A DNA stretch of 64,000 nt from Gemmatimonas sp. (GTDB lineage Bacteria > Gemmatimonadota > Gemmatimonadetes > Gemmatimonadales > Gemmatimonadaceae): contig OZ257156.1 of the NCBI GenBank assembly GCA_965279375.1, forward strand, positions 3,936,001 to 4,000,000, read 5' to 3'. This document shows, one piece after another, positions 1 through 64,000 of this stretch. Made by a program: the position numbers and the translations under genes. The notes beneath the pieces were generated by a model. That model was not told the origin of the DNA, searched no databases, and saw only the letters and a list, made by a program, of their open reading frames with translations. Position 1 is the first letter of the stretch, and every line of letters starts with the position of its first letter.

Positions 1-1445
<1,445 letters not shown>

Positions 1446-1499
1446 GGTGCGGGAAGCTATCGCCCGACTGTGGCAGCGACTAGCGCGAGGGGATGAAAT

Positions 1500-1532
1500 G
1501 GACAAAGCCGACCACCCGAAGGTGGCCGGCTT
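1500..1532 (-). terminator. Rho-independent terminator after the TonB-domain gene
   Basis: Minus strand AAGCCGGCCACC-TTCG-GGTGGTCGGCTT followed by TGTC; UUCG tetraloop, short U tail. Confidence 0.7.
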
Positions 1533-1602
1533 CGTAACCGTCGTTCGCAACGAGTGCGCGCGGCGGTGTCTGGCGGGTGGCGAGACGCCACCCGAGCGTC
1601 CG

Positions 1603-2004
1603 TTACGGCTTGTAGATGATCGGCAGCACGACGCGCGTCTTCACCGTATTGCCGTTCACCTTGCCCGGCTGGAAGTCGAGCTTCGTGACGACCTTCTTCG
1701 CCGCTTCGCCGAGCGCGCTCTGCGTCGCGTCTACGACTTCGATCGTGCCGGGTTCCACCTTGCCCTTGGAATCCACGACGAACTGGATCTCCACCATGCC
1801 ACCTACGCCGCGGCTCTTGAGGTCGGACGGGTAGGATTCGGAGATGAGACGTGCAGCCGTGGTCGCAGAGGCGAGCTTCGGCGGATTGGTGACTTCGTTG
1901 ATCGGATACACCTTGTCGTCCTGCGCAGCAGCCGTGCGGGCCAGCGGACCGAACATCAGGGCGCCAATCACTGGCAGCAGCAGACGGATCGAGGAACGCT
2001 TCAT
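1603..2004 (-). CDS. Exported TonB C-terminal domain protein
   Basis: GGAG then ATG at 2004; signal peptide ([12 protein letters not shown]...AAA-QDD); [26 protein letters not shown]...[21 protein letters not shown] matches the TonB_C pattern. Confidence 0.85.
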
Positions 2005-2457
2005 CGTGACATCTCCAAGAATTTTGTACGCATTGGGTTCGCGAGACGCGAGGCGCCTGCGATGCACGAGAGGTCTATCGGCGCGACGCGACGAGGGCTT
2101 TAGCGTTTGTCACTTTTCCCAACGGCGCCGTCACCGCGGTGGCGCTTTTGGACTTTCGGCGCCGAGATCGCCTATTTTGCGGCTGCCGGTACAGTGACGA
2201 TCCGATCCTGCCAGCCGTCCTCGCACGACGGGCGGCGTCGGATGGGCTCGCTTAAGGCATCGCTAATTTCTGTGACACTGTGGGTGCAGAGGCATTCCTA
2301 CGCGGCCTCAGGCTGCTATGTTCGCCTGCGACATCTGCGACGCTTCGCGATCGCGTGAAGCGTTCGAGCTGCTGGTACGTGCGTTGACCGTTTTGTTGTC
2401 CGATGGTCCGGTAGATTGCCGGATCATCACTCGTCCGACGCTCCCTTTTCCAACGAC

Positions 2458-3024
2458 ATGTCCGATTTCTTCCGCCTCGAAGATGACGCGCCTGCGCGCC
2501 GCATTGTGTACATCGGCGCGTTGCTCCTCATCGCCGTGCCGTTCGTGCAGGCCGGGTCGCAGCTGTGGCCGTTGAAGCTCGCCAATATCCAATGGCGTTT
2601 CGGCGCAGCGAACGCGCTGTCGGCCGTGCTCCTGCTGCCCTTCCTCGGCGGGTCGCTGATGTTCCTGACCGCCCGCGCGACCTCAAGCCGCGGAATCTCC
2701 CGCGCGGTTGGCGCATTCTCGGCACTGATGGCACTTGCGGTCGCGGGTTCCACGATCGCTTTCGTGTTCGACGCGCTGCAGCTGCGAACGATCGTGCAGT
2801 CGCGAATGATGGAGCAGTTCAACACGACCGCATTCCGCGTGACGATCCTCTCGGCGATCTTCGCTGTCGCGTACTTGTTGCTCGCCTTGGCGTGCTTCCG
2901 GCAGCCGGCGTTTCGCGCCGCTCCGGCGCGCACCGGCGGCCCCTCTGCCGGCAATACCGCGGCACGCAAGCAGGAAGAGCAGGTCACGCTCATCGTCGGC
3001 CAGGGCTCGTCCAAGACGGAGTAG
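2458..3024 (+). CDS. Hypothetical integral membrane protein (about 4 TM helices)
   Basis: Four hydrophobic segments; ATG at 2458; converges on a strong hairpin. Confidence 0.75.
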   Translation: MSDFFRLEDDAPARRIVYIGALLLIAVPFVQAGSQLWPLKLANIQWRFGAANALSAVLLLPFLGGSLMFLTARATSSRGISRAVGAFSALMALAVAGSTIAFVFDALQLRTIVQSRMMEQFNTTAFRVTILSAIFAVAYLLLALACFRQPAFRAAPARTGGPSAGNTAARKQEEQVTLIVGQGSSKTE

Positions 3025-3077
3025 CGATCAACACGGCAGCACGCGGCAGGCTGCGGTCGCAGGCGTAGGAGCGACAA

Positions 3078-3120
3078 CGCAAAACGCCCTTCAGGATTGC
3101 TCCTGAAGGGCGTTTCGTTT
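3078..3120. terminator. Probably bidirectional intrinsic terminator between the membrane protein gene and rpsA
   Basis: AAACGCCCTTCAGGA-TTGC-TCCTGAAGGGCGTTT perfect 15-bp inverted repeat with T runs on both strands. Confidence 0.9.
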
Positions 3121-3150
3121 GTCCGCCACGTTACCGTGGCTGGAGACTGC

Positions 3151-4953
3151 TTACATCATGCCCAGCTCTTCTTCGGAGCTGTGCACCTTGCTCGGGGTTT
3201 CCGGCTTGGGCGGCTGCTCCTCGGGCACTCCCGTCACGGCGAGAACGATCCGGCGGTGGATGGGATCCACTTCCAGAACGCGCATCGTGAGGTTCATCGT
3301 CTCCCAGGCGAAGTCCGCCGGGTTGGTAACGGTGCCTTCGGGGTTGAGCTGGCTGACCGGCACGAAGCCTTCGATGTCGTTGCCGAGATCGACGACCACG
3401 CCCTTGTCCATCAAGCGCACAACCTTGCCCGGGAGGTCGGTGCCGACCGGGTAGGTCTCACCGATGCGAAGCCACGGATCTTCCTCGGCCTGCTTGAGGC
3501 CGAGCGAGATGCGCTTGTTTTCGCTGTCGATGTTGAGGATGACCACGTCCACCGCGTCGCCCTTCTTCACGACTTCCGACGGGTGCTGGACGCGCTTGGT
3601 CCACGACATGTCGGAGATGTGAATGAGGCCGTCGATGCCCGGCTCGATTTCGACGAACGCGCCGAACGAGGTCAGGTTGCGGACCTTGCCGTTGATGCGC
3701 GTGCCGACCGGGTACTTGAGCGGCAGGATGACCCACGGATCCTGCTCGGTCTGCTTCATACCGAGTGAGATCTTCTCCTCGCTCTCGTCGACCTTGAGCA
3801 CCACCGCCTCGATCGCTTCGCCAATGCTGACGATCTTCGACGGGTGACGCACGTTGCGGGTCCAGCTCATCTCGCTGATGTGCACGAGGCCTTCGATACC
3901 CGGCTCCAGCTCGATGAACGCGCCGTAGTTGGTGATCGAGACGACCTTGCCGTTGACGCGCGTACCGACCGGGTACTTGGCGGCGACATCCTTCCACGGA
4001 TACGACTGGAGCTGCTTGAGACCGAGGGAGATGCGCTCACGCTCCCAATCGATGTCGAGCACCTTGATTTCGAGCTCCATGCCGATCTGGACCATCTCGC
4101 TCGGATGCGAGATGCGGCCCCACGACATGTCGGTGATGTGCAGGAGGCCGTCGACGCCACCGAGATCGATGAATGCACCGAAGTCCGTGATGTTCTTGAC
4201 GACGCCCTTACGCACCTGATCCTTGGCGAGCTCCTTCATCAGCTTCTCGCGCTTGCCGGCGCGCTCCGACTCGAGGATCACTCGGCGGGAGACGACGATG
4301 TTGCGGCGACGCTTGTTGAGCTTGATGATCTTGAACTCGTACTTCTGGCCGAGCAGTTCGTCGATGTTCGGAACGCGACGGAGCGCGATCTGCGAACCCG
4401 GGAGGAACGCATCGACGCCCATGAGGTCGACGACGACGCCACCCTTGATCTTCTTGACGAGCGTGCCTTCGACCGGCATGTCGCTTTCGTAGGCGACGCG
4501 GATGCGCTCCCACACGCGCATGAAGTCGGCCTTCTTCTTGGACAGAACGACGGAGCCTTCCATGTCCTCGAGATGCTCGAGGAGCACTTCAACTTCGTCA
4601 CCGACCTTGAGGTCGGGCATGTCCTTGAACTCTTCGAGCGGGATCGTGCCTTCGGACTTGAAGCCGATGTCCAGAACGACGAGGTTCTCGCGGATTTCGA
4701 GCACGCGCGACTTGACGATCTCACCCTCTTCGATCGACGCGAGCGTGCCGTTGTACATCTCCATCATCGCTTCGTACTCTTCCGAAGAGAACTCGTCTTC
4801 TTCGTAGAGTTCCGGGCGCCGGTTGGCGAGCGGACGGAGTTGGGCCTTCTGCAGATCGCGCTTCTCGCGCGGCGTCAGCTTGGCCGGCATCGAGTCGGCG
4901 TTCAGGTCGAGCTCCGCGGCGATCGCGGCTTCGTTCTCGAGTTCGGTATTCAT
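3151..4953 (-). CDS. rpsA: 30S ribosomal protein S1
   Basis: Six S1 repeats (DIGFKSEG, AFLPGSQI, FGAFIDLGGVDGLLHITDMSW, GIEGLVHISEMSW); start at ATG 4953 or TTG 4983. Confidence 0.97.
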   Translation of the reverse strand: MNTELENEAAIAAELDLNADSMPAKLTPREKRDLQKAQLRPLANRRPELYEEDEFSSEEYEAMMEMYNGTLASIEEGEIVKSRVLEIRENLVVLDIGFKSEGTIPLEEFKDMPDLKVGDEVEVLLEHLEDMEGSVVLSKKKADFMRVWERIRVAYESDMPVEGTLVKKIKGGVVVDLMGVDAFLPGSQIALRRVPNIDELLGQKYEFKIIKLNKRRRNIVVSRRVILESERAGKREKLMKELAKDQVRKGVVKNITDFGAFIDLGGVDGLLHITDMSWGRISHPSEMVQIGMELEIKVLDIDWERERISLGLKQLQSYPWKDVAAKYPVGTRVNGKVVSITNYGAFIELEPGIEGLVHISEMSWTRNVRHPSKIVSIGEAIEAVVLKVDESEEKISLGMKQTEQDPWVILPLKYPVGTRINGKVRNLTSFGAFVEIEPGIDGLIHISDMSWTKRVQHPSEVVKKGDAVDVVILNIDSENKRISLGLKQAEEDPWLRIGETYPVGTDLPGKVVRLMDKGVVVDLGNDIEGFVPVSQLNPEGTVTNPADFAWETMNLTMRVLEVDPIHRRIVLAVTGVPEEQPPKPETPSKVHSSEEELGMM

Positions 4954-5276
4954 GCTGGGGGAAGTCTCCACATCGCGGGACAACGCTCGCCGCGCCGAGG
5001 CTGGGGTGAATGGTCCGCGCGTCGATCAGCACGATGCGCGGCACGACGCACCCCTCCGGGAAGTCCGGGTGGGCGCGTAGAGTCGAGAACCGTGAAACGT
5101 AGGGGAGCAGGACGGTCAGGTCAACGGACCACGCCAGATACCCGGGGAGCGGTCGCGCTGTAACGGTCGCGTAGGCTGCGCCCGAGACCGCCGCAGGGTA
5201 CCGACAAGCCCGGGGCGTGACGGCCGGAGCCGGGAGCGTGATCATCCCGATCCGAGCGAGATCCCCGCTAGGGAAG

Positions 5277-5309
5277 GCCTATCGAGAGCCTATCGAGAGC
5301 CTATCGAGG
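5277..5309. repeat. 11-bp tandem repeat (GCCTATCGAGA x3, last copy with one mismatch) overlapping the EAL gene stop codon
   Basis: Copies read directly at 5277, 5288 and 5299. Confidence 0.9.
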
Positions 5310-6182
5310 AAGCTCTCGAAGCCTGACGCCGCCAAACGGGTCGTCCGGGCTGACGTCAGAATCGAGAGAGGCGTGCCGCCCCGACGCCGCGGGCCAACGG
5401 ATCTCCTCGGGCGCCGTCGTCGCCTCGAACCGGGGGCGCCCAAAGTAGAAACCCTGCATCAGGCGAATCCCCGCGTCCTGCAGGCACTCGGACTCCTCGG
5501 AGGTCTCGATCCCTTCAGCGATGACCTGGATGCCCAGCAACCCGCAGATATCCACGATGCCGCGCACGATCACCTGCGCGGCTCGGCGGGTGTCGATCGA
5601 GCGGATCAGCTCCATGTCAAGTTTGACGATGTCCGGCTGAAAATCAGCAAGCAAATTGAGGCCAGCGTATCCGGCGCCAAAATCGTCGATCGCAGTCAAA
5701 AAGCCGATGCGCTGGTACTCGCGAAGCACCTCGGCGTACCACTTGCCGTCGCTCACGCGCTCCCCTTCGACCGTTTCGAAAATGATCTGCTCGATCGGGA
5801 ACTGAAAGCGACGCGCCGCCTCGAGCGTGGTGCGAATGCAGACTTCCGGTCGATAGACCGCGTTGGGGAGGAAGTTGATCGACAGTCGCGAGGACATGCC
5901 CAAACGCGTCGCGATCTCGATGGCGCGTACGCGACACGCCTGATCGAAACGGTACCGGTTGTCCTCGGTCACCTGCGAGAGCACGCTGCCCGCGTTCTCG
6001 CCAGCGACACCGCGGACCAGCGCCTCGTGCGCGAACAGCTCTCCGCTGACGACGTCCACGATCGGCTGATAGGCGTAGCTGAAGGCGAACCCGAGGTCGC
6101 CTCCCTGCCTGCACTGCTGGCAGCCAGGACGCTGTTCAGAGCGCCCTGCACCAACCGCTGTCGGATCTTGGATCGGAAGCAT
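5301..6182 (-). CDS. Stand-alone EAL-domain c-di-GMP phosphodiesterase
   Basis: YQPIVD, HEALVR, SINF, IFE, AIDDFGAGYAGL, VKLD, AEGIET, MQGFYF; start uncertain (6182 or 6227). Confidence 0.9.
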   Translation of the reverse strand: MLPIQDPTAVGAGRSEQRPGCQQCRQGGDLGFAFSYAYQPIVDVVSGELFAHEALVRGVAGENAGSVLSQVTEDNRYRFDQACRVRAIEIATRLGMSSRLSINFLPNAVYRPEVCIRTTLEAARRFQFPIEQIIFETVEGERVSDGKWYAEVLREYQRIGFLTAIDDFGAGYAGLNLLADFQPDIVKLDMELIRSIDTRRAAQVIVRGIVDICGLLGIQVIAEGIETSEESECLQDAGIRLMQGFYFGRPRFEATTAPEEIRWPAASGRHASLDSDVSPDDPFGGVRLRELPR

Positions 6183-6287
6183 GACTCCACTGGAACGAGC
6201 ACGCGCGCCACAGCTGGCGCGTTCCATCGGATATCGACTCCCTCACGGTCCGACTTGAGCCGCGGACCGAACTTGCGCAGCTACGCG

Positions 6288-8261
6288 CTACGGCGCGCCC
6301 TGAAGTCGCGTGCGCGTGGCTCGAGCCAACGCCACAATGCGCTCCACCTGCTCTTCCTGCGTCAGCGAGGTGGTGTCGATGGTGATCGCATCACGCGCCG
6401 GCGCGCTTTGCGTCGCATCCTGCGCGTCGCGCGCGACGAGCGCCTCGGTTTCAGCCGCGATCTCCTCATCCCGTGGACTCCGTCCCAGGCGCTGCACGAG
6501 GCGCCGGCGCGCCCGTTCCCAAGGATCGGCGATCAGAAACACCTTGAGTGGCGCGCGCGGAAACACTGCCGTCCCGATGTCGCGTCCGTCCACCACGACA
6601 TCAGTCGCAGAGGCCGCGCTCCGCACCATGTCGTTCACCCACGCGCGTACCCTCGGCATCTGCGCGACGCGTGAGACGTTGCGCGTCACCGGCGTGTCGC
6701 GCAGCGCCTCGTCCACGATCTGCCCACTAACCAGCGGTAGCACTGACCGTTCCGTCAATCGCCACGTCACCCGACGCGCGTGCTGCAACAGCTCCTCCTC
6801 ACGCCACAGCTCCGCGTCGACACCGCTGTCGAGTCCGAGGTACGCGATGGCCCGGTAGAACGCGCCCGAGTCCACATGACGTACCCCCAACTGCTCGGCG
6901 ACCCACTGCGACGTGGAGCTCTTTCCCGATGCAGCGGGACCATCGATGGCGATGACCAGCGGTGGCGCGATGACGCGCGCCAGATCGGCCCAGAAATTGG
7001 GATAGGACACGGCGACGCACGCCGGATCGTCCACGAGGATGCTGTTGCCCGGTAGCACACCCAGTATGCCGAAGGCCATCGCGAGGCGATGATCGCCGTG
7101 GGTAGCTACGCGACCGACCAGCGGCCTGTCCGACCCAACGATGCGCATGCCGTCAGGGAACTCTTCCACTTCGACGCCAAGCGCGCGCAGGTTCTCGACG
7201 ACGGCGTGAATGCGGTCACTCTCCTTGACTCGCAACTCCGACGCGTCACGGATGCGCGTCTCGCCAACGGCGCGTGCCGCCACGCAGGCGAGCAGCGGCA
7301 ACTCGTCGATGAGACTCGGAATCTCGGCGCCGCCGATCTCTGTGCCGTGAAGTTGAGCAGGGCGCACGACGAGCGTGCCCAGGCGTTCACCGCCAACCTC
7401 GCGCTCGTCCTCGATACCGATCGAGACGCCCATGCGCCGCAGCACGTCGAACGCGCCGGTCCGCGTGGGATTGAGACACACGTCAACGAGACGGACAGTG
7501 CCCGAGTGCGCAATCGCGGCGAGCCCCGCAAAGAACGCTGCGGACGACGGATCGGCGGGAACATCCACATCGAGCGGTGCCACCGTCTGCGCGCCGTCGA
7601 GCGCGACACCGTCGGGCAAAACCCTCAGCGAGACGCCACGTGCACGCAGCATGTTCTCGCTGTGGTCACGTGAGCGCTGCGGCTCGCGGACAGTCACGGG
7701 CACTCCGCTGGCCAGCGCGGCCAACAGCACGGCGCCCTTCACCTGCGCACTCGCGTGCTCGCTCGTCCATTCGATGGACTGCAAGGCAGCACCTGTCACG
7801 CGCATCGGCAATCCGCCGTGTCCCGTCGGCCCTTCGAAGTCCACGCGTGCGCCCATCGCACCAAGCGGCGTCGCCACGCGACGCATGGGGCGACGGCTCA
7901 GACTCGCGTCACCAACGAAGCGCGCGCTGCGTCCCGACAGGCCGGCCACGAGGCCCGCGAGCAATCGTGTGGTCGTTCCGCTGTTACCGCAGTCGAGGGC
8001 GATCGCTGGCGAATGGAGCGCGCCGACGCCATCGCTGCTGACGGTCATGTCGGCGCCGAGCGCGGGAATCTCTGCGCCGAGGGCCCGCAAAGCGCCTGCC
8101 GTGGCGTGGACGTCAGCGGATTCGAGAATATGTCGAATGCGCGACTCACCGCGCGCCATTGCGGCAAATATGAGCGCGCGATGACTGATGGACTTGTCGC
8201 CGGGCGTGCGTACCACGCCGTGCACGATCAGCCGCGCGCCATCCTCACTCAACGCAGCCAC
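6288..8261 (-). CDS. aroA-cmk: Fused EPSP synthase / cytidylate kinase
   Basis: PGDKSISHRA, DCGNSGTT, SAQVK, SRDHSE, LRVKESDRI, DHRLAM, SYPNF, then in frame IAIDGPAASGKSS, DSGAFYR, VDGRDIGTAVFP, IDTT. Confidence 0.95.
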   Translation of the reverse strand: MAALSEDGARLIVHGVVRTPGDKSISHRALIFAAMARGESRIRHILESADVHATAGALRALGAEIPALGADMTVSSDGVGALHSPAIALDCGNSGTTTRLLAGLVAGLSGRSARFVGDASLSRRPMRRVATPLGAMGARVDFEGPTGHGGLPMRVTGAALQSIEWTSEHASAQVKGAVLLAALASGVPVTVREPQRSRDHSENMLRARGVSLRVLPDGVALDGAQTVAPLDVDVPADPSSAAFFAGLAAIAHSGTVRLVDVCLNPTRTGAFDVLRRMGVSIGIEDEREVGGERLGTLVVRPAQLHGTEIGGAEIPSLIDELPLLACVAARAVGETRIRDASELRVKESDRIHAVVENLRALGVEVEEFPDGMRIVGSDRPLVGRVATHGDHRLAMAFGILGVLPGNSILVDDPACVAVSYPNFWADLARVIAPPLVIAIDGPAASGKSSTSQWVAEQLGVRHVDSGAFYRAIAYLGLDSGVDAELWREEELLQHARRVTWRLTERSVLPLVSGQIVDEALRDTPVTRNVSRVAQMPRVRAWVNDMVRSAASATDVVVDGRDIGTAVFPRAPLKVFLIADPWERARRRLVQRLGRSPRDEEIAAETEALVARDAQDATQSAPARDAITIDTTSLTQEEQVERIVALARATRTRLQGAP

Positions 8262-9103
8262 GCCTCGAGCGCGGTGGAAGCGTCGGTGCGATCATCGCGA
8301 TACTTGACGATCACCGGAGTCTGCAGCGACAGCCCTTCGCGCTCGCCGAACGCCGAGGTGACGCGACGCGCCCCCGGCACAACCACCGCGCCCTCGGGGA
8401 TTTCGAGCGGCCTGTCGGCGGTGGCACGATGCACCGTCTCCTTCACGAGATCGTACACGGGTGTGCCGCGCGTGAGGATGACGCCGGCGCCGAGTACGGC
8501 CTTGGTGCGTACAACCGTGCCTTCGTAGACGCCACAATTGCCGCCAACGATCACATCGTCTTCGATGATCACCGGCGATGCGTTGATGGGCTCGAGCACG
8601 CCGCCGATCTGCGCGGCCGCGCTCAAGTGCACACGCTCACCGATCTGCGCGCATGATCCAACGAGGGCATGCGAATCGATCATCGTGCCGCGGCCGACGT
8701 GCGCGCCGACGTTCACGTACATCGGCGGCATGCACACGACGTTGGGTGCGAGATACGCACCGCGCCGAACAGTGGAGCCACCGGGCACGATGCGCACCTG
8801 ATTCTCGAGACGGAAGTCCCGCGTCGGGAAGGTGTGCTTGTCGAAGAAGTGGAACGGGCCGCTGTCCGCCGACATCTGCACCACGCGGCCGATGCGGAAG
8901 CCGAGCAAGATCGCGCGCTTGACCCACGGGACAGCATGCCAGACGCCATCGGCGTCACGGTGTGCAGCGCGGATCTCACCGCGCTCCATCAACACGATGC
9001 ACTGGTCGAAGATCGTTGTCGCGTCGTGGGGCAGCGGACAGCCTGAATCCAGAATCAGTGGATCGCTGAGTCGCGCTTCGAGGTCGCTGATCGAGTGTGC
9101 CAT
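8249..9103 (-). CDS. dapD: Tetrahydrodipicolinate N-succinyltransferase
   Basis: WVKRAILLGFR, FFDK, RIVPGGSTVRRGAY, YVNVGAHVG, GSCAQIG, IGGVLEP. Confidence 0.95.
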   Translation of the reverse strand: MAHSISDLEARLSDPLILDSGCPLPHDATTIFDQCIVLMERGEIRAAHRDADGVWHAVPWVKRAILLGFRIGRVVQMSADSGPFHFFDKHTFPTRDFRLENQVRIVPGGSTVRRGAYLAPNVVCMPPMYVNVGAHVGRGTMIDSHALVGSCAQIGERVHLSAAAQIGGVLEPINASPVIIEDDVIVGGNCGVYEGTVVRTKAVLGAGVILTRGTPVYDLVKETVHRATADRPLEIPEGAVVVPGARRVTSAFGEREGLSLQTPVIVKYRDDRTDASTALEAWLR

Positions 9104-9120
9104 AAAAAGAAACGTCCGGG

Positions 9121-10020
9121 TCAGGCGGGAAGCGCGCGCGCGCCAACCAGCGCCTTGCGCACGAGGTTGCGCAGCGCGCCGTCGAGTGGAACGAGCGGCA
9201 GACGCAACACATCCTGCATCTGCCCGGTCATCTCCAGCATGGCCTTCACTGGAATCGGATTCGACTCGATGAAGGCCGCGTGAATGACAGGAGCGAGCTG
9301 CGCGTCGAGTGCGCGCGCACCGGCGAAGTCACCGCGCGCGCACGCCGCGCACAAATCAGCGACGAGCTTGGGAACGACGTTTGAAACGACGGAGATCACG
9401 CCATCGCCGCCGTGCGCCATGACGCCGAGCGTGAAGCCATCATCACCGCTGAGCACGCCGAAGCCATCAGGGCGTTCGCGAATGATCTGGGCGATCTGTC
9501 CCAGATTGCCGGACGCCTCTTTGACGGCCACGAAGCGCGGATCGGCGGCGAGTTCGAGGCATGTACGCGCCTCGAGATTGATCGCCGTGCGGCCGGGCAC
9601 GTTGTACAGCACGATGGGTAAGTCGCACGCGTCGGCGATCGACCGGAAATGCGCGACGAGTGCGCGCTGCGGCGGCTTGTTGTACATCGGCGTGACATGC
9701 AGCAGGTGCGTGGCACCGGCCGACTTCGCCTCACGCGAGAACGCAATGGCCTTTGCTGTGTCGTTGGAGCCTGCCCCTGCGACCACCGGTACACGCCCGG
9801 CCACCTGCTCCACCGTGATCTCGATAACACGGCGATGCTCAGTGGCCGTCAGCGTCACCGCCTCGCCCGTAGAGCCACACGGCACCACGAAGTGCACGCC
9901 GCCCGCAATCTGGAACTCCACGAATCGACGCAGCGCGGCTTCGTCGAGAGAACCATCAGCGTTGAAGGGCGTCACCAAAGCCGTCCCGCACCCTGTCAGC
10001 GCCGTTGAAGCAGTGCTCAT
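9121..10020 (-). CDS. dapA: 4-hydroxy-tetrahydrodipicolinate synthase
   Basis: TALVTPF, GSTGE, PMYNKP, YNVPGRT, VKEASG, SGDD, ESNPIPVK. Confidence 0.96.
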   Translation of the reverse strand: MSTASTALTGCGTALVTPFNADGSLDEAALRRFVEFQIAGGVHFVVPCGSTGEAVTLTATEHRRVIEITVEQVAGRVPVVAGAGSNDTAKAIAFSREAKSAGATHLLHVTPMYNKPPQRALVAHFRSIADACDLPIVLYNVPGRTAINLEARTCLELAADPRFVAVKEASGNLGQIAQIIRERPDGFGVLSGDDGFTLGVMAHGGDGVISVVSNVVPKLVADLCAACARGDFAGARALDAQLAPVIHAAFIESNPIPVKAMLEMTGQMQDVLRLPLVPLDGALRNLVRKALVGARALPA

Positions 10021-10021
10021 C

Positions 10022-10753
10022 TCACGATCCCTTGCCGCCGGCGGCGAGCACATCCTGCATGGTGTAGAGTGATGCGCGCTGCACGCGCGCGAGCCAACGC
10101 GCGGCGGCCAATGCGCCGTCCGCAAACACGCGACGATCACGTGCCTCGTGCACCAACCGGATCTGTTCGAAGGGCGCGTCCATCACGATCTCATGCGTGC
10201 CAGGCACCGAGCCGACGCGAACGCTCGTAATACCTACGTCGTGGCCAAGCCCGACCTGCAGTCGCTCCGCGATGGCAATCCCGGTGCCCGACGGGGCGTC
10301 CTTCTTGGCGCTATGGTGCGTTTCCACAACATGTGTCTCGAAACCGTGCACTTCGCGCAAGCGACGCGCCGCGTCCTCGGCGATGGCCAGAAACAGCTGT
10401 ACACCGAGCGAGAAGTTCGGGGACCACAACGCCGCCGTCCCGGTTTCCGCGATGGCCGCGTCGAGCGCATCGCGCTGCGCCGTCCAGCCCGTGGTACCGA
10501 TGACCACCGGGCATCCCGCCTTGAGACACGCGATGGCGTTCGACACGGCTGATTCAGGCTGCGTAAACTCGATCGCGACTTGCGCACCGCCGAGATCCTC
10601 GGTTCGAAGTCCACGCGCCATGTCCTCCACATCGAGCCGCGCAACCACTGAACAGCCGCGCTCCGGTGCGAGCGCGTCGAGCGCGCGTCCCATGCGCCCC
10701 ATGCCGATCAGTGCGATGCGCACCGGCTCGACGCCGCTCAGCGCGCTGCTCAC
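10022..10753 (-). CDS. dapB: 4-hydroxy-tetrahydrodipicolinate reductase
   Basis: GMGRMG, IEFT, GTTG, NFSLG, ETHHSAKKDAPSGT, FADGAL. Confidence 0.95.
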   Translation of the reverse strand: MSSALSGVEPVRIALIGMGRMGRALDALAPERGCSVVARLDVEDMARGLRTEDLGGAQVAIEFTQPESAVSNAIACLKAGCPVVIGTTGWTAQRDALDAAIAETGTAALWSPNFSLGVQLFLAIAEDAARRLREVHGFETHVVETHHSAKKDAPSGTGIAIAERLQVGLGHDVGITSVRVGSVPGTHEIVMDAPFEQIRLVHEARDRRVFADGALAAARWLARVQRASLYTMQDVLAAGGKGS

Positions 10754-12105
10754 GCGTCGCGCTCGAAGAAGGTGGCGTGCAGACGCTGCATCGCTGGCAC
10801 GACCTGCTCGTCGTCGATGACGAGCGTGAAGTTGATGCCCGTGGCACTCAACGACGCCATGTGCACGGGAATGGGGCCGAGTGCGGCGATAGCGTCCGCA
10901 ATGGCGCGACCTCCGTCAGCAATGCCAGCGCCAACGATCGCGACAATGCCACGCTCGCGCTCCACGGCAACGTCACCGAACTCCATCAGATCGCCGACGA
11001 CGGCTTCGAGATTGCTTGCATCGTCGAGCGTGACCGAGATCGACACTTCCGAGGTGGCCACCACGTCAACGGAGGTGCGGTGCGTCTCGAAGACTTCGAA
11101 GACGCGACGCAGGAAGCCCGGCGCGAGCAGCATGCGCGCGGAGCGCAGTTTGACGAGCGTGGTATGACGCTTGCCCGCGATTGCTCGCACAGACATTCGC
11201 GGCGCTTCGAACGCGATCATCGTGCCGCGTCCGCCCGGGTTTCGCGAATTGAAGACGTACACCGGTATGCCACGCTGCACGGCAGGTGCAATCGTGCTGG
11301 GGTGCAGCACCTTCGCGCCGAACGACGCCAACTCGGCGGCTTCGTCAAAGCGAATGCGCTCGATCAATCGTGCGTTAGGGACCACGCGCGGATCGGCGGT
11401 GAGCATGCCATCCACATCGGTCCAGATCTCGATGGCTTCCGCATTCACCGCCGCGCCAATCAGCGACGCAGAATAGTCCGAACCACCGCGACCGAGCGTC
11501 GTGGTCACGCGTCCTGGCGCGCTCCCCACAAAGCCACCCATCACGGCGATCTGGCCACGCTCAGCGATCGGCACGATGTACGCCTGCGCTGCACGCTCGA
11601 TCTCTTCGGTATCGGGCTCGGCCCTGGTGAAGAAATCGTTGGTTCGCATGACATCGCGCGCGTCCACCCACACCGCGGGAAGCCCGCGATGCCGGAACGC
11701 AGCAGCAACGATCTGCGAGGAAAGCAACTCACCGACCGCGGCCACCGTGTCGAGCGAGCGTGGCGTGAGGTAGCCCAACGTGCGCAGCGCTTCGGCGAGA
11801 TGCGCAAGTTCATCGAACGACGCGCCAATCTCCGTCGCGATCTCGAGCGCTTCCGGCGATCCATCCAACAGGCTCGCCGCCTCGCGCAAATGCCGATCGC
11901 GCAGCTGCTCTATCAAACCGAGCGCGAGGAGCAACTCGCCCGAGGCTGCGCGATTGGCGACTTCGAGCAGCTGGTTGGTGGCGCCACCGAGCGCGGACAC
12001 TACGACGATCGGCTGCTTCGCGCGCTTGCTCTGAATGATCTGTGCCGTGCGATCGATCGCCTCCGCATCGGCCACTGACGTGCCACCGAACTTGCAGACG
12101 ATCAC
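10750..12105 (-). CDS. lysC: Aspartokinase (lysine-sensitive type)
   Basis: KFGGTSV, VVSA, TTLGRGGSDYSA, WTDVDG, ADPR, FGAKVLHP, two ACT domains. Confidence 0.95.
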   Translation of the reverse strand: MIVCKFGGTSVADAEAIDRTAQIIQSKRAKQPIVVVSALGGATNQLLEVANRAASGELLLALGLIEQLRDRHLREAASLLDGSPEALEIATEIGASFDELAHLAEALRTLGYLTPRSLDTVAAVGELLSSQIVAAAFRHRGLPAVWVDARDVMRTNDFFTRAEPDTEEIERAAQAYIVPIAERGQIAVMGGFVGSAPGRVTTTLGRGGSDYSASLIGAAVNAEAIEIWTDVDGMLTADPRVVPNARLIERIRFDEAAELASFGAKVLHPSTIAPAVQRGIPVYVFNSRNPGGRGTMIAFEAPRMSVRAIAGKRHTTLVKLRSARMLLAPGFLRRVFEVFETHRTSVDVVATSEVSISVTLDDASNLEAVVGDLMEFGDVAVERERGIVAIVGAGIADGGRAIADAIAALGPIPVHMASLSATGINFTLVIDDEQVVPAMQRLHATFFERDA

Positions 12106-13178
12106 GGCTGGGCGAGCCCCGCGAGCTGACCGGATGCCACCAGCAACTCGGCGTTGAGAATCGAACCACCGGCGGCGCCACGCACGACATTGTGCGACAT
12201 CGCGACCAGTCGCAGGTCGAAGAGATTGTCGGCGCGTACGCGTCCGATCGTGACGGCCATGCCACCGCCGGCGTTCACGTCGCGGCGCGGCTGTGGGGCG
12301 TTGTCTTCATCGCGAATGATCAGCGCGGGCACCGGCGCCGACGGCAATCCGCGCACACCGGGGAAGCCTTCCCACGCACGCAGACAGGCGAGCGCTTCTT
12401 CCGGCGACGGCGCGCGCTCAAACGCCACGGAGAGACACACCGTGTGGCCATGCTCCACCGCGACTCGATTGGCATGCGCGCTGGTGACGATGTTCGCCGG
12501 CGTGATGCTCGAGCCGGCATAGCTCCCAAGCAACTTCACCAGCTCCGTCTCGATCTTGGGTTCTTCATCGCCGATGTACGGAATGACGTTGCCGAGGATG
12601 TCGAGTGATGGCACGCCAGGATAGCCAGCGCCGGAGACCGCCTGCATCGTGGTGGCGAACACCTTCTTCACGCCGAATGCTGCATGGAGCGGTGCCAGCG
12701 CCATCGCGATCACCGTCACCGCGCAATTGGCGTTGGTGACGATGCCGCCTGGCCAGCCACGCGCCGCACGCTGCGCCGCGAGCAGTGCCAGATGATCACC
12801 ATTCACCTCGGGGATCACGAGCGGCACATCCGACTCCATGCGGTAATTCTTGGCGTTGCTCAGCACCATGCGTCCCGCCTTCGCGAACGCGGCCTCCACC
12901 TCGCCGGCCACCGACGAATCAAGCGCCGAGAAGACGATCGGAGCCGTCACCTCGGACGGATCGCACAGCTTGACGCCGAGTGCGGCCACCTTGGCCGGCA
13001 TGGTGCCTTCGAGCCAGCGCGTGGCCTCACGATACGAGCGTCCGGCACTGCGCTCCGATGCCGCGACCTCTACCAGGTCAAACCAGGGATGCCCTTCGAG
13101 CAGGCGAATGAAGGCCTGCCCAACGGCACCAGTGGCGCCGAGCACTGCGACCGGCCAGCGAGGAGTCTGAATAGTCAT
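12102..13178 (-). CDS. asd: Aspartate-semialdehyde dehydrogenase (archaeal/eukaryote-like branch)
   Basis: VLGATGAVGQ, HPWF, AASERSAG, PLVIPEVN, NANC, QAVSGAGYPG, HNVVRGAAGG. Confidence 0.95.
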   Translation of the reverse strand: MTIQTPRWPVAVLGATGAVGQAFIRLLEGHPWFDLVEVAASERSAGRSYREATRWLEGTMPAKVAALGVKLCDPSEVTAPIVFSALDSSVAGEVEAAFAKAGRMVLSNAKNYRMESDVPLVIPEVNGDHLALLAAQRAARGWPGGIVTNANCAVTVIAMALAPLHAAFGVKKVFATTMQAVSGAGYPGVPSLDILGNVIPYIGDEEPKIETELVKLLGSYAGSSITPANIVTSAHANRVAVEHGHTVCLSVAFERAPSPEEALACLRAWEGFPGVRGLPSAPVPALIIRDEDNAPQPRRDVNAGGGMAVTIGRVRADNLFDLRLVAMSHNVVRGAAGGSILNAELLVASGQLAGLAQP

Positions 13179-14167
13179 GCGAGAAGAGAGCGGACGATGC
13201 GTTCGTAGACGCCGACCGACGCTTCCAGCTCGGCGATGTCGACGTACTCGATGGGTGTGTGTGCGACATGAATGGAGCCCGGCCCGAAGAGCAGCGGAGT
13301 GCCCCAGCGGTCGAGCAACGGGATGTCGCTCGTGTAGGCGACGGGTTCGACCTCAAAGCCGTCGATCACATGAAAATGCTGCGCCGGAATGTGCGAACCC
13401 CACACCAATTCGGCCCGCTTGTCGGCCCACGCCTCGAACGCGGCCTTGACCGGTGCGACATCTCCGACGAGACGGATCATGAGCTCAGCTTCAGCCAAGC
13501 CCGGCACGATGTTGGCCTCGGTACCCGCGCGAAACACGCCGATGTTGTACGTGGTCGCGCCGAGCACGGGGTCGACGGGCAACGAAAGCGTACGCAGTTC
13601 GGGCAGCAGATCGAGCAGCGGTTCGAGTGCGCTGGAACCGAGATGCGCGTATGCGGAATGCGCCTCGCGCCCGCGCACGCGCACGATCAACCGCTGCGCA
13701 CCCTTTCCGCCTGAGGCCAGCTTACTCTCGGTCGGCTCGCCATTCACGAGCCACTTGCTGGTGGCCGGCAGGCGATTGGCCGCGCGGGCACCGGGGGATC
13801 CCTTTTCTTCACCGACCACGAACAGCAGATCGACGCGATCCTCGCCGGCATCCGCCAGCCGCTGCGCCGCGATCATCATCGCCGCCGCGATCCCCTTGGC
13901 GTCGCAGGCGCCACGCCCGTACAAACGATCGCCGTCGAGAGTGGGCGCCACATAGGGCGGGACGGTGTCCAGGTGCGTGGAGAGCGTGACGCCTCCGCCG
14001 CGGCGCGCGGCCCAGACGTTCGATCGTCCGGGCTCCACTTCCTGAAGCGTGACATTCCATCCGCGCGCGACAAGCCAGCGCGCGACGAAATCCACCGCGT
14101 CCCGCTCGCGGCCGGTGGTGGATTCGAGAGACAACAGTTCGGTGGCGAGGGCGACGACGTCAGACAT
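13175..14167 (-). CDS. M20 family metallo-amidohydrolase (ArgE/DapE-like; probably succinyl-DAP desuccinylase given context)
   Basis: THLDTV, GRGACDAKG, VGEE, GEPT, GPGSIHVAH; heads the dap operon. Confidence 0.85.
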   Translation of the reverse strand: MSDVVALATELLSLESTTGRERDAVDFVARWLVARGWNVTLQEVEPGRSNVWAARRGGGVTLSTHLDTVPPYVAPTLDGDRLYGRGACDAKGIAAAMMIAAQRLADAGEDRVDLLFVVGEEKGSPGARAANRLPATSKWLVNGEPTESKLASGGKGAQRLIVRVRGREAHSAYAHLGSSALEPLLDLLPELRTLSLPVDPVLGATTYNIGVFRAGTEANIVPGLAEAELMIRLVGDVAPVKAAFEAWADKRAELVWGSHIPAQHFHVIDGFEVEPVAYTSDIPLLDRWGTPLLFGPGSIHVAHTPIEYVDIAELEASVGVYERIVRSLLA

Positions 14168-14228
14168 CCGGCAAAGATAAGGCCCGAATGACGATGGCGC
14201 GCCCCCGCAATGCTACCGAACGCGCCCG

Positions 14229-17200
14229 CTACACAGTGATCGCCAGCCCTCGGTAGATCCGGGCGCGATAGCGGCTGTCCTCAGGCTCCGGCAGAGGCGC
14301 GGTGGCGAGCAACACCGCATGGGCGAATCGCTCCTGTTCCTCCGCCTGCTCCGCCGCATCGCGCGGCTCCTCCGAGCGCACCCGACGCGTGAGATTGATC
14401 TGGTTCACCGGCACGTTGTGCACCAGACGTTCGTTCTCCACGCCGAGCGTGGCCGTGAGGGCATGCAGCGTGGTTTTGACGAAGTTGGCCAAGGCGAACT
14501 CCGCGTGCGTCGGCCGCACCGGCACATCAGGCGAGACGAGCACCAGTCGCACATGGTCCATCAAGGAGACCTTCCGCGCGACACGGAAATGGTGCGTCAG
14601 ATGCGCCTCGACCAAGGCCGCGAATCCTGCCGCATCGAGCGCAGGGACTCCGTCCTCGTGGAGGATATGCGCGGGCAACGGAGTGAACGGCGTGGACACG
14701 ACAGCCGCGGGCGCACCGGCGACGGCGAGCGCCTGATCCATCCCGCCTTCCAGATCGTCGCCCACGACGATGTTCTCGATGCGATTGCTGTTGAGCACAA
14801 TGCGGAGCATCGACTGCACTTCCTTGGCCGCCTCGCTCGTGCGCGTCAGCAGGATGATCCGACCGACATCTCCCTGCTCGAGCGCCAGTCGCGCCGCGCG
14901 CGCCAGATGCGACGTGAGGTACTCGCCGATCAGCCAGATCGTCTGGCCCTTCATTTTGGCCAGACGCTCGGGCTTCGCGCGACCGAACAGTTCGCGCTCG
15001 GTGATGGTGCGTTCCTGATGCAGCCCGCCCGACGGCTGGAAGGTCTCGCCGCTAACGGCGCGGTCGGAGAGGAAAAGCACCGTCGCGAGTGCGACTTCCA
15101 CCTCAGTGGGCATGTTGCGCAGGTGGAGCATGCCGAGCACCCCCTGGCCGATCTTCTTCGCTTCGCCCAGGATCTCGTCACGCGAGAGAAAGGGATCGGG
15201 AGGCACCGGGAGCGCTTCGAGCCACGCGTCCCCAAAGCGCGCGCCGCGATCCGCCTCGCCGAGAAACCGTCCCGCCAGTCGCAAGCGCGCGACGAGGCGC
15301 GTCGCGATGGCGCGATGCATGAGAAAACGCCCTGACGATGCCGCGTCCTCTGTGGCGCGCCCTGCGCGCAACACCTTGTCGCAGAACGCGCGCACCGGTG
15401 CCGGGACGTCGGACGTCGCGGCGAGCACACCAGCGTCGTTGAGAGCCAACTGTTCGAGCAGCGTGCCGACGGCCGCACCCGCGCGCAGCGACTCCACCAC
15501 GGCCGCGTAGAGGCTGTTGAGGCGGCGATTCTCGAGGATGAGTCGCCCACGACGCTCGAACAGTCCCGGTTTGCCGCCGACGCCGCGCAGCCGGTCGCCG
15601 TCGACCGGCCCCGGCGCGATCGCGTTGACCTGAATTTCCGGCCCGACAAAGCGCGCGAGATTTTCCGTCAGCGCGCGCTGCCCCGCCTTGGAGACGGCGT
15701 AGTCCGCTCGATTGGGGTACGGCACGGCAACGTACTTCTCGCCACCGAAGTATGACGACACGTTGAGGATGTACCCGGTCCCCTGCCGCTTCATGATGGG
15801 CACGACCTTCTCGATCAGCGAGTAGTTGGACACGAGGTTGGCGTTGAGCGTCGCGCGCCACGCGTCCACCTCCATGTCCACCACCATCTGCTCCGCACCG
15901 GCCACGCCCGCGTTGTTGACGAGATAGTCGATGCGACCGAACGCACTGATCGTCGCGGCAACGGAGGCCGCCAACGATGCCTCGTCCGACACATCGATGT
16001 CCGGCAAAACGGCCACGCGATCGCGCGCTTCGTAGTAGCCGATGTCCTCCAGCTCGCGCACGATGGAGGCGCGCATCTCCTCCAGCTGATCGGCGCGGCG
16101 CGCCACCAGCATCACGCGCGCGCCGGCGATGGCGAGCAATCGTCCGAGCTGCCCGCCAATCCCCGCCGAGCCTCCGGTGATGAGCGCAACCTTGCCCAAG
16201 TGGAGTCCCATCAGCGACTCCATCCATCCGAAGATGGCACGCCGACTGCCCGTTGCTTCCACGATGGACACGGGCAGATAGAGATTCACCTGCCGAATGC
16301 GCCGGCGCGTGTAGAGCAAACGCGCCGCCTGCCCTGCGGCGAACGGCACATCTTCGGCGTCGCGATTGCCCCACCGAATGACCTGATTGGACCACTCGAC
16401 GAACGACCGACTCCCGGCCTTCTGCTGTTCGCCTGACTCGTCGCGCCACACACGACACAGCTCCTCCGTCGCCGCACGCAACACGTCGCCGTAGTTGTTG
16501 CCGTGTCCATCATCGCCATTGGAGAGAAAGACGACGCGCGGCGCCGTTCGCAGCGTGGCCGTCTCCCACATGCGCGTGAGGGCGCGCGCGAGTGCCATCA
16601 TCCCCACCAACTCGCCATCCACGAAGGTGTCCACATCGCCATCGGAGAGCGCGACGAACGGGCCGCGAAAACGCCAGGCGCCGTATGCCGGAAGGATGAT
16701 CGCGCTGTGCAGCGTCTCGCCCTCCGCGATGAGCTTGTCGAAGAACTCCTGCACCGTCGCCAAACGTGTGCGGTCGAGCAACGAGACGCTGATGCGCTGA
16801 TCGGCCGCGTCGATGCCCAATGCATCCACCGCCGCGCGCACTCCCTCTTCAGATCCCAACGTGAGCCGAACCTGCGCGCCACAGGTCGCCTGCACACGCG
16901 CGACGGCGAGCGCGTCGGTGACCTGATCGCCGGCTGCCACCAGCACGCGCACACCGGTGCCGTCCACGGTGCGCAACTCGGGGCGCGACACCCACGTGCT
17001 GCGCGATTCGGGGCGCACAGTCATACCGTGCGTCACTTCGAAATTGTGGCCGTTGATGGCCGCCGACTCTTCGCTGGCCAGAAACACGATGGTGTTGGCC
17101 ACATCGCTGATCGTTGGAAATCCCTTGCTCGGCGCTGGCTCCGGCGCTGAGGCGTCGCCCAGTGCCGCCGCCGCGGCCCGCGCCGCATCGACTGCGGGAT

Positions 17201-18017
17201 TGCGCGCGAGCGTCATCAAGCCGAGAAAGTCTCCCGCAGTCGTGCCACTCTCCGCCTTGCGCAGCGCGTCCATGGCGGCGAACACGGTACGAATGCGCGG
17301 TGATTCGATGGGGCCCGGGAAGACGGTATTGACGCGAATGCCACGAGCGCCAAGCTCACCCGAGAGCGCGCGCGAGAAAGCGTTGAGCGCGGCCTTGGGG
17401 ACCACGTACGCTGCGCGCCCGTAGTACTGCGTGCGCGAGAAGATCGTGGACACGTTGATGACGGACGCGCCAGCATGCAGATGGGGCGCCACCGCACGCA
17501 CGAGATTCCATGACAAGCCGAGCAGATTGCGCGCCGCCGCACCGACCGTCTCGACCTCGTTGATGCCGCCTGCACGCAACGTCTCGAGATCTTCCGGCAA
17601 CAGCGGCAAGTCCTGCAGGCGACACTTGGGTCCCGCTGTGCCAGCGTTGTTCACGAGGACGTCGATCTTGCCGACCTTTTTCATCAAGTCAGCGACGGCC
17701 ACGCGCACCTGCCCCGGTTCGGATGCATCCATGGGCAGCGTGATGATGCGCGACGCGGCGGCATGCGTGGACTCGCGCAGCGCGGTCTTCGCGCTTTCGA
17801 GCTTCTTGCGATCGCGACCGGACATCACCACCGTGGCGCCTTCCATCAGGAATCGACGCGTGACCTCGGTACCGATGTTACCGGCAGCGCCGGTGATCAG
17901 CGCCACCTTGCCGGCGAGGCGACCGCGCGCCGCGCGACGTCGCTCCTTGGGCGCCCCCCCCTCGACGTGTTCTTCGGTGCGCGCGTCGTGCGTCGTCTCG
18001 CGAGTGGTGTCGCTCAT
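14229..18017 (-). CDS. mcr: Bifunctional malonyl-CoA reductase (Chloroflexus type, 3-hydroxypropionate forming)
   Basis: About 1260 aa with tandem SDR domains: GRLAGKVALITGAAGNIG...STIFSRTQYYGRAAYVVPKAA...FPGPIES.RIRTVF; LHLGKVALITGGSAGIGGQ...YPNRADYAVSKAGQRA; C-terminus RIYRGLAITV. These match the C. aurantiacus Mcr layout as I recall it. True start is ATG 18017. Confidence 0.93.
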   Translation of the reverse strand: MSDTTRETTHDARTEEHVEGGAPKERRRAARGRLAGKVALITGAAGNIGTEVTRRFLMEGATVVMSGRDRKKLESAKTALRESTHAAASRIITLPMDASEPGQVRVAVADLMKKVGKIDVLVNNAGTAGPKCRLQDLPLLPEDLETLRAGGINEVETVGAAARNLLGLSWNLVRAVAPHLHAGASVINVSTIFSRTQYYGRAAYVVPKAALNAFSRALSGELGARGIRVNTVFPGPIESPRIRTVFAAMDALRKAESGTTAGDFLGLMTLARNPAVDAARAAAAALGDASAPEPAPSKGFPTISDVANTIVFLASEESAAINGHNFEVTHGMTVRPESRSTWVSRPELRTVDGTGVRVLVAAGDQVTDALAVARVQATCGAQVRLTLGSEEGVRAAVDALGIDAADQRISVSLLDRTRLATVQEFFDKLIAEGETLHSAIILPAYGAWRFRGPFVALSDGDVDTFVDGELVGMMALARALTRMWETATLRTAPRVVFLSNGDDGHGNNYGDVLRAATEELCRVWRDESGEQQKAGSRSFVEWSNQVIRWGNRDAEDVPFAAGQAARLLYTRRRIRQVNLYLPVSIVEATGSRRAIFGWMESLMGLHLGKVALITGGSAGIGGQLGRLLAIAGARVMLVARRADQLEEMRASIVRELEDIGYYEARDRVAVLPDIDVSDEASLAASVAATISAFGRIDYLVNNAGVAGAEQMVVDMEVDAWRATLNANLVSNYSLIEKVVPIMKRQGTGYILNVSSYFGGEKYVAVPYPNRADYAVSKAGQRALTENLARFVGPEIQVNAIAPGPVDGDRLRGVGGKPGLFERRGRLILENRRLNSLYAAVVESLRAGAAVGTLLEQLALNDAGVLAATSDVPAPVRAFCDKVLRAGRATEDAASSGRFLMHRAIATRLVARLRLAGRFLGEADRGARFGDAWLEALPVPPDPFLSRDEILGEAKKIGQGVLGMLHLRNMPTEVEVALATVLFLSDRAVSGETFQPSGGLHQERTITERELFGRAKPERLAKMKGQTIWLIGEYLTSHLARAARLALEQGDVGRIILLTRTSEAAKEVQSMLRIVLNSNRIENIVVGDDLEGGMDQALAVAGAPAAVVSTPFTPLPAHILHEDGVPALDAAGFAALVEAHLTHHFRVARKVSLMDHVRLVLVSPDVPVRPTHAEFALANFVKTTLHALTATLGVENERLVHNVPVNQINLTRRVRSEEPRDAAEQAEEQERFAHAVLLATAPLPEPEDSRYRARIYRGLAITV

Positions 18018-21000
18018 GACTGAATCTCCGGCACATTTCCCATTGCGGCCCACGCTTCGTAGAGTTGAACCGCTGAGCGCAGCCCAAGCGTGGGAAGCGC
18101 GTGATTGACGACGTATGTAGCCCCGGCGTGGCGATTGTCCCACATCGCCTGATGCGCCTCGGGAAGATCCGACCACGGCACAACGGTGGGCGTTGTCACT
18201 TCGAGCAGCCCGGCATCCACCATCTCGTTCATGCGCGTGACTTCGTACGCATTGCACAAGTGTGTACCCAGAATGCGCGCGGTCGGCATCAGAATGCGCC
18301 GCTGTCGCGTCCACACCTGCGGCGCGTAGAAGCTGTAGCGATGTCCGCGCATCGACTCGAAGTACACCACACGTCCCGTGAACGGCTGCACGAGTGAGGT
18401 GGAGACGGCCAGTGCATCGTGTCGCGCGCGTTCGATGATGAGGTCCGGCGCGCCGCGTGGGTTGTCCGCTGAACGCAGAATGCGTCCAACAGCACTGCCG
18501 AACGGCTTGATCGTCTTCTCCTGGAACGCACGCACCGCTTCGCGGAACGCCGCCGAATCGCGTCGCACATCGGGAAGCGATGGCATCGTGTCGGGCCACT
18601 CGAACTCGCCGCCGCTGCGCCGCAACAGCTCCTCGATGCTCAGCACGCCGCGCACGGCATCGCCGAACCCCAACGACTGTACGAACTCGCGCTGTGCATC
18701 CGTTCGCGCCGCCACACAACAGCGCGCGCCGCGCGCCGAGGCCGCCTCGATCGCTTCGAGACCGGCATCGTCCACCAAGTCGCCTGCGCCGTGTCCAGCG
18801 CCGTAGAACAAGAGCACCGCTTCGCCACTCCGCAATTCCGCGCGGCGAAGCATCTCCGACGGAGCAACCGCGCCAGCCTTGCCGGCAAAGGTGAAGTGGT
18901 ATCCCGACGACGCGCCGTAAAACGTCAGTGCGCCACCATCGGCCAACAGTTGGAACGACCGCGGAAATGCCAGCTCGCCAGCGTGCGACACGACGTAGTC
19001 CGCGAGCCGACCTTGATGCTGCGCGCGGAACGCATCGAGCAACGGCTCACCCTGCGCTTCCCAATTGGCAATCGCCTCTGCGCCGTCAGGCACCGTCGTG
19101 AAGCAATCGCGGATGGATGCGTCGCGACGATTGATCGCCCCACGCGCGCCGTGCTGACGCACCACGTCTGCGCGCTCCTCCGACGAAACCATTCCGGTCA
19201 CTTCACACCCGTGACGAGCGGCGCTCTTGAGCGCTTCGAGACCTGTTCCGGTCGCCGCGCCCTCAACGAACATCGTTCGTCCGGACTCGAGCTTGAGCGT
19301 GGTGAACAGCGCGCGCACGATCGTGCCCAAATTCAGGATGTATGACCCTGCCGACTCCAGCGTCAGATCCTGTGGCACCGGATGCAACTGCGGAGCCTGC
19401 ACGGCCACAAACTGCTGATGACTGCCGGTGCGCGACTCGTAGCCTTGAATGCGGAAGTCGGCCGACATCGGATCGCGTGCGGCAAAGGGCGACAGCAGCT
19501 CGCTCTGCCCAGAGTAGATCGCCACGAGGTCGCCGACACGCAGTCGCCCTTCCGACTTGGCCTCACTGCCCAACGACGCGACGAGACCAATCCCGCCCGA
19601 ACCGGTTACCTGCCAATCCTGATCGTGGTTGTCGAATGGCGACACGGGGATGCCCGTGATCGCCCAGATGTCGTTGAAGTTCACTTCGGACGCCAGCACG
19701 TAGACGAGCGCCTCGTTGGGCCCCACCTCATCCACTGGCACGATCAACTCGCGCTCGGCGACGCGCGGCTCGCCATGCATCGGCGCGCCCGTCTCCGCGT
19801 CACGCGCCACGCCTTGTCCAAACTGAAAGCGCGGAATCGGTGTGAACCCCGGAAAGAACGGCGCTCCGACCGGAAGCAAGTCGCCGCTAGCCATCAGCTC
19901 AGCGCGACGCGCCGCATCGAAAGGTTCACGCCGCCGGGTGGCGAGTGGTGCGCTGCGTCGATCGAAGAACGCCTTGATGCCGCGCTTCCCGCCATCCGGA
20001 TCGATCACCGCCTCGGCGAACAGGCGCGCTTCACGAGCGAGCCCTGCGTCCAAACCCTGGCTCCAGCCTGTTCGTACCGCATCCAACACACGCGACGCTG
20101 CCGCTCTGCGCCCTGCGCCCGCCGCTTGCATGAGCAGACGCTGCACGGGCGCGAGCGAGAGCATCGACTCGACATCGATGTGTCCCGGACGTTCCCACGC
20201 CGCGCGACGTTCCCGCACCAGCCTGAAATGTCGCGCGAGCTCGCTGTGATCGTCCTGCACAAACGCGCGCGCCAGCGCCGATGCACGTGAGACGACGTCG
20301 TCGCTGCCGCTGACCAACGCGTCCACAATGCCCAGTGCGAGCGCGTCCTCAGCCGCTACCTGCCGACCGCCGAGGATGACTTCCATGGCGGCGATGAACC
20401 CTTCGTTGCCGTCGCGATCAGCGAGCAGGCGCGTGAGGCGCTGAGTGCCGCCGTACCCCGGCAACAGATTGAGACGGATCTCCGGCTGCCCGAAGACCGC
20501 CGTTGGCTCGGCGATGCGATAGTGGCAGGCGAGGGCGAACTCGAGCCCTCCGCCCAGCGCGACGCCATTGATTGCCGAGATACAAGGCTTGGGCATCCGC
20601 TCGATCATGCGAAACGCGAGGTGCGCTACGTTGGGCAGCGGCATCGCGTCTTCGAGCGTGTGCATCTCGTCGAGCAGCTGACGGATGTCCGCACCGGCCA
20701 CGAACGACGACGTGCCACTGCCAGTGAAGATCACCGCGCGGACGTCGTCCTGTCGCGAGAGATGCTCCACCACGGTGCACAGCTCGTCGAGTGCGCGCTC
20801 GTTCAGCGCGTTGACCGGCGCATTGGTGACCGTAACGACAGCGATGCGCGCGCCGACGTGCACCGTGTGGTAGTGCACACGGAAGTAGCGCCAGAACGAC
20901 AGGATCTGTTGCGCTTCGCCGATGCGCTGCAGTGCGCGCCACGCGTCGATGACCTTCTGCAGTGCGGGAATCGACTCGGGATTGCGGAGCGTTGAGACGT

Positions 21001-23473
21001 CGCCGAGTGGCTGCTGTTCCACCAGCGCGCGCACCATGCGGCGCACGTACTTGCCGCTGCGCGTCTCGGGAAACTGTGGGACTTCGAGGAACTCTTCGGG
21101 CACCGCGACCGCACCCTTCTCCTGACGGACGAGTTCCGTCAGGCGACGGCGATCATCCATCGTGATGCGCCGCCCGGGAGCCGGCGTCACGAACGCGAGC
21201 GGCGTCAGTCCCTTCTCGCGGTGCGGTGCGCCAATGACGATGACGTTGCCAACAGGAGAGTCGGGGTTGATCTGCTTGTCACGCAGGATCGCGCCTTCGA
21301 TCTCCTCTGTCCCCATGCGATGCCCGGAGACGTTGATGACATCATCGCTCCGCCCGTGCAGCGAGAAGCTGCCATCGGCATGGCGAATGGCCACATCGCC
21401 CTGGGTGTAGGCGTACGTGCCGCGCCAACGTGTCCAGTACGTGGACGCGTAGCGCGCGAAGTCGCCGCGCCAGTTGCCCGGAACCGTCGTGCCGTCGACG
21501 ACGAACGCTGCGGCGTCTCCCCAGATGGTGCGCGCGAGATACGGATACGGCGCCGCGATGACGATGTCACCCCTTTCTCCATCGGCCGCGGAACGCCACG
21601 GCAATCGTCCGTCGGCATCCGGCTCACCGTCGGCGACCCACACGTCCCCTGCAATCCAGGGTAAGGGATACGTATGTGCGTCCGGGCGCAGCGGGAAATC
21701 TTCGCTCCCGTAGAAGTGCGTCCAGACAATGCCGCCGTGCTCCGTGGCCCAGTACGAATTGATGTACTGCGGCGTCATGAGTCCCATCCCGAATTCCTGA
21801 ACCGTTGGCGACACCGGTTCAGCGCAGAAGGTGGCCACGCGCAACGACGACAGATCGTACCGCCGCACGTCCTCTGCATTCTGCGGATCGGACATCACGG
21901 CCTTGAGGAACGTGACGCCCGCCTTGAAGATCGTCACGCCGTACCGTTCGATGATCGACGCGAATCGGCCAGCGCTCGGGAATACCGGCGCGCCTTCGGC
22001 CAGCACCGATGTCACGCGTGTCGTGAGTGCGGCGCTGAGCATGTAGCTCTGTCCCGTGATCCACCCCGGATCGGCCACCACGTACAGCACGTCGCCCGGA
22101 CGCGCGTCGAACGAGACACGCATCGTGTTGGCGATGCCTGCGACGAACCCGCCATGCACGTGCACGACGCCCTTGGGCTTGCCCGTGGAGCCCGAGGTGT
22201 AAATGAAGAACAGCGGGAACTCTGCGTCGACCGCAACCGGTGGCACCACCGTCCAAATGGCGCGCACACATGCAACGTCGTCCAAGGCACGGAGCGCATC
22301 GATCGACGACACCGCTTCGCCCGCCGCCTGCATGCCCGCGAGCAGTTCCGCATCGGCGTCGGCGAGCAGCTCATGCGCCCACACGTCGCGTTCTGCGCGC
22401 CATGGCACGTCCGCTTGCCCGGTGTGACGCACCACCACGACACGTTCCACACGACTCTGCACCGCCACGAGCGCACGGGCGACAGTGGTGCGCGCGCGAC
22501 TCGCCGTGGCAGCATCGAGCGAACCGGATTCGCTGAGAGCGGCCAAGGCGCGGCCGATGCCACGCATCACGTCGCTGCGTTCGACGGTGATCTCACCCTT
22601 GATGGCTCGCTCCGCCTCGTCGATCAGGCGTTCCGCCACTGCCGACGTCACATCCAACCCGGCAACGGCGTCCGCAACCGTTGCGAGCGCCTGCTCCACG
22701 GCGATGTAGCGATCGAGCGCAGGATCGGTGTACGCGGCCTTGAACGGGATGACCTGCGCGTTGCGGTAGCCACCGTCTGCGGTAATGACGACGCGCGCGC
22801 CTGCGTCGTACACGCGATCGGCGAGGGTCTTGTCGGAGAATCCGCCGAAGACCGGCGTGTAGACGATGCCAAGGCGCTTGGCCGCTTCCGTCCACGCCAC
22901 CTGCTCCGGAATATTGGGCAAGTTGAGCGCGATGCGGTCGCCGGTGCGCAGTCCGAGGCGTCGCAGCGCGACGGCACAGCGCGCCACGTCGACGAGCAGC
23001 GCCTTGCGACTGATCGGATACGCCGACACCGGACCGCCGCGTCCGCCATCGCGCGACTGATCCCACCGGTCACCCTCTACGAGGAACGCTGTCTCGTCGC
23101 CGTGCCCGGCAAGCACATGGCGATCGACCTCGTTGAAGCACGCGTTCGTTCGCGCGCCCGAGAACCAGCGGTAGAACGGGGCGTCATCGTCATCGAAGGC
23201 ACGCGCCCACGGTCGATACGAGGCTGGATGCACGCCGGCCCGCGCCGCGCCGGAGGTCGCATCAAATCCTGTCCACGCCGAATCGTCGAGCGTCAGCCAA
23301 GCGTTCGTGGAGACATCAAACCAGTGCAACTCACGTGCGGCAATGTCGCCGTGAAACGCGCCCGGATCCGCGACGGCGCGATCGCGCATCGCCAACCAGT
23401 CCTGGCGCGTACGCACGGGATTGACCAGCGGTTCTCGTGCTGCCGTCGGCGATGGGACGGACGTGTGGGTCAT
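18014..23473 (-). CDS. pcs: Trifunctional propionyl-CoA synthase (3-HP-CoA ligase / dehydratase / acryloyl-CoA reductase)
   Basis: About 1820 aa. AMP-ligase domain (YTSGSTGKPKG, YWATEHG, GRSDDVINVSGHR, PETRSGK) with the KGEITVERSDVMRG helical insert; crotonase domain (AGADI, GGGLE, QPEI.L..GYGGTQRL); MDR reductase domain (SEVNFNDIWAITG, EGAATGTG, GTHLCNA). Confidence 0.95.
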   Translation of the reverse strand: MTHTSVPSPTAAREPLVNPVRTRQDWLAMRDRAVADPGAFHGDIAARELHWFDVSTNAWLTLDDSAWTGFDATSGAARAGVHPASYRPWARAFDDDDAPFYRWFSGARTNACFNEVDRHVLAGHGDETAFLVEGDRWDQSRDGGRGGPVSAYPISRKALLVDVARCAVALRRLGLRTGDRIALNLPNIPEQVAWTEAAKRLGIVYTPVFGGFSDKTLADRVYDAGARVVITADGGYRNAQVIPFKAAYTDPALDRYIAVEQALATVADAVAGLDVTSAVAERLIDEAERAIKGEITVERSDVMRGIGRALAALSESGSLDAATASRARTTVARALVAVQSRVERVVVVRHTGQADVPWRAERDVWAHELLADADAELLAGMQAAGEAVSSIDALRALDDVACVRAIWTVVPPVAVDAEFPLFFIYTSGSTGKPKGVVHVHGGFVAGIANTMRVSFDARPGDVLYVVADPGWITGQSYMLSAALTTRVTSVLAEGAPVFPSAGRFASIIERYGVTIFKAGVTFLKAVMSDPQNAEDVRRYDLSSLRVATFCAEPVSPTVQEFGMGLMTPQYINSYWATEHGGIVWTHFYGSEDFPLRPDAHTYPLPWIAGDVWVADGEPDADGRLPWRSAADGERGDIVIAAPYPYLARTIWGDAAAFVVDGTTVPGNWRGDFARYASTYWTRWRGTYAYTQGDVAIRHADGSFSLHGRSDDVINVSGHRMGTEEIEGAILRDKQINPDSPVGNVIVIGAPHREKGLTPLAFVTPAPGRRITMDDRRRLTELVRQEKGAVAVPEEFLEVPQFPETRSGKYVRRMVRALVEQQPLGDVSTLRNPESIPALQKVIDAWRALQRIGEAQQILSFWRYFRVHYHTVHVGARIAVVTVTNAPVNALNERALDELCTVVEHLSRQDDVRAVIFTGSGTSSFVAGADIRQLLDEMHTLEDAMPLPNVAHLAFRMIERMPKPCISAINGVALGGGLEFALACHYRIAEPTAVFGQPEIRLNLLPGYGGTQRLTRLLADRDGNEGFIAAMEVILGGRQVAAEDALALGIVDALVSGSDDVVSRASALARAFVQDDHSELARHFRLVRERRAAWERPGHIDVESMLSLAPVQRLLMQAAGAGRRAAASRVLDAVRTGWSQGLDAGLAREARLFAEAVIDPDGGKRGIKAFFDRRSAPLATRRREPFDAARRAELMASGDLLPVGAPFFPGFTPIPRFQFGQGVARDAETGAPMHGEPRVAERELIVPVDEVGPNEALVYVLASEVNFNDIWAITGIPVSPFDNHDQDWQVTGSGGIGLVASLGSEAKSEGRLRVGDLVAIYSGQSELLSPFAARDPMSADFRIQGYESRTGSHQQFVAVQAPQLHPVPQDLTLESAGSYILNLGTIVRALFTTLKLESGRTMFVEGAATGTGLEALKSAARHGCEVTGMVSSEERADVVRQHGARGAINRRDASIRDCFTTVPDGAEAIANWEAQGEPLLDAFRAQHQGRLADYVVSHAGELAFPRSFQLLADGGALTFYGASSGYHFTFAGKAGAVAPSEMLRRAELRSGEAVLLFYGAGHGAGDLVDDAGLEAIEAASARGARCCVAARTDAQREFVQSLGFGDAVRGVLSIEELLRRSGGEFEWPDTMPSLPDVRRDSAAFREAVRAFQEKTIKPFGSAVGRILRSADNPRGAPDLIIERARHDALAVSTSLVQPFTGRVVYFESMRGHRYSFYAPQVWTRQRRILMPTARILGTHLCNAYEVTRMNEMVDAGLLEVTTPTVVPWSDLPEAHQAMWDNRHAGATYVVNHALPTLGLRSAVQLYEAWAAMGNVPEIQS

Positions 23474-23655
23474 GAACGATTCTCGTGTACACAAGGACCG
23501 CCACGACTATCACCCCGACAGTCAATTCTGTCAGACGTGAACGAACTCTCGATGTCGTAGCGCTATGAACACAGCCACGTGCAGGCGGAAACTCGTCACA
23601 CAAAACGTCGCAATTGCGTCACGCGCTGGACGCGTGTTCGCCACGCGTGGTGCCG

Positions 23656-23877
23656 TCAGCTGATTTCCTTCATCAACAGCGCACTCAACGCGTCGTCACT
23701 CATCGAATCCGCCCACTCGGGCGCGAGCAGTGCAATGACGCGCTCGGCACCTGAGTTGCACTCCACTGCGACGACTTCTCTTCCCAACGCCTGCGCCGCG
23801 GCGACATGCTCCACCGGAACCTCAGGAAGCTCGAGGCAAATCCACGTCACACCACGCGTATCACGAACCGTCCGCAT
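23656..23877 (-). CDS. Small hypothetical protein (73 aa)
   Basis: MRTVRDTRGVTWICLELPE...ECNSGAERV...APEWADSMSDDALSALL; protein-like composition; TACAAT -10-like hexamer upstream at 23942-23947. Confidence 0.65.
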   Translation of the reverse strand: MRTVRDTRGVTWICLELPEVPVEHVAAAQALGREVVAVECNSGAERVIALLAPEWADSMSDDALSALLMKEIS

Positions 23878-24109
23878 CGCATCATCCCCGAGAAAGAACG
23901 TCCCGCGCAACGGCATGCCGCGGGAGTGTGAGCACGAGCGGATTGTACGTTCGCCGCGGGCAGAACAGAAGGGTGCGCCCCGGTAACCGCGGCGCAGCGA
24001 GCGAGACCGTGACGTGAGCTTCGTTCGGCGAGTGCGCAACAGCCACGGTCGTGGACACCGTTCGGCGTGGTGCCGAGTCGCGTCAGATCCGATTTGAACA
24101 CAGTGCCTC

Positions 24110-24139
24110 TTCCGCATTTCACGGCATCCGTGCTACGTT
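24110..24139 (+). promoter_or_regulatory. Putative sigma70 promoter (extended -10) for the rtcB leader
   Basis: TTCCGC-N18-TACGTT with TG-C directly before the -10. Confidence 0.5.
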
Positions 24140-24200
24140 TTTTGAGCGGTGGCAACCACCGCTGCCGACAACGCTGCCCCCTTCCCCCGCACTACCCCTC

Positions 24201-24353
24201 GTGCACGCACACTCGCCCTCGACGCTCTTGTCCAGCCGCACGCCGAAAACCTCGGTGTGCCGCCGCATTGCGTCCGCGTCGATAGTGTCGGTGCTCCCGA
24301 CCAGAGGGCGGGGAGCGGGACGGAGTGTGCTTTTCGGGGGCGGACCGGACTAA
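24201..24353 (+). CDS. Putative 50-aa leader peptide of the rtcB attenuator
   Basis: GTG...TAA (VHAHSPST...SVLFGGGPD); last codons overlap the antiterminator arm; no SD sequence. Confidence 0.4.
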   Translation: MHAHSPSTLLSSRTPKTSVCRRIASASIVSVLPTRGRGAGRSVLFGGGPD

Positions 24354-24378
24354 CGGTTCCGACGCAGCGACAACGCGC

Positions 24379-24419
24379 GACGCCCCCAGCCCATACGGCT
24401 CGGGGCGTCTTCTTTTTTT
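24379..24419 (+). terminator. Intrinsic terminator in the rtcB 5' leader (attenuator)
   Basis: GACGCCCC-c-AGCC-catac-GGCT-c-GGGGCGTC followed by TTCTTTTTTT, 78 nt before the rtcB ATG. Confidence 0.88.
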
Positions 24420-24497
24420 GCTCCGGGAATCGGCTGGACCTACCTCGAGGGAACGTCCCCTCAAATCCATCCAGTACTCCATCGGAGCATTCTCACC

Positions 24498-25814
24498 ATG
24501 AAAATCAGCCGTCCTGGGTCCATGCAGGCGCGCGCGCGTGAGCTGTGTGCGCTCGCTGGCCTCGACCCCGATTCTCGCATCGAGCTCGACGGGCAACGCT
24601 CGATGCCCGCCTGGTGCCAATTCCGCGACGCGGCGGAGCAGGATCTTCTCGAAACCGCGCGAGAGTTGTCCGAACGCACGGAGCAACACGAAAACGCCCC
24701 GCTGCACGTCGTGGGCGACCATGAGCAAGGCACGCTCACACAGATGCGGAATTGCATGCGCGTCGGGAGTGTGATCGGCGCGGCGCTCTGTGCCGACGCG
24801 CACGTCGGCTATGCGCAACCCGTCGGCGGCGTGGTCGCGTATGACGGGCAGATCAGCATCAGCGGCGTCGGGTTTGACATCGCATGCGGCAATATGGCCG
24901 TGCGACTGGACGTGCGTCTTGCGGAGTTGCAGCACGATGCGCGCACGTTAGCGGACGACATTCAGCGCACGATCTCCTTCGGGGTCGGTCGCTCCAACGA
25001 CGAGCGCGTCGAGCACGAACTGTTCGACGACGATGCCGCGTGGGTGGCGGCAGACATGGTGACGTACCGACAGCGCGCTCGTGCACAACTCGGGACAGTC
25101 GGGAGCGGGAACCACTACGTCGATCTCTTCAGCGACGCCGAGGGCTACGTGTGGATCGGCGTGCACTTTGGCTCGCGCGGCTTGGGGCACACCAGCGCGA
25201 CGCGGTACCTGGAACTCGCGGGTGGGAAGGAAGGGATGAACGTCCCGCCGGCCGTCGTACGGGTGACCGGCGAGATCGGCACGCGTTACCTCGCCGCGAT
25301 GGAGTTGGCAGGGCGATACGCGTATGCCGGTCGCGAGTGGGTGGTCGAACGCGTTCGCCAGATCATCGGTGGCCAAGTCACGGACACCGTGCACAACCAC
25401 CACAACTACGCGTGGCTGGAGAACGGCGCGTGGGTGGTTCGCAAAGGGGCGACCCCGGCGTTCCCGGGCCAACGCGGTTTCGTGGGTGGGAGCATGGGCG
25501 ACAACGCGGTGATCATCGAGGGCGTGGACAGCGCGCAGTCGCAGGCATTGCTGCGCTCCACGGTGCACGGCGCCGGGCGTGTGATGGGTCGCAGGGCGGC
25601 GATGCGCCAGCTAACGCGCGAAGCAATGCACGAGTGGCTGGAATCGAAGCGTGTGACGCTGGCCGGCGGCGACCTGGACGAGAGCCCGATGGCGTATCGA
25701 CGACTGCCAGACGTGCTCGCACATCACACCGAGTCGATTCGCGTGCTGCACACGCTACAGCCGTTCGTGGTGGTGATGGCGGGGAGCGACACCTACGATC
25801 CGTTCAAGGATTGA
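24498..25814 (+). CDS. rtcB: RtcB family RNA ligase with N-terminal extension
   Basis: ADAHVGY..PVGG, GVGFDIACG, QLGTVGSGNHY, VHFGSRGLG, HNHHN, RKGATPA, GSMG, STVHGAGRVMGR, DESPMAY. Confidence 0.95.
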   Translation: MKISRPGSMQARARELCALAGLDPDSRIELDGQRSMPAWCQFRDAAEQDLLETARELSERTEQHENAPLHVVGDHEQGTLTQMRNCMRVGSVIGAALCADAHVGYAQPVGGVVAYDGQISISGVGFDIACGNMAVRLDVRLAELQHDARTLADDIQRTISFGVGRSNDERVEHELFDDDAAWVAADMVTYRQRARAQLGTVGSGNHYVDLFSDAEGYVWIGVHFGSRGLGHTSATRYLELAGGKEGMNVPPAVVRVTGEIGTRYLAAMELAGRYAYAGREWVVERVRQIIGGQVTDTVHNHHNYAWLENGAWVVRKGATPAFPGQRGFVGGSMGDNAVIIEGVDSAQSQALLRSTVHGAGRVMGRRAAMRQLTREAMHEWLESKRVTLAGGDLDESPMAYRRLPDVLAHHTESIRVLHTLQPFVVVMAGSDTYDPFKD

Positions 25815-25835
25815 CGGTGCCCGTGGTCCAAGTGA

Positions 25836-25919
25836 TACCCGGAGTGGGTCTCGAACCCACACGGCCTTGCGGCCAAGGAATTTTAAGTTCCTTGCGTCTG
25901 CCAGTTTCGCCATCCGGGT
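25836..25919 (-). tRNA. tRNA-Leu (anticodon TAA)
   Basis: ACCCGGA/TCCGGGT acceptor stem, D-loop GG, anticodon arm AAGGAacTTAAAaTTCCTT, long variable arm GGCCGCAAGGCC, GGTTCGA; CCA not encoded. Confidence 0.96.
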
Positions 25920-25940
25920 GCATCCTGCCCCAGAAACAAC

Positions 25941-25968
25941 CATCGGGAGCGATTGCGCGCTCCCGATG
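25941..25968 (-). terminator. Hairpin between tRNA-Gly and tRNA-Leu (terminator-like or processing stem)
   Basis: CATCGGGAGCG-N6-CGCTCCCGATG perfect 11-bp stem; GTTGTTT follows on the minus strand. Confidence 0.55.
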
Positions 25969-26016
25969 TGATCACTGAACTCTGAATTGTCTCATACTCA
26001 CCCTGCGTCCGACCAG

Positions 26017-26089
26017 AGCGGGAAACGGGACTCGAACCCGCGACCCCAACCTTGGCAAGGTTGTGCTCTACCAACTGAGCTATTCCCGC
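26017..26089 (-). tRNA. tRNA-Gly (anticodon GCC)
   Basis: GCGGGAATAGCTCAGTTGGTAGAGCACAACCTTGCCAAGGTTGGGGTCGCGGGTTCGAGTCCCGTTTCCCGCT; CCA not encoded. Confidence 0.98.
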
Positions 26090-26196
26090 GCAGGGCGGAA
26101 ACTATCCGCGGCGCCAAGCCACGACAAGCGGCCACTGCAGGGGAAATTTCGTCGTCGCGCGAGGGCCATCCCGGTGACGGTGCTCGCGCGATACGC

Positions 26197-27981
26197 TCAG
26201 GCGCGCAGTCCCAACGCGTGCGCCGCGTACCAGAGCGTGTGCGCCAGAAGGCCAGCGAGTGCTGCATCGCCACCGTTCCCGGTCGCTCGACCGGTCTCGT
26301 CGACAAACTCCGCCGCCACGCCATTGTCGAGCGGCGCGCGTCGCAGCCAGGCCAGCACCTCCGTGGCGTCGGGACCGAGCAGGCGCGCCACCTGTGGCAG
26401 CAACGCGCCTCCGTCATCTCCGATCGCGCGCACCGACCTGCGATAGAGGGAGTCCTCGCGCTCCAGCGCCTCGTACAGCGGCAACCAGAGAATCGATCCG
26501 ACCGCATCATCGTCAAGTGAGGAGCCCCCCACGAGATCGATCGCCGACGCGAGACGCGCCTTGCCGCCGCGATCCACGGCGAAATGGCGTCGTAGTGCCG
26601 CGCGCACCGCAGCGGGATCCTCAACGGCCGCCGCCGCCTCTTCGTCGAGCGTGCGTTTGAACACGTCGAGCGCGAGCGCAACCACGGCGTTCCCATGCAA
26701 TGTGAACGGCATCGGCGCAGGGGCGCCCGACGGCATCACTTCGGTGGAGTAGAGGGGAATGCGCTCGTCTCGGCGGGCCGCGATGTCATCCGACGCGAGA
26801 TACAACGTGTCAGCGACCACCGGTTCCTCGACGATCTGCTCGTCGTTGGAATCGCGGATGTAGCGATCGGTGGCGATGGCAAACGCGGCCGGCCCCTCGA
26901 TGTTGAATCCGGGTTGGAAGAGCGTGCCGTCGAGATAGTGCACCCCCTGCCCCGGCGCGTAGCCGTGCAGTTCGCACGCACGCACGAGCAACTCGCGCGC
27001 AAGTCCGGTGTCGGCCAACTGGACCGCTGGCAACGTCCACATGAGCGCTTCCCAGTCGCGCACCGTGCACCCCGCCGAGTGCCAAGGCGCCCGCGACCGC
27101 ACGAGGTAGTAGTGCGCGTCGTCGAGGGCGCGCCCCACGCCATAGAAATACGCGAAGAGCAGGTTGCGGTTGAGCAGGCGATCCATGCCATCGCTCCCCG
27201 TCGTCTGCTCCATGGTGGAGAGCGCTTCGCGCGTGGCGGTCAGCAGTGCGCGCCAGCCGCGGCGACGAAGCACCGCCACCGTGGCCTGAGCACCGTCTCG
27301 CTCCGGCCCCACGGCCAGATAGAACGCCACCTGCACGGAGCCATTGGCCGGTGCGATGACATCACGCCGAATCGCGAACTCACGAGGCGCGCGCGACGCC
27401 TCCGCCGGTGCCTCGAGCCGCGCGGGACCGTCGCTACCAATCGCGAGTGCAGCGAGTCCGGGAATCGCGGCGCCTTCCAGCAGCAGCACGTCATCCAGCC
27501 CAATGCTGACCTGGTGCTCGTCGTCGAACGGGCGCGCGGTACGCACCCGCTGCTGGCGATGGCCGAGCGTCCCTTCGAGTGCGATTTCCAGCGAGACATC
27601 GCGCCCGCTGCGGTTCTCGACCGCCAGCGTGTACACGGCGCCCGCCATGTCTGCATCGCGTCCGTACGGCGCGAAGACCGTCCCGCGGACCACCAGGTCG
27701 CCTACGGTGCACGTGAACGTAGGAAGCCACCCCACGGCCTGCTCCCACGCGATCCCTTCGGCGGCGAGCGTGGACACCACACCGTTCACCCGGAGTACCG
27801 GCACGCACAGCGGCGTTCCGACTGCCTGTTCGAACCCGGCCGCACCCGCGAACTCGATCGCCGCCCGGGCCCCGCGATGCAGAACCCCGACGCCGTGAAT
27901 GGCACCGTCAGCAGGGTTGATGCACGGAAGCGTGAGCCAATGATTGCCGGTGAGCTGCCAGGGAACGGACGGAATCTGCAC
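26197..27981 (-). CDS. Six-hairpin glycosidase-like protein (GH125-related), possibly degenerate
   Basis: NLLFAYFYGVGRALD...VRSRAP...EALMWTLPAVQLAD...ARELL...HYLDGTLFQPGF resembles metal-independent alpha-mannosidase-like proteins; start uncertain. Confidence 0.6.
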   Translation of the reverse strand: MQIPSVPWQLTGNHWLTLPCINPADGAIHGVGVLHRGARAAIEFAGAAGFEQAVGTPLCVPVLRVNGVVSTLAAEGIAWEQAVGWLPTFTCTVGDLVVRGTVFAPYGRDADMAGAVYTLAVENRSGRDVSLEIALEGTLGHRQQRVRTARPFDDEHQVSIGLDDVLLLEGAAIPGLAALAIGSDGPARLEAPAEASRAPREFAIRRDVIAPANGSVQVAFYLAVGPERDGAQATVAVLRRRGWRALLTATREALSTMEQTTGSDGMDRLLNRNLLFAYFYGVGRALDDAHYYLVRSRAPWHSAGCTVRDWEALMWTLPAVQLADTGLARELLVRACELHGYAPGQGVHYLDGTLFQPGFNIEGPAAFAIATDRYIRDSNDEQIVEEPVVADTLYLASDDIAARRDERIPLYSTEVMPSGAPAPMPFTLHGNAVVALALDVFKRTLDEEAAAAVEDPAAVRAALRRHFAVDRGGKARLASAIDLVGGSSLDDDAVGSILWLPLYEALEREDSLYRRSVRAIGDDGGALLPQVARLLGPDATEVLAWLRRAPLDNGVAAEFVDETGRATGNGGDAALAGLLAHTLWYAAHALGLRA

Positions 27982-28146
27982 GGTGAGGTCTACGAGGGAA
28001 CGTCGAGCGGTGAACGGGTACTGCGAGTCTGGCCGGTGACAACGGCACATCACCTCAGGTACCATGAGAGGGCAGCCTTCGTTGACGCCCACTCGCCACT
28101 CGGCTAATCTAGCCGGTTCGTCCTGCTCCGGCCCCTTTCCGCTCGC

Positions 28147-29838
28147 ATGGCTTCATACATCGCATCGCGCGTCCTTCGTGGAAGCCTCGTCGTGGGCCGC
28201 GCGCTGGTCGCAGTCGCAACGCTTGCCAGCATCGCCAGCGCGCAGGCAGTTGCCGGAACCGGCGACGATGCAATCCCGATTCCCAAGGGCGGCTATCGAT
28301 TCCGGCTCGGCGGACTGTGGAACGACTACACCAACGTCTACGCTCCTGACGCCAATGGATCGCTCGTCTCGCGACCGCTGCTGGCCGGTCTAGCCACCGC
28401 GAGCCTCGGCACCAATCGGCTTCCCCAGCTCGCCAACTACGAGTCGGCGATTCGTTCGCTGAGCGCAGTCGCGAACTACAACCTCTCGCTTGGCACTTTC
28501 GAAGCGATCGGCGATGTCCGACAGAGCTCAGTCCCGTTGGCCCTAGATGTCGGTATCACGCGTCGCGTCTCGATCGGCATCGTCGTTCCCTACGTGGAGT
28601 CGCGCAATCGTTCGCAGCTCGTGCTGAATCGTGCGGGAACGAATGCCACCGCTGGACAGAACCCCGCTTACTCCGCCGCCGGCGCCACCGCGGCGCGCAC
28701 CATCAACGGCACCGTGCTTCGGCAGCTCGCCACGGCGTTCAACCAGCTGAGCGCCGAAGTCACCCGCTGCGCCGTCGCTACGGCAACCAACTGCGACGCC
28801 ATTCGAGCCAATCCCGCGGGCGCGCAGACGCTGCTGCAAAGGGCCCGGGCGGCGCAGACCGCCATCGCGCTCGTGTACGGCGACAGCACCCGCGCGGGCT
28901 CTCCGCTGGTGCCCATCACCGGCTCCGCTGTGCAAACGGCGATCGTCGCCAATCTCACGTCGATCGCTAGCGCGTTTCAGGGCTTCGGCGTGGGCAGTCT
29001 CCAAGCGGTCGCGCCCGCGTCTGCCAACGTCGTCTACGGTCCCGGCAGTCTCGCCGCCATCGCACGCGACTCCGCCTTTGGCTTGGGCTACAGCGCGATC
29101 GGCAACACGCGTCGCGCCGGTATCGGTGACATCGATCTGACGGCCACGGCGTTGCTCCACGACACCTTTGGCGCCGATCAGTACAAGCGGCTCAACAGCA
29201 CCGGGCGCGCGTGGCGTACATCGCTAACCGCGGGTTTCCGCTTTGGCACGGCCGGTGCGGATCGCGTGGAAGATCCGCTCGACGTACCCATCGGCGACGG
29301 CGCCAGCGCCATCCTGCTGCGCAGCACGACCGATCTGATCCTCAACAAGTTCTTCTGGATCAGTGGGACTGTCCGCGTTGTGCGTCCGCTGGGCGACGAC
29401 GTCGCCGTTGCCGTACCCGTGCTCACCGACACCTCGCTCTTCTTTTCGTATCGCACCGCCGTCGCGCAGCGCTCGCTCGGCCAGCGCACCGAAATCGAAA
29501 TCGCGCCGCGTCTGATGTTCGGACAGTTCTTCGGACTCTCGGGCGGCTACCTGCTGCGTCGTGTCGGCGAGGACAAGCTCGAGACATTGGTGCCGCCGAC
29601 GACACAGTCCTCAACCGCGTCCGGCGGTGAGTTTCTCACGCCCGCGCGCACGGTCCAGGCGCTGACGATCGCGGCCTCGTTCTCCTCGCTCGCCAGCTAC
29701 ATGCGCCGTGGTGCGAAATGGCCGCTGGAGCTGACCTTCACGCACACCGCACCGTTCGCGGCATCGGGCGGCATCTCGCCAATCTTCTCGATGGACCGAC
29801 TCGAGATGCGGATCTATCGCGGGTTTCCGCGGCGCTGA
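28147..29838 (+). CDS. Secreted / putative outer-membrane beta-barrel protein
   Basis: Signal peptide ending ASAQA; amphipathic strands (VGITRRVSIGIVVPYV, GIGDIDLTAT, EIEIAPR, RLEMRIY) with a long helical insert. Confidence 0.7.
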   Translation: MASYIASRVLRGSLVVGRALVAVATLASIASAQAVAGTGDDAIPIPKGGYRFRLGGLWNDYTNVYAPDANGSLVSRPLLAGLATASLGTNRLPQLANYESAIRSLSAVANYNLSLGTFEAIGDVRQSSVPLALDVGITRRVSIGIVVPYVESRNRSQLVLNRAGTNATAGQNPAYSAAGATAARTINGTVLRQLATAFNQLSAEVTRCAVATATNCDAIRANPAGAQTLLQRARAAQTAIALVYGDSTRAGSPLVPITGSAVQTAIVANLTSIASAFQGFGVGSLQAVAPASANVVYGPGSLAAIARDSAFGLGYSAIGNTRRAGIGDIDLTATALLHDTFGADQYKRLNSTGRAWRTSLTAGFRFGTAGADRVEDPLDVPIGDGASAILLRSTTDLILNKFFWISGTVRVVRPLGDDVAVAVPVLTDTSLFFSYRTAVAQRSLGQRTEIEIAPRLMFGQFFGLSGGYLLRRVGEDKLETLVPPTTQSSTASGGEFLTPARTVQALTIAASFSSLASYMRRGAKWPLELTFTHTAPFAASGGISPIFSMDRLEMRIYRGFPRR

Positions 29839-31565
29839 CGCGGAGCCGACGCGGCGCTCGCGGTTCCTGTGGCCTCAGTCGCTTGGACGGCTGAGGCCTC
29901 TTCGTTGCCACGAGCGAGCAGTTCACGCGCGTGTGCACGACTCACCTCACGATCCGCATCGCCACCCAGCATGCGCGCGATCTCCATCACGCGCGGCTCG
30001 TCAGTCACCACATCGGTATCGGCCGTGGTCACCGTACCCACCGCGCTCTTCCGCACGACGACGTGGTGATGCGCGCGGGCCGCGATCTGCGCGAGATGTG
30101 AAATCGCGAGCACCTGATGGTGCCCGGCAACGCGCCGCATCAACGCGCCCACCTGCCACGCCACGGCACCGCCCACGCCCGCATCCACTTCGTCGAAGAC
30201 GAGCGTGGGCACCTGCTGCAAGCGCGCGAGCACGGTGCTGAGCGCCAGCATCACGCGCGCGAGTTCCCCCCCGGACGCGATGCGGCCCAGGGTCCGAGCG
30301 TCGACGCCCGCGTTGAGGGCAGCGAGGAACTGCACCTGTTCCGCGCCGTGCTCGCCGATGTCCGCGAGCGGCAGCAGCGACACGATGAAATTCCCGTCGG
30401 GCATGCCCAGCTCCGGGAGCAGCACGCTTACCGCATTCGCGAGGCGCTGCGCTCCCGACTGACGCAACCGCGTCAGCTCGCTCGCACGTTCGGTGAGTTC
30501 CCCCTCGACAGTCGCGCGCGCCGCTCCAATCGCCTTGAGGTCGAGCGACCCGCCATCCACGAGATCGAGCTCTTCGCGCGCGGCACGTCCTGTCTCCTGC
30601 ACCTCCGGAAGCGTCGGCCCGTATTTGCGCAGCAGCGCATGCAGCACGTCGCGTCGTGATTCCAGCTTGCGCAAACGTGCGGGATCCGCCTCCACGCCTT
30701 CCGCGTACTCTTGCAGCTCACGCGCAAGCTCATCGAGCGCATACACCGCCCCGTCGAATGCACTCTGCCACCGCGCCGTCTCGGGATCGATGCGCGAAAG
30801 CCCCAGCAATGCGCGCCGCACCGCGCCCAATCGCGATAGCGCCGCATCTTCGTCACCGCTGATGGCCTCGGACGCCTGCGCGGCCATCGACTGCAGCTCT
30901 TCGGCGTGCGACAGCCGACGGATATCCGCGTCGAGCGAGTCCTCTTCACCAACCACGAGTGCCGCTTCTTCGATCTCGCGCGCAACGAAACGCAGATAGT
31001 CGGCGCGTCGCTCCGCATCCTGCCGACGCTTCTCGAGCTCGCGCTCGCGTGCACGCAGCGCCGCGAGTCGTTGATACGCATCACTCACGCTGTCGCGCAC
31101 CGCCTGAGCGCCCACGAAGGCATCCAGCAGGTCGCGCTGATGCTCGCCGTCGATCAGCTGTCGTGAGTCGTGCTGGCCGTGCACGCTCACCAGCTGCACT
31201 CCGACTTCGGCCAGCGTCGTCGCCGTGACCGTCGAGCCGTTGATCCATGCGCGCGAGCGTCCGTTGCTGCCGATTTCGCGCTTGAGCACGATGTGATCGT
31301 CGTCGACATCGATACCGCGCTCGTCGAGCAGTGCTCGCAACGCCGGCAGGCGCGATGCGTCGAACACACCTTCCACGGTCGCCTTCTCTGCACCGCTGCG
31401 AACACGATCGGCCGCTGCGCGCTCTCCCAGCAGCATGCCCAGACTGCCCACGATCAGCGACTTGCCCGCCCCCGTCTCACCGGTGAGCACGTTGAGCCCG
31501 CTGGCCAGTGGCAACGTGACGGCATCGATGACGGCAACGTTGCGGATGCGCAGTTCAACGAGCAT
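29814..31565 (-). CDS. recN: DNA repair protein RecN
   Basis: LTGETGAGKS, HGQH, ASGGELAR, FDEVDAGVGG, ISHLAQIAA, EIARMLGG. Confidence 0.97.
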   Translation of the reverse strand: MLVELRIRNVAVIDAVTLPLASGLNVLTGETGAGKSLIVGSLGMLLGERAAADRVRSGAEKATVEGVFDASRLPALRALLDERGIDVDDDHIVLKREIGSNGRSRAWINGSTVTATTLAEVGVQLVSVHGQHDSRQLIDGEHQRDLLDAFVGAQAVRDSVSDAYQRLAALRARERELEKRRQDAERRADYLRFVAREIEEAALVVGEEDSLDADIRRLSHAEELQSMAAQASEAISGDEDAALSRLGAVRRALLGLSRIDPETARWQSAFDGAVYALDELARELQEYAEGVEADPARLRKLESRRDVLHALLRKYGPTLPEVQETGRAAREELDLVDGGSLDLKAIGAARATVEGELTERASELTRLRQSGAQRLANAVSVLLPELGMPDGNFIVSLLPLADIGEHGAEQVQFLAALNAGVDARTLGRIASGGELARVMLALSTVLARLQQVPTLVFDEVDAGVGGAVAWQVGALMRRVAGHHQVLAISHLAQIAARAHHHVVVRKSAVGTVTTADTDVVTDEPRVMEIARMLGGDADREVSRAHARELLARGNEEASAVQATEATGTASAASAPRQRRGNPR

Positions 31566-31591
31566 TCAACGTCCGCGCTCGAGTGAGGAGA

Positions 31592-32461
31592 TCAGGCGTT
31601 CTCGCCGTCGCGCTCGGTCAGTCCACCCCAACCCAGCTTTCGCTTGAGGCGAGTGAAGAACGTGGTGCCGGGGAAACGCACGATGCGAACCGGAGACGCC
31701 GCACGACGAATCACGAGGGTCTCTCCGCTGGTGAACGTAGTGCCCACCTGTCCGTCGATCGTTACCAGAAGCTCCGCCGGCCCATCATCTGCACGCACGC
31801 GCACTTCCACCGATGGCGGGAGCACGAGCGGGCGCATCGCCAACGTGTGCGGCGAGACTGGCGTGAGCACGATGCTCTCCACCGTCGGCACGACGATCGG
31901 ACCTCCGGCTGACAGCGAATACCCCGTCGAACCGGTCGGCGTGGAAATCACGAGACCGTCGGCGGAGTACGAACCGATCGGCTCCTCGTCGACGAAGACC
32001 GAGAAGCGCACCACGCGCGCGAAGCCGCCCTTGTGCAGCACGACGTCGTTGAGCGACAGCCAATTGCACCGCTCCACGCCACTGCGATCGAGCGCACTCG
32101 ACGCGAGCGCCATGCGCGCTTCCGGCTCGAAGTCACCACGCGCGAATCGTCGCACGCCTTCCTCGAATTCCTCGCCGCTGCAGCTGGTGAGGAAGCCAAG
32201 TCGGCCGAGGTTGATGCCGAGAATCGGCGCCTCATAGCCGTTCAGAAAGCGCGCGCCGCGCAGCAGCGTGCCGTCACCGCCCAACGTGAGCAGGGCATCG
32301 ACCTGCTCGGGGTGCTCCAGGCGATCGCCCTCCTCGGCAATCTCCCAGAGCTCCTCTTCGAACGAGAGTTGCAGTCCCAGCTCCGGTGCGATGTCCAGCA
32401 ACGTGCCCAGGATTTGCGGCAACCCCACGTATCCACGGTGACCGACGACGCCGACGCGCAC
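31592..32461 (-). CDS. nadK: NAD(+) kinase
   Basis: LGGDGTLL, GINLGRLGFL, LND, DGLVISTPTGSTGYSLSAGGP. Confidence 0.96.
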   Translation of the reverse strand: MRVGVVGHRGYVGLPQILGTLLDIAPELGLQLSFEEELWEIAEEGDRLEHPEQVDALLTLGGDGTLLRGARFLNGYEAPILGINLGRLGFLTSCSGEEFEEGVRRFARGDFEPEARMALASSALDRSGVERCNWLSLNDVVLHKGGFARVVRFSVFVDEEPIGSYSADGLVISTPTGSTGYSLSAGGPIVVPTVESIVLTPVSPHTLAMRPLVLPPSVEVRVRADDGPAELLVTIDGQVGTTFTSGETLVIRRAASPVRIVRFPGTTFFTRLKRKLGWGGLTERDGENA

Positions 32462-34353
32462 TAGCCGGCCATCGCTTCAGACTCGTGCAACGCACGTACG
32501 CGATCGGCGATACCGACCGCATCCAGACCAAGCGAGGCGAGCTGCTTACCACGCGACGCCGAATACACGATGCGATCCGGCACGCCGTGGGTCGCCACGC
32601 GCACACTCGGCGCAAGATGCTGGATCGTCGCGCTCATGAAGGCGCCGAAACCGTTCACGACGGTGCCCTCTTCGACGGTGAGCACGTGCGTGTGATCGGC
32701 GAGCACGGCGTTCAGCGTGACTGCGTCGTACGGCTTGATGTAGCGGCAATTCACGACGGTGACGTCGAGCCCTTCCGCCGAGAGCGCTTCAGCCGCCGCG
32801 AGCGACGTGTTCACCATCGTGCCGACCGCGAGAATGGCAACCTCACGTCCACGACGCAGCACATCCCACGTGCCGAACGGCGTGGCCGGCACCTGCGAGA
32901 TGTCCGGCGCCGTGTCAGGCGACGCATCGCGCGGATAGCGCAAGCAGAACGGGCCGCCGGTGTACTCCACACCTGCGCGCAGCAGCGCGAGCATTTCCGT
33001 GGAGTCCTTGGGCGCCGTCACCACCATGCCCGGGATCGAGAGCATGTAGGCGATGTCGTAGAGACCCATGTGCGTCTCGCCGTCTTCACCAACGAGTCCC
33101 GCACGATCCATCGCGAAGACCACAGGCAAATGCTGCAGCGCACAGTCATGGATGATGTTGTCGTAACCGCGCTGCAGGAACGTCGAGTAGATCGTGACGA
33201 CAGGACGCAGGCCGCGTGTCGCCATGCCGGCGGCGAACGTGACCGCGTGTCCTTCGGCGATTCCCACGTCGAAGAAACGGTCGGGATACGTCGCGCCAAA
33301 GCTGCCCGTTCCGGTGCCGCTCGGCATGGCCGCCGTGATCACCACCATGTCCTTTCGCTCGGCGCCCAACGACGTCAGCGCCTTGCCGAACACCGCCGTG
33401 TATGCCGGGTTGGCCGTGGAGGCCTTGAGCTGCTTGCCGGTGGCCGGATCGTGGCCCGGCGGCAGCGCGTGCCACTTCTCGCCGCTTTCGCCGGCGGGAA
33501 ATCCCTTGCCCTTCTTGGTGATGACGTGCACGAGGCGCGGCGTGTTCATGTCGCGCACCGCGGTGAACGTTTCCATCAGCGCGTCGATGTCATGTCCGTC
33601 GATGGGGCCGAAATAGCGGAAGCCCAACTCTTCGAACAGCACGCCCGGCGTGAGGAACGACTTGACGCTCTCTTCCCACTTCCGCAGCAACGTACCCGAC
33701 GCCTTGAACGGGCCCGGCGCGTTGTCCACCAGATCGCCGATCTTGGAACGCAAGCGGTTGTACAGCGGGTTGCGCTGGATGGACGTGAGATACTTGTGCA
33801 TCGCGCCCACGTTCGGCGCGATCGACATCTCGTTGTCGTTGAGGACAACGATCATGTCGCGCTCGGAGTGGCCGGCGTTGTTGAGTCCTTCGTAGGCAAG
33901 TCCGCAGGAGAGCGCGCCGTCGCCGAGGATGGCCGCGACCTTGAACTGCTCGCCCATGACATCACGACCAGCCGCCATGCCCAGTGCGGCAGAGATGGCC
34001 GTGGCAGCGTGGCCGGCACCGAACGTGTCGTAGGGGCTCTCGGTGCGCTTGAGGAAGCCGGACAGTCCCTGCTCGGTGCGCAGCGACTCCATGCGGTCAT
34101 TGCGGCCCGTCAGCAGCTTGTGCGGGTAGGCCTGATGTCCGACGTCCCAGACGATCTGGTCGCGCGGCGTATCGAACACGGCGTGCATCGCGATCGTGAG
34201 CTCAACAACTCCGAGTCCGGCTCCGATGTGACCGCCGGTGCGCGAGCAAACGTCGATCAGACGTGCGCGCATCTCGTCGGCGAGCGTACGGAGCTCGTCG
34301 CGCGTGAGTTGCTTGAGGTCGGCCGGGGACTGGATGCCTTCGAGAATGGCCAT
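32461..34353 (-). CDS. dxs: 1-deoxy-D-xylulose-5-phosphate synthase
   Basis: GGHIGAGLG, WDVGHQAYPHK, GDGAL, LNDNEMSI, FDVGIAEGHAV, YSTFLQR, DRAGLVGEDGETH. Confidence 0.97.
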   Translation of the reverse strand: MAILEGIQSPADLKQLTRDELRTLADEMRARLIDVCSRTGGHIGAGLGVVELTIAMHAVFDTPRDQIVWDVGHQAYPHKLLTGRNDRMESLRTEQGLSGFLKRTESPYDTFGAGHAATAISAALGMAAGRDVMGEQFKVAAILGDGALSCGLAYEGLNNAGHSERDMIVVLNDNEMSIAPNVGAMHKYLTSIQRNPLYNRLRSKIGDLVDNAPGPFKASGTLLRKWEESVKSFLTPGVLFEELGFRYFGPIDGHDIDALMETFTAVRDMNTPRLVHVITKKGKGFPAGESGEKWHALPPGHDPATGKQLKASTANPAYTAVFGKALTSLGAERKDMVVITAAMPSGTGTGSFGATYPDRFFDVGIAEGHAVTFAAGMATRGLRPVVTIYSTFLQRGYDNIIHDCALQHLPVVFAMDRAGLVGEDGETHMGLYDIAYMLSIPGMVVTAPKDSTEMLALLRAGVEYTGGPFCLRYPRDASPDTAPDISQVPATPFGTWDVLRRGREVAILAVGTMVNTSLAAAEALSAEGLDVTVVNCRYIKPYDAVTLNAVLADHTHVLTVEEGTVVNGFGAFMSATIQHLAPSVRVATHGVPDRIVYSASRGKQLASLGLDAVGIADRVRALHESEAMAG

Positions 34354-34418
34354 GGCTGATATCGGGTGTGGCGACGCGGTCGACAGACCGTGCTGGTAGG
34401 TACTGCGAAAACTGCAGA

Positions 34419-35336
34419 TCAGGAACGACGTTCGACAATGAAGCGCGCGAGCTGCTCGAGCGTCGGAGTCAACAACCCCTCCTCCGCCAGCGCCGCGCAC
34501 CCTTCCTCCACCAACGCTACTGCACGCTCAACGGCTCCCTCGACCCCAAGGAGCGCAGGATAGGTGCTCTTCTGCAAATCCAGGTCACGTCCGGCCGTCT
34601 TCCCCAACTCGTCGGTCGTAGCGGTCACGTCTAACACGTCATCGGCAATCTGAAAGGCGAGGCCGATCGCCTCGCCGTAGCACGCCAACGCCCCGCGACG
34701 TGCTTCCGTGGCCAGAGCGGCACGCGCGCCAAGAGACACCGACGCCGTGATCAGCGCACCGGTCTTGAGGCGATGGACGCGTTCCAGGGCGTCGAGAGAG
34801 AGGTGCACTCCCTCCGCTTCGAGATCGAGCAGCTGCCCGCCGATCATCCCGCCGCCGCCCGAGGCGTCCATCAAATCGCGCACGATTGCGCCTGCCACGT
34901 CATCCGGCAGGCCAAGCGCCTTGGCGGCGTGCCAAGCGCTTCGCGCGGCCAGCGGTACCATCGCCAGCCCTGCCGCCGTCGCCACGGGCACCCCGTACAC
35001 GCGATGCACAGTCGGGCGACCACGACGCACGTCGTCGTCATCCATGCAGGGCAGATCGTCGTGCACGAGCGAATACGCATGCACCACTTCCACGGACGCA
35101 GCGAGATCCCGCGCATCGGCTGTTCCGCCACAGGCACGGTACGCCTCCAGCAGCAGAATGGCGCGCAACCGCTTGCCCTCGCCCAGCAACGAATAGCGAA
35201 TCGCTTCCGCGATCAGCGGCGGCAGGTTGCCCAGCCAGCGCGCGCAGAAGCCGTCCAGCGACTGCTGGACGGCCGTCCGCTCCGTCGCAAAGGACGGCGG
35301 CGCCATCGGAGTTGGCTCAGTTCCAGACACGGTCAC
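34419..35336 (-). CDS. ispA: Farnesyl/geranylgeranyl diphosphate synthase
   Basis: GKRLR, SLVHDDLPCMDDDDVRRGRPT, GQLLD, KTGAL, FQIADDVLD; start at 35336 or 35306. Confidence 0.93.
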   Translation of the reverse strand: MTVSGTEPTPMAPPSFATERTAVQQSLDGFCARWLGNLPPLIAEAIRYSLLGEGKRLRAILLLEAYRACGGTADARDLAASVEVVHAYSLVHDDLPCMDDDDVRRGRPTVHRVYGVPVATAAGLAMVPLAARSAWHAAKALGLPDDVAGAIVRDLMDASGGGGMIGGQLLDLEAEGVHLSLDALERVHRLKTGALITASVSLGARAALATEARRGALACYGEAIGLAFQIADDVLDVTATTDELGKTAGRDLDLQKSTYPALLGVEGAVERAVALVEEGCAALAEEGLLTPTLEQLARFIVERRS

Positions 35337-35343
35337 GTCGCGT

Positions 35344-35556
35344 TCAGGCCCCCAGCTCCGCCACCGAAAACGACCCATCGGCGGCTTCGACCAACTGCTG
35401 CACACGAGCATCCACCTGCTGCAACGCCGAGCCGGCACTGCGCAGATGCGCGATGCCCTCCTCGAACAACGCCAAGGCGCGATCGAGCTCGACATCGTTG
35501 CGCTCCAGATCGCGCACAATCTCTTCGAGCCGCAACAAACTCTCTTCGAACGTCAT
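35344..35556 (-). CDS. xseB: Exodeoxyribonuclease VII small subunit
   Basis: FEESLLRLEEIVRDLE...LDRALALFEEG; between xseA and ispA. Confidence 0.95.
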   Translation of the reverse strand: MTFEESLLRLEEIVRDLERNDVELDRALALFEEGIAHLRSAGSALQQVDARVQQLVEAADGSFSVAELGA

Positions 35557-36788
35557 GCCGACTCCGTCCGGGGATACGTGGGCACGCCCTCTGGCAGCGC
35601 GCGCGACTCGCCAGCTACGGCGCGCACGATGCCATCTCGGAGCCAGAGATCGAACGGCATCCCCGACTCGAACTGCCCTCTGTTGCTCAAAGTAGCGCCC
35701 TCAGGCAATCGCGCCACCGCAAATCCGCGTGCCAACGTCGCCAGTGGTGAGAGAGCGTCGAGACGACCGGCGAGCGATTCGAGACGTGCACGCCGGCGCT
35801 CCACGAGTCGTCCGGCCACCAACGACAGTCGCTTCTGCACCTGCGCCAACGAACTGATCGCGCGATCCTCGCGCCGCTGCGCGGCAGCAGCGAGACGCTT
35901 TCCCAGCGACTCGACGCGCGCAATCGTCTCGCGGCGTGACGGCACGGTCAGTTCGGCGGCGGCTGACGGGGTCGCTGCGCGCACGTCCGCGACCAAATCG
36001 CAGATGGTAACGTCCACTTCGTGCCCCACCGCCGAGACCGTCGGCAGCGGGCAGGCCGCCAGCGCCCGGGCCACCCGTTCGTCGTTGAACGCCCACAGAT
36101 CTTCGCGGGCGCCGCCGCCACGCCCGATGATCAGCACGTCCGCGCCTCGCCAACGGGACACTTGCCCGATCGCCGCCACCAGCGATTCGGGAGCGCCCTC
36201 GCCCTGCACCTTGGCTGGCACGATCACGATCTCCACGTCGGCACTGCGCGCACGGGCGACGGTGATGATGTCGTGAATCGCTGCGCCATCGGGGCTCGTG
36301 ATGACCGCAATCCGCCGCGGGAACTGCGGCAGAGGGCGCTTTCGCGCCGGATCCAGCAGACCGTCCTTCTCGAGCCGCGCGCGAGTCTGCTCCAGCGCCT
36401 TGCGCCAAAGCCCGGCGCCCTCCGCTTCCAACGCCGTCACCGAGAACTGCAGATCGCCGCGCACCGGCCAGACGGTCATCTGCCCCTTGGCGAGCACCTG
36501 CATTCCGTCGTCCGGCGGCGCGGGCATGCGACGCTGCGCCGAGCTCCAGACCACGCACTTCACCTGCGCATCCGCATCACGCAGGGCGAAATACCAGTGT
36601 CCGTTGCGATGCGCTTTGAAATCGGTGATCTCGCCGCGCACCCAGAGCGGCGGGAACGCCCCCTCGATCAGGTCCTTGGCCGCCGTGGTCAGCGTGTGCA
36701 CCGCGATTGCCGCCTCAGGCGTGCTTCCCGGGGACGCGTCCGCTGCGGGCGCTGAAGGCCCGTACCCTGACGTGCGACGGCCGGCCAT
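35553..36788 (-). CDS. xseA: Exodeoxyribonuclease VII large subunit
   Basis: WVRGEI, GHWYFALRD, ITSPDGAAIHD, VQG, RGGG.REDLWAFNDE, VGHEVD, ATPSAAAE. Confidence 0.97.
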   Translation of the reverse strand: MAGRRTSGYGPSAPAADASPGSTPEAAIAVHTLTTAAKDLIEGAFPPLWVRGEITDFKAHRNGHWYFALRDADAQVKCVVWSSAQRRMPAPPDDGMQVLAKGQMTVWPVRGDLQFSVTALEAEGAGLWRKALEQTRARLEKDGLLDPARKRPLPQFPRRIAVITSPDGAAIHDIITVARARSADVEIVIVPAKVQGEGAPESLVAAIGQVSRWRGADVLIIGRGGGAREDLWAFNDERVARALAACPLPTVSAVGHEVDVTICDLVADVRAATPSAAAELTVPSRRETIARVESLGKRLAAAAQRREDRAISSLAQVQKRLSLVAGRLVERRRARLESLAGRLDALSPLATLARGFAVARLPEGATLSNRGQFESGMPFDLWLRDGIVRAVAGESRALPEGVPTYPRTESA

Positions 36789-36792
36789 GCGC

Positions 36793-37692
36793 CTAGACCG
36801 ACGCGTTCGCGTCGAGCGTGCGGGCTGCTGCCCGTACCGTGTTCTTGAGCAGCATCGCGATCGTCATCGGCCCGACACCGCCCGGCACCGGCGTGATTTT
36901 CGATGCCACCTCGACGGCGCTGTCGAAATGCACGTCGCCGCAGAGCCGCGAGCCGCTCGCCCGCGTTGCGTCCGCGACGCGATTCATCCCCACGTCGATC
37001 ACTACCGCGCCCGGCTTGATCATGTCGCCGGTGATCATCTCCGCGCGTCCGATGGCCGCGATCAGGATGTCGGCGCGACGCGTGTGAAAGGCGAGGTCCT
37101 TGGTGCGGCTATGGCAGACGGTCACGGTCGCGTCCGCGCCGGCGCGTCCCTGCACCAGCAACGCGGCCATCGGCTTGCCCACGATGTTGCTCCGCCCCAC
37201 GATCACCGCCTCGGCGCCGCGCGTCTCCACGCCACTGCGCACAAGCAGCTCGATCACGCCCGCTGGTGTGCACGACACGAATCCATCAGTGTGTCCAATC
37301 AGCAGCTTGCCCACGTTGATCGGATGGAAGCCGTCCACATCTTTTTCCGGCAGAATGTGGCGAATCACCACATCCGGATCGATGTGCTTCGGCAACGGCA
37401 TCTGCACGAGAATGCCGTGCACGCTGCCATCCGCGTTCAACCGCTCCACGAGCGCCAGCAGCTCGGCCTGCGACGTTTCGGCAGGCAGCCGTATCGTTTC
37501 GCCCGCCATGCCCGCCGCGCGCGAGGCCTTCTCCTTGGCGCCCACATAAGTCGCGCTCGCCGCGTCCTCGCCCACGAGTACCACGCTCAGGCCGGGCACC
37601 ACGCCGCGCGCAATGAGTGCGGCGGTGTCGTGCGCGACCTCGGCGCGAATCGCCTCTGCGATCGCTTTGCCGTTGATCAACTCAGCGCGCAA
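36793..37692 (-). CDS. folD: Methylenetetrahydrofolate dehydrogenase/cyclohydrolase
   Basis: [47 protein letters not shown]. Confidence 0.97.
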
Positions 37693-39259
37693 AGTCCACC
37701 GCCCGGCTCTCGCGAATCACCACTACCTTGATCTGCCCCGGATACTGCAGCTCGGACTCGATGCGGCGCGCGATCTCCTCGGAGAGCGCCGTCATGCGCG
37801 CATCATCCACCTGTTCCGGCGTGACGACTACGCGAATTTCGCGGCCCGCCTGAATCGCGAACACGCGTTCGACGCCACGATAGCTCGACGCGATCTTCTC
37901 GAGTCCTTCCAAACGCTTCACGTATGTCTCGAACGCCTCACGACGCGCACCCGGGCGCGAGCCGGAGATGCTGTCGGCCGCCTGCACGAGCACGGACACC
38001 TCGCTCTCGTGCGGCACGTCGTCGTGATGCGCGGCGATGCAATTCACCACCAGCGGGTTCTCGCCGTACTTGGTGGCGACTTCCACACCAAGTTGTACGT
38101 GCGTCCCTTCATGCTCGTGCGTGAGCACCTTGCCCACATCGTGCAGCAGCGCGCCACGCTTGGCCAGCGCCACGTCGAGCCCCAGCTCCGCCGCCATCAT
38201 CCCCGCCAACCACGCCACTTCCTTGCTGTGGTTGAGGATGTTCTGGCCATAGCTGGTACGCCAGCGCATGCGGCCGATGAGCTTGATGAGCTCGGGATGC
38301 AGTCCAGCAACGCCCACTTCGTAGGCCGCCTGCTCGCCCGTCTCCACGATCGCCACTTCGACTTCCTTGCGCGCCTTGGCGACGACTTCCTCGATGCGCC
38401 CCGGATGGATGCGACCGTCGCTCACGAGCTTCTCGAGCGCCAGCCGTGCCGTTTCGCGACGCACCGGATCGAAGCACGACACCACCACCGTATCCGGCGT
38501 GTCGTCGATGATCACGTCGACGCCGGTCGCCAGCTCGAACGCGCGAATGTTGCGCCCTTCACGCCCGATGATGCGACCCTTCATCTCATCGTTGGGCAGC
38601 GACACGGCCGACACCGTCGTCTCCGCTGTCGTCTCCGCCGCCACGCGCTGCACGGCCAATGCAACGATCTTCTTGGCCTCGCGTTCGGCATTCCGCTTGG
38701 CCGACTCGCGAATCTCGCGCAAACGACTCGCCGCGTCCGCCAGCGCCGTATCCTCCATGCGCCGCATGAGCTCGGCCTTCGCCGTCTCCGCCGTCAGCCC
38801 CGCCATCTGCTCCAGGCGACGCTTCCCCTCCTCAACCATCGACTCGATTTCCTGCTCGCGCTGCGCCGTGCGCGCTTCCCGTCGGCCGAGGTCACTGGTC
38901 CGCTTTTGCAGCTCCTGCTCGCGTCCTTCGAGCGAATCGCGCGTGCGGTCCAGCTGCCCTTCGCGATCCTGCACGCGCTTTTCCTCGCGCTCCACATCGC
39001 TGCGGCGCTGGCGTACTTCCTGCTCGATCGACTCGCGCAGCTGCAGAATCTCTTCCTTGCCGGAGACGACGGCGCCTTTGCGCAACGTCTCCGCTTCCCG
39101 ACGCGCCTCGTCGACGATACGCGTGGCCGTCTCGTCCGCCGTCGCCTTGGCACGGCGTTGCTTCTCCAACTCGGCCTTTCGCTCCAGCCGCTGTCCGGCC
39201 ACGAACGCAACGACAGCCGAGATCAGTCCCGCGACCAGCGCAGGGAGAAAATCAACCAT
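37682..39259 (-). CDS. rny: Ribonuclease Y
   Basis: N-terminal TM, coiled coil, KH domain ([14 protein letters not shown]), HD domain (LLHDVGK), QAGREIRV. Confidence 0.97.
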
Positions 39260-39289
39260 CGGGATCTATGCTCCACCGCGTCGGGACGC

Positions 39290-39460
39290 GGATTCGATGT
39301 ACGCCGAAAACGGCTTTATGTGCGACAGGCTCGACCGCGCAACCAATGCCCGCGAGTCACCCACACGCCTGCGGTGATCCACGGGTTCGGCACGACAACG
39401 CCCTATGCGGTCAACGTACGGAAATGCTTGGCACACCGCAACCTGCGTGCCCTTGCCTGT
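39290..39460 (-). ncRNA. ssrS: Probable 6S RNA
   Basis: About 200-nt gap in the typical zapA-ssrS-rny position; nested complementarity on the minus strand (GACAGGC/GCCTGTC, GACCGC/GCGGTC, TCACC/GGTGA); boundaries approximate. Confidence 0.62.
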
Positions 39461-39468
39461 CACGCCGT

Positions 39469-39828
39469 TTAACCGGCTGACGGCTCCTCGCCACGCTTTG
39501 CCGGCGGCAACAGCGGACGGATATCAGCCGCGAGCTGCCGCATCTCCTGCGTCATCGCCGCAACGGCAGACCGTTCACGAAAGAGCTCGTCGGTGATCTG
39601 CAGCGCGGCGAGGATCGCCGCCTTCTGCGTTTCCAGCGTTGGACCGCCGGACATGATTGCCCGAATGGTGCGATCGACATGTTCGGCCACGGACTGAGTG
39701 TGCTGCGCCGACGCCTCCGTCCGAAGCGTGTACTCCTCGCCCACGATCTTGACCCGCACGACGCTCTTGTTGTCGAGCATGCCGTCCATCATCCCATCCA
39801 TCGACCCGTCCCGACGCTCGCTGTTCAC
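39469..39828 (-). CDS. zapA: Cell division protein ZapA
   Basis: VRVKIVGEEYTL...VAEHVD...KAAILAALQITDELF; true start may be at a later Met. Confidence 0.9.
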   Translation of the reverse strand: MNSERRDGSMDGMMDGMLDNKSVVRVKIVGEEYTLRTEASAQHTQSVAEHVDRTIRAIMSGGPTLETQKAAILAALQITDELFRERSAVAAMTQEMRQLAADIRPLLPPAKRGEEPSAG

Positions 39829-40310
39829 TTCTCCGTCCCCTGCCCGATCTGCTGACGAAGAAAACGCATGCGCTCGGCCAGCTGCGCCGTCCGCTCCCGT
39901 GCTTCCTCGAGCAACGACCGCAACTCAGCGTTCTCCCGCACCAGGGCGGCGTCTGCAACTTCGGCCAAGGCGGCAGGGTCAGGCGAGGCCGCGCGCTCCG
40001 ATGCCTCGGCCAGCGCAGCCGCGGCCGCCGACGCCGCGGCGGTCGCCGCTTCTGCTGCCGACGACTCGGCACGAGCCCGCGCTGCACGTGCCTCGATCAG
40101 GTCGCGCCGCGCAGCCGCGAGCTCGTCTCGCAGCGCGTCCCGTTCGACGGTCACTTGCACCTCGCCGTCTCGCGACCCGATCAGCAGCGCGTCGAGCTCA
40201 CGCATCCGCGCCTCAGCGGCCATCGCTCGACGGCGATATCCGGCGAGCTGGTCGCTGAGATTGCGGACCAGCGTATCGAGCTCACGAAAGGCGAAGACTT
40301 CAGGTCGCAC
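39825..40310 (-). CDS. Coiled-coil protein in the ZapB position
   Basis: Heptad-rich, Ala-rich ORF between pheT and zapA, overlapping both. Confidence 0.7.
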   Translation of the reverse strand: MRPEVFAFRELDTLVRNLSDQLAGYRRRAMAAEARMRELDALLIGSRDGEVQVTVERDALRDELAAARRDLIEARAARARAESSAAEAATAAASAAAAALAEASERAASPDPAALAEVADAALVRENAELRSLLEEARERTAQLAERMRFLRQQIGQGTEK

Positions 40311-42765
40311 GCGCTCGGATTCCCAGTTCCTTGTCGAGGCTCTCCAGCAACTTCGCGCGACGTCCATCGAGTTCGCGCTGCCCAAGCGTCCGCTCCGGAT
40401 GACGGAAGGTCAACCGCCAGCCCAGGCTGCGATAGCCCGGCGCGATGCCGGTACCACGGAACTCGTCGAACAGCGCCACTCGCTCCAGCAAGTCACCGCC
40501 CACCCGGCGCAGCACTGCTGCCACGCTCTCCGCCGTGGTCGCATCCGGCACCAGCAGCGCCATGTCGAACTCGGCAGCCGGTGTGACGGGCAGTGGCTTG
40601 AAGCGAATACCGGCTGACGATGGAGAGGGCCGTTCCACTCGCTCCGTGTGCGCGCACGAACCTGGCGGCGCGACATCCTGCGAAGGCATCACACCAAGCG
40701 TGAGTTCCACGCCGAAGACCTCGGACGCCCATACCGGTCGATCGAGCGAGACACGCACCACGCGACCGACCAGCTCGCCCGTCACGTTCCCCTCCGCGCC
40801 GCTGCCCGTGCGATAGACGTTCCAGAGCACCTCGCCCTCGCCAGGCTTGAGCCCCACCGCGCCGTCGCCGAACACCACTGTGCTCACGCGCTCGGCCAGC
40901 GCCTTGACGTCCCACACGTCGAACGCCGGCGGTTGCGGTTCCGTGAAATGCGACGGACGGCGTGCGCCCATGATCAACGCGGCGACCCGCACTTCTTCGC
41001 GCGGCAGACGCCCCTTGGTGGGCACGAACGCGTTGCCCACCTCGAAAAGCCTGACGTTGCCCTGCATGCGCGACAGGTTGTACTCAGCGCGGCGCGCCAG
41101 CGTGTCGAGCAGCGATGCGCGCAGATACGGCTCGTCGTCAGCCAGTGGGTTGAGCACGCGCGGGGTGCTGTCGTCACCAGTCGCGGTAAACGGCATCGGC
41201 CGCACTTCCGAAAGTCCCAACGAGACGAGCGCATCACGCACGCGTCGTCCGACCAAATGCAACGCGTGGTCAGGCGCCGTACCCGGACGGAACGGACGCA
41301 GTTCATCGGGAAGCGCGTCGAAGCCGATCAGTCGCGCGACTTCCTCGATGAGATCGACTTCGAGCAGCAAGTCATGACGCCACGCCGGAGACTGCACGTG
41401 CAACGCCTCACCGGCGTCGGTCACGACGCAGCCCAGTGACGTCAGGCGACGCGTGATCTCGTCGCGCGAGACGTCTACGCCAAGGAGACGGGCCAGTCGT
41501 GACGGCCGCAGCGCGATCGCCGCGCGCGATGCCGGCGCAGCGCCCACTTCGAGCGCCATTGAGACGGTACCGCCCGCCACCTGCGCGATCAACGCCGCGC
41601 CGAACATGGCCATCTCTTTCGTCGCCGCGCCATCGATGCCGCGCTCGTAGCGATAGCTCGCATCGGTGGTGAGTCCCACGGCCTTGCGCACACGACGCAC
41701 AAAACGCGCATCGAACAGCGCGACTTCCAGCAACACGTCGGTGGTGGTCTCGGTCACTTCGCTGTCGCGCCCACCCATGACACCGGCCAACGCGACCGGC
41801 CGCTCGCCATCACAGATCACCGTGGTGCCTTCGGCGATCGCGCGCTCGGTGCCGTCGAGCGTGACGAGCGATTCGCCCGCGCGCGTGGGACGCACCACAA
41901 TCGACGAACCCGCCAACTTGTGCAGATCGAACGCGTGCACCGGCTGACCCATCCCGTGCAGCACGTAGTTAGTGGCATCGACCACGTTGCTGATGCTGCG
42001 CTGACCGATGCTCTCCAGCCGCTTCACCAGCCACGCCGGGCTCGGCCCCACCTTTACGCCGCGAATCACTACCGCCACGTAGCGCGAGCAGCTCGCAGAG
42101 TCCTCCACGCGAATCGTGATGCCGTCGTGCGACACCTCGCGATCGCCGTGATGCACGACCGTGTGGAGCTCCACACCCGCGAGGTCGCTCGTGGGGAACG
42201 GCGAAATCGGCGCGCCGAGAATCGCGTGCAGTTCGCGCGCCACACCGCGGTGCGACAAGAGGTCGGGGCGATTGGGCAGGACGTCTAGGTCGAGCTGTGC
42301 GTCGGACGCCGTCAGCACCTGGAGCAACGGCGTACCCGGCGCCACATCAGTTTCGAGCGTCAGGATGCCGTCGTGCTCTTCACCAAGCCCAAGCTCGCGC
42401 GCTGAACAGAGCATGCCGTTGGACGTCTCGCCGCGAATCTTCCGCTTCTCGATCTTGAGACCGGCGGGCATGATCGTGCCGGTGCGTGCGAACGGATACT
42501 TCGCCCCGGCGACGACATTCGGCGCGCCGCACACCACGTCCAGCAACGTGCCGCTGCCGTCGTCCACCTTGGTGACCCAGAGGTGATCTGAATTGGGATG
42601 ACGCCCCGCTTCCACCACCTGTGCCACCACGAACGCCGACAGATCCGCGCCCACGCCACGAATGCCATCGAGCGTGACGCAATGACGGCTCAGGAGATCA
42701 CCGATCTCTTCGGCCGAATGCGAATGCGGAACGAACTGCTTGAGCCACTCGTGCGAGACGATCAT
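40300..42765 (-). CDS. pheT: Phenylalanine--tRNA ligase beta subunit
   Basis: SHEWL, HPNSDHL, VCGAPN, SNGMLCS, PNRPD, VVDATNYV, SYRYERG, DLIEEVARL, FDX-ACB C-terminus. Confidence 0.97.
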   Translation of the reverse strand: MIVSHEWLKQFVPHSHSAEEIGDLLSRHCVTLDGIRGVGADLSAFVVAQVVEAGRHPNSDHLWVTKVDDGSGTLLDVVCGAPNVVAGAKYPFARTGTIMPAGLKIEKRKIRGETSNGMLCSARELGLGEEHDGILTLETDVAPGTPLLQVLTASDAQLDLDVLPNRPDLLSHRGVARELHAILGAPISPFPTSDLAGVELHTVVHHGDREVSHDGITIRVEDSASCSRYVAVVIRGVKVGPSPAWLVKRLESIGQRSISNVVDATNYVLHGMGQPVHAFDLHKLAGSSIVVRPTRAGESLVTLDGTERAIAEGTTVICDGERPVALAGVMGGRDSEVTETTTDVLLEVALFDARFVRRVRKAVGLTTDASYRYERGIDGAATKEMAMFGAALIAQVAGGTVSMALEVGAAPASRAAIALRPSRLARLLGVDVSRDEITRRLTSLGCVVTDAGEALHVQSPAWRHDLLLEVDLIEEVARLIGFDALPDELRPFRPGTAPDHALHLVGRRVRDALVSLGLSEVRPMPFTATGDDSTPRVLNPLADDEPYLRASLLDTLARRAEYNLSRMQGNVRLFEVGNAFVPTKGRLPREEVRVAALIMGARRPSHFTEPQPPAFDVWDVKALAERVSTVVFGDGAVGLKPGEGEVLWNVYRTGSGAEGNVTGELVGRVVRVSLDRPVWASEVFGVELTLGVMPSQDVAPPGSCAHTERVERPSPSSAGIRFKPLPVTPAAEFDMALLVPDATTAESVAAVLRRVGGDLLERVALFDEFRGTGIAPGYRSLGWRLTFRHPERTLGQRELDGRRAKLLESLDKELGIRARAT

Positions 42766-43773
42766 CGAGCGAACTGCTCCAGGAAGCGGACGTCAGAATC
42801 GTAGAGAACGCGAATGTCGTGGATGTCATAGCGCGACATCGCAATGCGCGCCGGGCCCATGCCGAAAGCCCAGCCGGTGTACTTCTCGCTATCCAGTCCG
42901 GCGGCTTCGAGCACGTTGGGATGCACCATGCCGCAGCCGAGGATCTCCACCCAGCGCAGTCCCTTGCCGTCGTTGAGGTCCACTTCGACGTCCATCTGCG
43001 CCCCCGGCTCCACGAACGGAAAGTACGACGGACCAAAGCGTACGCGGCGCGACGCTCCGTAAAAGCGGCGGGCGAATTCAGCGAGCGTCGCCTTGAGATC
43101 CACGAACGAGATGCCTTCGTCGACTGCCAAGCCTTCGAGCTGCATGAACGCCGGTGCGTGCGTCGCATCGAAGAAGTCGCGGCGATACACCTGCCCGGGC
43201 GCCAGCACGCGCACCGGCGGCTTGTAGCGCTGCAACGTGCGCACCTGCACCGGTGACGTATGCGTGCGCAACAACGTGTCGTCGCCCAGATACAACGTGT
43301 CGTGCAGCTCCATCGCCGGATGGTCGGGCGGGAAGTTGAGCGCACCGAAGTTGTACTGCTCCGTCTCCGCTTCCGGACCAAGTGCGATCGTGAAGCCTAG
43401 TTCGCGGAAGATCTCGCAGATCTCGTCGATGACGATGGTGACGGGATGCAGCGAACCGGTCCACTGCGCGCGGGCGGGCATCGTGGCGTCGAAGGCCTGC
43501 ACGCCACTGCTCGCGGCCTGCGCGGCGGCGAATCCGTCCACCGCCGATTGGATGGCGTTCTTGAGCGTGTTGAACGCGGTGCCGGCGGCGCGACGATCTT
43601 CCGCGGCCAGCGAACGCAGCGCGCCCTGCAACTCAGCGACGCGTGCGTCCTTGATCGCGTTGAGTTGCCCCTTGATGGTATCGAGGCGTGTCGAAGGATC
43701 GGCCGCGTCCATGAACGCGAGCACGTCGCGCATGAGCGCGTCAACCAGCGCTTCGTAGTCGGAGAGTAGCACG
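42762..43773 (-). CDS. pheS: Phenylalanine--tRNA ligase alpha subunit
   Basis: GSLHP, NFGALNFPPDHPA, LRTHTSPVQ, DATH, FPFVEP, WVEILGCGMVHP, GWAFGMG; start uncertain. Confidence 0.96.
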
Positions 43774-43859
43774 ATGAGTAGAGACGGATGAGGCACGATA
43801 CGCGAGAGGCCGGCATCCATTGGATACCGGCCCCGCAACTTAACCCGAACGCGAGCAGA

Positions 43860-44246
43860 TTACGCGGCGGTCGTCTCGGCGGACTTCATGTTCTCGAGCG
43901 CCTTGCGGGCGAGGTCCGCGATCGCGGCGAACGCGTCCGGCTCGCGCACGGCGAGATCGGCCAGCACCTTGCGATCGACTTCGACGCCAGCGGCATGGAG
44001 GCCGCTGATGAACGCGGAGTACGACATGTCATGCGTGCGGGCAGCCGCGTTGATACGGATGATCCACAGGCGACGGAAGTCGCGCTTCTTGTTCTTGCGG
44101 TCGCGATAGGCATAGCGCCAGCCGCGCTCGACGGTCTCCTTTGCTGCCTTCCAAAGCTTGCTCCGGCCGCCAAAGGCGCCCTTCGCATGCTTCATGATCT
44201 GCTTCTTACGCTTCAGACGAACGACGTTGGATTTGACGCGAGGCAT
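43860..44246 (-). CDS. rplT: 50S ribosomal protein L20
   Basis: MPRVK...YAYRDRKNKKRDFRRLWIIRINAA...DRKVLADLA. Confidence 0.98.
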   Translation of the reverse strand: MPRVKSNVVRLKRKKQIMKHAKGAFGGRSKLWKAAKETVERGWRYAYRDRKNKKRDFRRLWIIRINAAARTHDMSYSAFISGLHAAGVEVDRKVLADLAVREPDAFAAIADLARKALENMKSAETTAA

Positions 44247-44258
44247 GGATCGTTCTCC

Positions 44259-44456
44259 TTAGGCGACGAGAAGACGCTTGATACGCTTCACTTCGCCGTT
44301 CGTGGTTACGATCGTCGGGCGACGCAGATTGCGCTTCTTCTTCGCATCCATCTTGGTGAGGATGTGGCTCTTGTAGGCCTTCAGGCGCCGGACCTTCCCC
44401 GAACCAGTAATGGAGAAGCGCTTCTTGGCGCCGCTGTGGGTCTTCATCTTGGGCAT
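44259..44456 (-). CDS. rpmI: 50S ribosomal protein L35
   Basis: [21 protein letters not shown]...SHILTK. Confidence 0.98.
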
Positions 44457-44524
44457 GACACGCTCGCGGCTACGGTGAATCCGCCCCGTCGCCGGAGCGG
44501 CCCTGCTTTCGATCACGCGCCGAA

Positions 44525-45043
44525 TTACTTCGGTGCGAGAATCATCGTCATCGATTTTCCTTCCATGGTCGGTGAGCTCTCGATCTTCGCCAGATCGACC
44601 AGCTCCGCAGCCACCCGATCGACCACCTGCTTCCCCAACTCGGGATGCGCGATCTGTCTGCCGCGGAACATCAGCGTCACCTTCACCTTGTTCCCCTCTT
44701 CGAGGAAGCGCCGCGCGTGGCGGGTCTTCGTCTCGAAATCGTGATCGTCGATCCCAGGGCGGTACTTCACTTCCTTGAGATGGATCACGTGCTGCTTCTT
44801 CTTCGCGATACGAGCCTGCTTGGCCGCCTCGAACTTGAACTTCCCGTAGTCCATGATGCGGACCACCGGCGGCCGAGCTGTCGCCGCGACCTCGACGAGA
44901 TCCAGCCCCTGCTCAACCGCCTGGGCCAGTGCCACGTCGACTTCCATGATGCCGAGCTGACTGCCATCGGCCGCAATCACGCGGACGGGACTGATCCGGA
45001 TCTGCCGGTTCACCCGTGGCGGACGCTTCGTGGAATCCTGAAT
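44525..45043 (-). CDS. infC: Translation initiation factor IF-3, probable ATT start
   Basis: [51 protein letters not shown]8-ATT at 45043. Confidence 0.95.
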
Positions 45044-45061
45044 ACGCCGAGCTCCCTTGGA

Positions 45062-45262
45062 GAGAAACAAAAAAACGCGAACCCGTGAGGAGTCCGCGTC
45101 GGAACAAGCACACTGTCACCTACGCGTGGCGCACGTGGGGGGCAGTTGCCAGATCGATGGACTCCATCAGCACACCTCGGGGAATGCGCACATTCCGCGT
45201 CGAGGGCCGAAGGGTGAGGAGGGCGTCGCTGCCCTCCCGCTTGTCGGGTTGTATTCCAGCCA
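45062..45262 (-). promoter_or_regulatory. L20-leader-like attenuator of infC-rpmI-rplT
   Basis: GGAGGGC-agcgac-GCCCTCC-TCACC...GGTGA, then terminator ACGCGGACTC-ctcac-GGGTTCGCGT-TTTTTTG just before the infC SD. Confidence 0.65.
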
Positions 45263-45269
45263 ACAGAAT

Positions 45270-45298
45270 AACGTAGAACGCTCCCACGGATACGGCAA
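45270..45298 (-). promoter_or_regulatory. Sigma70-type promoter of the infC operon
   Basis: TTGCCG-N17-TACGTT. Confidence 0.7.
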
Positions 45299-45327
45299 GG
45301 GCCGCCCAGAATCTCGCCGCAGGGCCC

Positions 45328-46209
45328 CTAGCCCTCGGCGGCGAGGTGGTACCCCTTTCCGTCGTGTGCCACCCGTCCAAAACCGTGGTGCGCGTCGTGC
45401 TCGAAGATCAGGAGCCACTCCGCCGCGATGGCGTCGGCCAAGAGCGCGCGCTTCGACTCGAGCGTCACCAGCGGCTCCACGTCGTAGCCCATGATCCACG
45501 GCAGCGGCAGGTGATGCGACGTCGGCACCACATCGCCCAGAAAGCACGCCGTCTCCCCCTTCGATCGCAGCACCACGCTCTGATGGTGCGGCGTGTGCCC
45601 CGGCGTCGGGCGCAGCTCGATTCCCGGCAGGATCTCCGTCACGCCGCTCACCAGATCGAACCGCCCTGCGGCGAAGATGGGATCCCAGTTGTTCGGGAAG
45701 TAGCTCGCCGACGTCCGCTCGTTCGCGCGCTGCGCGTACGCGAGCTCGCCCGCCTGCACCACGTACCGCGCGTTGGGAAAGGTGGCCTTGATCTCCCCGT
45801 CCGGCGTACGCGTCGTGTTACCGCCGGCATGATCGAAGTGCAGGTGCGTGTTGATCACCAGCGTCACGTCGTCAGGGGTGAAGCCCGCCGCCCGAATGCC
45901 ATCCTCCAGCGCCGTCGGTCCCGCGCCCACCACGTTCTCGATGCCGTAGATGTCGTGGAATTTGGTCGACTCCTTGTTGCCGACGCCGGTGTCGATCAGC
46001 ACCAGTTCGTTCGGATGCTCGACCAGCAAACAGCGCATGCCCATCGGAATGCGGTTGCGCGCGTCGGCGGCCAGGCGGCGCTCCCAGAGCGTCTTGGGGA
46101 CCACGCCGAACATCGCGCCACCGTCGAGTTGCTGCCCACCGGCCTGAATGGCGTGCACGCGCCAATCGCCAACCGAGCGCGCATCATGCAGCGGAACCGG
46201 AAACGTCAT
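45328..46209 (-). CDS. MBL-fold metallo-hydrolase (YtnP-like)
   Basis: LDGGAMFGVVPK.LW, IDTG, THLHFDHAGG, GHTPHHQ, GD, MGYD, FEHD. Confidence 0.92.
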   Translation of the reverse strand: MTFPVPLHDARSVGDWRVHAIQAGGQQLDGGAMFGVVPKTLWERRLAADARNRIPMGMRCLLVEHPNELVLIDTGVGNKESTKFHDIYGIENVVGAGPTALEDGIRAAGFTPDDVTLVINTHLHFDHAGGNTTRTPDGEIKATFPNARYVVQAGELAYAQRANERTSASYFPNNWDPIFAAGRFDLVSGVTEILPGIELRPTPGHTPHHQSVVLRSKGETACFLGDVVPTSHHLPLPWIMGYDVEPLVTLESKRALLADAIAAEWLLIFEHDAHHGFGRVAHDGKGYHLAAEG

Positions 46210-47165
46210 GCGATATCGTCCTGAGAAACGGGATGCGGGAAGGCGCGCCGACGACGATCGGCAGCGGTACGCGAACGGCGCTCAGCCGGTGTATGCAGAC
46301 GGCGATCCAACTCCGGCCAACTCTCGATACCCAAGTCAGCGGCCACATCCAGCAACCGCAGCAGCACCTGCGCGGTCGCCTCGGCGTCGCCCGCGGCGCG
46401 GTGGCGCGAGGCAATCGAAATGCCGAAGTAGTTGGTGACGTGATCGAGCGACCGGCGGGAGAGCTGCGGCAGCAGTGCGCGAGTGAGACGCACCGTACAG
46501 AGCTTGGGGCCTGAGAGCTGCGTCGCCGTGCCGCGCAGCAATTCCTCGCTGACAAAGCGCCAATCGAACGACGCGTTGTGTGCCACGAACACATGTCCCG
46601 CGAGTCGTCGCCCAACCTCGGGCGCAATCTGCCGAAAGACCGGCTGATCTCGCACCATCTCCCAGCTGATCTGCGTGAGCGACGTGATGTACGGCGGAAT
46701 GGGCCGCTCAGGGTTCACGAGCTGCGAGTACACCTCGCGCACTTCGCCGCCCTGAACCTGCGCGATCGCGATTTCGGTGATGCGATCGCCATTGGCCGCA
46801 CGCGTGCCCGTCGTTTCCACGTCCACCACGGCAAACGCCACATCGCGCAGCGACGGGGCCGGTGGCGACGCGCAATTGCCCGTGTCGTCGGGCGTCGAGT
46901 ACGCGATCGCCCGATCCGGGCGCACCCAGCCGCGTAACGACCAGTGTCCCGACGGCAACTGCACGAACTCGTCGTGACTCGACAGGAGGGCGATCGCCAT
47001 GCGTTCGGCTGCGTCCTGCTGCAGCTTGGCCACCTGACAGACATCGCGCATCAGCGTAATCGCGTCGAGTGGACCGTCCGCCAGCCGTGCCGCGGCGCGC
47101 GCGGAGAGGGTGGTCGGGCGCGGCTGCAGGCGTGCTCCGAGAACGGGCGCTGGCGTGAATGGCAT
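46206..47165 (-). CDS. DEDDh 3'-5' exonuclease (DnaQ/PolC-like) with N-terminal extension
   Basis: VVDVETTG, VAHNASFDWRF, HRAAGDAEATA. Confidence 0.92.
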   Translation of the reverse strand: MPFTPAPVLGARLQPRPTTLSARAAARLADGPLDAITLMRDVCQVAKLQQDAAERMAIALLSSHDEFVQLPSGHWSLRGWVRPDRAIAYSTPDDTGNCASPPAPSLRDVAFAVVDVETTGTRAANGDRITEIAIAQVQGGEVREVYSQLVNPERPIPPYITSLTQISWEMVRDQPVFRQIAPEVGRRLAGHVFVAHNASFDWRFVSEELLRGTATQLSGPKLCTVRLTRALLPQLSRRSLDHVTNYFGISIASRHRAAGDAEATAQVLLRLLDVAADLGIESWPELDRRLHTPAERRSRTAADRRRRAFPHPVSQDDIA

Positions 47166-47221
47166 CGGCCGCAAGATACTCCCTGCTCCGACCTAGTAAA
47201 TCGACGAGCGGTTGCCTACGT

Positions 47222-47239
47222 TTGTGAAGTATTTCACAA
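47222..47239. promoter_or_regulatory. Rex operator
   Basis: TTGTGAA-GTAT-TTCACAA perfect palindrome matching the Rex consensus, 13 nt before the rex GTG. Confidence 0.92.
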
Positions 47240-47252
47240 GCTATGCCCTCTC

Positions 47253-47891
47253 GTGAAACGTATCGCCGACTCCACCGTTCGTCGCCTGTCGATGTACCTC
47301 CGCTACCTCGAGGACCTCGACACCCGCGGCACCAAAACCGCCTCAAGCGACGAGCTCGCTCACCTCTGCGGCACCACGCCGGCCCAGGTGCGCAAAGACC
47401 TGTCGTTCTTCGGCTCCTTCGGAAAGCGCGGACTCGGCTATCCGGTCCACGAGCTCACCGCGCACATTCGCGAAATCCTCGGGCTCGAGCGCGAATGGAA
47501 GGTCGTCATCGTCGGCGCCGGTAAGATCGGTGCGGCGCTCGCCAACTATCGCGGCTTCAACCAGCGCGGTTTCCAGGTGGTCGGCGTCTACGACAACAGC
47601 CCCGACAAGATCGGCAAACCGTGGGGCGCGTCGATCGTACGTGACATGGCCGACCTCGAGCGCGACGTCGAGCAAGAGGGCGCGCTGATCGCCGTCCTCG
47701 CCATCCCCTCCGACGACGCCCAGCACGTGGTCGACGCAGTCATCGGCGCCGGCATTCGCGCGATCCTCAACTTCGCGCCCACGCAGATCACCGTGCCGCC
47801 GCACGTCTCGCTCAAGTCGGTGAACATGGCGATGGAGCTGGAAGGGCTCTCGTTCGCCCTCACCAACGCCGGCAACAAGGGCGCGGCCTAA
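47253..47891 (+). CDS. rex: Redox-sensing transcriptional repressor Rex
   Basis: TVRRLSMYLR, SSDELA, AQVRKDLSFFGSFGKRGLGY, VGAGKIGAAL, AILNFAP. Confidence 0.97.
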   Translation: MKRIADSTVRRLSMYLRYLEDLDTRGTKTASSDELAHLCGTTPAQVRKDLSFFGSFGKRGLGYPVHELTAHIREILGLEREWKVVIVGAGKIGAALANYRGFNQRGFQVVGVYDNSPDKIGKPWGASIVRDMADLERDVEQEGALIAVLAIPSDDAQHVVDAVIGAGIRAILNFAPTQITVPPHVSLKSVNMAMELEGLSFALTNAGNKGAA

Positions 47892-47915
47892 CGCACGGTT
47901 TCGAAGGCGCTCGGC

Positions 47916-48785
47916 CTACGCCTCGTCGCTCACCGCGTCAGGCGGCACGACCAGCGGCCGATCCGCGAGCGCCGTCACCAACCGCGCAAAATCCTCTGGC
48001 GACAGCACCTCAGGCCTCGCATCCGGCCGCAACGCACAGTGCGCGATGATCGCTTCAGCGGTGGGTGCATCCAACGCGGCAATCGTTCGCACGACGCGCA
48101 CCAGCTGCTTCCGCCGCAAACCGAACGCGGCCTGCACGAACTTCCGATACCGCGTCTCCAGTGCCTCCGATATCGCCGGATCGGGCCTTGGCACCACACG
48201 CACCACCGCCGAGTCCACCGTGGGCGGCGGATTGAACGCGCCAGGTGGTACACGGCGCACCAACTCCACGCGCGCGACCGACTGCACGTTCACGCTCAGC
48301 GCGCCATAAATCTTGTCGCCCGGTGGCGCGGCCATGCGGTCAGCCACTTCCTTCTGCACGAGATACACGGACACGTCGGCGCGCGGCCGCTCGAGCGCAT
48401 GGAAGAGAATCGGCGTGGTGATGTAGTACGGCACGTTCCCCGCCAGCACGAACGAGCCACCAGCCGCGGCGGCCAGATCTGTCTTGAGCACGTCACCTTC
48501 AATGATCGTGACGTTCGGATTCCCCGCGTAGCGCGTGCGCAGATGCGCCGCGAGATCGCGGTCCAACTCGATGGCCACCACACGCCCCGCACGCTGCACG
48601 AGAATGTCGGTGAGTGCGCCACGCCCCGGTCCGATCTCCACGACGGTGCGATCGGCGATGGGGCCGAGCGCGGACACGATCGAGTCGAGCACGTGATTGT
48701 CGCGCAGGAAGTGCTGCCCGAAGCGCTTTCTTGGCGTCGGTAGCGCATCCTTCTCGGGAGGCCGTGGCCGCTGTCGGAAGCCCAT
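47916..48785 (-). CDS. rsmA: 16S rRNA adenine dimethyltransferase
   Basis: KRFGQHFL, EIGPGRGALT, IELD, GNVPYYITTPI, QKEVA, FNPPPTVDSAV. Confidence 0.96.
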   Translation of the reverse strand: MGFRQRPRPPEKDALPTPRKRFGQHFLRDNHVLDSIVSALGPIADRTVVEIGPGRGALTDILVQRAGRVVAIELDRDLAAHLRTRYAGNPNVTIIEGDVLKTDLAAAAGGSFVLAGNVPYYITTPILFHALERPRADVSVYLVQKEVADRMAAPPGDKIYGALSVNVQSVARVELVRRVPPGAFNPPPTVDSAVVRVVPRPDPAISEALETRYRKFVQAAFGLRRKQLVRVVRTIAALDAPTAEAIIAHCALRPDARPEVLSPEDFARLVTALADRPLVVPPDAVSDEA

Positions 48786-50437
48786 CAGGGCCGATCCACT
48801 ACGACGACTGCCAAATCATCGCGCAGGGTGGTGCTGCCGACGTGCGAATCCACGCGCGCGAATACGGCATTGAGGATCTGCTCCGGTGATTCACGGTGCG
48901 TCATCGATGCGAGCGTGGCCAATACCGTGGCTTCGCCGAGGCGGCGATCTGCCGAGTCACGCGCATCCGTGATGCCGTCGGTGAAGAGCACCAGACGATC
49001 GCCGTCTCGCCAGCTCATCACGCATTCGTCGATCGGTGCGTCGCTGAAGCCGATCGGCGGCGCGACCGCGTGCAAGCGCACGCACTCGCCGTCCGCCCCC
49101 AGGCGAAACGCGTGGGGATGACCGGCATTGGCGAATCGCAGTTCGTTGGCCTTGGTGTCGATCACGGCGTAGCAGAGGGACAACGACATCTCCGTGGAGC
49201 TCAATTCGTCCGCCAGCGAGCGCTGCACCGCTTCGAGCGCAATCGACGGGTCGAACGCCGCCTGCACATGAATCGCCGCCGCGCTCAATGCGAGCGCCAT
49301 CACCAGCGCGCTCCGGTATCCGTGTCCCGACACGTCGCCGATCAACACGCCCGTCCGATCGCGATCGAGTCGCGCCAACAGGAAGAAATCGCCACCGACA
49401 CTTTCCGCAGGTACGACCCGGGCAGCCGCGCGCGCCTCGGGTTCGACCACGGTCGGCTTGGCGAGCAACTTGAGCTGCAGATCATGGGCCAACCGCATTT
49501 CGCGCACGAGCTGCTGTCGCTCCACGGCCGCTCGCACGAGCGCCGCGTTATGCATCGCCGTACCGACCTGCGTGCCCACGGCGCGCGCCAGCTTGCGATC
49601 GCCCGCCGAGAAGGGCGCACCGCCCGGTCGGCCACCGAGGATGAGCACGCCGAGCGGCGTCGCGCCGCCCTGATCGAATCCTGACGGCAACGGGCGACGC
49701 GGCTGCACTGCCGGGTATGCGCCGGTCACTCCAATCCCCGAACTTGGTCGCGTAATGGCGACGGCGAGCAGCGGTCGACCGTCGGCGGCCAACACCGGAT
49801 CTGACAGCTTGACCGACGGCCCGTCTTCGGTGCAGGCGCCGGCCGTGCGAAAAGCGCGCATCGCGATGTGCGCGCTGTCGTCGAGTGACACGGGACCGTA
49901 GTCGCTGGCCTGCACACCGAGCGACGCGATAGGGCGCAGCGTGCCGTCGGTGCGATTGGTCAGCAGGAAGACGGCGCGTGACGCACCAACCGTGACGGCG
50001 AGTTCGCGCAGCAACGTGTCCGCGACCCCTTCGACCGACGTGGTGCCGCCCAGCAGTTCGCCGATGGCGTACAGGAGATTGATCTCCTCGTAGCGCTCGA
50101 CGAGCTCCGACGCGGCGCCATCGCGCTCTCGGCTGAGACGACGCACGAACGGCACGAGCCGTCCGAGCAGGCGATCGCCTTCGGGGGTGATGCCGGGCTC
50201 GACGAACAACCAGCCGACGCTCTCGCCCGTCGCCACGAGCTGCGCGTGCAGACGCTGCGTGCGCGCCCAGCTGTTCACGTCCCACGCCATCGCCCCCGCC
50301 TCCGTCAGTGCGGCGAAGGTCGCGGACGACGTGCCGATCAGCGTAGGGGTGACACTGCCATCGCGTCGTTCCCAGATCGCTGCTTCGCGCCCGGTGGCCT
50401 CGTGAAACGCGGCCATCAGCGCGGCGACTTCACTCAT
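48785..50437 (-). CDS. GAF + SpoIIE/PP2C (RsbU-like) phosphatase
   Basis: GAF region, then LAHDLQ, VGGDFF, GDVSGHG, ANAGH, FTDGITDA, DDLAVV. Confidence 0.92.
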   Translation of the reverse strand: MSEVAALMAAFHEATGREAAIWERRDGSVTPTLIGTSSATFAALTEAGAMAWDVNSWARTQRLHAQLVATGESVGWLFVEPGITPEGDRLLGRLVPFVRRLSRERDGAASELVERYEEINLLYAIGELLGGTTSVEGVADTLLRELAVTVGASRAVFLLTNRTDGTLRPIASLGVQASDYGPVSLDDSAHIAMRAFRTAGACTEDGPSVKLSDPVLAADGRPLLAVAITRPSSGIGVTGAYPAVQPRRPLPSGFDQGGATPLGVLILGGRPGGAPFSAGDRKLARAVGTQVGTAMHNAALVRAAVERQQLVREMRLAHDLQLKLLAKPTVVEPEARAAARVVPAESVGGDFFLLARLDRDRTGVLIGDVSGHGYRSALVMALALSAAAIHVQAAFDPSIALEAVQRSLADELSSTEMSLSLCYAVIDTKANELRFANAGHPHAFRLGADGECVRLHAVAPPIGFSDAPIDECVMSWRDGDRLVLFTDGITDARDSADRRLGEATVLATLASMTHRESPEQILNAVFARVDSHVGSTTLRDDLAVVVVDRP

Positions 50438-50859
50438 GCGCGGTTGAGACGGAGTCGAACTGTGTGTCGGTACGTTCCGTCCGTACGACAGCTCTCCACG
50501 TGATCCATCAGCTTGCGCATCAGGAAGACGCCGCGGCCGTCTTCACGCTCCAGCCAATCGGCGTCTTCCGGAGAATACTGCACCTGATCGAGGTCGAAGC
50601 CCGCGCCCTGGTCCATGACCTCGAGCAGCAGCATGTCGCTCTCCAGCACGGCGCGCACCTGCACGGCTCGGCTCGGGTCGTTGCTGTTTCCGCGCATGAT
50701 GGCGTTGGCCATCGCTTCAGTCAGGGCAAGCGGCACGTTCAGGCGGCAAAGTCGACTCGAGAAACCGGCGGACGCACACAGCTCCGACACAGCCTCGACA
50801 ATCGGCGCGATCTCGTTGATGTCCGACGCGATTGTCCAGCTGTGCCGTGGCGTAGTCAT
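50434..50859 (-). CDS. RsbW-like anti-sigma factor / Ser kinase
   Basis: LALTEAMANAI, DQGAGFD, GRGVFLMRKLMD; start uncertain (50859-50901). Confidence 0.88.
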   Translation of the reverse strand: MTTPRHSWTIASDINEIAPIVEAVSELCASAGFSSRLCRLNVPLALTEAMANAIMRGNSNDPSRAVQVRAVLESDMLLLEVMDQGAGFDLDQVQYSPEDADWLEREDGRGVFLMRKLMDHVESCRTDGTYRHTVRLRLNRA

Positions 50860-50904
50860 CTCATCGCGCCGTGCTGGCCGCGATCGCGTGCGCATCGCCA
50901 CTGT

Positions 50905-51237
50905 TCACCGTCCGGCGAGCGCATCGTCGCGCGTCGCGTACAGAGGGAAGAGTGCATCGAGCCGAGTGAGTTCAAACAACGTGCGCAGGTCGTCGTTCAG
51001 TGCTGCCAGCCGCAATTCACCGCCCGCTTCACGGATGCGCTTGCCGAGTGAGACCAACGCGCCGAGTCCGGAGCTGTCGATGTACGCGGAACCGGAGAAA
51101 TCCACGACGACCAAGCGCGCGCCCTGCTCCACCTCCTCGAGCACGGCCTGCTTGAATTCCTGCCGATTGCTGACGATCAGCTGACCGTCCATCAGCACCA
51201 GCAACAGTTCATCGGTTCGCTGCAGCACAAAGCTCAT
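50905..51237 (-). CDS. STAS-domain anti-sigma antagonist (RsbV-like)
   Basis: VVDFSGSAYIDSSGLGALV...FELTRLD. Confidence 0.92.
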   Translation of the reverse strand: MSFVLQRTDELLLVLMDGQLIVSNRQEFKQAVLEEVEQGARLVVVDFSGSAYIDSSGLGALVSLGKRIREAGGELRLAALNDDLRTLFELTRLDALFPLYATRDDALAGR

Positions 51238-51244
51238 GGGCGAT

Positions 51245-52270
51245 TCAAGCAAGGGTTCCTGCGGAGGTCGCGAGGCCTGACGAGCCGACCTGGAGCGCGG
51301 TGATCGCCGCAGCATGTACAATGTCATCCGACGTAGCCCCACGGGACAAGTCGGAGCAGGGCCGCGCCAGTCCCTGCAAGACGGGACCGATCGCCGTCGC
51401 CCCAGAGAGGCGCTGCACCAGCTTGTAGGCGATGTTTCCCGCATCGAGCGAGGGGAACACGAGCACATTGGCGTGTCCCGCTGCGGGCTCGCCCGGTACT
51501 TTGCGTCGCGCGATCTCCGGAATCAGTGCCGCGTCGGCCTGCACTTCGCCGCAGACCTCGAGCGACGGCGCCTCCGCGCGCACGATCGCGACCGCATCGC
51601 GCACGCGACTGATCGAGGGCCCGTCGGCGCTGCCGGCCGTGCTGTACGACAGGAACGCGACGCGCGGCTCGTCGCCGACAATGCGCTTGCGGTCGATCGC
51701 CGCCGCGAGCGCGATATCCGCGAGTTGGCGAGAGGTGGGATCCGGGATGACGGCGCAGTCTGTGAAGGTCAGCACCGATTCCGCGCCATCACCCTTGGCA
51801 GGAAAGACGAGGTAGAACGACGACGACACGGAGCGTACGCCTGGCGCCGCCCCGACGGTCCAGAGGGCCGCGCGAATGACATCCGCCGTTCGATGGACCG
51901 CCCCTGCCACGCAACCATCCGCCTCTCCCATCGCCACGAGCGCGTCGGCGAAGTAGAGCGGATCCCGTGCCAGCCGTTCCGCGTCCTCGCGGCCGAGGCC
52001 TCGACCGCCGCGTTGCTGCAGGAGGTGTGCGACCACGCGCGGTGTGCGCGGATCGAGCAGTGGATCGAGCAGTTCCACGGTGTGCGGCGGTACCACGCCA
52101 GTGGCGGCATCCGAGCGGCGAACGAGCACCGGTCGCACGGAGCCACGCGCCGTGAGCGCGATGACGGCTTCGACGACGCGAAAGTCCGTTGCTTCCGGGA
52201 ACAGAATGGTGCGCGGGATGAGTGCGGCGCGCGCATGCAGCGAGTCGAGAAAGGCGACGGATTGCGACAC
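51245..52270 (-). CDS. pta: Phosphate acetyltransferase (short form)
   Basis: [63 protein letters not shown]. Confidence 0.93.
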
Positions 52271-52283
52271 GGGCGCCGGCTCC

Positions 52284-52796
52284 CTAGCGCGCGAAACGCT
52301 GCGTCAGTGCGCGCGCGACGATCGGGTGCACGAGCCCCTCGACGGCGCCGCCAAAGCGCGCCACCTCGCGCACCATGCTCGAGCTGATGTAGGTCGTGTC
52401 CAGCGACGGGGCCATGAACACGGTTTCCAGCTCGGGTAGCAGGTGGCGATTCATGAGCGCCATCTGGAATTCGTACTCGAAATCGCTCACGGCACGCAGC
52501 CCGCGCACGTTCACGCACGCGCCGACCTCACGAGCGAAATCCACCAGCAGTCCGTTGAACGCACGCACTTCCACGCGTGGCTCGTCGGCGAAGATCTCGC
52601 GGATGAACGCCACGCGCTGCTCGACGCTGAAGAGCGGCTGCTTGTTCACGTTGTTCGCCACTGCCACCACCAACCGATCGGCGAAGGCGAACGTGCGTGT
52701 GATGAGATCTTCGTGTCCGTGGGTGACCGGGTCGAAGGACCCCGCATACAGCGCCACGCGATGGGATGAAGGAGCGGGGGCGGGCGACGGCGTCAC
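52284..52796 (-). CDS. coaD: Phosphopantetheine adenylyltransferase
   Basis: [34 protein letters not shown]. Confidence 0.97.
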
Positions 52797-53317
52797 AGGT
52801 CGTCGGAGCGGTAGAAGGTGAGAGCCGTGGAGCCGTAGCGCCTGGTCTGGCCAGGTATGGGCATCTCCGCGGATGCCGAATGTTCAACGCCGAGCACGTG
52901 AGCGAAAGGGACCTCGAGCCAGCGCTCGACGATCTGCAGGGCCGTGGCGTCGGCGTACGGCGGATCCGCGAAGGCCACGTCGTAGGCGCCGGCGGGCAAC
53001 GTGGACACGAACTTGACCGCGTCCTCGCGATGAATCGTCGCGCCGGCGTGTCCACCAAGGTGATCGAGGTTGGCCTGGATCATCTGCAGCACTTTGGGCG
53101 CGCGCTCGACGAAATCGCACGTCGCCGCGCCGCGCGACAGCGCCTCGAGGCCCAGCGCGCCACTCCCGGCGCACAGATCGAGGACCTTCGCATCGGGGAG
53201 CAGCGTGTGCACGATGCTCATCCACGACTCGCGCACCCGATCGCCCGTTGGGCGCACGCCGTCGCCCTCGGGCGCCTCGATGCGCCGCCCTTTCCATCGT
53301 CCCGCTACAATGCGCAC
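52793..53317 (-). CDS. rsmD: 16S rRNA m2G966 methyltransferase
   Basis: MRIVAGRWKGR, RPTGDRVRE, LDLCAGSGALGLEALSRGA, DPPY. Confidence 0.95.
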   Translation of the reverse strand: MRIVAGRWKGRRIEAPEGDGVRPTGDRVRESWMSIVHTLLPDAKVLDLCAGSGALGLEALSRGAATCDFVERAPKVLQMIQANLDHLGGHAGATIHREDAVKFVSTLPAGAYDVAFADPPYADATALQIVERWLEVPFAHVLGVEHSASAEMPIPGQTRRYGSTALTFYRSDDL

Positions 53318-53323
53318 AGCGCC

Positions 53324-55114
53324 TTACCCTCGGACATCAGCGAGTTTGAGTTGCAGGCGCGACTGCCCGCGATACTCATCGCGTTCCAGTCGAAACACCA
53401 GATCCACCGGACGGCTCACATCCAGCTGCGCCGCGCGCGACGCCATCCCCCAACCGAGCGCGTCGATCGTGGAGGTACCGGCCTCGAGCGTGAGCCGGAG
53501 ACCGTCGCTGCCCAGCTTTCGCGGCGAACCGGCGAGATGCGCGCCGCGCGCATGGAACACCGGCGCCGGATTGCCGATGCCGAACGGTTCGAAGTGTCGC
53601 ACCAGCCGTTCGAGTTCGTCACCCACGACGTCGAGCGACACTTCCAGATCGACCTTGAGCTCGGGGATCAGGTCGTCGGCCGAGAGTCGCGCTCGGGCGA
53701 CCGCATCGAACTGCTCCCGAAACGCGGGGAGTTGCGCGGCATCCATTGTGAGCCCGGCGGCCGCACGGTGCCCGCCGTAGCGCTGAAAGAGCGGAGCGCA
53801 GCTACCGAGTGCCGCGTGCAGGTCGAAAGCGCTGATGGAGCGTCCGGAGCCCTTCCCCACCCCGTCTTCTACGGCCACCAGCACTGCCGGGCGCGCCGTC
53901 GCTTCCACCACGCGCGAGGCGACAATGCCGATCACCCCCGCGTGCCACCCCTCGCGCGAGAGTACGAACCCAACGCGGTCGCGCATCTCGGGCAGCTCCA
54001 GCTGACGCATCGCGTCGTCGAGCACGCCCTTGTCCATCTCCTGACGCGCGCGGTTGAGCTCCTCGAGTTCACGGGCGATGACGTTGGCTTCGTCGTCACG
54101 CTCGCAGAGCAGCAGCTGGAGACCCAGCTTGGCGTCGGCAATGCGACCGGCCGCGTTCAGTCGTGGCGCGAGTACGAACCCCACCCGTCCCGCCGTCAGC
54201 GGCTTGCCATCGAGCCCCGACGAGCGAATGAGCGCCCGCAGTCCTGGATGCTCCGCCTCGGACAGCAGCTTGAGCCCGTAGCGCACCAGCACGCGATTCT
54301 CACCGCGCAACGGCGCGACGTCGGCGATCGTGGCCAGCGCCACCAGATCGAGCTGGCGATGCGCCAAGCCGCGCGACACACCGAACGCATCGCACAGCGC
54401 CAACGCCAGCTTGTAGGCGACGCCGACCGCCGCCAGGTCCTTGTCCACCGACAGGCATTCGGGACGTCGCGGATTGCACACCGCATACGCGACCGGCAGC
54501 GGTCCGCCGGGCAGATGATGATCGGTGATGATCACGTCGATGCCGTCGGCCATCAGCTCCGCCACGGGCGCACGGGCACTGGTGCCGCAGTCGCAGGTGA
54601 TCACCAGCGTCGCACCGATCCTCCGCGCTTCAGCCACCCCGGCCGGCCCAAGGTCGTAACCGTCGGTCAGACGATTGGGCACGAACGGATGCACGTGCTG
54701 CGCCCCGAGCCCGCGCAGCACCCGCGTCATCAATGCCGTCGAGCTCATTCCGTCCACGTCGTAGTCGCCGTGCACGAGAATCGTTTCCTGCGCTCGTACG
54801 GCATCGGCAATCCGGGCCACCGCGCGCGTGAGATCGAACATCGACTCCGGCTCCGCGACGTGCTCCAGCCGCGGGCGTAGAAATCGCTTGGCCGCCTCCG
54901 GATCCGCATACCCACGGCTCACCAGCAAGCGGCACACGGGATCGGGGAGCAAGAGCGCGTCCGCAAGCCGACGCACGTGCTCCGCCGCTGGCTCGTCGAT
55001 CGCGACCCAACGTGCATCGGGGCGCAACTTGGGCGCTGCAGTCGCCGAACGACTGGCAGGCGCGCCAGCGAGCGGCGGAAACGGCGTAGCGGAGGGGGAT
55101 CGGAGGGAACTCAC
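53324..55114 (-). CDS. recJ: Single-stranded-DNA exonuclease RecJ
   Basis: HGDYDVDG, TCDCG, ITDHH, ATIADV, PRLNAAGR, GSGRS, GGH; GTG 55114 preferred as start. Confidence 0.96.
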   Translation of the reverse strand: MSSLRSPSATPFPPLAGAPASRSATAAPKLRPDARWVAIDEPAAEHVRRLADALLLPDPVCRLLVSRGYADPEAAKRFLRPRLEHVAEPESMFDLTRAVARIADAVRAQETILVHGDYDVDGMSSTALMTRVLRGLGAQHVHPFVPNRLTDGYDLGPAGVAEARRIGATLVITCDCGTSARAPVAELMADGIDVIITDHHLPGGPLPVAYAVCNPRRPECLSVDKDLAAVGVAYKLALALCDAFGVSRGLAHRQLDLVALATIADVAPLRGENRVLVRYGLKLLSEAEHPGLRALIRSSGLDGKPLTAGRVGFVLAPRLNAAGRIADAKLGLQLLLCERDDEANVIARELEELNRARQEMDKGVLDDAMRQLELPEMRDRVGFVLSREGWHAGVIGIVASRVVEATARPAVLVAVEDGVGKGSGRSISAFDLHAALGSCAPLFQRYGGHRAAAGLTMDAAQLPAFREQFDAVARARLSADDLIPELKVDLEVSLDVVGDELERLVRHFEPFGIGNPAPVFHARGAHLAGSPRKLGSDGLRLTLEAGTSTIDALGWGMASRAAQLDVSRPVDLVFRLERDEYRGQSRLQLKLADVRG

Positions 55115-55214
55115 GCGCGACAATCTATCGGCGTGTCGGCCGGCCGAGACACCCACAACGTTGCATCACGCATCGGGGGACCGCCGCGCGACGCGTCGCC
55201 GTTACAGCGACGTC

Positions 55215-55937
55215 TCAGTCGCCCTTCGGCGCAACGCGCAAATACAGCAGCGACCCGCACCCCTCACACGTCTCGATCACGTTGCCGCTCGCCATGCTCG
55301 GCCTGCGCTGCATCGGAATCGAGGTGTCACAATTGCCGCAGGAGAAGTCGCCGCCCAAGGCAAACACCACCGGTGCACGCCGCCGCGTAGCGAGTCGGTC
55401 GTACTTGGACAGCAGCGGCGCACCAACCCCACCCGACGATGCATTGCGCAACGCACGAGCCGCGGTGATCTCCGCTTCGATACCGCCCTTCTCGTCGGCG
55501 AGCGCCTTGCGCTGCACCACCTGCGCCTCCTCGATCGCGCGGACCGCGTCACGACTCGCCGTCGCGGCGGTCTTCAGATCAGCGATCCGACGCGAGATGC
55601 CGAGCAACTCGCTCTCCTCGTCGGCCAGGACCCGTCGGGCCGCTTCCACCTGCGCCATGGCGGCAGTGGCTTCCTTCAGCTTGTGCGCCTGATCGAGCAC
55701 CTTGACGTTCTTGTCGTGCCGATCACGATGCTCTGCGATGCGCGCTTCGAGCGCTCGGTGGCGTTCCAGTTCGCGCTCGAGAGCGGCGTCTGCACGGGCC
55801 GCCTCGTCGTAGGCCCGCTGTCTCGACTTGTCGAGCGCAGCCATGCGAGGCGACAGGGAATCCCGCCGATCTTCCACCGCGCGAATGGCTTCGTCGTGCT
55901 GCTGCACCACCAATAGCGCTTCAAGCTCCGGATTCAC
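55215..55937 (-). CDS. Coiled-coil protein with C4-type zinc ribbon
   Basis: Long coiled coil, then CGNC...CEGCGSLLY. Confidence 0.9.
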   Translation of the reverse strand: MNPELEALLVVQQHDEAIRAVEDRRDSLSPRMAALDKSRQRAYDEAARADAALERELERHRALEARIAEHRDRHDKNVKVLDQAHKLKEATAAMAQVEAARRVLADEESELLGISRRIADLKTAATASRDAVRAIEEAQVVQRKALADEKGGIEAEITAARALRNASSGGVGAPLLSKYDRLATRRRAPVVFALGGDFSCGNCDTSIPMQRRPSMASGNVIETCEGCGSLLYLRVAPKGD

Positions 55938-55965
55938 TGCGCCTCCAGGTCGTTGGCCAACATTC

Positions 55966-57903
55966 TCACCCCTTCGGTTTAGCCCGTGGGCTCCGCATAG
56001 GCAAGAGGCGACGCAATTCCGACTCCAAGTCGAGTCGTTCTCGCATCAGCGCGTCCTTCTCTTCCCGCGTCTCCGCTCGAGCGATCTCTGCGCGAATCTC
56101 ATCCACGCGCGTTTCGAGACGCCGCGCGTCCAGCCGATCGAGGCTGAGTCCGATGTCCGCCTGCATCGCTTCGCTGCCGTTGGCGCTTTCCGTGAGTTCG
56201 CGCATCGTTCGTAACGCGACCGGATCCAGCTGCTCCGCGATCTGCTCGAGGTCGTCGTCCAGATCCGCATCGAGCAGCACCTGAAAGATCGCCCGATACG
56301 AGAGCTCGCGAAAATCACCCGGGCCGTGCCGCTCCGCGACGCGCTCGGCCAGCCCGCGATCGAGCAGCATGGCGCGCAGCAACGCGCGCTCGATGGGCTC
56401 GTCGCGACGAGGTCGCGGCGGAATGTTCGTCGCCTGCCACTCGGGTCCGGCGTTCTTGCCTCGCTTCCCCTTCCACGTGCCACGTCCCTGTGCGTTGGCA
56501 TAGGGCGACGACGGAGCGGGCATGTCCACCGGTGGTGCTTCGCCCATTTCCGATGAATCGTGCGACGGTCCCGGATCCTGCGAATTCGTCGACGCCGCCA
56601 TGCGTGCCTCGCGCGTGCCCGCGGGCGGCTCGTCCGCCTCACTCACTAAAGTCGCCTTGTCGAGATGCGATACGTCTGCCAGCCGCGTCAGATACATGTC
56701 GCGCATGAGCGGATCGCGCGCGGCACGAATGGTAGGCAGCAGCTTGTCGATGGCTAACCGACGCTTGCGCAGCTCGCTGAACCAGCCAAGGCGTTCGAGC
56801 ACCTGAATCTGCCGGTCGAAGAGATCAATCGCCTGCGTCAGCTGCGTCTCGAGCGCCCCGCGCCCGTGCGCGCGCACGAAGGTGTCCGGATCTTCACCTT
56901 CGGGCAGCGACACGACGCGCACTGCGGCCTTGTGCTTGAGCAACTCCAGTCCCGAGCGGAACGTCGCCTTCTGACCGGCCTCGTCGCTGTCGTAGAGGAG
57001 AAATATCTCCGGCGCATAGCGCACCAGCAACTGCGCCTGCTCTTCCGTCAGCGCGGTGCCCAGCGGCGCGACGACCTCCTCAATTCCCGACAGCGCCACG
57101 CGAATCGCGTCGAGATAGCCCTCCACCACGATCGCCCGCCCGCTCCGGCGCATTGCGTTCTTCGCGTTGTGCAAGCCGTAGAGCGTACGGCGCTTCTGGA
57201 AGACGACCGATTCGCCGCTATTGAGATACTTGGGCGTGTCGTCTCCCATCGCTCGGCCGCCAAAGGCCACATGATGTCCGAGCTCATCGACGATGGGAAA
57301 CATCACGCGTCCGCGAAAGCGCCCGCGCGGCTCGGTCTCCCCCTCGCGCACCACCAGTAGCCCCGCTTCGATCAGGCGCGCGTCGTCAAAGCCAAGTGTG
57401 TGCAGATATCGACGCAGCGCCTGCGCATCGCGCGGCGCGAAACCGATGCCGAATCGCGTGCGCGCTGCCTCGTCGATTCCGCGCCCCGTGAGGTAGTCGC
57501 GCGCCGCGCGCCCGACGGATTCATCCGCCAGCTGCGTGCGAAACCACTCCGCCGCCGTCGCCAACACTTCCCAGTTGCGCTCGTTCGGGTCGGCCACCTG
57601 CGCGCGCCGCGGCGCGTCGATCACTTCGATGCCCGTGCGTTCCCCGACCATCTTCACGGCGGACGTGAAGTCCATGCCGAGCCGCTTCATCACGAAGGTG
57701 AAGACGTCACCGCTCTCCGAGCAGACGAAGCAGTGGTAGCTGCTGCGCTTCTGCGACACGGAAAAGTTGGGCTTCGTGCCACCGTGAAACGGGCAGGCCC
57801 CGCGAAAGTCTCCGCCCATGCGCCGCAGCGGGACGAACTCCGAAATGATCTGTACGATGTCGGCTGCGCTGCGGACACGCTCCACCGTTTCGTCGGAGAT
57901 CAT
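55966..57903 (-). CDS. dnaG: DNA primase
   Basis: CPFH...CFVC zinc finger, RFRGRVMFPI, KYLNS, VEGYLD, LGTALT, YDSDEAG, DPD. Confidence 0.97.
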   Translation of the reverse strand: MISDETVERVRSAADIVQIISEFVPLRRMGGDFRGACPFHGGTKPNFSVSQKRSSYHCFVCSESGDVFTFVMKRLGMDFTSAVKMVGERTGIEVIDAPRRAQVADPNERNWEVLATAAEWFRTQLADESVGRAARDYLTGRGIDEAARTRFGIGFAPRDAQALRRYLHTLGFDDARLIEAGLLVVREGETEPRGRFRGRVMFPIVDELGHHVAFGGRAMGDDTPKYLNSGESVVFQKRRTLYGLHNAKNAMRRSGRAIVVEGYLDAIRVALSGIEEVVAPLGTALTEEQAQLLVRYAPEIFLLYDSDEAGQKATFRSGLELLKHKAAVRVVSLPEGEDPDTFVRAHGRGALETQLTQAIDLFDRQIQVLERLGWFSELRKRRLAIDKLLPTIRAARDPLMRDMYLTRLADVSHLDKATLVSEADEPPAGTREARMAASTNSQDPGPSHDSSEMGEAPPVDMPAPSSPYANAQGRGTWKGKRGKNAGPEWQATNIPPRPRRDEPIERALLRAMLLDRGLAERVAERHGPGDFRELSYRAIFQVLLDADLDDDLEQIAEQLDPVALRTMRELTESANGSEAMQADIGLSLDRLDARRLETRVDEIRAEIARAETREEKDALMRERLDLESELRRLLPMRSPRAKPKG

Positions 57904-60407
57904 GCGAGCTCCGCGACGGTGACCCCTGCCCCTCCTTCGTTCCACGCACCGAGCCGGAAGCCGCCGACGCGCGTGTCCTTCTTGAGCATCTCTCCCACGC
58001 GTGCGCGGAGCGCGCCCGTACCCTTCCCGTGAATGATCCGCAGTTCGCGCAGGTCCGCGCGGATCGCCGCGTCGAGTGCCTGCACCACGAGGTCCGCGAC
58101 TTCATCGGCGCGCACACCACGCACATCCACCTCGCGCACCGGCTCAGCTTCCGGGACATCACCCATCAGCGACACCTTGTACATCGGCGGTGGCGGCGCG
58201 GCCGTCCGTGTCAGTGCGCTCACCGGCACGGACAACGTCATCGACCCGACCATCACGCGCGCGTCCTTCCCGCGCAGCGACACGATGCGCCCCGCCTTGC
58301 CGTCGAGCGTGGACACGAGCACGCTGTCGCCTTCCGCCAACGGCGCGCTCTTCGGCTTGGCCTTGGATGCCGCGGGCCTGCCCACAGTCGAGATTGACGT
58401 GTCAGCTGCAGCGGCGCCCGCCGACGGTGAGGCCCCAGCTTCACGCTCCAACGCCGCGCGCAATTTCTCGGCGCGACGTTCCCGGTCACGCTGTGCCTGC
58501 ACCGCCACCCGATCGACCGCGGCGCTCTCCGCGGCTGCCGCGTCTTCCACAGCGCGACGAGCAGCACGTGCCGCCGCCTCCACGGCATCGGAGTGCTCGG
58601 CAGCCTTGGCCCGTACCTCCGCAACGGCGCGCTCCACTACCGCACGCGCTTCCAGCAAATACTTGCGCGTCTCTTGTCGCGCGCTGCGCTCCGACTCGCG
58701 CTCCTTCTCACGCACCTTCACCTCGCGATCGGTGACCGTCGCCACGCGCGAACGCAGCTTGGTCTGCTCGATCTCCATCACGCGTTCGCGATCGGTCAGC
58801 ACGGCATCGCGCAACTCGATGTCGGCGAGCAGGATGGCGAGGTCGCGTTCACCCTTGGGCAGCCGCTCTTCCGCGTTGACCAGCACCTCCTCAGGCAGCG
58901 CGAGACGACGGGCAATGCTCAACCCATAGCTGCGCCCAGGCACGCCCTTGAGCAGGCGATACGTCGGCGCCAGGAGCTGCGCGTCGAACTGCAGCGATGC
59001 GTTAACCACACCCTCCACCTCGGTGGCCAGCAGCTTGAGCTGCCCCAGGTGCGTGGTCGCGATAGTAAGCGCCCCGCGTCGCGTGAGCGTTTCGAGAATC
59101 GCGCTGCCCAACGCCGCGCCTTCGGCCGGATCGGTGCCCGAGCCCAGTTCGTCCACGAGCACCAGCGAGTCCGCCGTCGCCATGCGCAGAATCTCGCCCT
59201 GATTCTTGAGGTGCGCGCTGAACGTGGACAGACTCGCCTCGATGCTCTGCTCATCGCCGACATCGGCAAAGACGTCGTCGAAGACCGGCAGTCGACTCGT
59301 CGCGCCCACCGGCGCAGGCACACCGGCCTGCGCCATCGCTGCCAACAGTCCGATCGCCTTGAGCAGAACGGTCTTGCCGCCGGTATTCGGCCCCGACACG
59401 AGCAACGTACGCTCTTTCGGATGCATGGTCAGATCGAATGGCACGACCGGCGTCCCGCGCGCCAACAATAGCGGATGGCGACCGTCAACGATCGCCCATC
59501 CCTCGGCGGGCGCACAGAACGTCAGCGGCGCGCAGAGCGCATCGATCGAGTATCTCGCACGCGCATACAGCGAGTCCAGAGCAACCAGCGCCGCGTACGC
59601 GCCGTTGATCGCCTCGTGATGCGGCCTCAGTGCCTCCGTCAGCTCCCGCAGCACGCGCTCGACTTCGCGCTGCTCCTCGATCTCCAGTTCGCGCAGTCGA
59701 TTGCCGAACTCCACCGCCGCGGGCGGCTCGACGAAAATCGTCTCGCCTGTCCCGGAGCTGTCGTGCACGATGCCGCCCACGTAGCCGCGTGCGCCGCGAC
59801 GCATGGGCATCACCCAACGCCCGTTGCGCATCGTGACTGAGAGATCGCCCACCTGATGATGCGGCTCGAGCTGTCGCATCTCGCGCTCCAGCAGTCGCAC
59901 CAGCTCACCCTCGGCCTGACGCAGATCGCGGCGCACTTTGCGCAGCGCCGGCGACGCATCGTCCTTCACGGTGCCGTCGTCGGCAATGGCACGGCTGATC
60001 GCTTCTTCCTGCGCGCGCAGGTCCACCAGCGCCTGCGTGTACATGACGAGAAACGCGACGACCACAGCCGGACGTCGCGGATCGCGAAGCGCCTCGCGCG
60101 TACGCCGAGACGAACGCAGCAGAATGGCCGCATGCAGCAGCTCTTCCGCGCTCCACGACAGTCCGCCGATGCGCAATCGCTTGAGCGATTCCGCGAGGTC
60201 AGGAATCTGTTCGCTTGGCCATCCGGCGTCCGACGACACGAGGGCGCGCATCGCGCCGACGCGTGCGTGCTCGGCTTCGATCCACTGGCGATCGGCGCGG
60301 GGCTCCAATGTGCGAACCGCAGCGGCGCCTGGCGCGGAGTGCGCGCGGCCAGCCACATGCGCCAGCAGGCGCGGAAACTCGAGAATGCCTAATGCGTGGC
60401 CGTTCAT
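57900..60407 (-). CDS. mutS2: Endonuclease MutS2
   Basis: HDSSGTGETIFVEP, SGPNTGGKT, GDEQSIEASLSTFS, DELGSGTDP, Smr domain IHGKGTGALR. Confidence 0.96.
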   Translation of the reverse strand: MNGHALGILEFPRLLAHVAGRAHSAPGAAAVRTLEPRADRQWIEAEHARVGAMRALVSSDAGWPSEQIPDLAESLKRLRIGGLSWSAEELLHAAILLRSSRRTREALRDPRRPAVVVAFLVMYTQALVDLRAQEEAISRAIADDGTVKDDASPALRKVRRDLRQAEGELVRLLEREMRQLEPHHQVGDLSVTMRNGRWVMPMRRGARGYVGGIVHDSSGTGETIFVEPPAAVEFGNRLRELEIEEQREVERVLRELTEALRPHHEAINGAYAALVALDSLYARARYSIDALCAPLTFCAPAEGWAIVDGRHPLLLARGTPVVPFDLTMHPKERTLLVSGPNTGGKTVLLKAIGLLAAMAQAGVPAPVGATSRLPVFDDVFADVGDEQSIEASLSTFSAHLKNQGEILRMATADSLVLVDELGSGTDPAEGAALGSAILETLTRRGALTIATTHLGQLKLLATEVEGVVNASLQFDAQLLAPTYRLLKGVPGRSYGLSIARRLALPEEVLVNAEERLPKGERDLAILLADIELRDAVLTDRERVMEIEQTKLRSRVATVTDREVKVREKERESERSARQETRKYLLEARAVVERAVAEVRAKAAEHSDAVEAAARAARRAVEDAAAAESAAVDRVAVQAQRDRERRAEKLRAALEREAGASPSAGAAAADTSISTVGRPAASKAKPKSAPLAEGDSVLVSTLDGKAGRIVSLRGKDARVMVGSMTLSVPVSALTRTAAPPPPMYKVSLMGDVPEAEPVREVDVRGVRADEVADLVVQALDAAIRADLRELRIIHGKGTGALRARVGEMLKKDTRVGGFRLGAWNEGGAGVTVAELA

Positions 60408-60416
60408 GACATCCGG

Positions 60417-60458
60417 AAAGACAAGGACCCGAACCGACGCATGCGAGGGTTCGGGTCC
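60417..60458 (-). terminator. Intrinsic terminator after rpsU-yqeY
   Basis: GGACCCGAACC-N12-GGTTCGGGTCC followed by TTGTCTTT on the minus strand. Confidence 0.75.
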
Positions 60459-60500
60459 GACTCTACTGGCGAGATGCCGTTGCTGTCGTCCCCACGGACA

Positions 60501-60965
60501 TCATCCGCGCGTGAGCTCTTCCCGCGCGATCGCATTGATCGTACTGCCATCGGCTCGCCCCTTGAACTGCGGCATCACCTTAGCCATCACCGCCCCGACG
60601 TTCGCGGCGCCTCCAGCAATCGCCTCGCGTACGGCCGCTCGCAACTCCTCCGAATCGACTTGCGCTGGGGTGTACAACTCCAACGCGACAGCCTCGGCTT
60701 GCTCGCGATCCGCCAAGTCCGCACGATTCGCTTTCGCGTACATCGCCACGGACTCCTTGCGCTTCTTGATCGCCTTGCGAATGACATCGACAACATCGTC
60801 GTCGGTGGCATCGCGCTTGAGCTCGATCTCCCGGTTCTTGATCTCCGAGATGACCATGCCGAGCAAGAGCACGCGATCCTTATCCTGCGCCCGTCTGGCC
60901 GCAGCCTGATCGGTCTGCAGCCGCACGAGCAGCGAAGCGCCGCCGGCGGCCACGGGAGAACTCAA
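60501..60965 (-). CDS. GatB/YqeY domain protein
   Basis: EIKNREIE...[10 protein letters not shown]...R.DLADRE...[18 protein letters not shown]; follows rpsU. Confidence 0.93.
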
Positions 60966-61150
60966 CCCTGGCGCGTGCGGCGATTCTTACGAACAGCCGC
61001 GTTCATCTTGCGCTTGCGACGCTCGGACGGCTTCTCGTAATGACGATGCTTGCGCAGGTCGGACAGAATGCCAGCCTTCTCGCACTTCTTCTTGAAGCGC
61101 TTGAGGGCCCGCTCAAAGTTCTCGTCCTCGTGGATGATGACTTCCGACAA
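60962..61150 (-). CDS. rpsU: 30S ribosomal protein S21
   Basis: [36 protein letters not shown] start with GGAG. Confidence 0.97.
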
Positions 61151-61333
61151 ACTCGATCTCTCCCTGGGGTCCCGGACTCAGCTCAGGTGCACGCGGCACG
61201 TGGGTCAGAGGCGGGAAACGCGGCGCGCGCGACAGCAGTCGGCAAGAGGTGCCGAATGCCTCGCGCGTCCTAAGTGAAGGCACGACAGCCTTGTATCCTA
61301 CCCACAGCAACCGAGTGGGTCAAGGACAGGTGT

Positions 61334-61675
61334 TCAACCCGGTGGCCAGGTCATGGACCGACCGCCGAGCAAATGCAGATGCAGGTGGAGCACGGTCTGC
61401 CCTCCGTCCGCACCGGTGTTCATGACGGTCCGGTATCCACCCTCCGCGATCCCCTCCTGACGCGCCACCTCGGCCGCCAGCAGCGCCAGCGCCCCCACCT
61501 CGGCCGCATCCGTCGCCTCGGCGAGCGAGGACACGTGCCGCCGCGGAATCACCAGCACATGCACCGGTGCCTGCGGGTGGATGTCGCGGAAGGCCACGGC
61601 GTGTTCATTCTCCGCGACAAATGGCACCGGGATCGCACCCGACGCGATCCGGCAGAACAGACAGTCGTCAGACAT
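61334..61675 (-). CDS. HIT family nucleotide-binding protein
   Basis: CLFCRI, AFRDIHPQAPVHVLVIP, GQTVLHLHLHLLGG. Confidence 0.95.
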   Translation of the reverse strand: MSDDCLFCRIASGAIPVPFVAENEHAVAFRDIHPQAPVHVLVIPRRHVSSLAEATDAAEVGALALLAAEVARQEGIAEGGYRTVMNTGADGGQTVLHLHLHLLGGRSMTWPPG

Positions 61676-61680
61676 TCAGG

Positions 61681-62439
61681 CTATCCTCGGGGATCGAAAA
61701 GTGCCGTGCGGGCCACGGCCAGCGCCGCCAAGCCGGCGGTCTCGAAGCGCAAGATGGACGGACCAAGGCTGACCCGACGAAACCCGGCGCCGTCGAGCGC
61801 TTCGAGTTCGTCCCGCTCCAGTCCACCCTCGGGCCCCAACGCGATCACCAGCGGCGTACCGATGGGCGCCGCGGCAGGCCCGGCGAACGGCGCCGCGCCC
61901 GGATCCAGCGACACGCGGTCCCCGACCGGCGCGGCGAGCAACGCGCGCTCCAGATTCGCCTCGGGAAAGAGCTGCGGCAGCCACGACCCTTCGGACTGCG
62001 CCAGCGCCTGCTCCATGCGGGCGGCCACCTTTGCCTGAAACGTCATCCCCTCGCCGCGGGGCGACACGCTGCGAGAGCGCCGCCACATCACCGGCCGCCA
62101 GCTGGTGCAGCCAAACTCGCAGGCCTTTTCGGCGAGCCACAGCATCCGCTCGCGATCGGCTACGGGCACCAGGAGATGCACCTCTGGCAGCGGATCGAGT
62201 TGCTCCACCTCGGTCACATCGAGCACAGCCTGCGTCTTCGTCAGACGCACCAACGTCCCGGCCCCAACGCCACCTCGACCGTCGCGGAGCCCCACCAGCG
62301 CCCCGGCATCCAACCGCAGCACACGCATGTGTCGAGCGGCATGCTCGTCCAGCAGACACGGCGTTCCCGCCGAGAATCCCTCGGGTGACAGGAACGTCGG
62401 ACGCCCTGCCGCTATGCCCGCGCGATCGACGCCGACCAC
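61681..62439 (-). CDS. rsmE: 16S rRNA m3U1498 methyltransferase
   Basis: HMRVLRL, EKACEFG, AQS, GPEGG, LGPSILRFETA; start uncertain. Confidence 0.92.
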   Translation of the reverse strand: MVGVDRAGIAAGRPTFLSPEGFSAGTPCLLDEHAARHMRVLRLDAGALVGLRDGRGGVGAGTLVRLTKTQAVLDVTEVEQLDPLPEVHLLVPVADRERMLWLAEKACEFGCTSWRPVMWRRSRSVSPRGEGMTFQAKVAARMEQALAQSEGSWLPQLFPEANLERALLAAPVGDRVSLDPGAAPFAGPAAAPIGTPLVIALGPEGGLERDELEALDGAGFRRVSLGPSILRFETAGLAALAVARTALFDPRG

Positions 62440-63260
62440 CAGATGTCCTCCGCGTCTTCCTGTACCACGCGCCAACCGGTGGCGCTCAGGACGTCCAGCA
62501 TCTGTGCACGTTCTTCGAGGAGAATCCCGCTGATGATCGCGGCACCGTCGTCCGTCAAGTTTGCCGCTATGAGCGGCAGAAGCTCCACGAGCACCGACGA
62601 AATGATGTTGGCGAGCACGACTCGCACGGGGCCGATCATCGGCAGGAACGCCGCAGCGTCTCCTTCAAACACGTGCACCCGATCCGCCACGCCATTGCGC
62701 GCCACGTTCTCCTCGGCGTCGGGAATCGCTTCCCCATCGAGTTCGATCGCGTACACTCGCGCCGCGCCCAATTTGGCCGCAGCAATGGAGAGCACGGCAC
62801 TGCCGGCGCCCAGATCCGCGACGACATCGCCCGCCCGTAGCACAGTCGGCAGCAATCGCACGACACCGCGAGTGGTGGCGTGGTCGCCCGTGCCGAACGC
62901 CATGCCCGGATCAATGATGATCGTGCGCGAGAGATCGCGCCCTTCGCTCAGCCACGGCGGTGTGACCGTCAGCGCGCCCAACTCATGAGCGACGATGCGC
63001 GCCTTCCACGCTTCGCTCCAGTCGACGTTGGGAACGGGCGACGTCTCGATGACCGACAGCTCGTCCGCTTCCGAGACGATGGCGTGCACGCGAGTGAGAT
63101 CGGTGCCCGGCGGAAAGTGCGTAACGAGCGAACCCGCGTCCTCGTGCACGCCCTGCGCGCCCACTTCGAACAGCGCGGCCATGCACGCCAACCGCGCCGA
63201 CTCGTCGTTAGCCGCCGGCCGCACACGGACGCTGGTCCAACCGCTGATATCCTCAGGCAC
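62412..63260 (-). CDS. prmA: Ribosomal protein L11 methyltransferase
   Basis: DWSEAWK, IDPGMAFGTGDHATT, DLGAGSAVLSIAA, ANI, SGIL. Confidence 0.95.
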   Translation of the reverse strand: MPEDISGWTSVRVRPAANDESARLACMAALFEVGAQGVHEDAGSLVTHFPPGTDLTRVHAIVSEADELSVIETSPVPNVDWSEAWKARIVAHELGALTVTPPWLSEGRDLSRTIIIDPGMAFGTGDHATTRGVVRLLPTVLRAGDVVADLGAGSAVLSIAAAKLGAARVYAIELDGEAIPDAEENVARNGVADRVHVFEGDAAAFLPMIGPVRVVLANIISSVLVELLPLIAANLTDDGAAIISGILLEERAQMLDVLSATGWRVVQEDAEDIWWSASIARA

Positions 63261-64000
63261 CCAGCGCTTCCTTCATCTTCGACCAGATGCTCTTCTCGCG
63301 CTGTGCGGGCGCCTTGCCCTGCAGCGTCGCCAGATGACGGATCGTCTGCTCTTCCTCGCCGTGCACCGACTGTGGCGTCCAGAGCTGCACCTTCACGTGC
63401 ATGTCGCCCACGCCACTCGCGTTTACACGCGGCAAACCGCGACCGCGCAGATGAAACACCGCGCCACTCTGCGTTCCGGCCGGAACGCGCAGCGTGAGAT
63501 CACCCATGATGCCGGGTACGCGTACCTCTGCGCCGAACACGAGCTGCGGATACGTGACCAGCGCTTCGCAGAAGAGATCCTCTCCATCGCGATCGAAGCG
63601 CTCGTCGTCTTCCACCTCGAACACCACCAACACGTCTCCACGCGTTCCGCCGCGTGGACCGATGTTGCCCGAACCGCGCAACGTCATGTACTGCCCCGTC
63701 GCCACGCCGGCCGGCACGGTGATCTTGAGCGTGCGTTCGGCGCGCGCGCGCCCTTCGCCGCGGCACTTCTTGCACGGCGACGAGACCACCTGCCCTTCGC
63801 CAGCGCAGGTCGGACATGGCGCCACGGAAACGAACTGCCCAAAGAACGATCGCTGCGCACGGCGCACTTCCCCGGCGCCGCCACATGTGGCGCAGGTAGC
63901 CGGCTTGGTGCCTGGCTCAGCGCCCGACCCTTCACACTTGTCGCACGCCTCGAGGACCTTGAGCACCACCGTCTTCTCGACGCCAGTGGCCACCTCGGCG
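63253..64000 (-). CDS. dnaJ: Chaperone DnaJ; 5' end outside window
   Basis: Four CxxCxGxG repeats (CDKCEGSG, CATCGGAG, CPTCAGEG, CKKCRGEG) and the C-terminal domain. Confidence 0.96.
   Translation of the reverse strand, partial: AEVATGVEKTVVLKVLEACDKCEGSGAEPGTKPATCATCGGAGEVRRAQRSFFGQFVSVAPCPTCAGEGQVVSSPCKKCRGEGRARAERTLKITVPAGVATGQYMTLRGSGNIGPRGGTRGDVLVVFEVEDDERFDRDGEDLFCEALVTYPQLVFGAEVRVPGIMGDLTLRVPAGTQSGAVFHLRGRGLPRVNASGVGDMHVKVQLWTPQSVHGEEEQTIRHLATLQGKAPAQREKSIWSKMKEALGA

Follow-up and report, generated by a model that had tools for sequence, protein, structure and literature searches.

The 3-hydroxypropionate bi-cycle (3-HPB) has been described in Chloroflexus aurantiacus and Roseiflexus castenholzii, and in 2022 all of its genes were reported in two metagenome-assembled genomes (MAGs) of the family Gemmatimonadaceae (Garritano et al., PMC9802188), with identities to C. 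aurantiacus of 78% for Mcl, 73% for Mch, 70% for Mct, 59% for Meh, 51% for Mcr, and 60% for Pcs. According to a 2024 survey, physiological confirmation of autotrophy is lacking for the whole phylum (PMC11316326), and the role of 3-hydroxypropionate genes in aerobic anoxygenic phototrophs is regarded as an open question (preprint 10.64898/2026.09.02.748891; PMC13702023). The preliminary description of the present locus had left open whether its type had already been reported; in view of the two MAGs, the locus adds one more example to a module that Gemmatimonadaceae were already reported to contain, and it is not new in kind. What is added here is the presence, in one genome, of the bi-cycle genes alongside a form II RuBisCO-FBPase-PRK operon and a [NiFe]-hydrogenase. 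Subscription journals aside, the literature search yielded no gemmatimonad, either cultured or with a complete genome, described as combining the bi-cycle with RuBisCO. The earlier gemmatimonad reports considered concern incomplete MAGs, and a closed chromosome permits firmer statements, namely, that the dedicated genes are intact, that rival acetate routes were not found, and that a Calvin-cycle core and a hydrogenase are encoded alongside.

The chromosome carrying pcs-mcr is complete and consists of a single contig of 5.31 Mb. Its best named matches were Gemmatimonas groenlandica (77%) and a Gemmatimonadota MAG (83%), which bears out the initial impression of a Gemmatimonadota-like genome; judged by these matches, the genome is Gemmatimonadaceae-like. 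It also contains pufLM, and the host is a member of the Gemmatimonadaceae with bacteriochlorophyll-based phototrophy. The features of the window (the whole 64-kb stretch of DNA that was analyzed) are listed in Table 1 together with two genes located outside it. The two large, intact ORFs overlapping by ATGA that had been read from the window were confirmed in their coordinates, their location on the minus strand, and the absence of internal stops; the reverse complement of the overlap reads ATGA, with the ATG of mcr overlapping the TGA of pcs, which suggests translational coupling. Given the lengths of the two ORFs and their family assignments, a chance origin is impossible. In all 12 related loci, pcs immediately precedes mcr, and the C-terminal parts of Pcs are 67 to 75% identical. 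Upstream of pcs, a sigma-70-like promoter match provides a weak lead, as one site was present in the region versus 0.8 expected from shuffles, which is no better than chance.

Table 1. Coordinates of features in the window and of two associated genes outside it
Feature	Coordinates	Strand	Basis
pccB-like carboxyltransferase, 514 aa, runs beyond left window edge	about 1..1445	-	TIGR01117, 736-788 bits
mcr, bifunctional malonyl-CoA reductase, 1262 aa, four tandem SDR-like regions	14229..18017	-	Translation without internal stops, PDB matches
YAVSK, predicted catalytic Tyr/Lys of C-terminal (malonyl-CoA-reducing) SDR, residues 773-777	15687..15701	-	Y in 57/57, K in 56/57 rows
YVVPK, predicted catalytic Tyr/Lys of N-terminal (malonate-semialdehyde-reducing) SDR, residues 204-208	17394..17408	-	Y and K kept in 57/57 rows
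ATGA overlap, pcs stop/mcr start	18014..18017	-	Sequence read directly
pcs, trifunctional propionyl-CoA synthase, 1819 aa, three-domain	18014..23473	-	Translation without internal stops, Pfam, PDB 6eqo
Pcs reductase part	about 18122-19723	-	Pfam
Pcs enoyl-CoA hydratase part	about 20249-20851	-	Pfam
Pcs ligase part	about 21050-23218	-	Pfam
Sigma-70-like promoter match, 33 bp upstream of pcs start, weak lead	23506..23534	-	Motif match
Biotin carboxylase, downstream of pccB-like gene, outside window	L075:2357-3904	-	NF006367, 648 bits (cut-off 597)
meh candidate, 282-aa double hot-dog protein	L001:15057-15905	+	PDB 8khg "itaconyl-CoA hydratase," 225 bits

Residues 33 to 1262 of the mcr product align to residues 6 to 1229 of PDB 8hi4 (1214 bits), and 8hjw scored 1166 bits; the protein thus aligns end to end with a solved MCR of about 1220 aa with four SDR-like regions, of which Pfam recognized two strong ones in the query. 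The separate halves of Mcr matched PDB 6k8s (793 bits) and 6k8v (532 bits), and we take entries 6k8s to 6k8w to be the Mcr of Porphyrobacter dokdonensis. Mcr contains exactly two YxxxK motifs, YVVPK and YAVSK, and both active SDR regions combine such a motif with a glycine-rich dinucleotide (NADP) motif, i.e., TGAAGNIG at residue 42 and TGGSAGIG at residue 614; conservation of the catalytic residues was counted in a 57-row Mcr alignment. Overall, the gene product is predicted to be a true malonyl-CoA reductase of the Chloroflexus type, in agreement with the original call of such an enzyme with both YxxxK motifs. The Mcr tree was calculated from the query, 13 locus translations, and 43 of the 120 homologues among the matches listed, leaving out the 77 others; the 43 comprised each third homologue and all named ones, provided that they exceeded 1150 aa; its sole outgroup, “Ca. 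Viridilinea,” is long-branched and gives no information on donor or direction.

For Pcs, Pfam assigned ACAS_N/AMP-binding/AMP-binding_C to residues 86 to 808, ECH_1 to residues 875 to 1075, and ADH_N/ADH_zinc_N to residues 1251 to 1784, which corresponds to the order ligase, hydratase, and reductase on a single chain that characterizes trifunctional Pcs. Residues 23 to 1811 align to residues 26 to 1842 of the chain in PDB 6eqo (2496 bits), presumably the Pcs of Erythrobacter sp. NAP1. With the intact ORF, the expected domain order, and this full-length match, the trifunctional assignment stands, and the protein is, as far as homology can tell, a true propionyl-CoA synthase. The pccB gene noticed at the left edge of the window likewise proved to be real and is followed by a biotin carboxylase gene (Table 1). 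Candidates for the remaining linking steps were found by searching the genome for acc and mcm/epi: a methylmalonyl-CoA epimerase (TIGR03081, 129 bits; cut-off, 115), the N and C parts of the B12 mutase, MeaB, and accA-like and accD-like carboxyltransferases. The acetyl-CoA/propionyl-CoA carboxylase, epimerase, and mutase functions of the bi-cycle are therefore represented by candidate genes, as is the onward route to succinyl-CoA that had been envisaged.

As initially noted, mcl, mch, mct, meh, and smtAB are all absent from the 64-kb window. Full autotrophy had been considered if the glyoxylate half existed elsewhere, and at the gene level it does: the whole-genome search revealed intact candidates for each of these genes in one cluster at G000:C1:3253974-3260902, about 689 kb from pcs-mcr on the same chromosome, with meh transcribed divergently from smtA-smtB-mct-mcl-mch. 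The order of this module is identical in six of six gemmatimonad-labelled loci. Based on full-length PDB matches, mcl, mch, and mct are of the Chloroflexus type. Specifically, the mcl product matched PDB 6kin and 4l7z with 664 and 658 bits, the malyl-CoA lyase 4l9y scoring 196 bits; the mch product matched 4e3e with 583 bits and 8hgn, “beta-methylmalyl-CoA dehydratase,” with 470 bits; and the mct product matched 7xkg and 8apq, “2-methylfumaryl-CoA isomerase,” with 649 and 642 bits, its score of 687 bits against TIGR04253 being slightly under the NCBIfam cut-off of 725. A second HpcH-family match in the genome (L078:232-1203) is without an NCBIfam match. The candidates for smtA and smtB are two family III CoA-transferase genes directly upstream of mct, whose products share 83% and 80% identity with the two proteins encoded at the corresponding position in a Chloroflexales MAG; by homology and synteny, they are putative SmtAB. 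The same two kinds of evidence support the meh candidate, which emerged when the gap preceding smtA was compared in all six reading frames: its putative product is 60% identical to the neighbor of smtA in “Ca. Viridilinea,” a Chloroflexales MAG, and is common to six of six gemmatimonad loci. Itaconyl-CoA hydratases, to which its PDB match belongs, show mesaconyl-C4-CoA hydratase activity (PMC12290011). A search of the genome for meh with the family RipB_Ich (NF038241) matched only the two halves of mch. Another possible Meh, a 138-aa MaoC protein (G000:C1:4375565-4375981), was rejected, as it sits among fatty-acid genes and matches NF006045, the match covering the hydratase part of this bifunctional enoyl-CoA hydratase/phosphate acetyltransferase family. 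All eight dedicated genes of the bi-cycle are open and full length, with the catalytic motifs kept.

We consider it probable that the pcs-mcr operon is one of two modules of a complete bi-cycle gene set that serves mainly as a light-supported mixotrophic route. The identity and intactness of the genes, the completeness of the dedicated set, and its synteny in relatives were observed directly; the reactions are predicted. Mcr would reduce malonyl-CoA with NADPH via malonate semialdehyde to 3-hydroxypropionate, which Pcs would convert via its CoA ester and acrylyl-CoA to propionyl-CoA. Propionyl-CoA carboxylase, epimerase, and B12 mutase would connect the two modules, and the meh/smtAB-mct-mcl-mch module would regenerate acetyl-CoA with release of glyoxylate and condense glyoxylate with propionyl-CoA to yield pyruvate. 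Bicarbonate would be co-fixed during assimilation of acetyl-CoA, propionate, 3-hydroxypropionate, or glyoxylate, and the pathway may consume excess NADPH. The proposed genome search for aceA/aceB and puf recovered pufLM but neither isocitrate lyase nor malate synthase, and crotonyl-CoA carboxylase/reductase (Ccr) had no match over the cut-off in the genome. As these three enzymes were not found, the 3-hydroxypropionate pathway is the only recognizable route from acetyl-CoA to C3/C4 precursors. Within the family, Mcr was present in 16 of 201 sampled genomes, 13 of which carry pufLM, and in 3 of the 176 pufLM-negative genomes, related genomes not being independent samples. Within the genus, Mcr was encoded in none of four genomes in one sample and in 2 of 13 in another, and in a complete genome of the same genus the genes that flank pcs-mcr here adjoin each other, pcs-mcr being absent; close relatives can thus dispense with the pathway.

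The Calvin-cycle operon could be the actual CO2-fixing route of this organism. It is conceivable, if rather unlikely, that the bi-cycle and the Calvin-cycle core (form II RuBisCO, FBPase, and phosphoribulokinase) are both functional on one gemmatimonad chromosome and divide the work, e.g., with the bi-cycle responsible for bicarbonate-based mixotrophic assimilation and RuBisCO for CO2-based redox balancing or autotrophy. If true, the Gemmatimonadota would have their first autotrophic, or dual-pathway, member. Of the 18 Mcr-positive genomes examined, none but this one yielded a RuBisCO-family match.

Net autotrophy via the bi-cycle itself is possible but unproven. We regard it as unlikely that the bi-cycle sustains net growth of a photo- or lithoautotrophic gemmatimonad on bicarbonate, with light and/or H2 as the driving force, even though every dedicated gene has an intact candidate and the genome encodes PufLM and the large subunit of a [NiFe]-hydrogenase (G000:C1:1771158-1772588). 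Aerobic anoxygenic phototrophs count as photoheterotrophs, SoxB remained below the cut-off in the genome search, and net fixation cannot be shown by gene presence alone. Garritano et al. predicted autotrophy for their two MAGs of the family (PMC9802188), but no gemmatimonad has been demonstrated to be autotrophic according to the 2024 survey (PMC11316326), and markers of photo- and chemoautotrophy are not enriched in 3-HPB-bearing Gemmatimonadota (preprint 10.64898/2026.09.02.748891).

Alternatively, the two modules might be independent, pcs-mcr together with Pcc, epimerase, and mutase leading from acetyl-CoA to succinyl-CoA or acting as an electron sink, and the mct cluster handling glyoxylate, mesaconate, or itaconate-type C5 acids. 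The distance between them would fit, and so would the Meh-Mct pairs in many proteobacterial loci and the lack of Mcr in 9 of 10 named Mct-bearing genomes (the sole exception being “Ca. Viridilinea”), which imply that Mct/Meh chemistry is useful outside the bi-cycle. Nevertheless, independence appears very unlikely: all 12 Mct-positive genomes among the 201 of the family are also Mcr-positive, the four Mcr-positive genomes without Mct are 74 to 90% complete, both Mcr-positive genomes of the same genus also have Mct, and in one locus (L019) the two modules are contiguous. A remnant, decaying or silent and without a present role, as the patchy distribution of the genes within the genus might suggest, is hardly credible in view of eight intact dedicated genes with no internal stops reported and a GC content resembling that of the rest of the chromosome.

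The present genome has candidates for the same set of enzymes as C. aurantiacus and R. castenholzii, i.e., Mcr, Pcs, SmtAB, Mcl, Mch, Mct, Meh, Pcc, epimerase, and mutase. For the proteins of the glyoxylate module, the solved structures from Chloroflexales gave by far the best matches, and we assume that the matched bi-cycle PDB entries derive from these two members of the Chloroflexales. Identity to a Chloroflexales counterpart is about 49 to 51% for Mcr and 80 to 83% for the putative SmtAB. The hosts differ in that the gemmatimonad has a reaction center of the purple-bacterial type. Adjacent pcs and mcr genes in a bacteriochlorophyll-containing aerobe are likewise found in aerobic anoxygenic phototrophic Proteobacteria (Erythrobacter, Porphyrobacter), but the full glyoxylate module goes beyond their pcs-mcr cassette; the pcs-mcr phototrophic Proteobacteria were reportedly described by Zarzycki et al. 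in 2009 with this half-pathway only. The order of the module equals that given for Roseiflexus and Chloroflexus in the supplement of Garritano et al. (PMC9802188). Whereas pcs and mcr are adjacent and overlapping here, they have the distant locus tags Caur_0613 and Caur_2614 in C. aurantiacus, whose genome paper also reports the absence of RuBisCO, in contrast to the CBB operon present here (PMC3150298). The closest counterparts are the Gemmatimonadaceae MAGs 3300015204_6 and 3300015196_3 (Garritano et al. 2022, PMC9802188), which belong to the same family and have the same full gene set, with identities to the C. aurantiacus references similar to those found here. Form II RuBisCO and PRK are carried by the present genome, and no mention of them for the two MAGs was found in the accessible part of that report (PMC9802188). 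The MAGs originate from soil and are 87 to 90% complete, whereas the single-contig chromosome described here is complete, so that the positions of the genes, their intactness, and absences can be stated.

The window spans G000:C1:3936001-4000000 of the host genome, a single complete contig of 5,309,734 bases with a G+C content of 65%. The preliminary description had read two large intact ORFs from the window, overlapping by ATGA and encoding a propionyl-CoA synthase (Pcs) and a Chloroflexus-type malonyl-CoA reductase (Mcr) with both catalytic YxxxK motifs; the finding is real, and this reading was confirmed in all details. Both translations are stop-free, and the TGA of pcs is overlapped by the ATG of mcr in the ATGA at window positions 18014 to 18017. 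Pfam recognizes an acetyl-CoA-synthetase-like ligase, an enoyl-CoA hydratase, and a zinc-type reductase, in this order, in Pcs and repeated short-chain dehydrogenase regions in Mcr; no NCBIfam model exceeded its cut-off over the whole length of either protein, as expected because both are fusions. Identity was established by matches over nearly the whole length to solved structures, i.e., a propionyl-CoA synthase (PDB 6eqo) and full-length malonyl-CoA reductases (8hi4 and 8hjw). Exactly two YxxxK motifs (residues 204 to 208 and 773 to 777) and two glycine-rich motifs are present in Mcr, whose catalytic residues are conserved in all, or all but one, of the 57 relatives aligned.

Features of the host genome (G000:C1, host chromosome; L001 and L002, host loci carrying the glyoxylate module and the RuBisCO operon)
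Feature	Coordinates	Strand	Length	Remarks
pcs	window 18014-23473	-	1819 aa	residues 23-1811 vs 6eqo, 2496 bits
mcr	window 14229-18017	-	1262 aa	8hi4 1214 bits, 8hjw 1166 bits; essentially full length
First CoA-transferase		-	~407-451 aa	family III; 83% identical to Chloroflexales MAG neighbour
Second CoA-transferase		-	408 aa	family III; 80% identical to Chloroflexales MAG neighbour
mct candidate		-	406 aa	TIGR04253 687 bits (below cut-off of 725); PDB 7xkg/8apq 649/642 bits
mcl candidate		-	347 aa	PDB 6kin/4l7z 664/658 bits vs 196 for malyl-CoA lyase 4l9y
mch candidate		-	360 aa	PDB 4e3e 583 bits; 8hgn 'beta-methylmalyl-CoA dehydratase' 470 bits
meh candidate	L001:15057-15905	opposite to transferases	282 aa	double hot-dog protein
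Form II RuBisCO-class 1 FBPase-phosphoribulokinase operon	G000:C1:608549-612022 (L002:6549-10022)	+		outside window; RuBisCO 459 aa, NF010002 888 bits (cut-off 489); phosphoribulokinase NF011997 501 bits (cut-off 362)
[NiFe]-hydrogenase large subunit	G000:C1:1771158-1772588	+	one 550-aa frame	outside window; PF00374 192 + 69 bits
Crotonyl-CoA-reductase-like/quinone-oxidoreductase-like gene	G000:C1:2346288-2347304	+		outside window
Protein without Pfam/NCBIfam match	window 26197-27981	-	594 aa	79% identical to homologue in same-genus genome
Protein without Pfam/NCBIfam match	window 28147-29838	+	563 aa	51% identical to homologue in same-genus genome
Rex-type redox-sensing regulator	window 47253-47891	+		Put_DNA-bind_N and CoA_binding domains
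Phosphate acetyltransferase	window 51245-52270	-		shares window with pcs-mcr

Full autotrophy had been made conditional on the glyoxylate half of the 3-hydroxypropionate bi-cycle lying elsewhere, and candidates for mcl, mch, mct, meh, and the CoA-transferase pair were found at or next to 3.254 to 3.260 Mb. Family searches across the whole genome pointed to this module through a single strong hit to an HpcH/HpaI lyase and a cluster of three CoA-transferases of family III; its minus-strand genes are tabulated in transcription order, from the first CoA-transferase to mch. A 1-kb stretch precedes the first transferase; compared in six frames with the corresponding DNA of related loci, it showed conservation of one frame on the other strand, the meh candidate. 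The product of this gene matches a solved itaconyl-CoA hydratase (PDB 8khg) with 225 bits, was found in 6 of 6 gemmatimonad-labelled loci, and is 60% identical to its equivalently placed counterpart in Ca. Viridilinea halotolerans, a Chloroflexales MAG. Itaconyl-CoA hydratases are described as also hydrating mesaconyl-C4-CoA (PMC12290011), and in the supplement of Garritano et al. (PMC9802188) both MAGs of the family match the Meh entry of C. aurantiacus at 59%; we take the double hot-dog protein as the putative Meh. Elsewhere in the genome, a methylmalonyl-CoA epimerase that exceeds its cut-off, a split B12 mutase accompanied by MeaB, a second mutase-like gene, and accA-like and accD-like carboxyltransferases were found; the host thus possesses an intact candidate gene for each dedicated enzyme of the bi-cycle.

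The genes around pcs-mcr are housekeeping genes. A DapE/ArgE-family deacylase gene lies 61 bp downstream of mcr on the same strand, followed on that strand by asd, aspartokinase, dapB, dapA, dapD, and aroA-cmk; upstream of pcs are an 86-aa ORF and then an RtcB-family gene on the opposite strand. The interval from mcr to the deacylase gene contains no terminator-like site, the single promoter-like match that precedes pcs is not above chance expectation, and the G+C content of pcs-mcr does not differ from that of the remainder of the window. The pccB gene described at the left end of the window is represented by a pccB-like gene, with a biotin carboxylase gene next to it beyond the edge. In a complete same-genus genome (L079:2537-3838), the deacylase gene is followed after ~100 bp by a homologue of the 86-aa ORF, without pcs-mcr, whereas in the host (window 13175-23916) the 9.2-kb pair lies between the two; pcs-mcr is a clean presence/absence polymorphism between these genomes. 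The same deacylase and asd genes lie downstream of pcs-mcr in three genomes of another genus, and pcs immediately precedes mcr in every one of the 12 loci examined.

With regard to rival routes of acetate assimilation, the host genome yielded no isocitrate lyase, no malate synthase, and no Ccr above its cut-off, so that neither the glyoxylate shunt nor the ethylmalonyl-CoA pathway is recognizable. Both pufL and pufM are present. The closest proteins to the form II RuBisCO operon are 88 to 91% identical, Gemmatimonadetes-labelled MAGs being among them. The [NiFe]-hydrogenase large subunit was not found in four same-genus genomes sampled, and SoxB is below its cut-off in the host. For the crotonyl-CoA-reductase-like gene, one in-frame TGA is reported in the second matched piece, which could mean that the gene is broken or that the six-frame match produced an artefact.

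More than 1000 relatives of Mcr occur in a large protein collection; the best 120 are 61 to 90% identical, and those among these that carry names are predominantly gemmatimonad, together with JGI entries labelled as malonyl-CoA reductase. Since the genomes sampled are kin, the following counts are descriptive, with no statistical test. Among 201 Gemmatimonadaceae genomes, 16 (host included) encode Mcr, 12 Mct (all also Mcr-positive), and 25 pufLM; form II RuBisCO over cut-off occurs in two, the host and one Mcr-negative genome. The four Mcr-positive, Mct-negative genomes are 74 to 90% complete. Thirteen of the 16 Mcr-positive genomes carry pufLM, the other three being 85 to 94% complete, and 12 genomes have pufLM without Mcr. 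Across 301 genomes of the phylum, Mcr was found in four, all Gemmatimonadaceae (3/69 excluding the host), and in 0/231 from eleven other families. Other species of the same genus encode Mcr in 0/4 cases in the 201-genome sample and 2/13 in the 301-genome sample, both positives also having Mct. No RuBisCO-family match at E <= 1e-30 was obtained in the 15 other Mcr-positive family genomes, the host is the only one with any match to this family among 18 Mcr-positive genomes examined, and form II RuBisCO was found in 0/9 further same-genus genomes tested.

The Mcr tree comprises 57 rows, with a single Chloroflexales outgroup on a long branch. The host protein falls into a well-supported 14-row clade that also holds the protein of G. 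groenlandica; genomes of the family are scattered over the whole tree, and one protein from a betaproteobacterial-labelled MAG is nested inside. Identity to the Chloroflexales MAG is uneven (83% and 80% for the SmtA/B-like proteins, ~70% for Mct, 60% for Meh, and ~49 to 51% for Mcr), suggesting that the glyoxylate module and mcr may have different transfer histories. One Gemmatimonas-labelled MAG carries both modules contiguously, in the order pcs-mcr-meh-smtAB-mct-mcl-mch. Meh-like genes, 35 to 46% identical, adjoin mct in many proteobacterial loci (L014, L023, L027, L028, L030-L034, L036, L037, and L044). Because of these neighbours, and because Mcr was absent from nine of ten named Mct-bearing genomes searched, the Mct/Meh pair is taken to be used outside the bi-cycle too.

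The pcs-mcr locus itself is not novel, the pathway genes being already known from Gemmatimonadaceae. The whole set of bi-cycle genes was reported from Gemmatimonadota 'for the first time' by Garritano et al. (2022; PMC9802188), who found it in two MAGs of the Gemmatimonadaceae whose glyoxylate genes follow the Chloroflexus order. A 2024 survey (PMC11316326) states that autotrophy in the phylum had no physiological confirmation to date; a 2026 preprint (10.64898/2026.09.02.748891) describes the marker genes from Gemmatimonadota of fresh water and points to the need for validation, and in a 2026 paper (PMC13702023) the pathway proved to be a predictor of aerobic anoxygenic phototroph MAGs on the Greenland ice sheet. 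Relative to these reports, the added value lies in the whole-genome context, i.e., a closed chromosome that, judged from its gene content, combines a complete intact candidate gene set and no recognizable alternative acetate-assimilation route with a putative Calvin-cycle core and hydrogenase.
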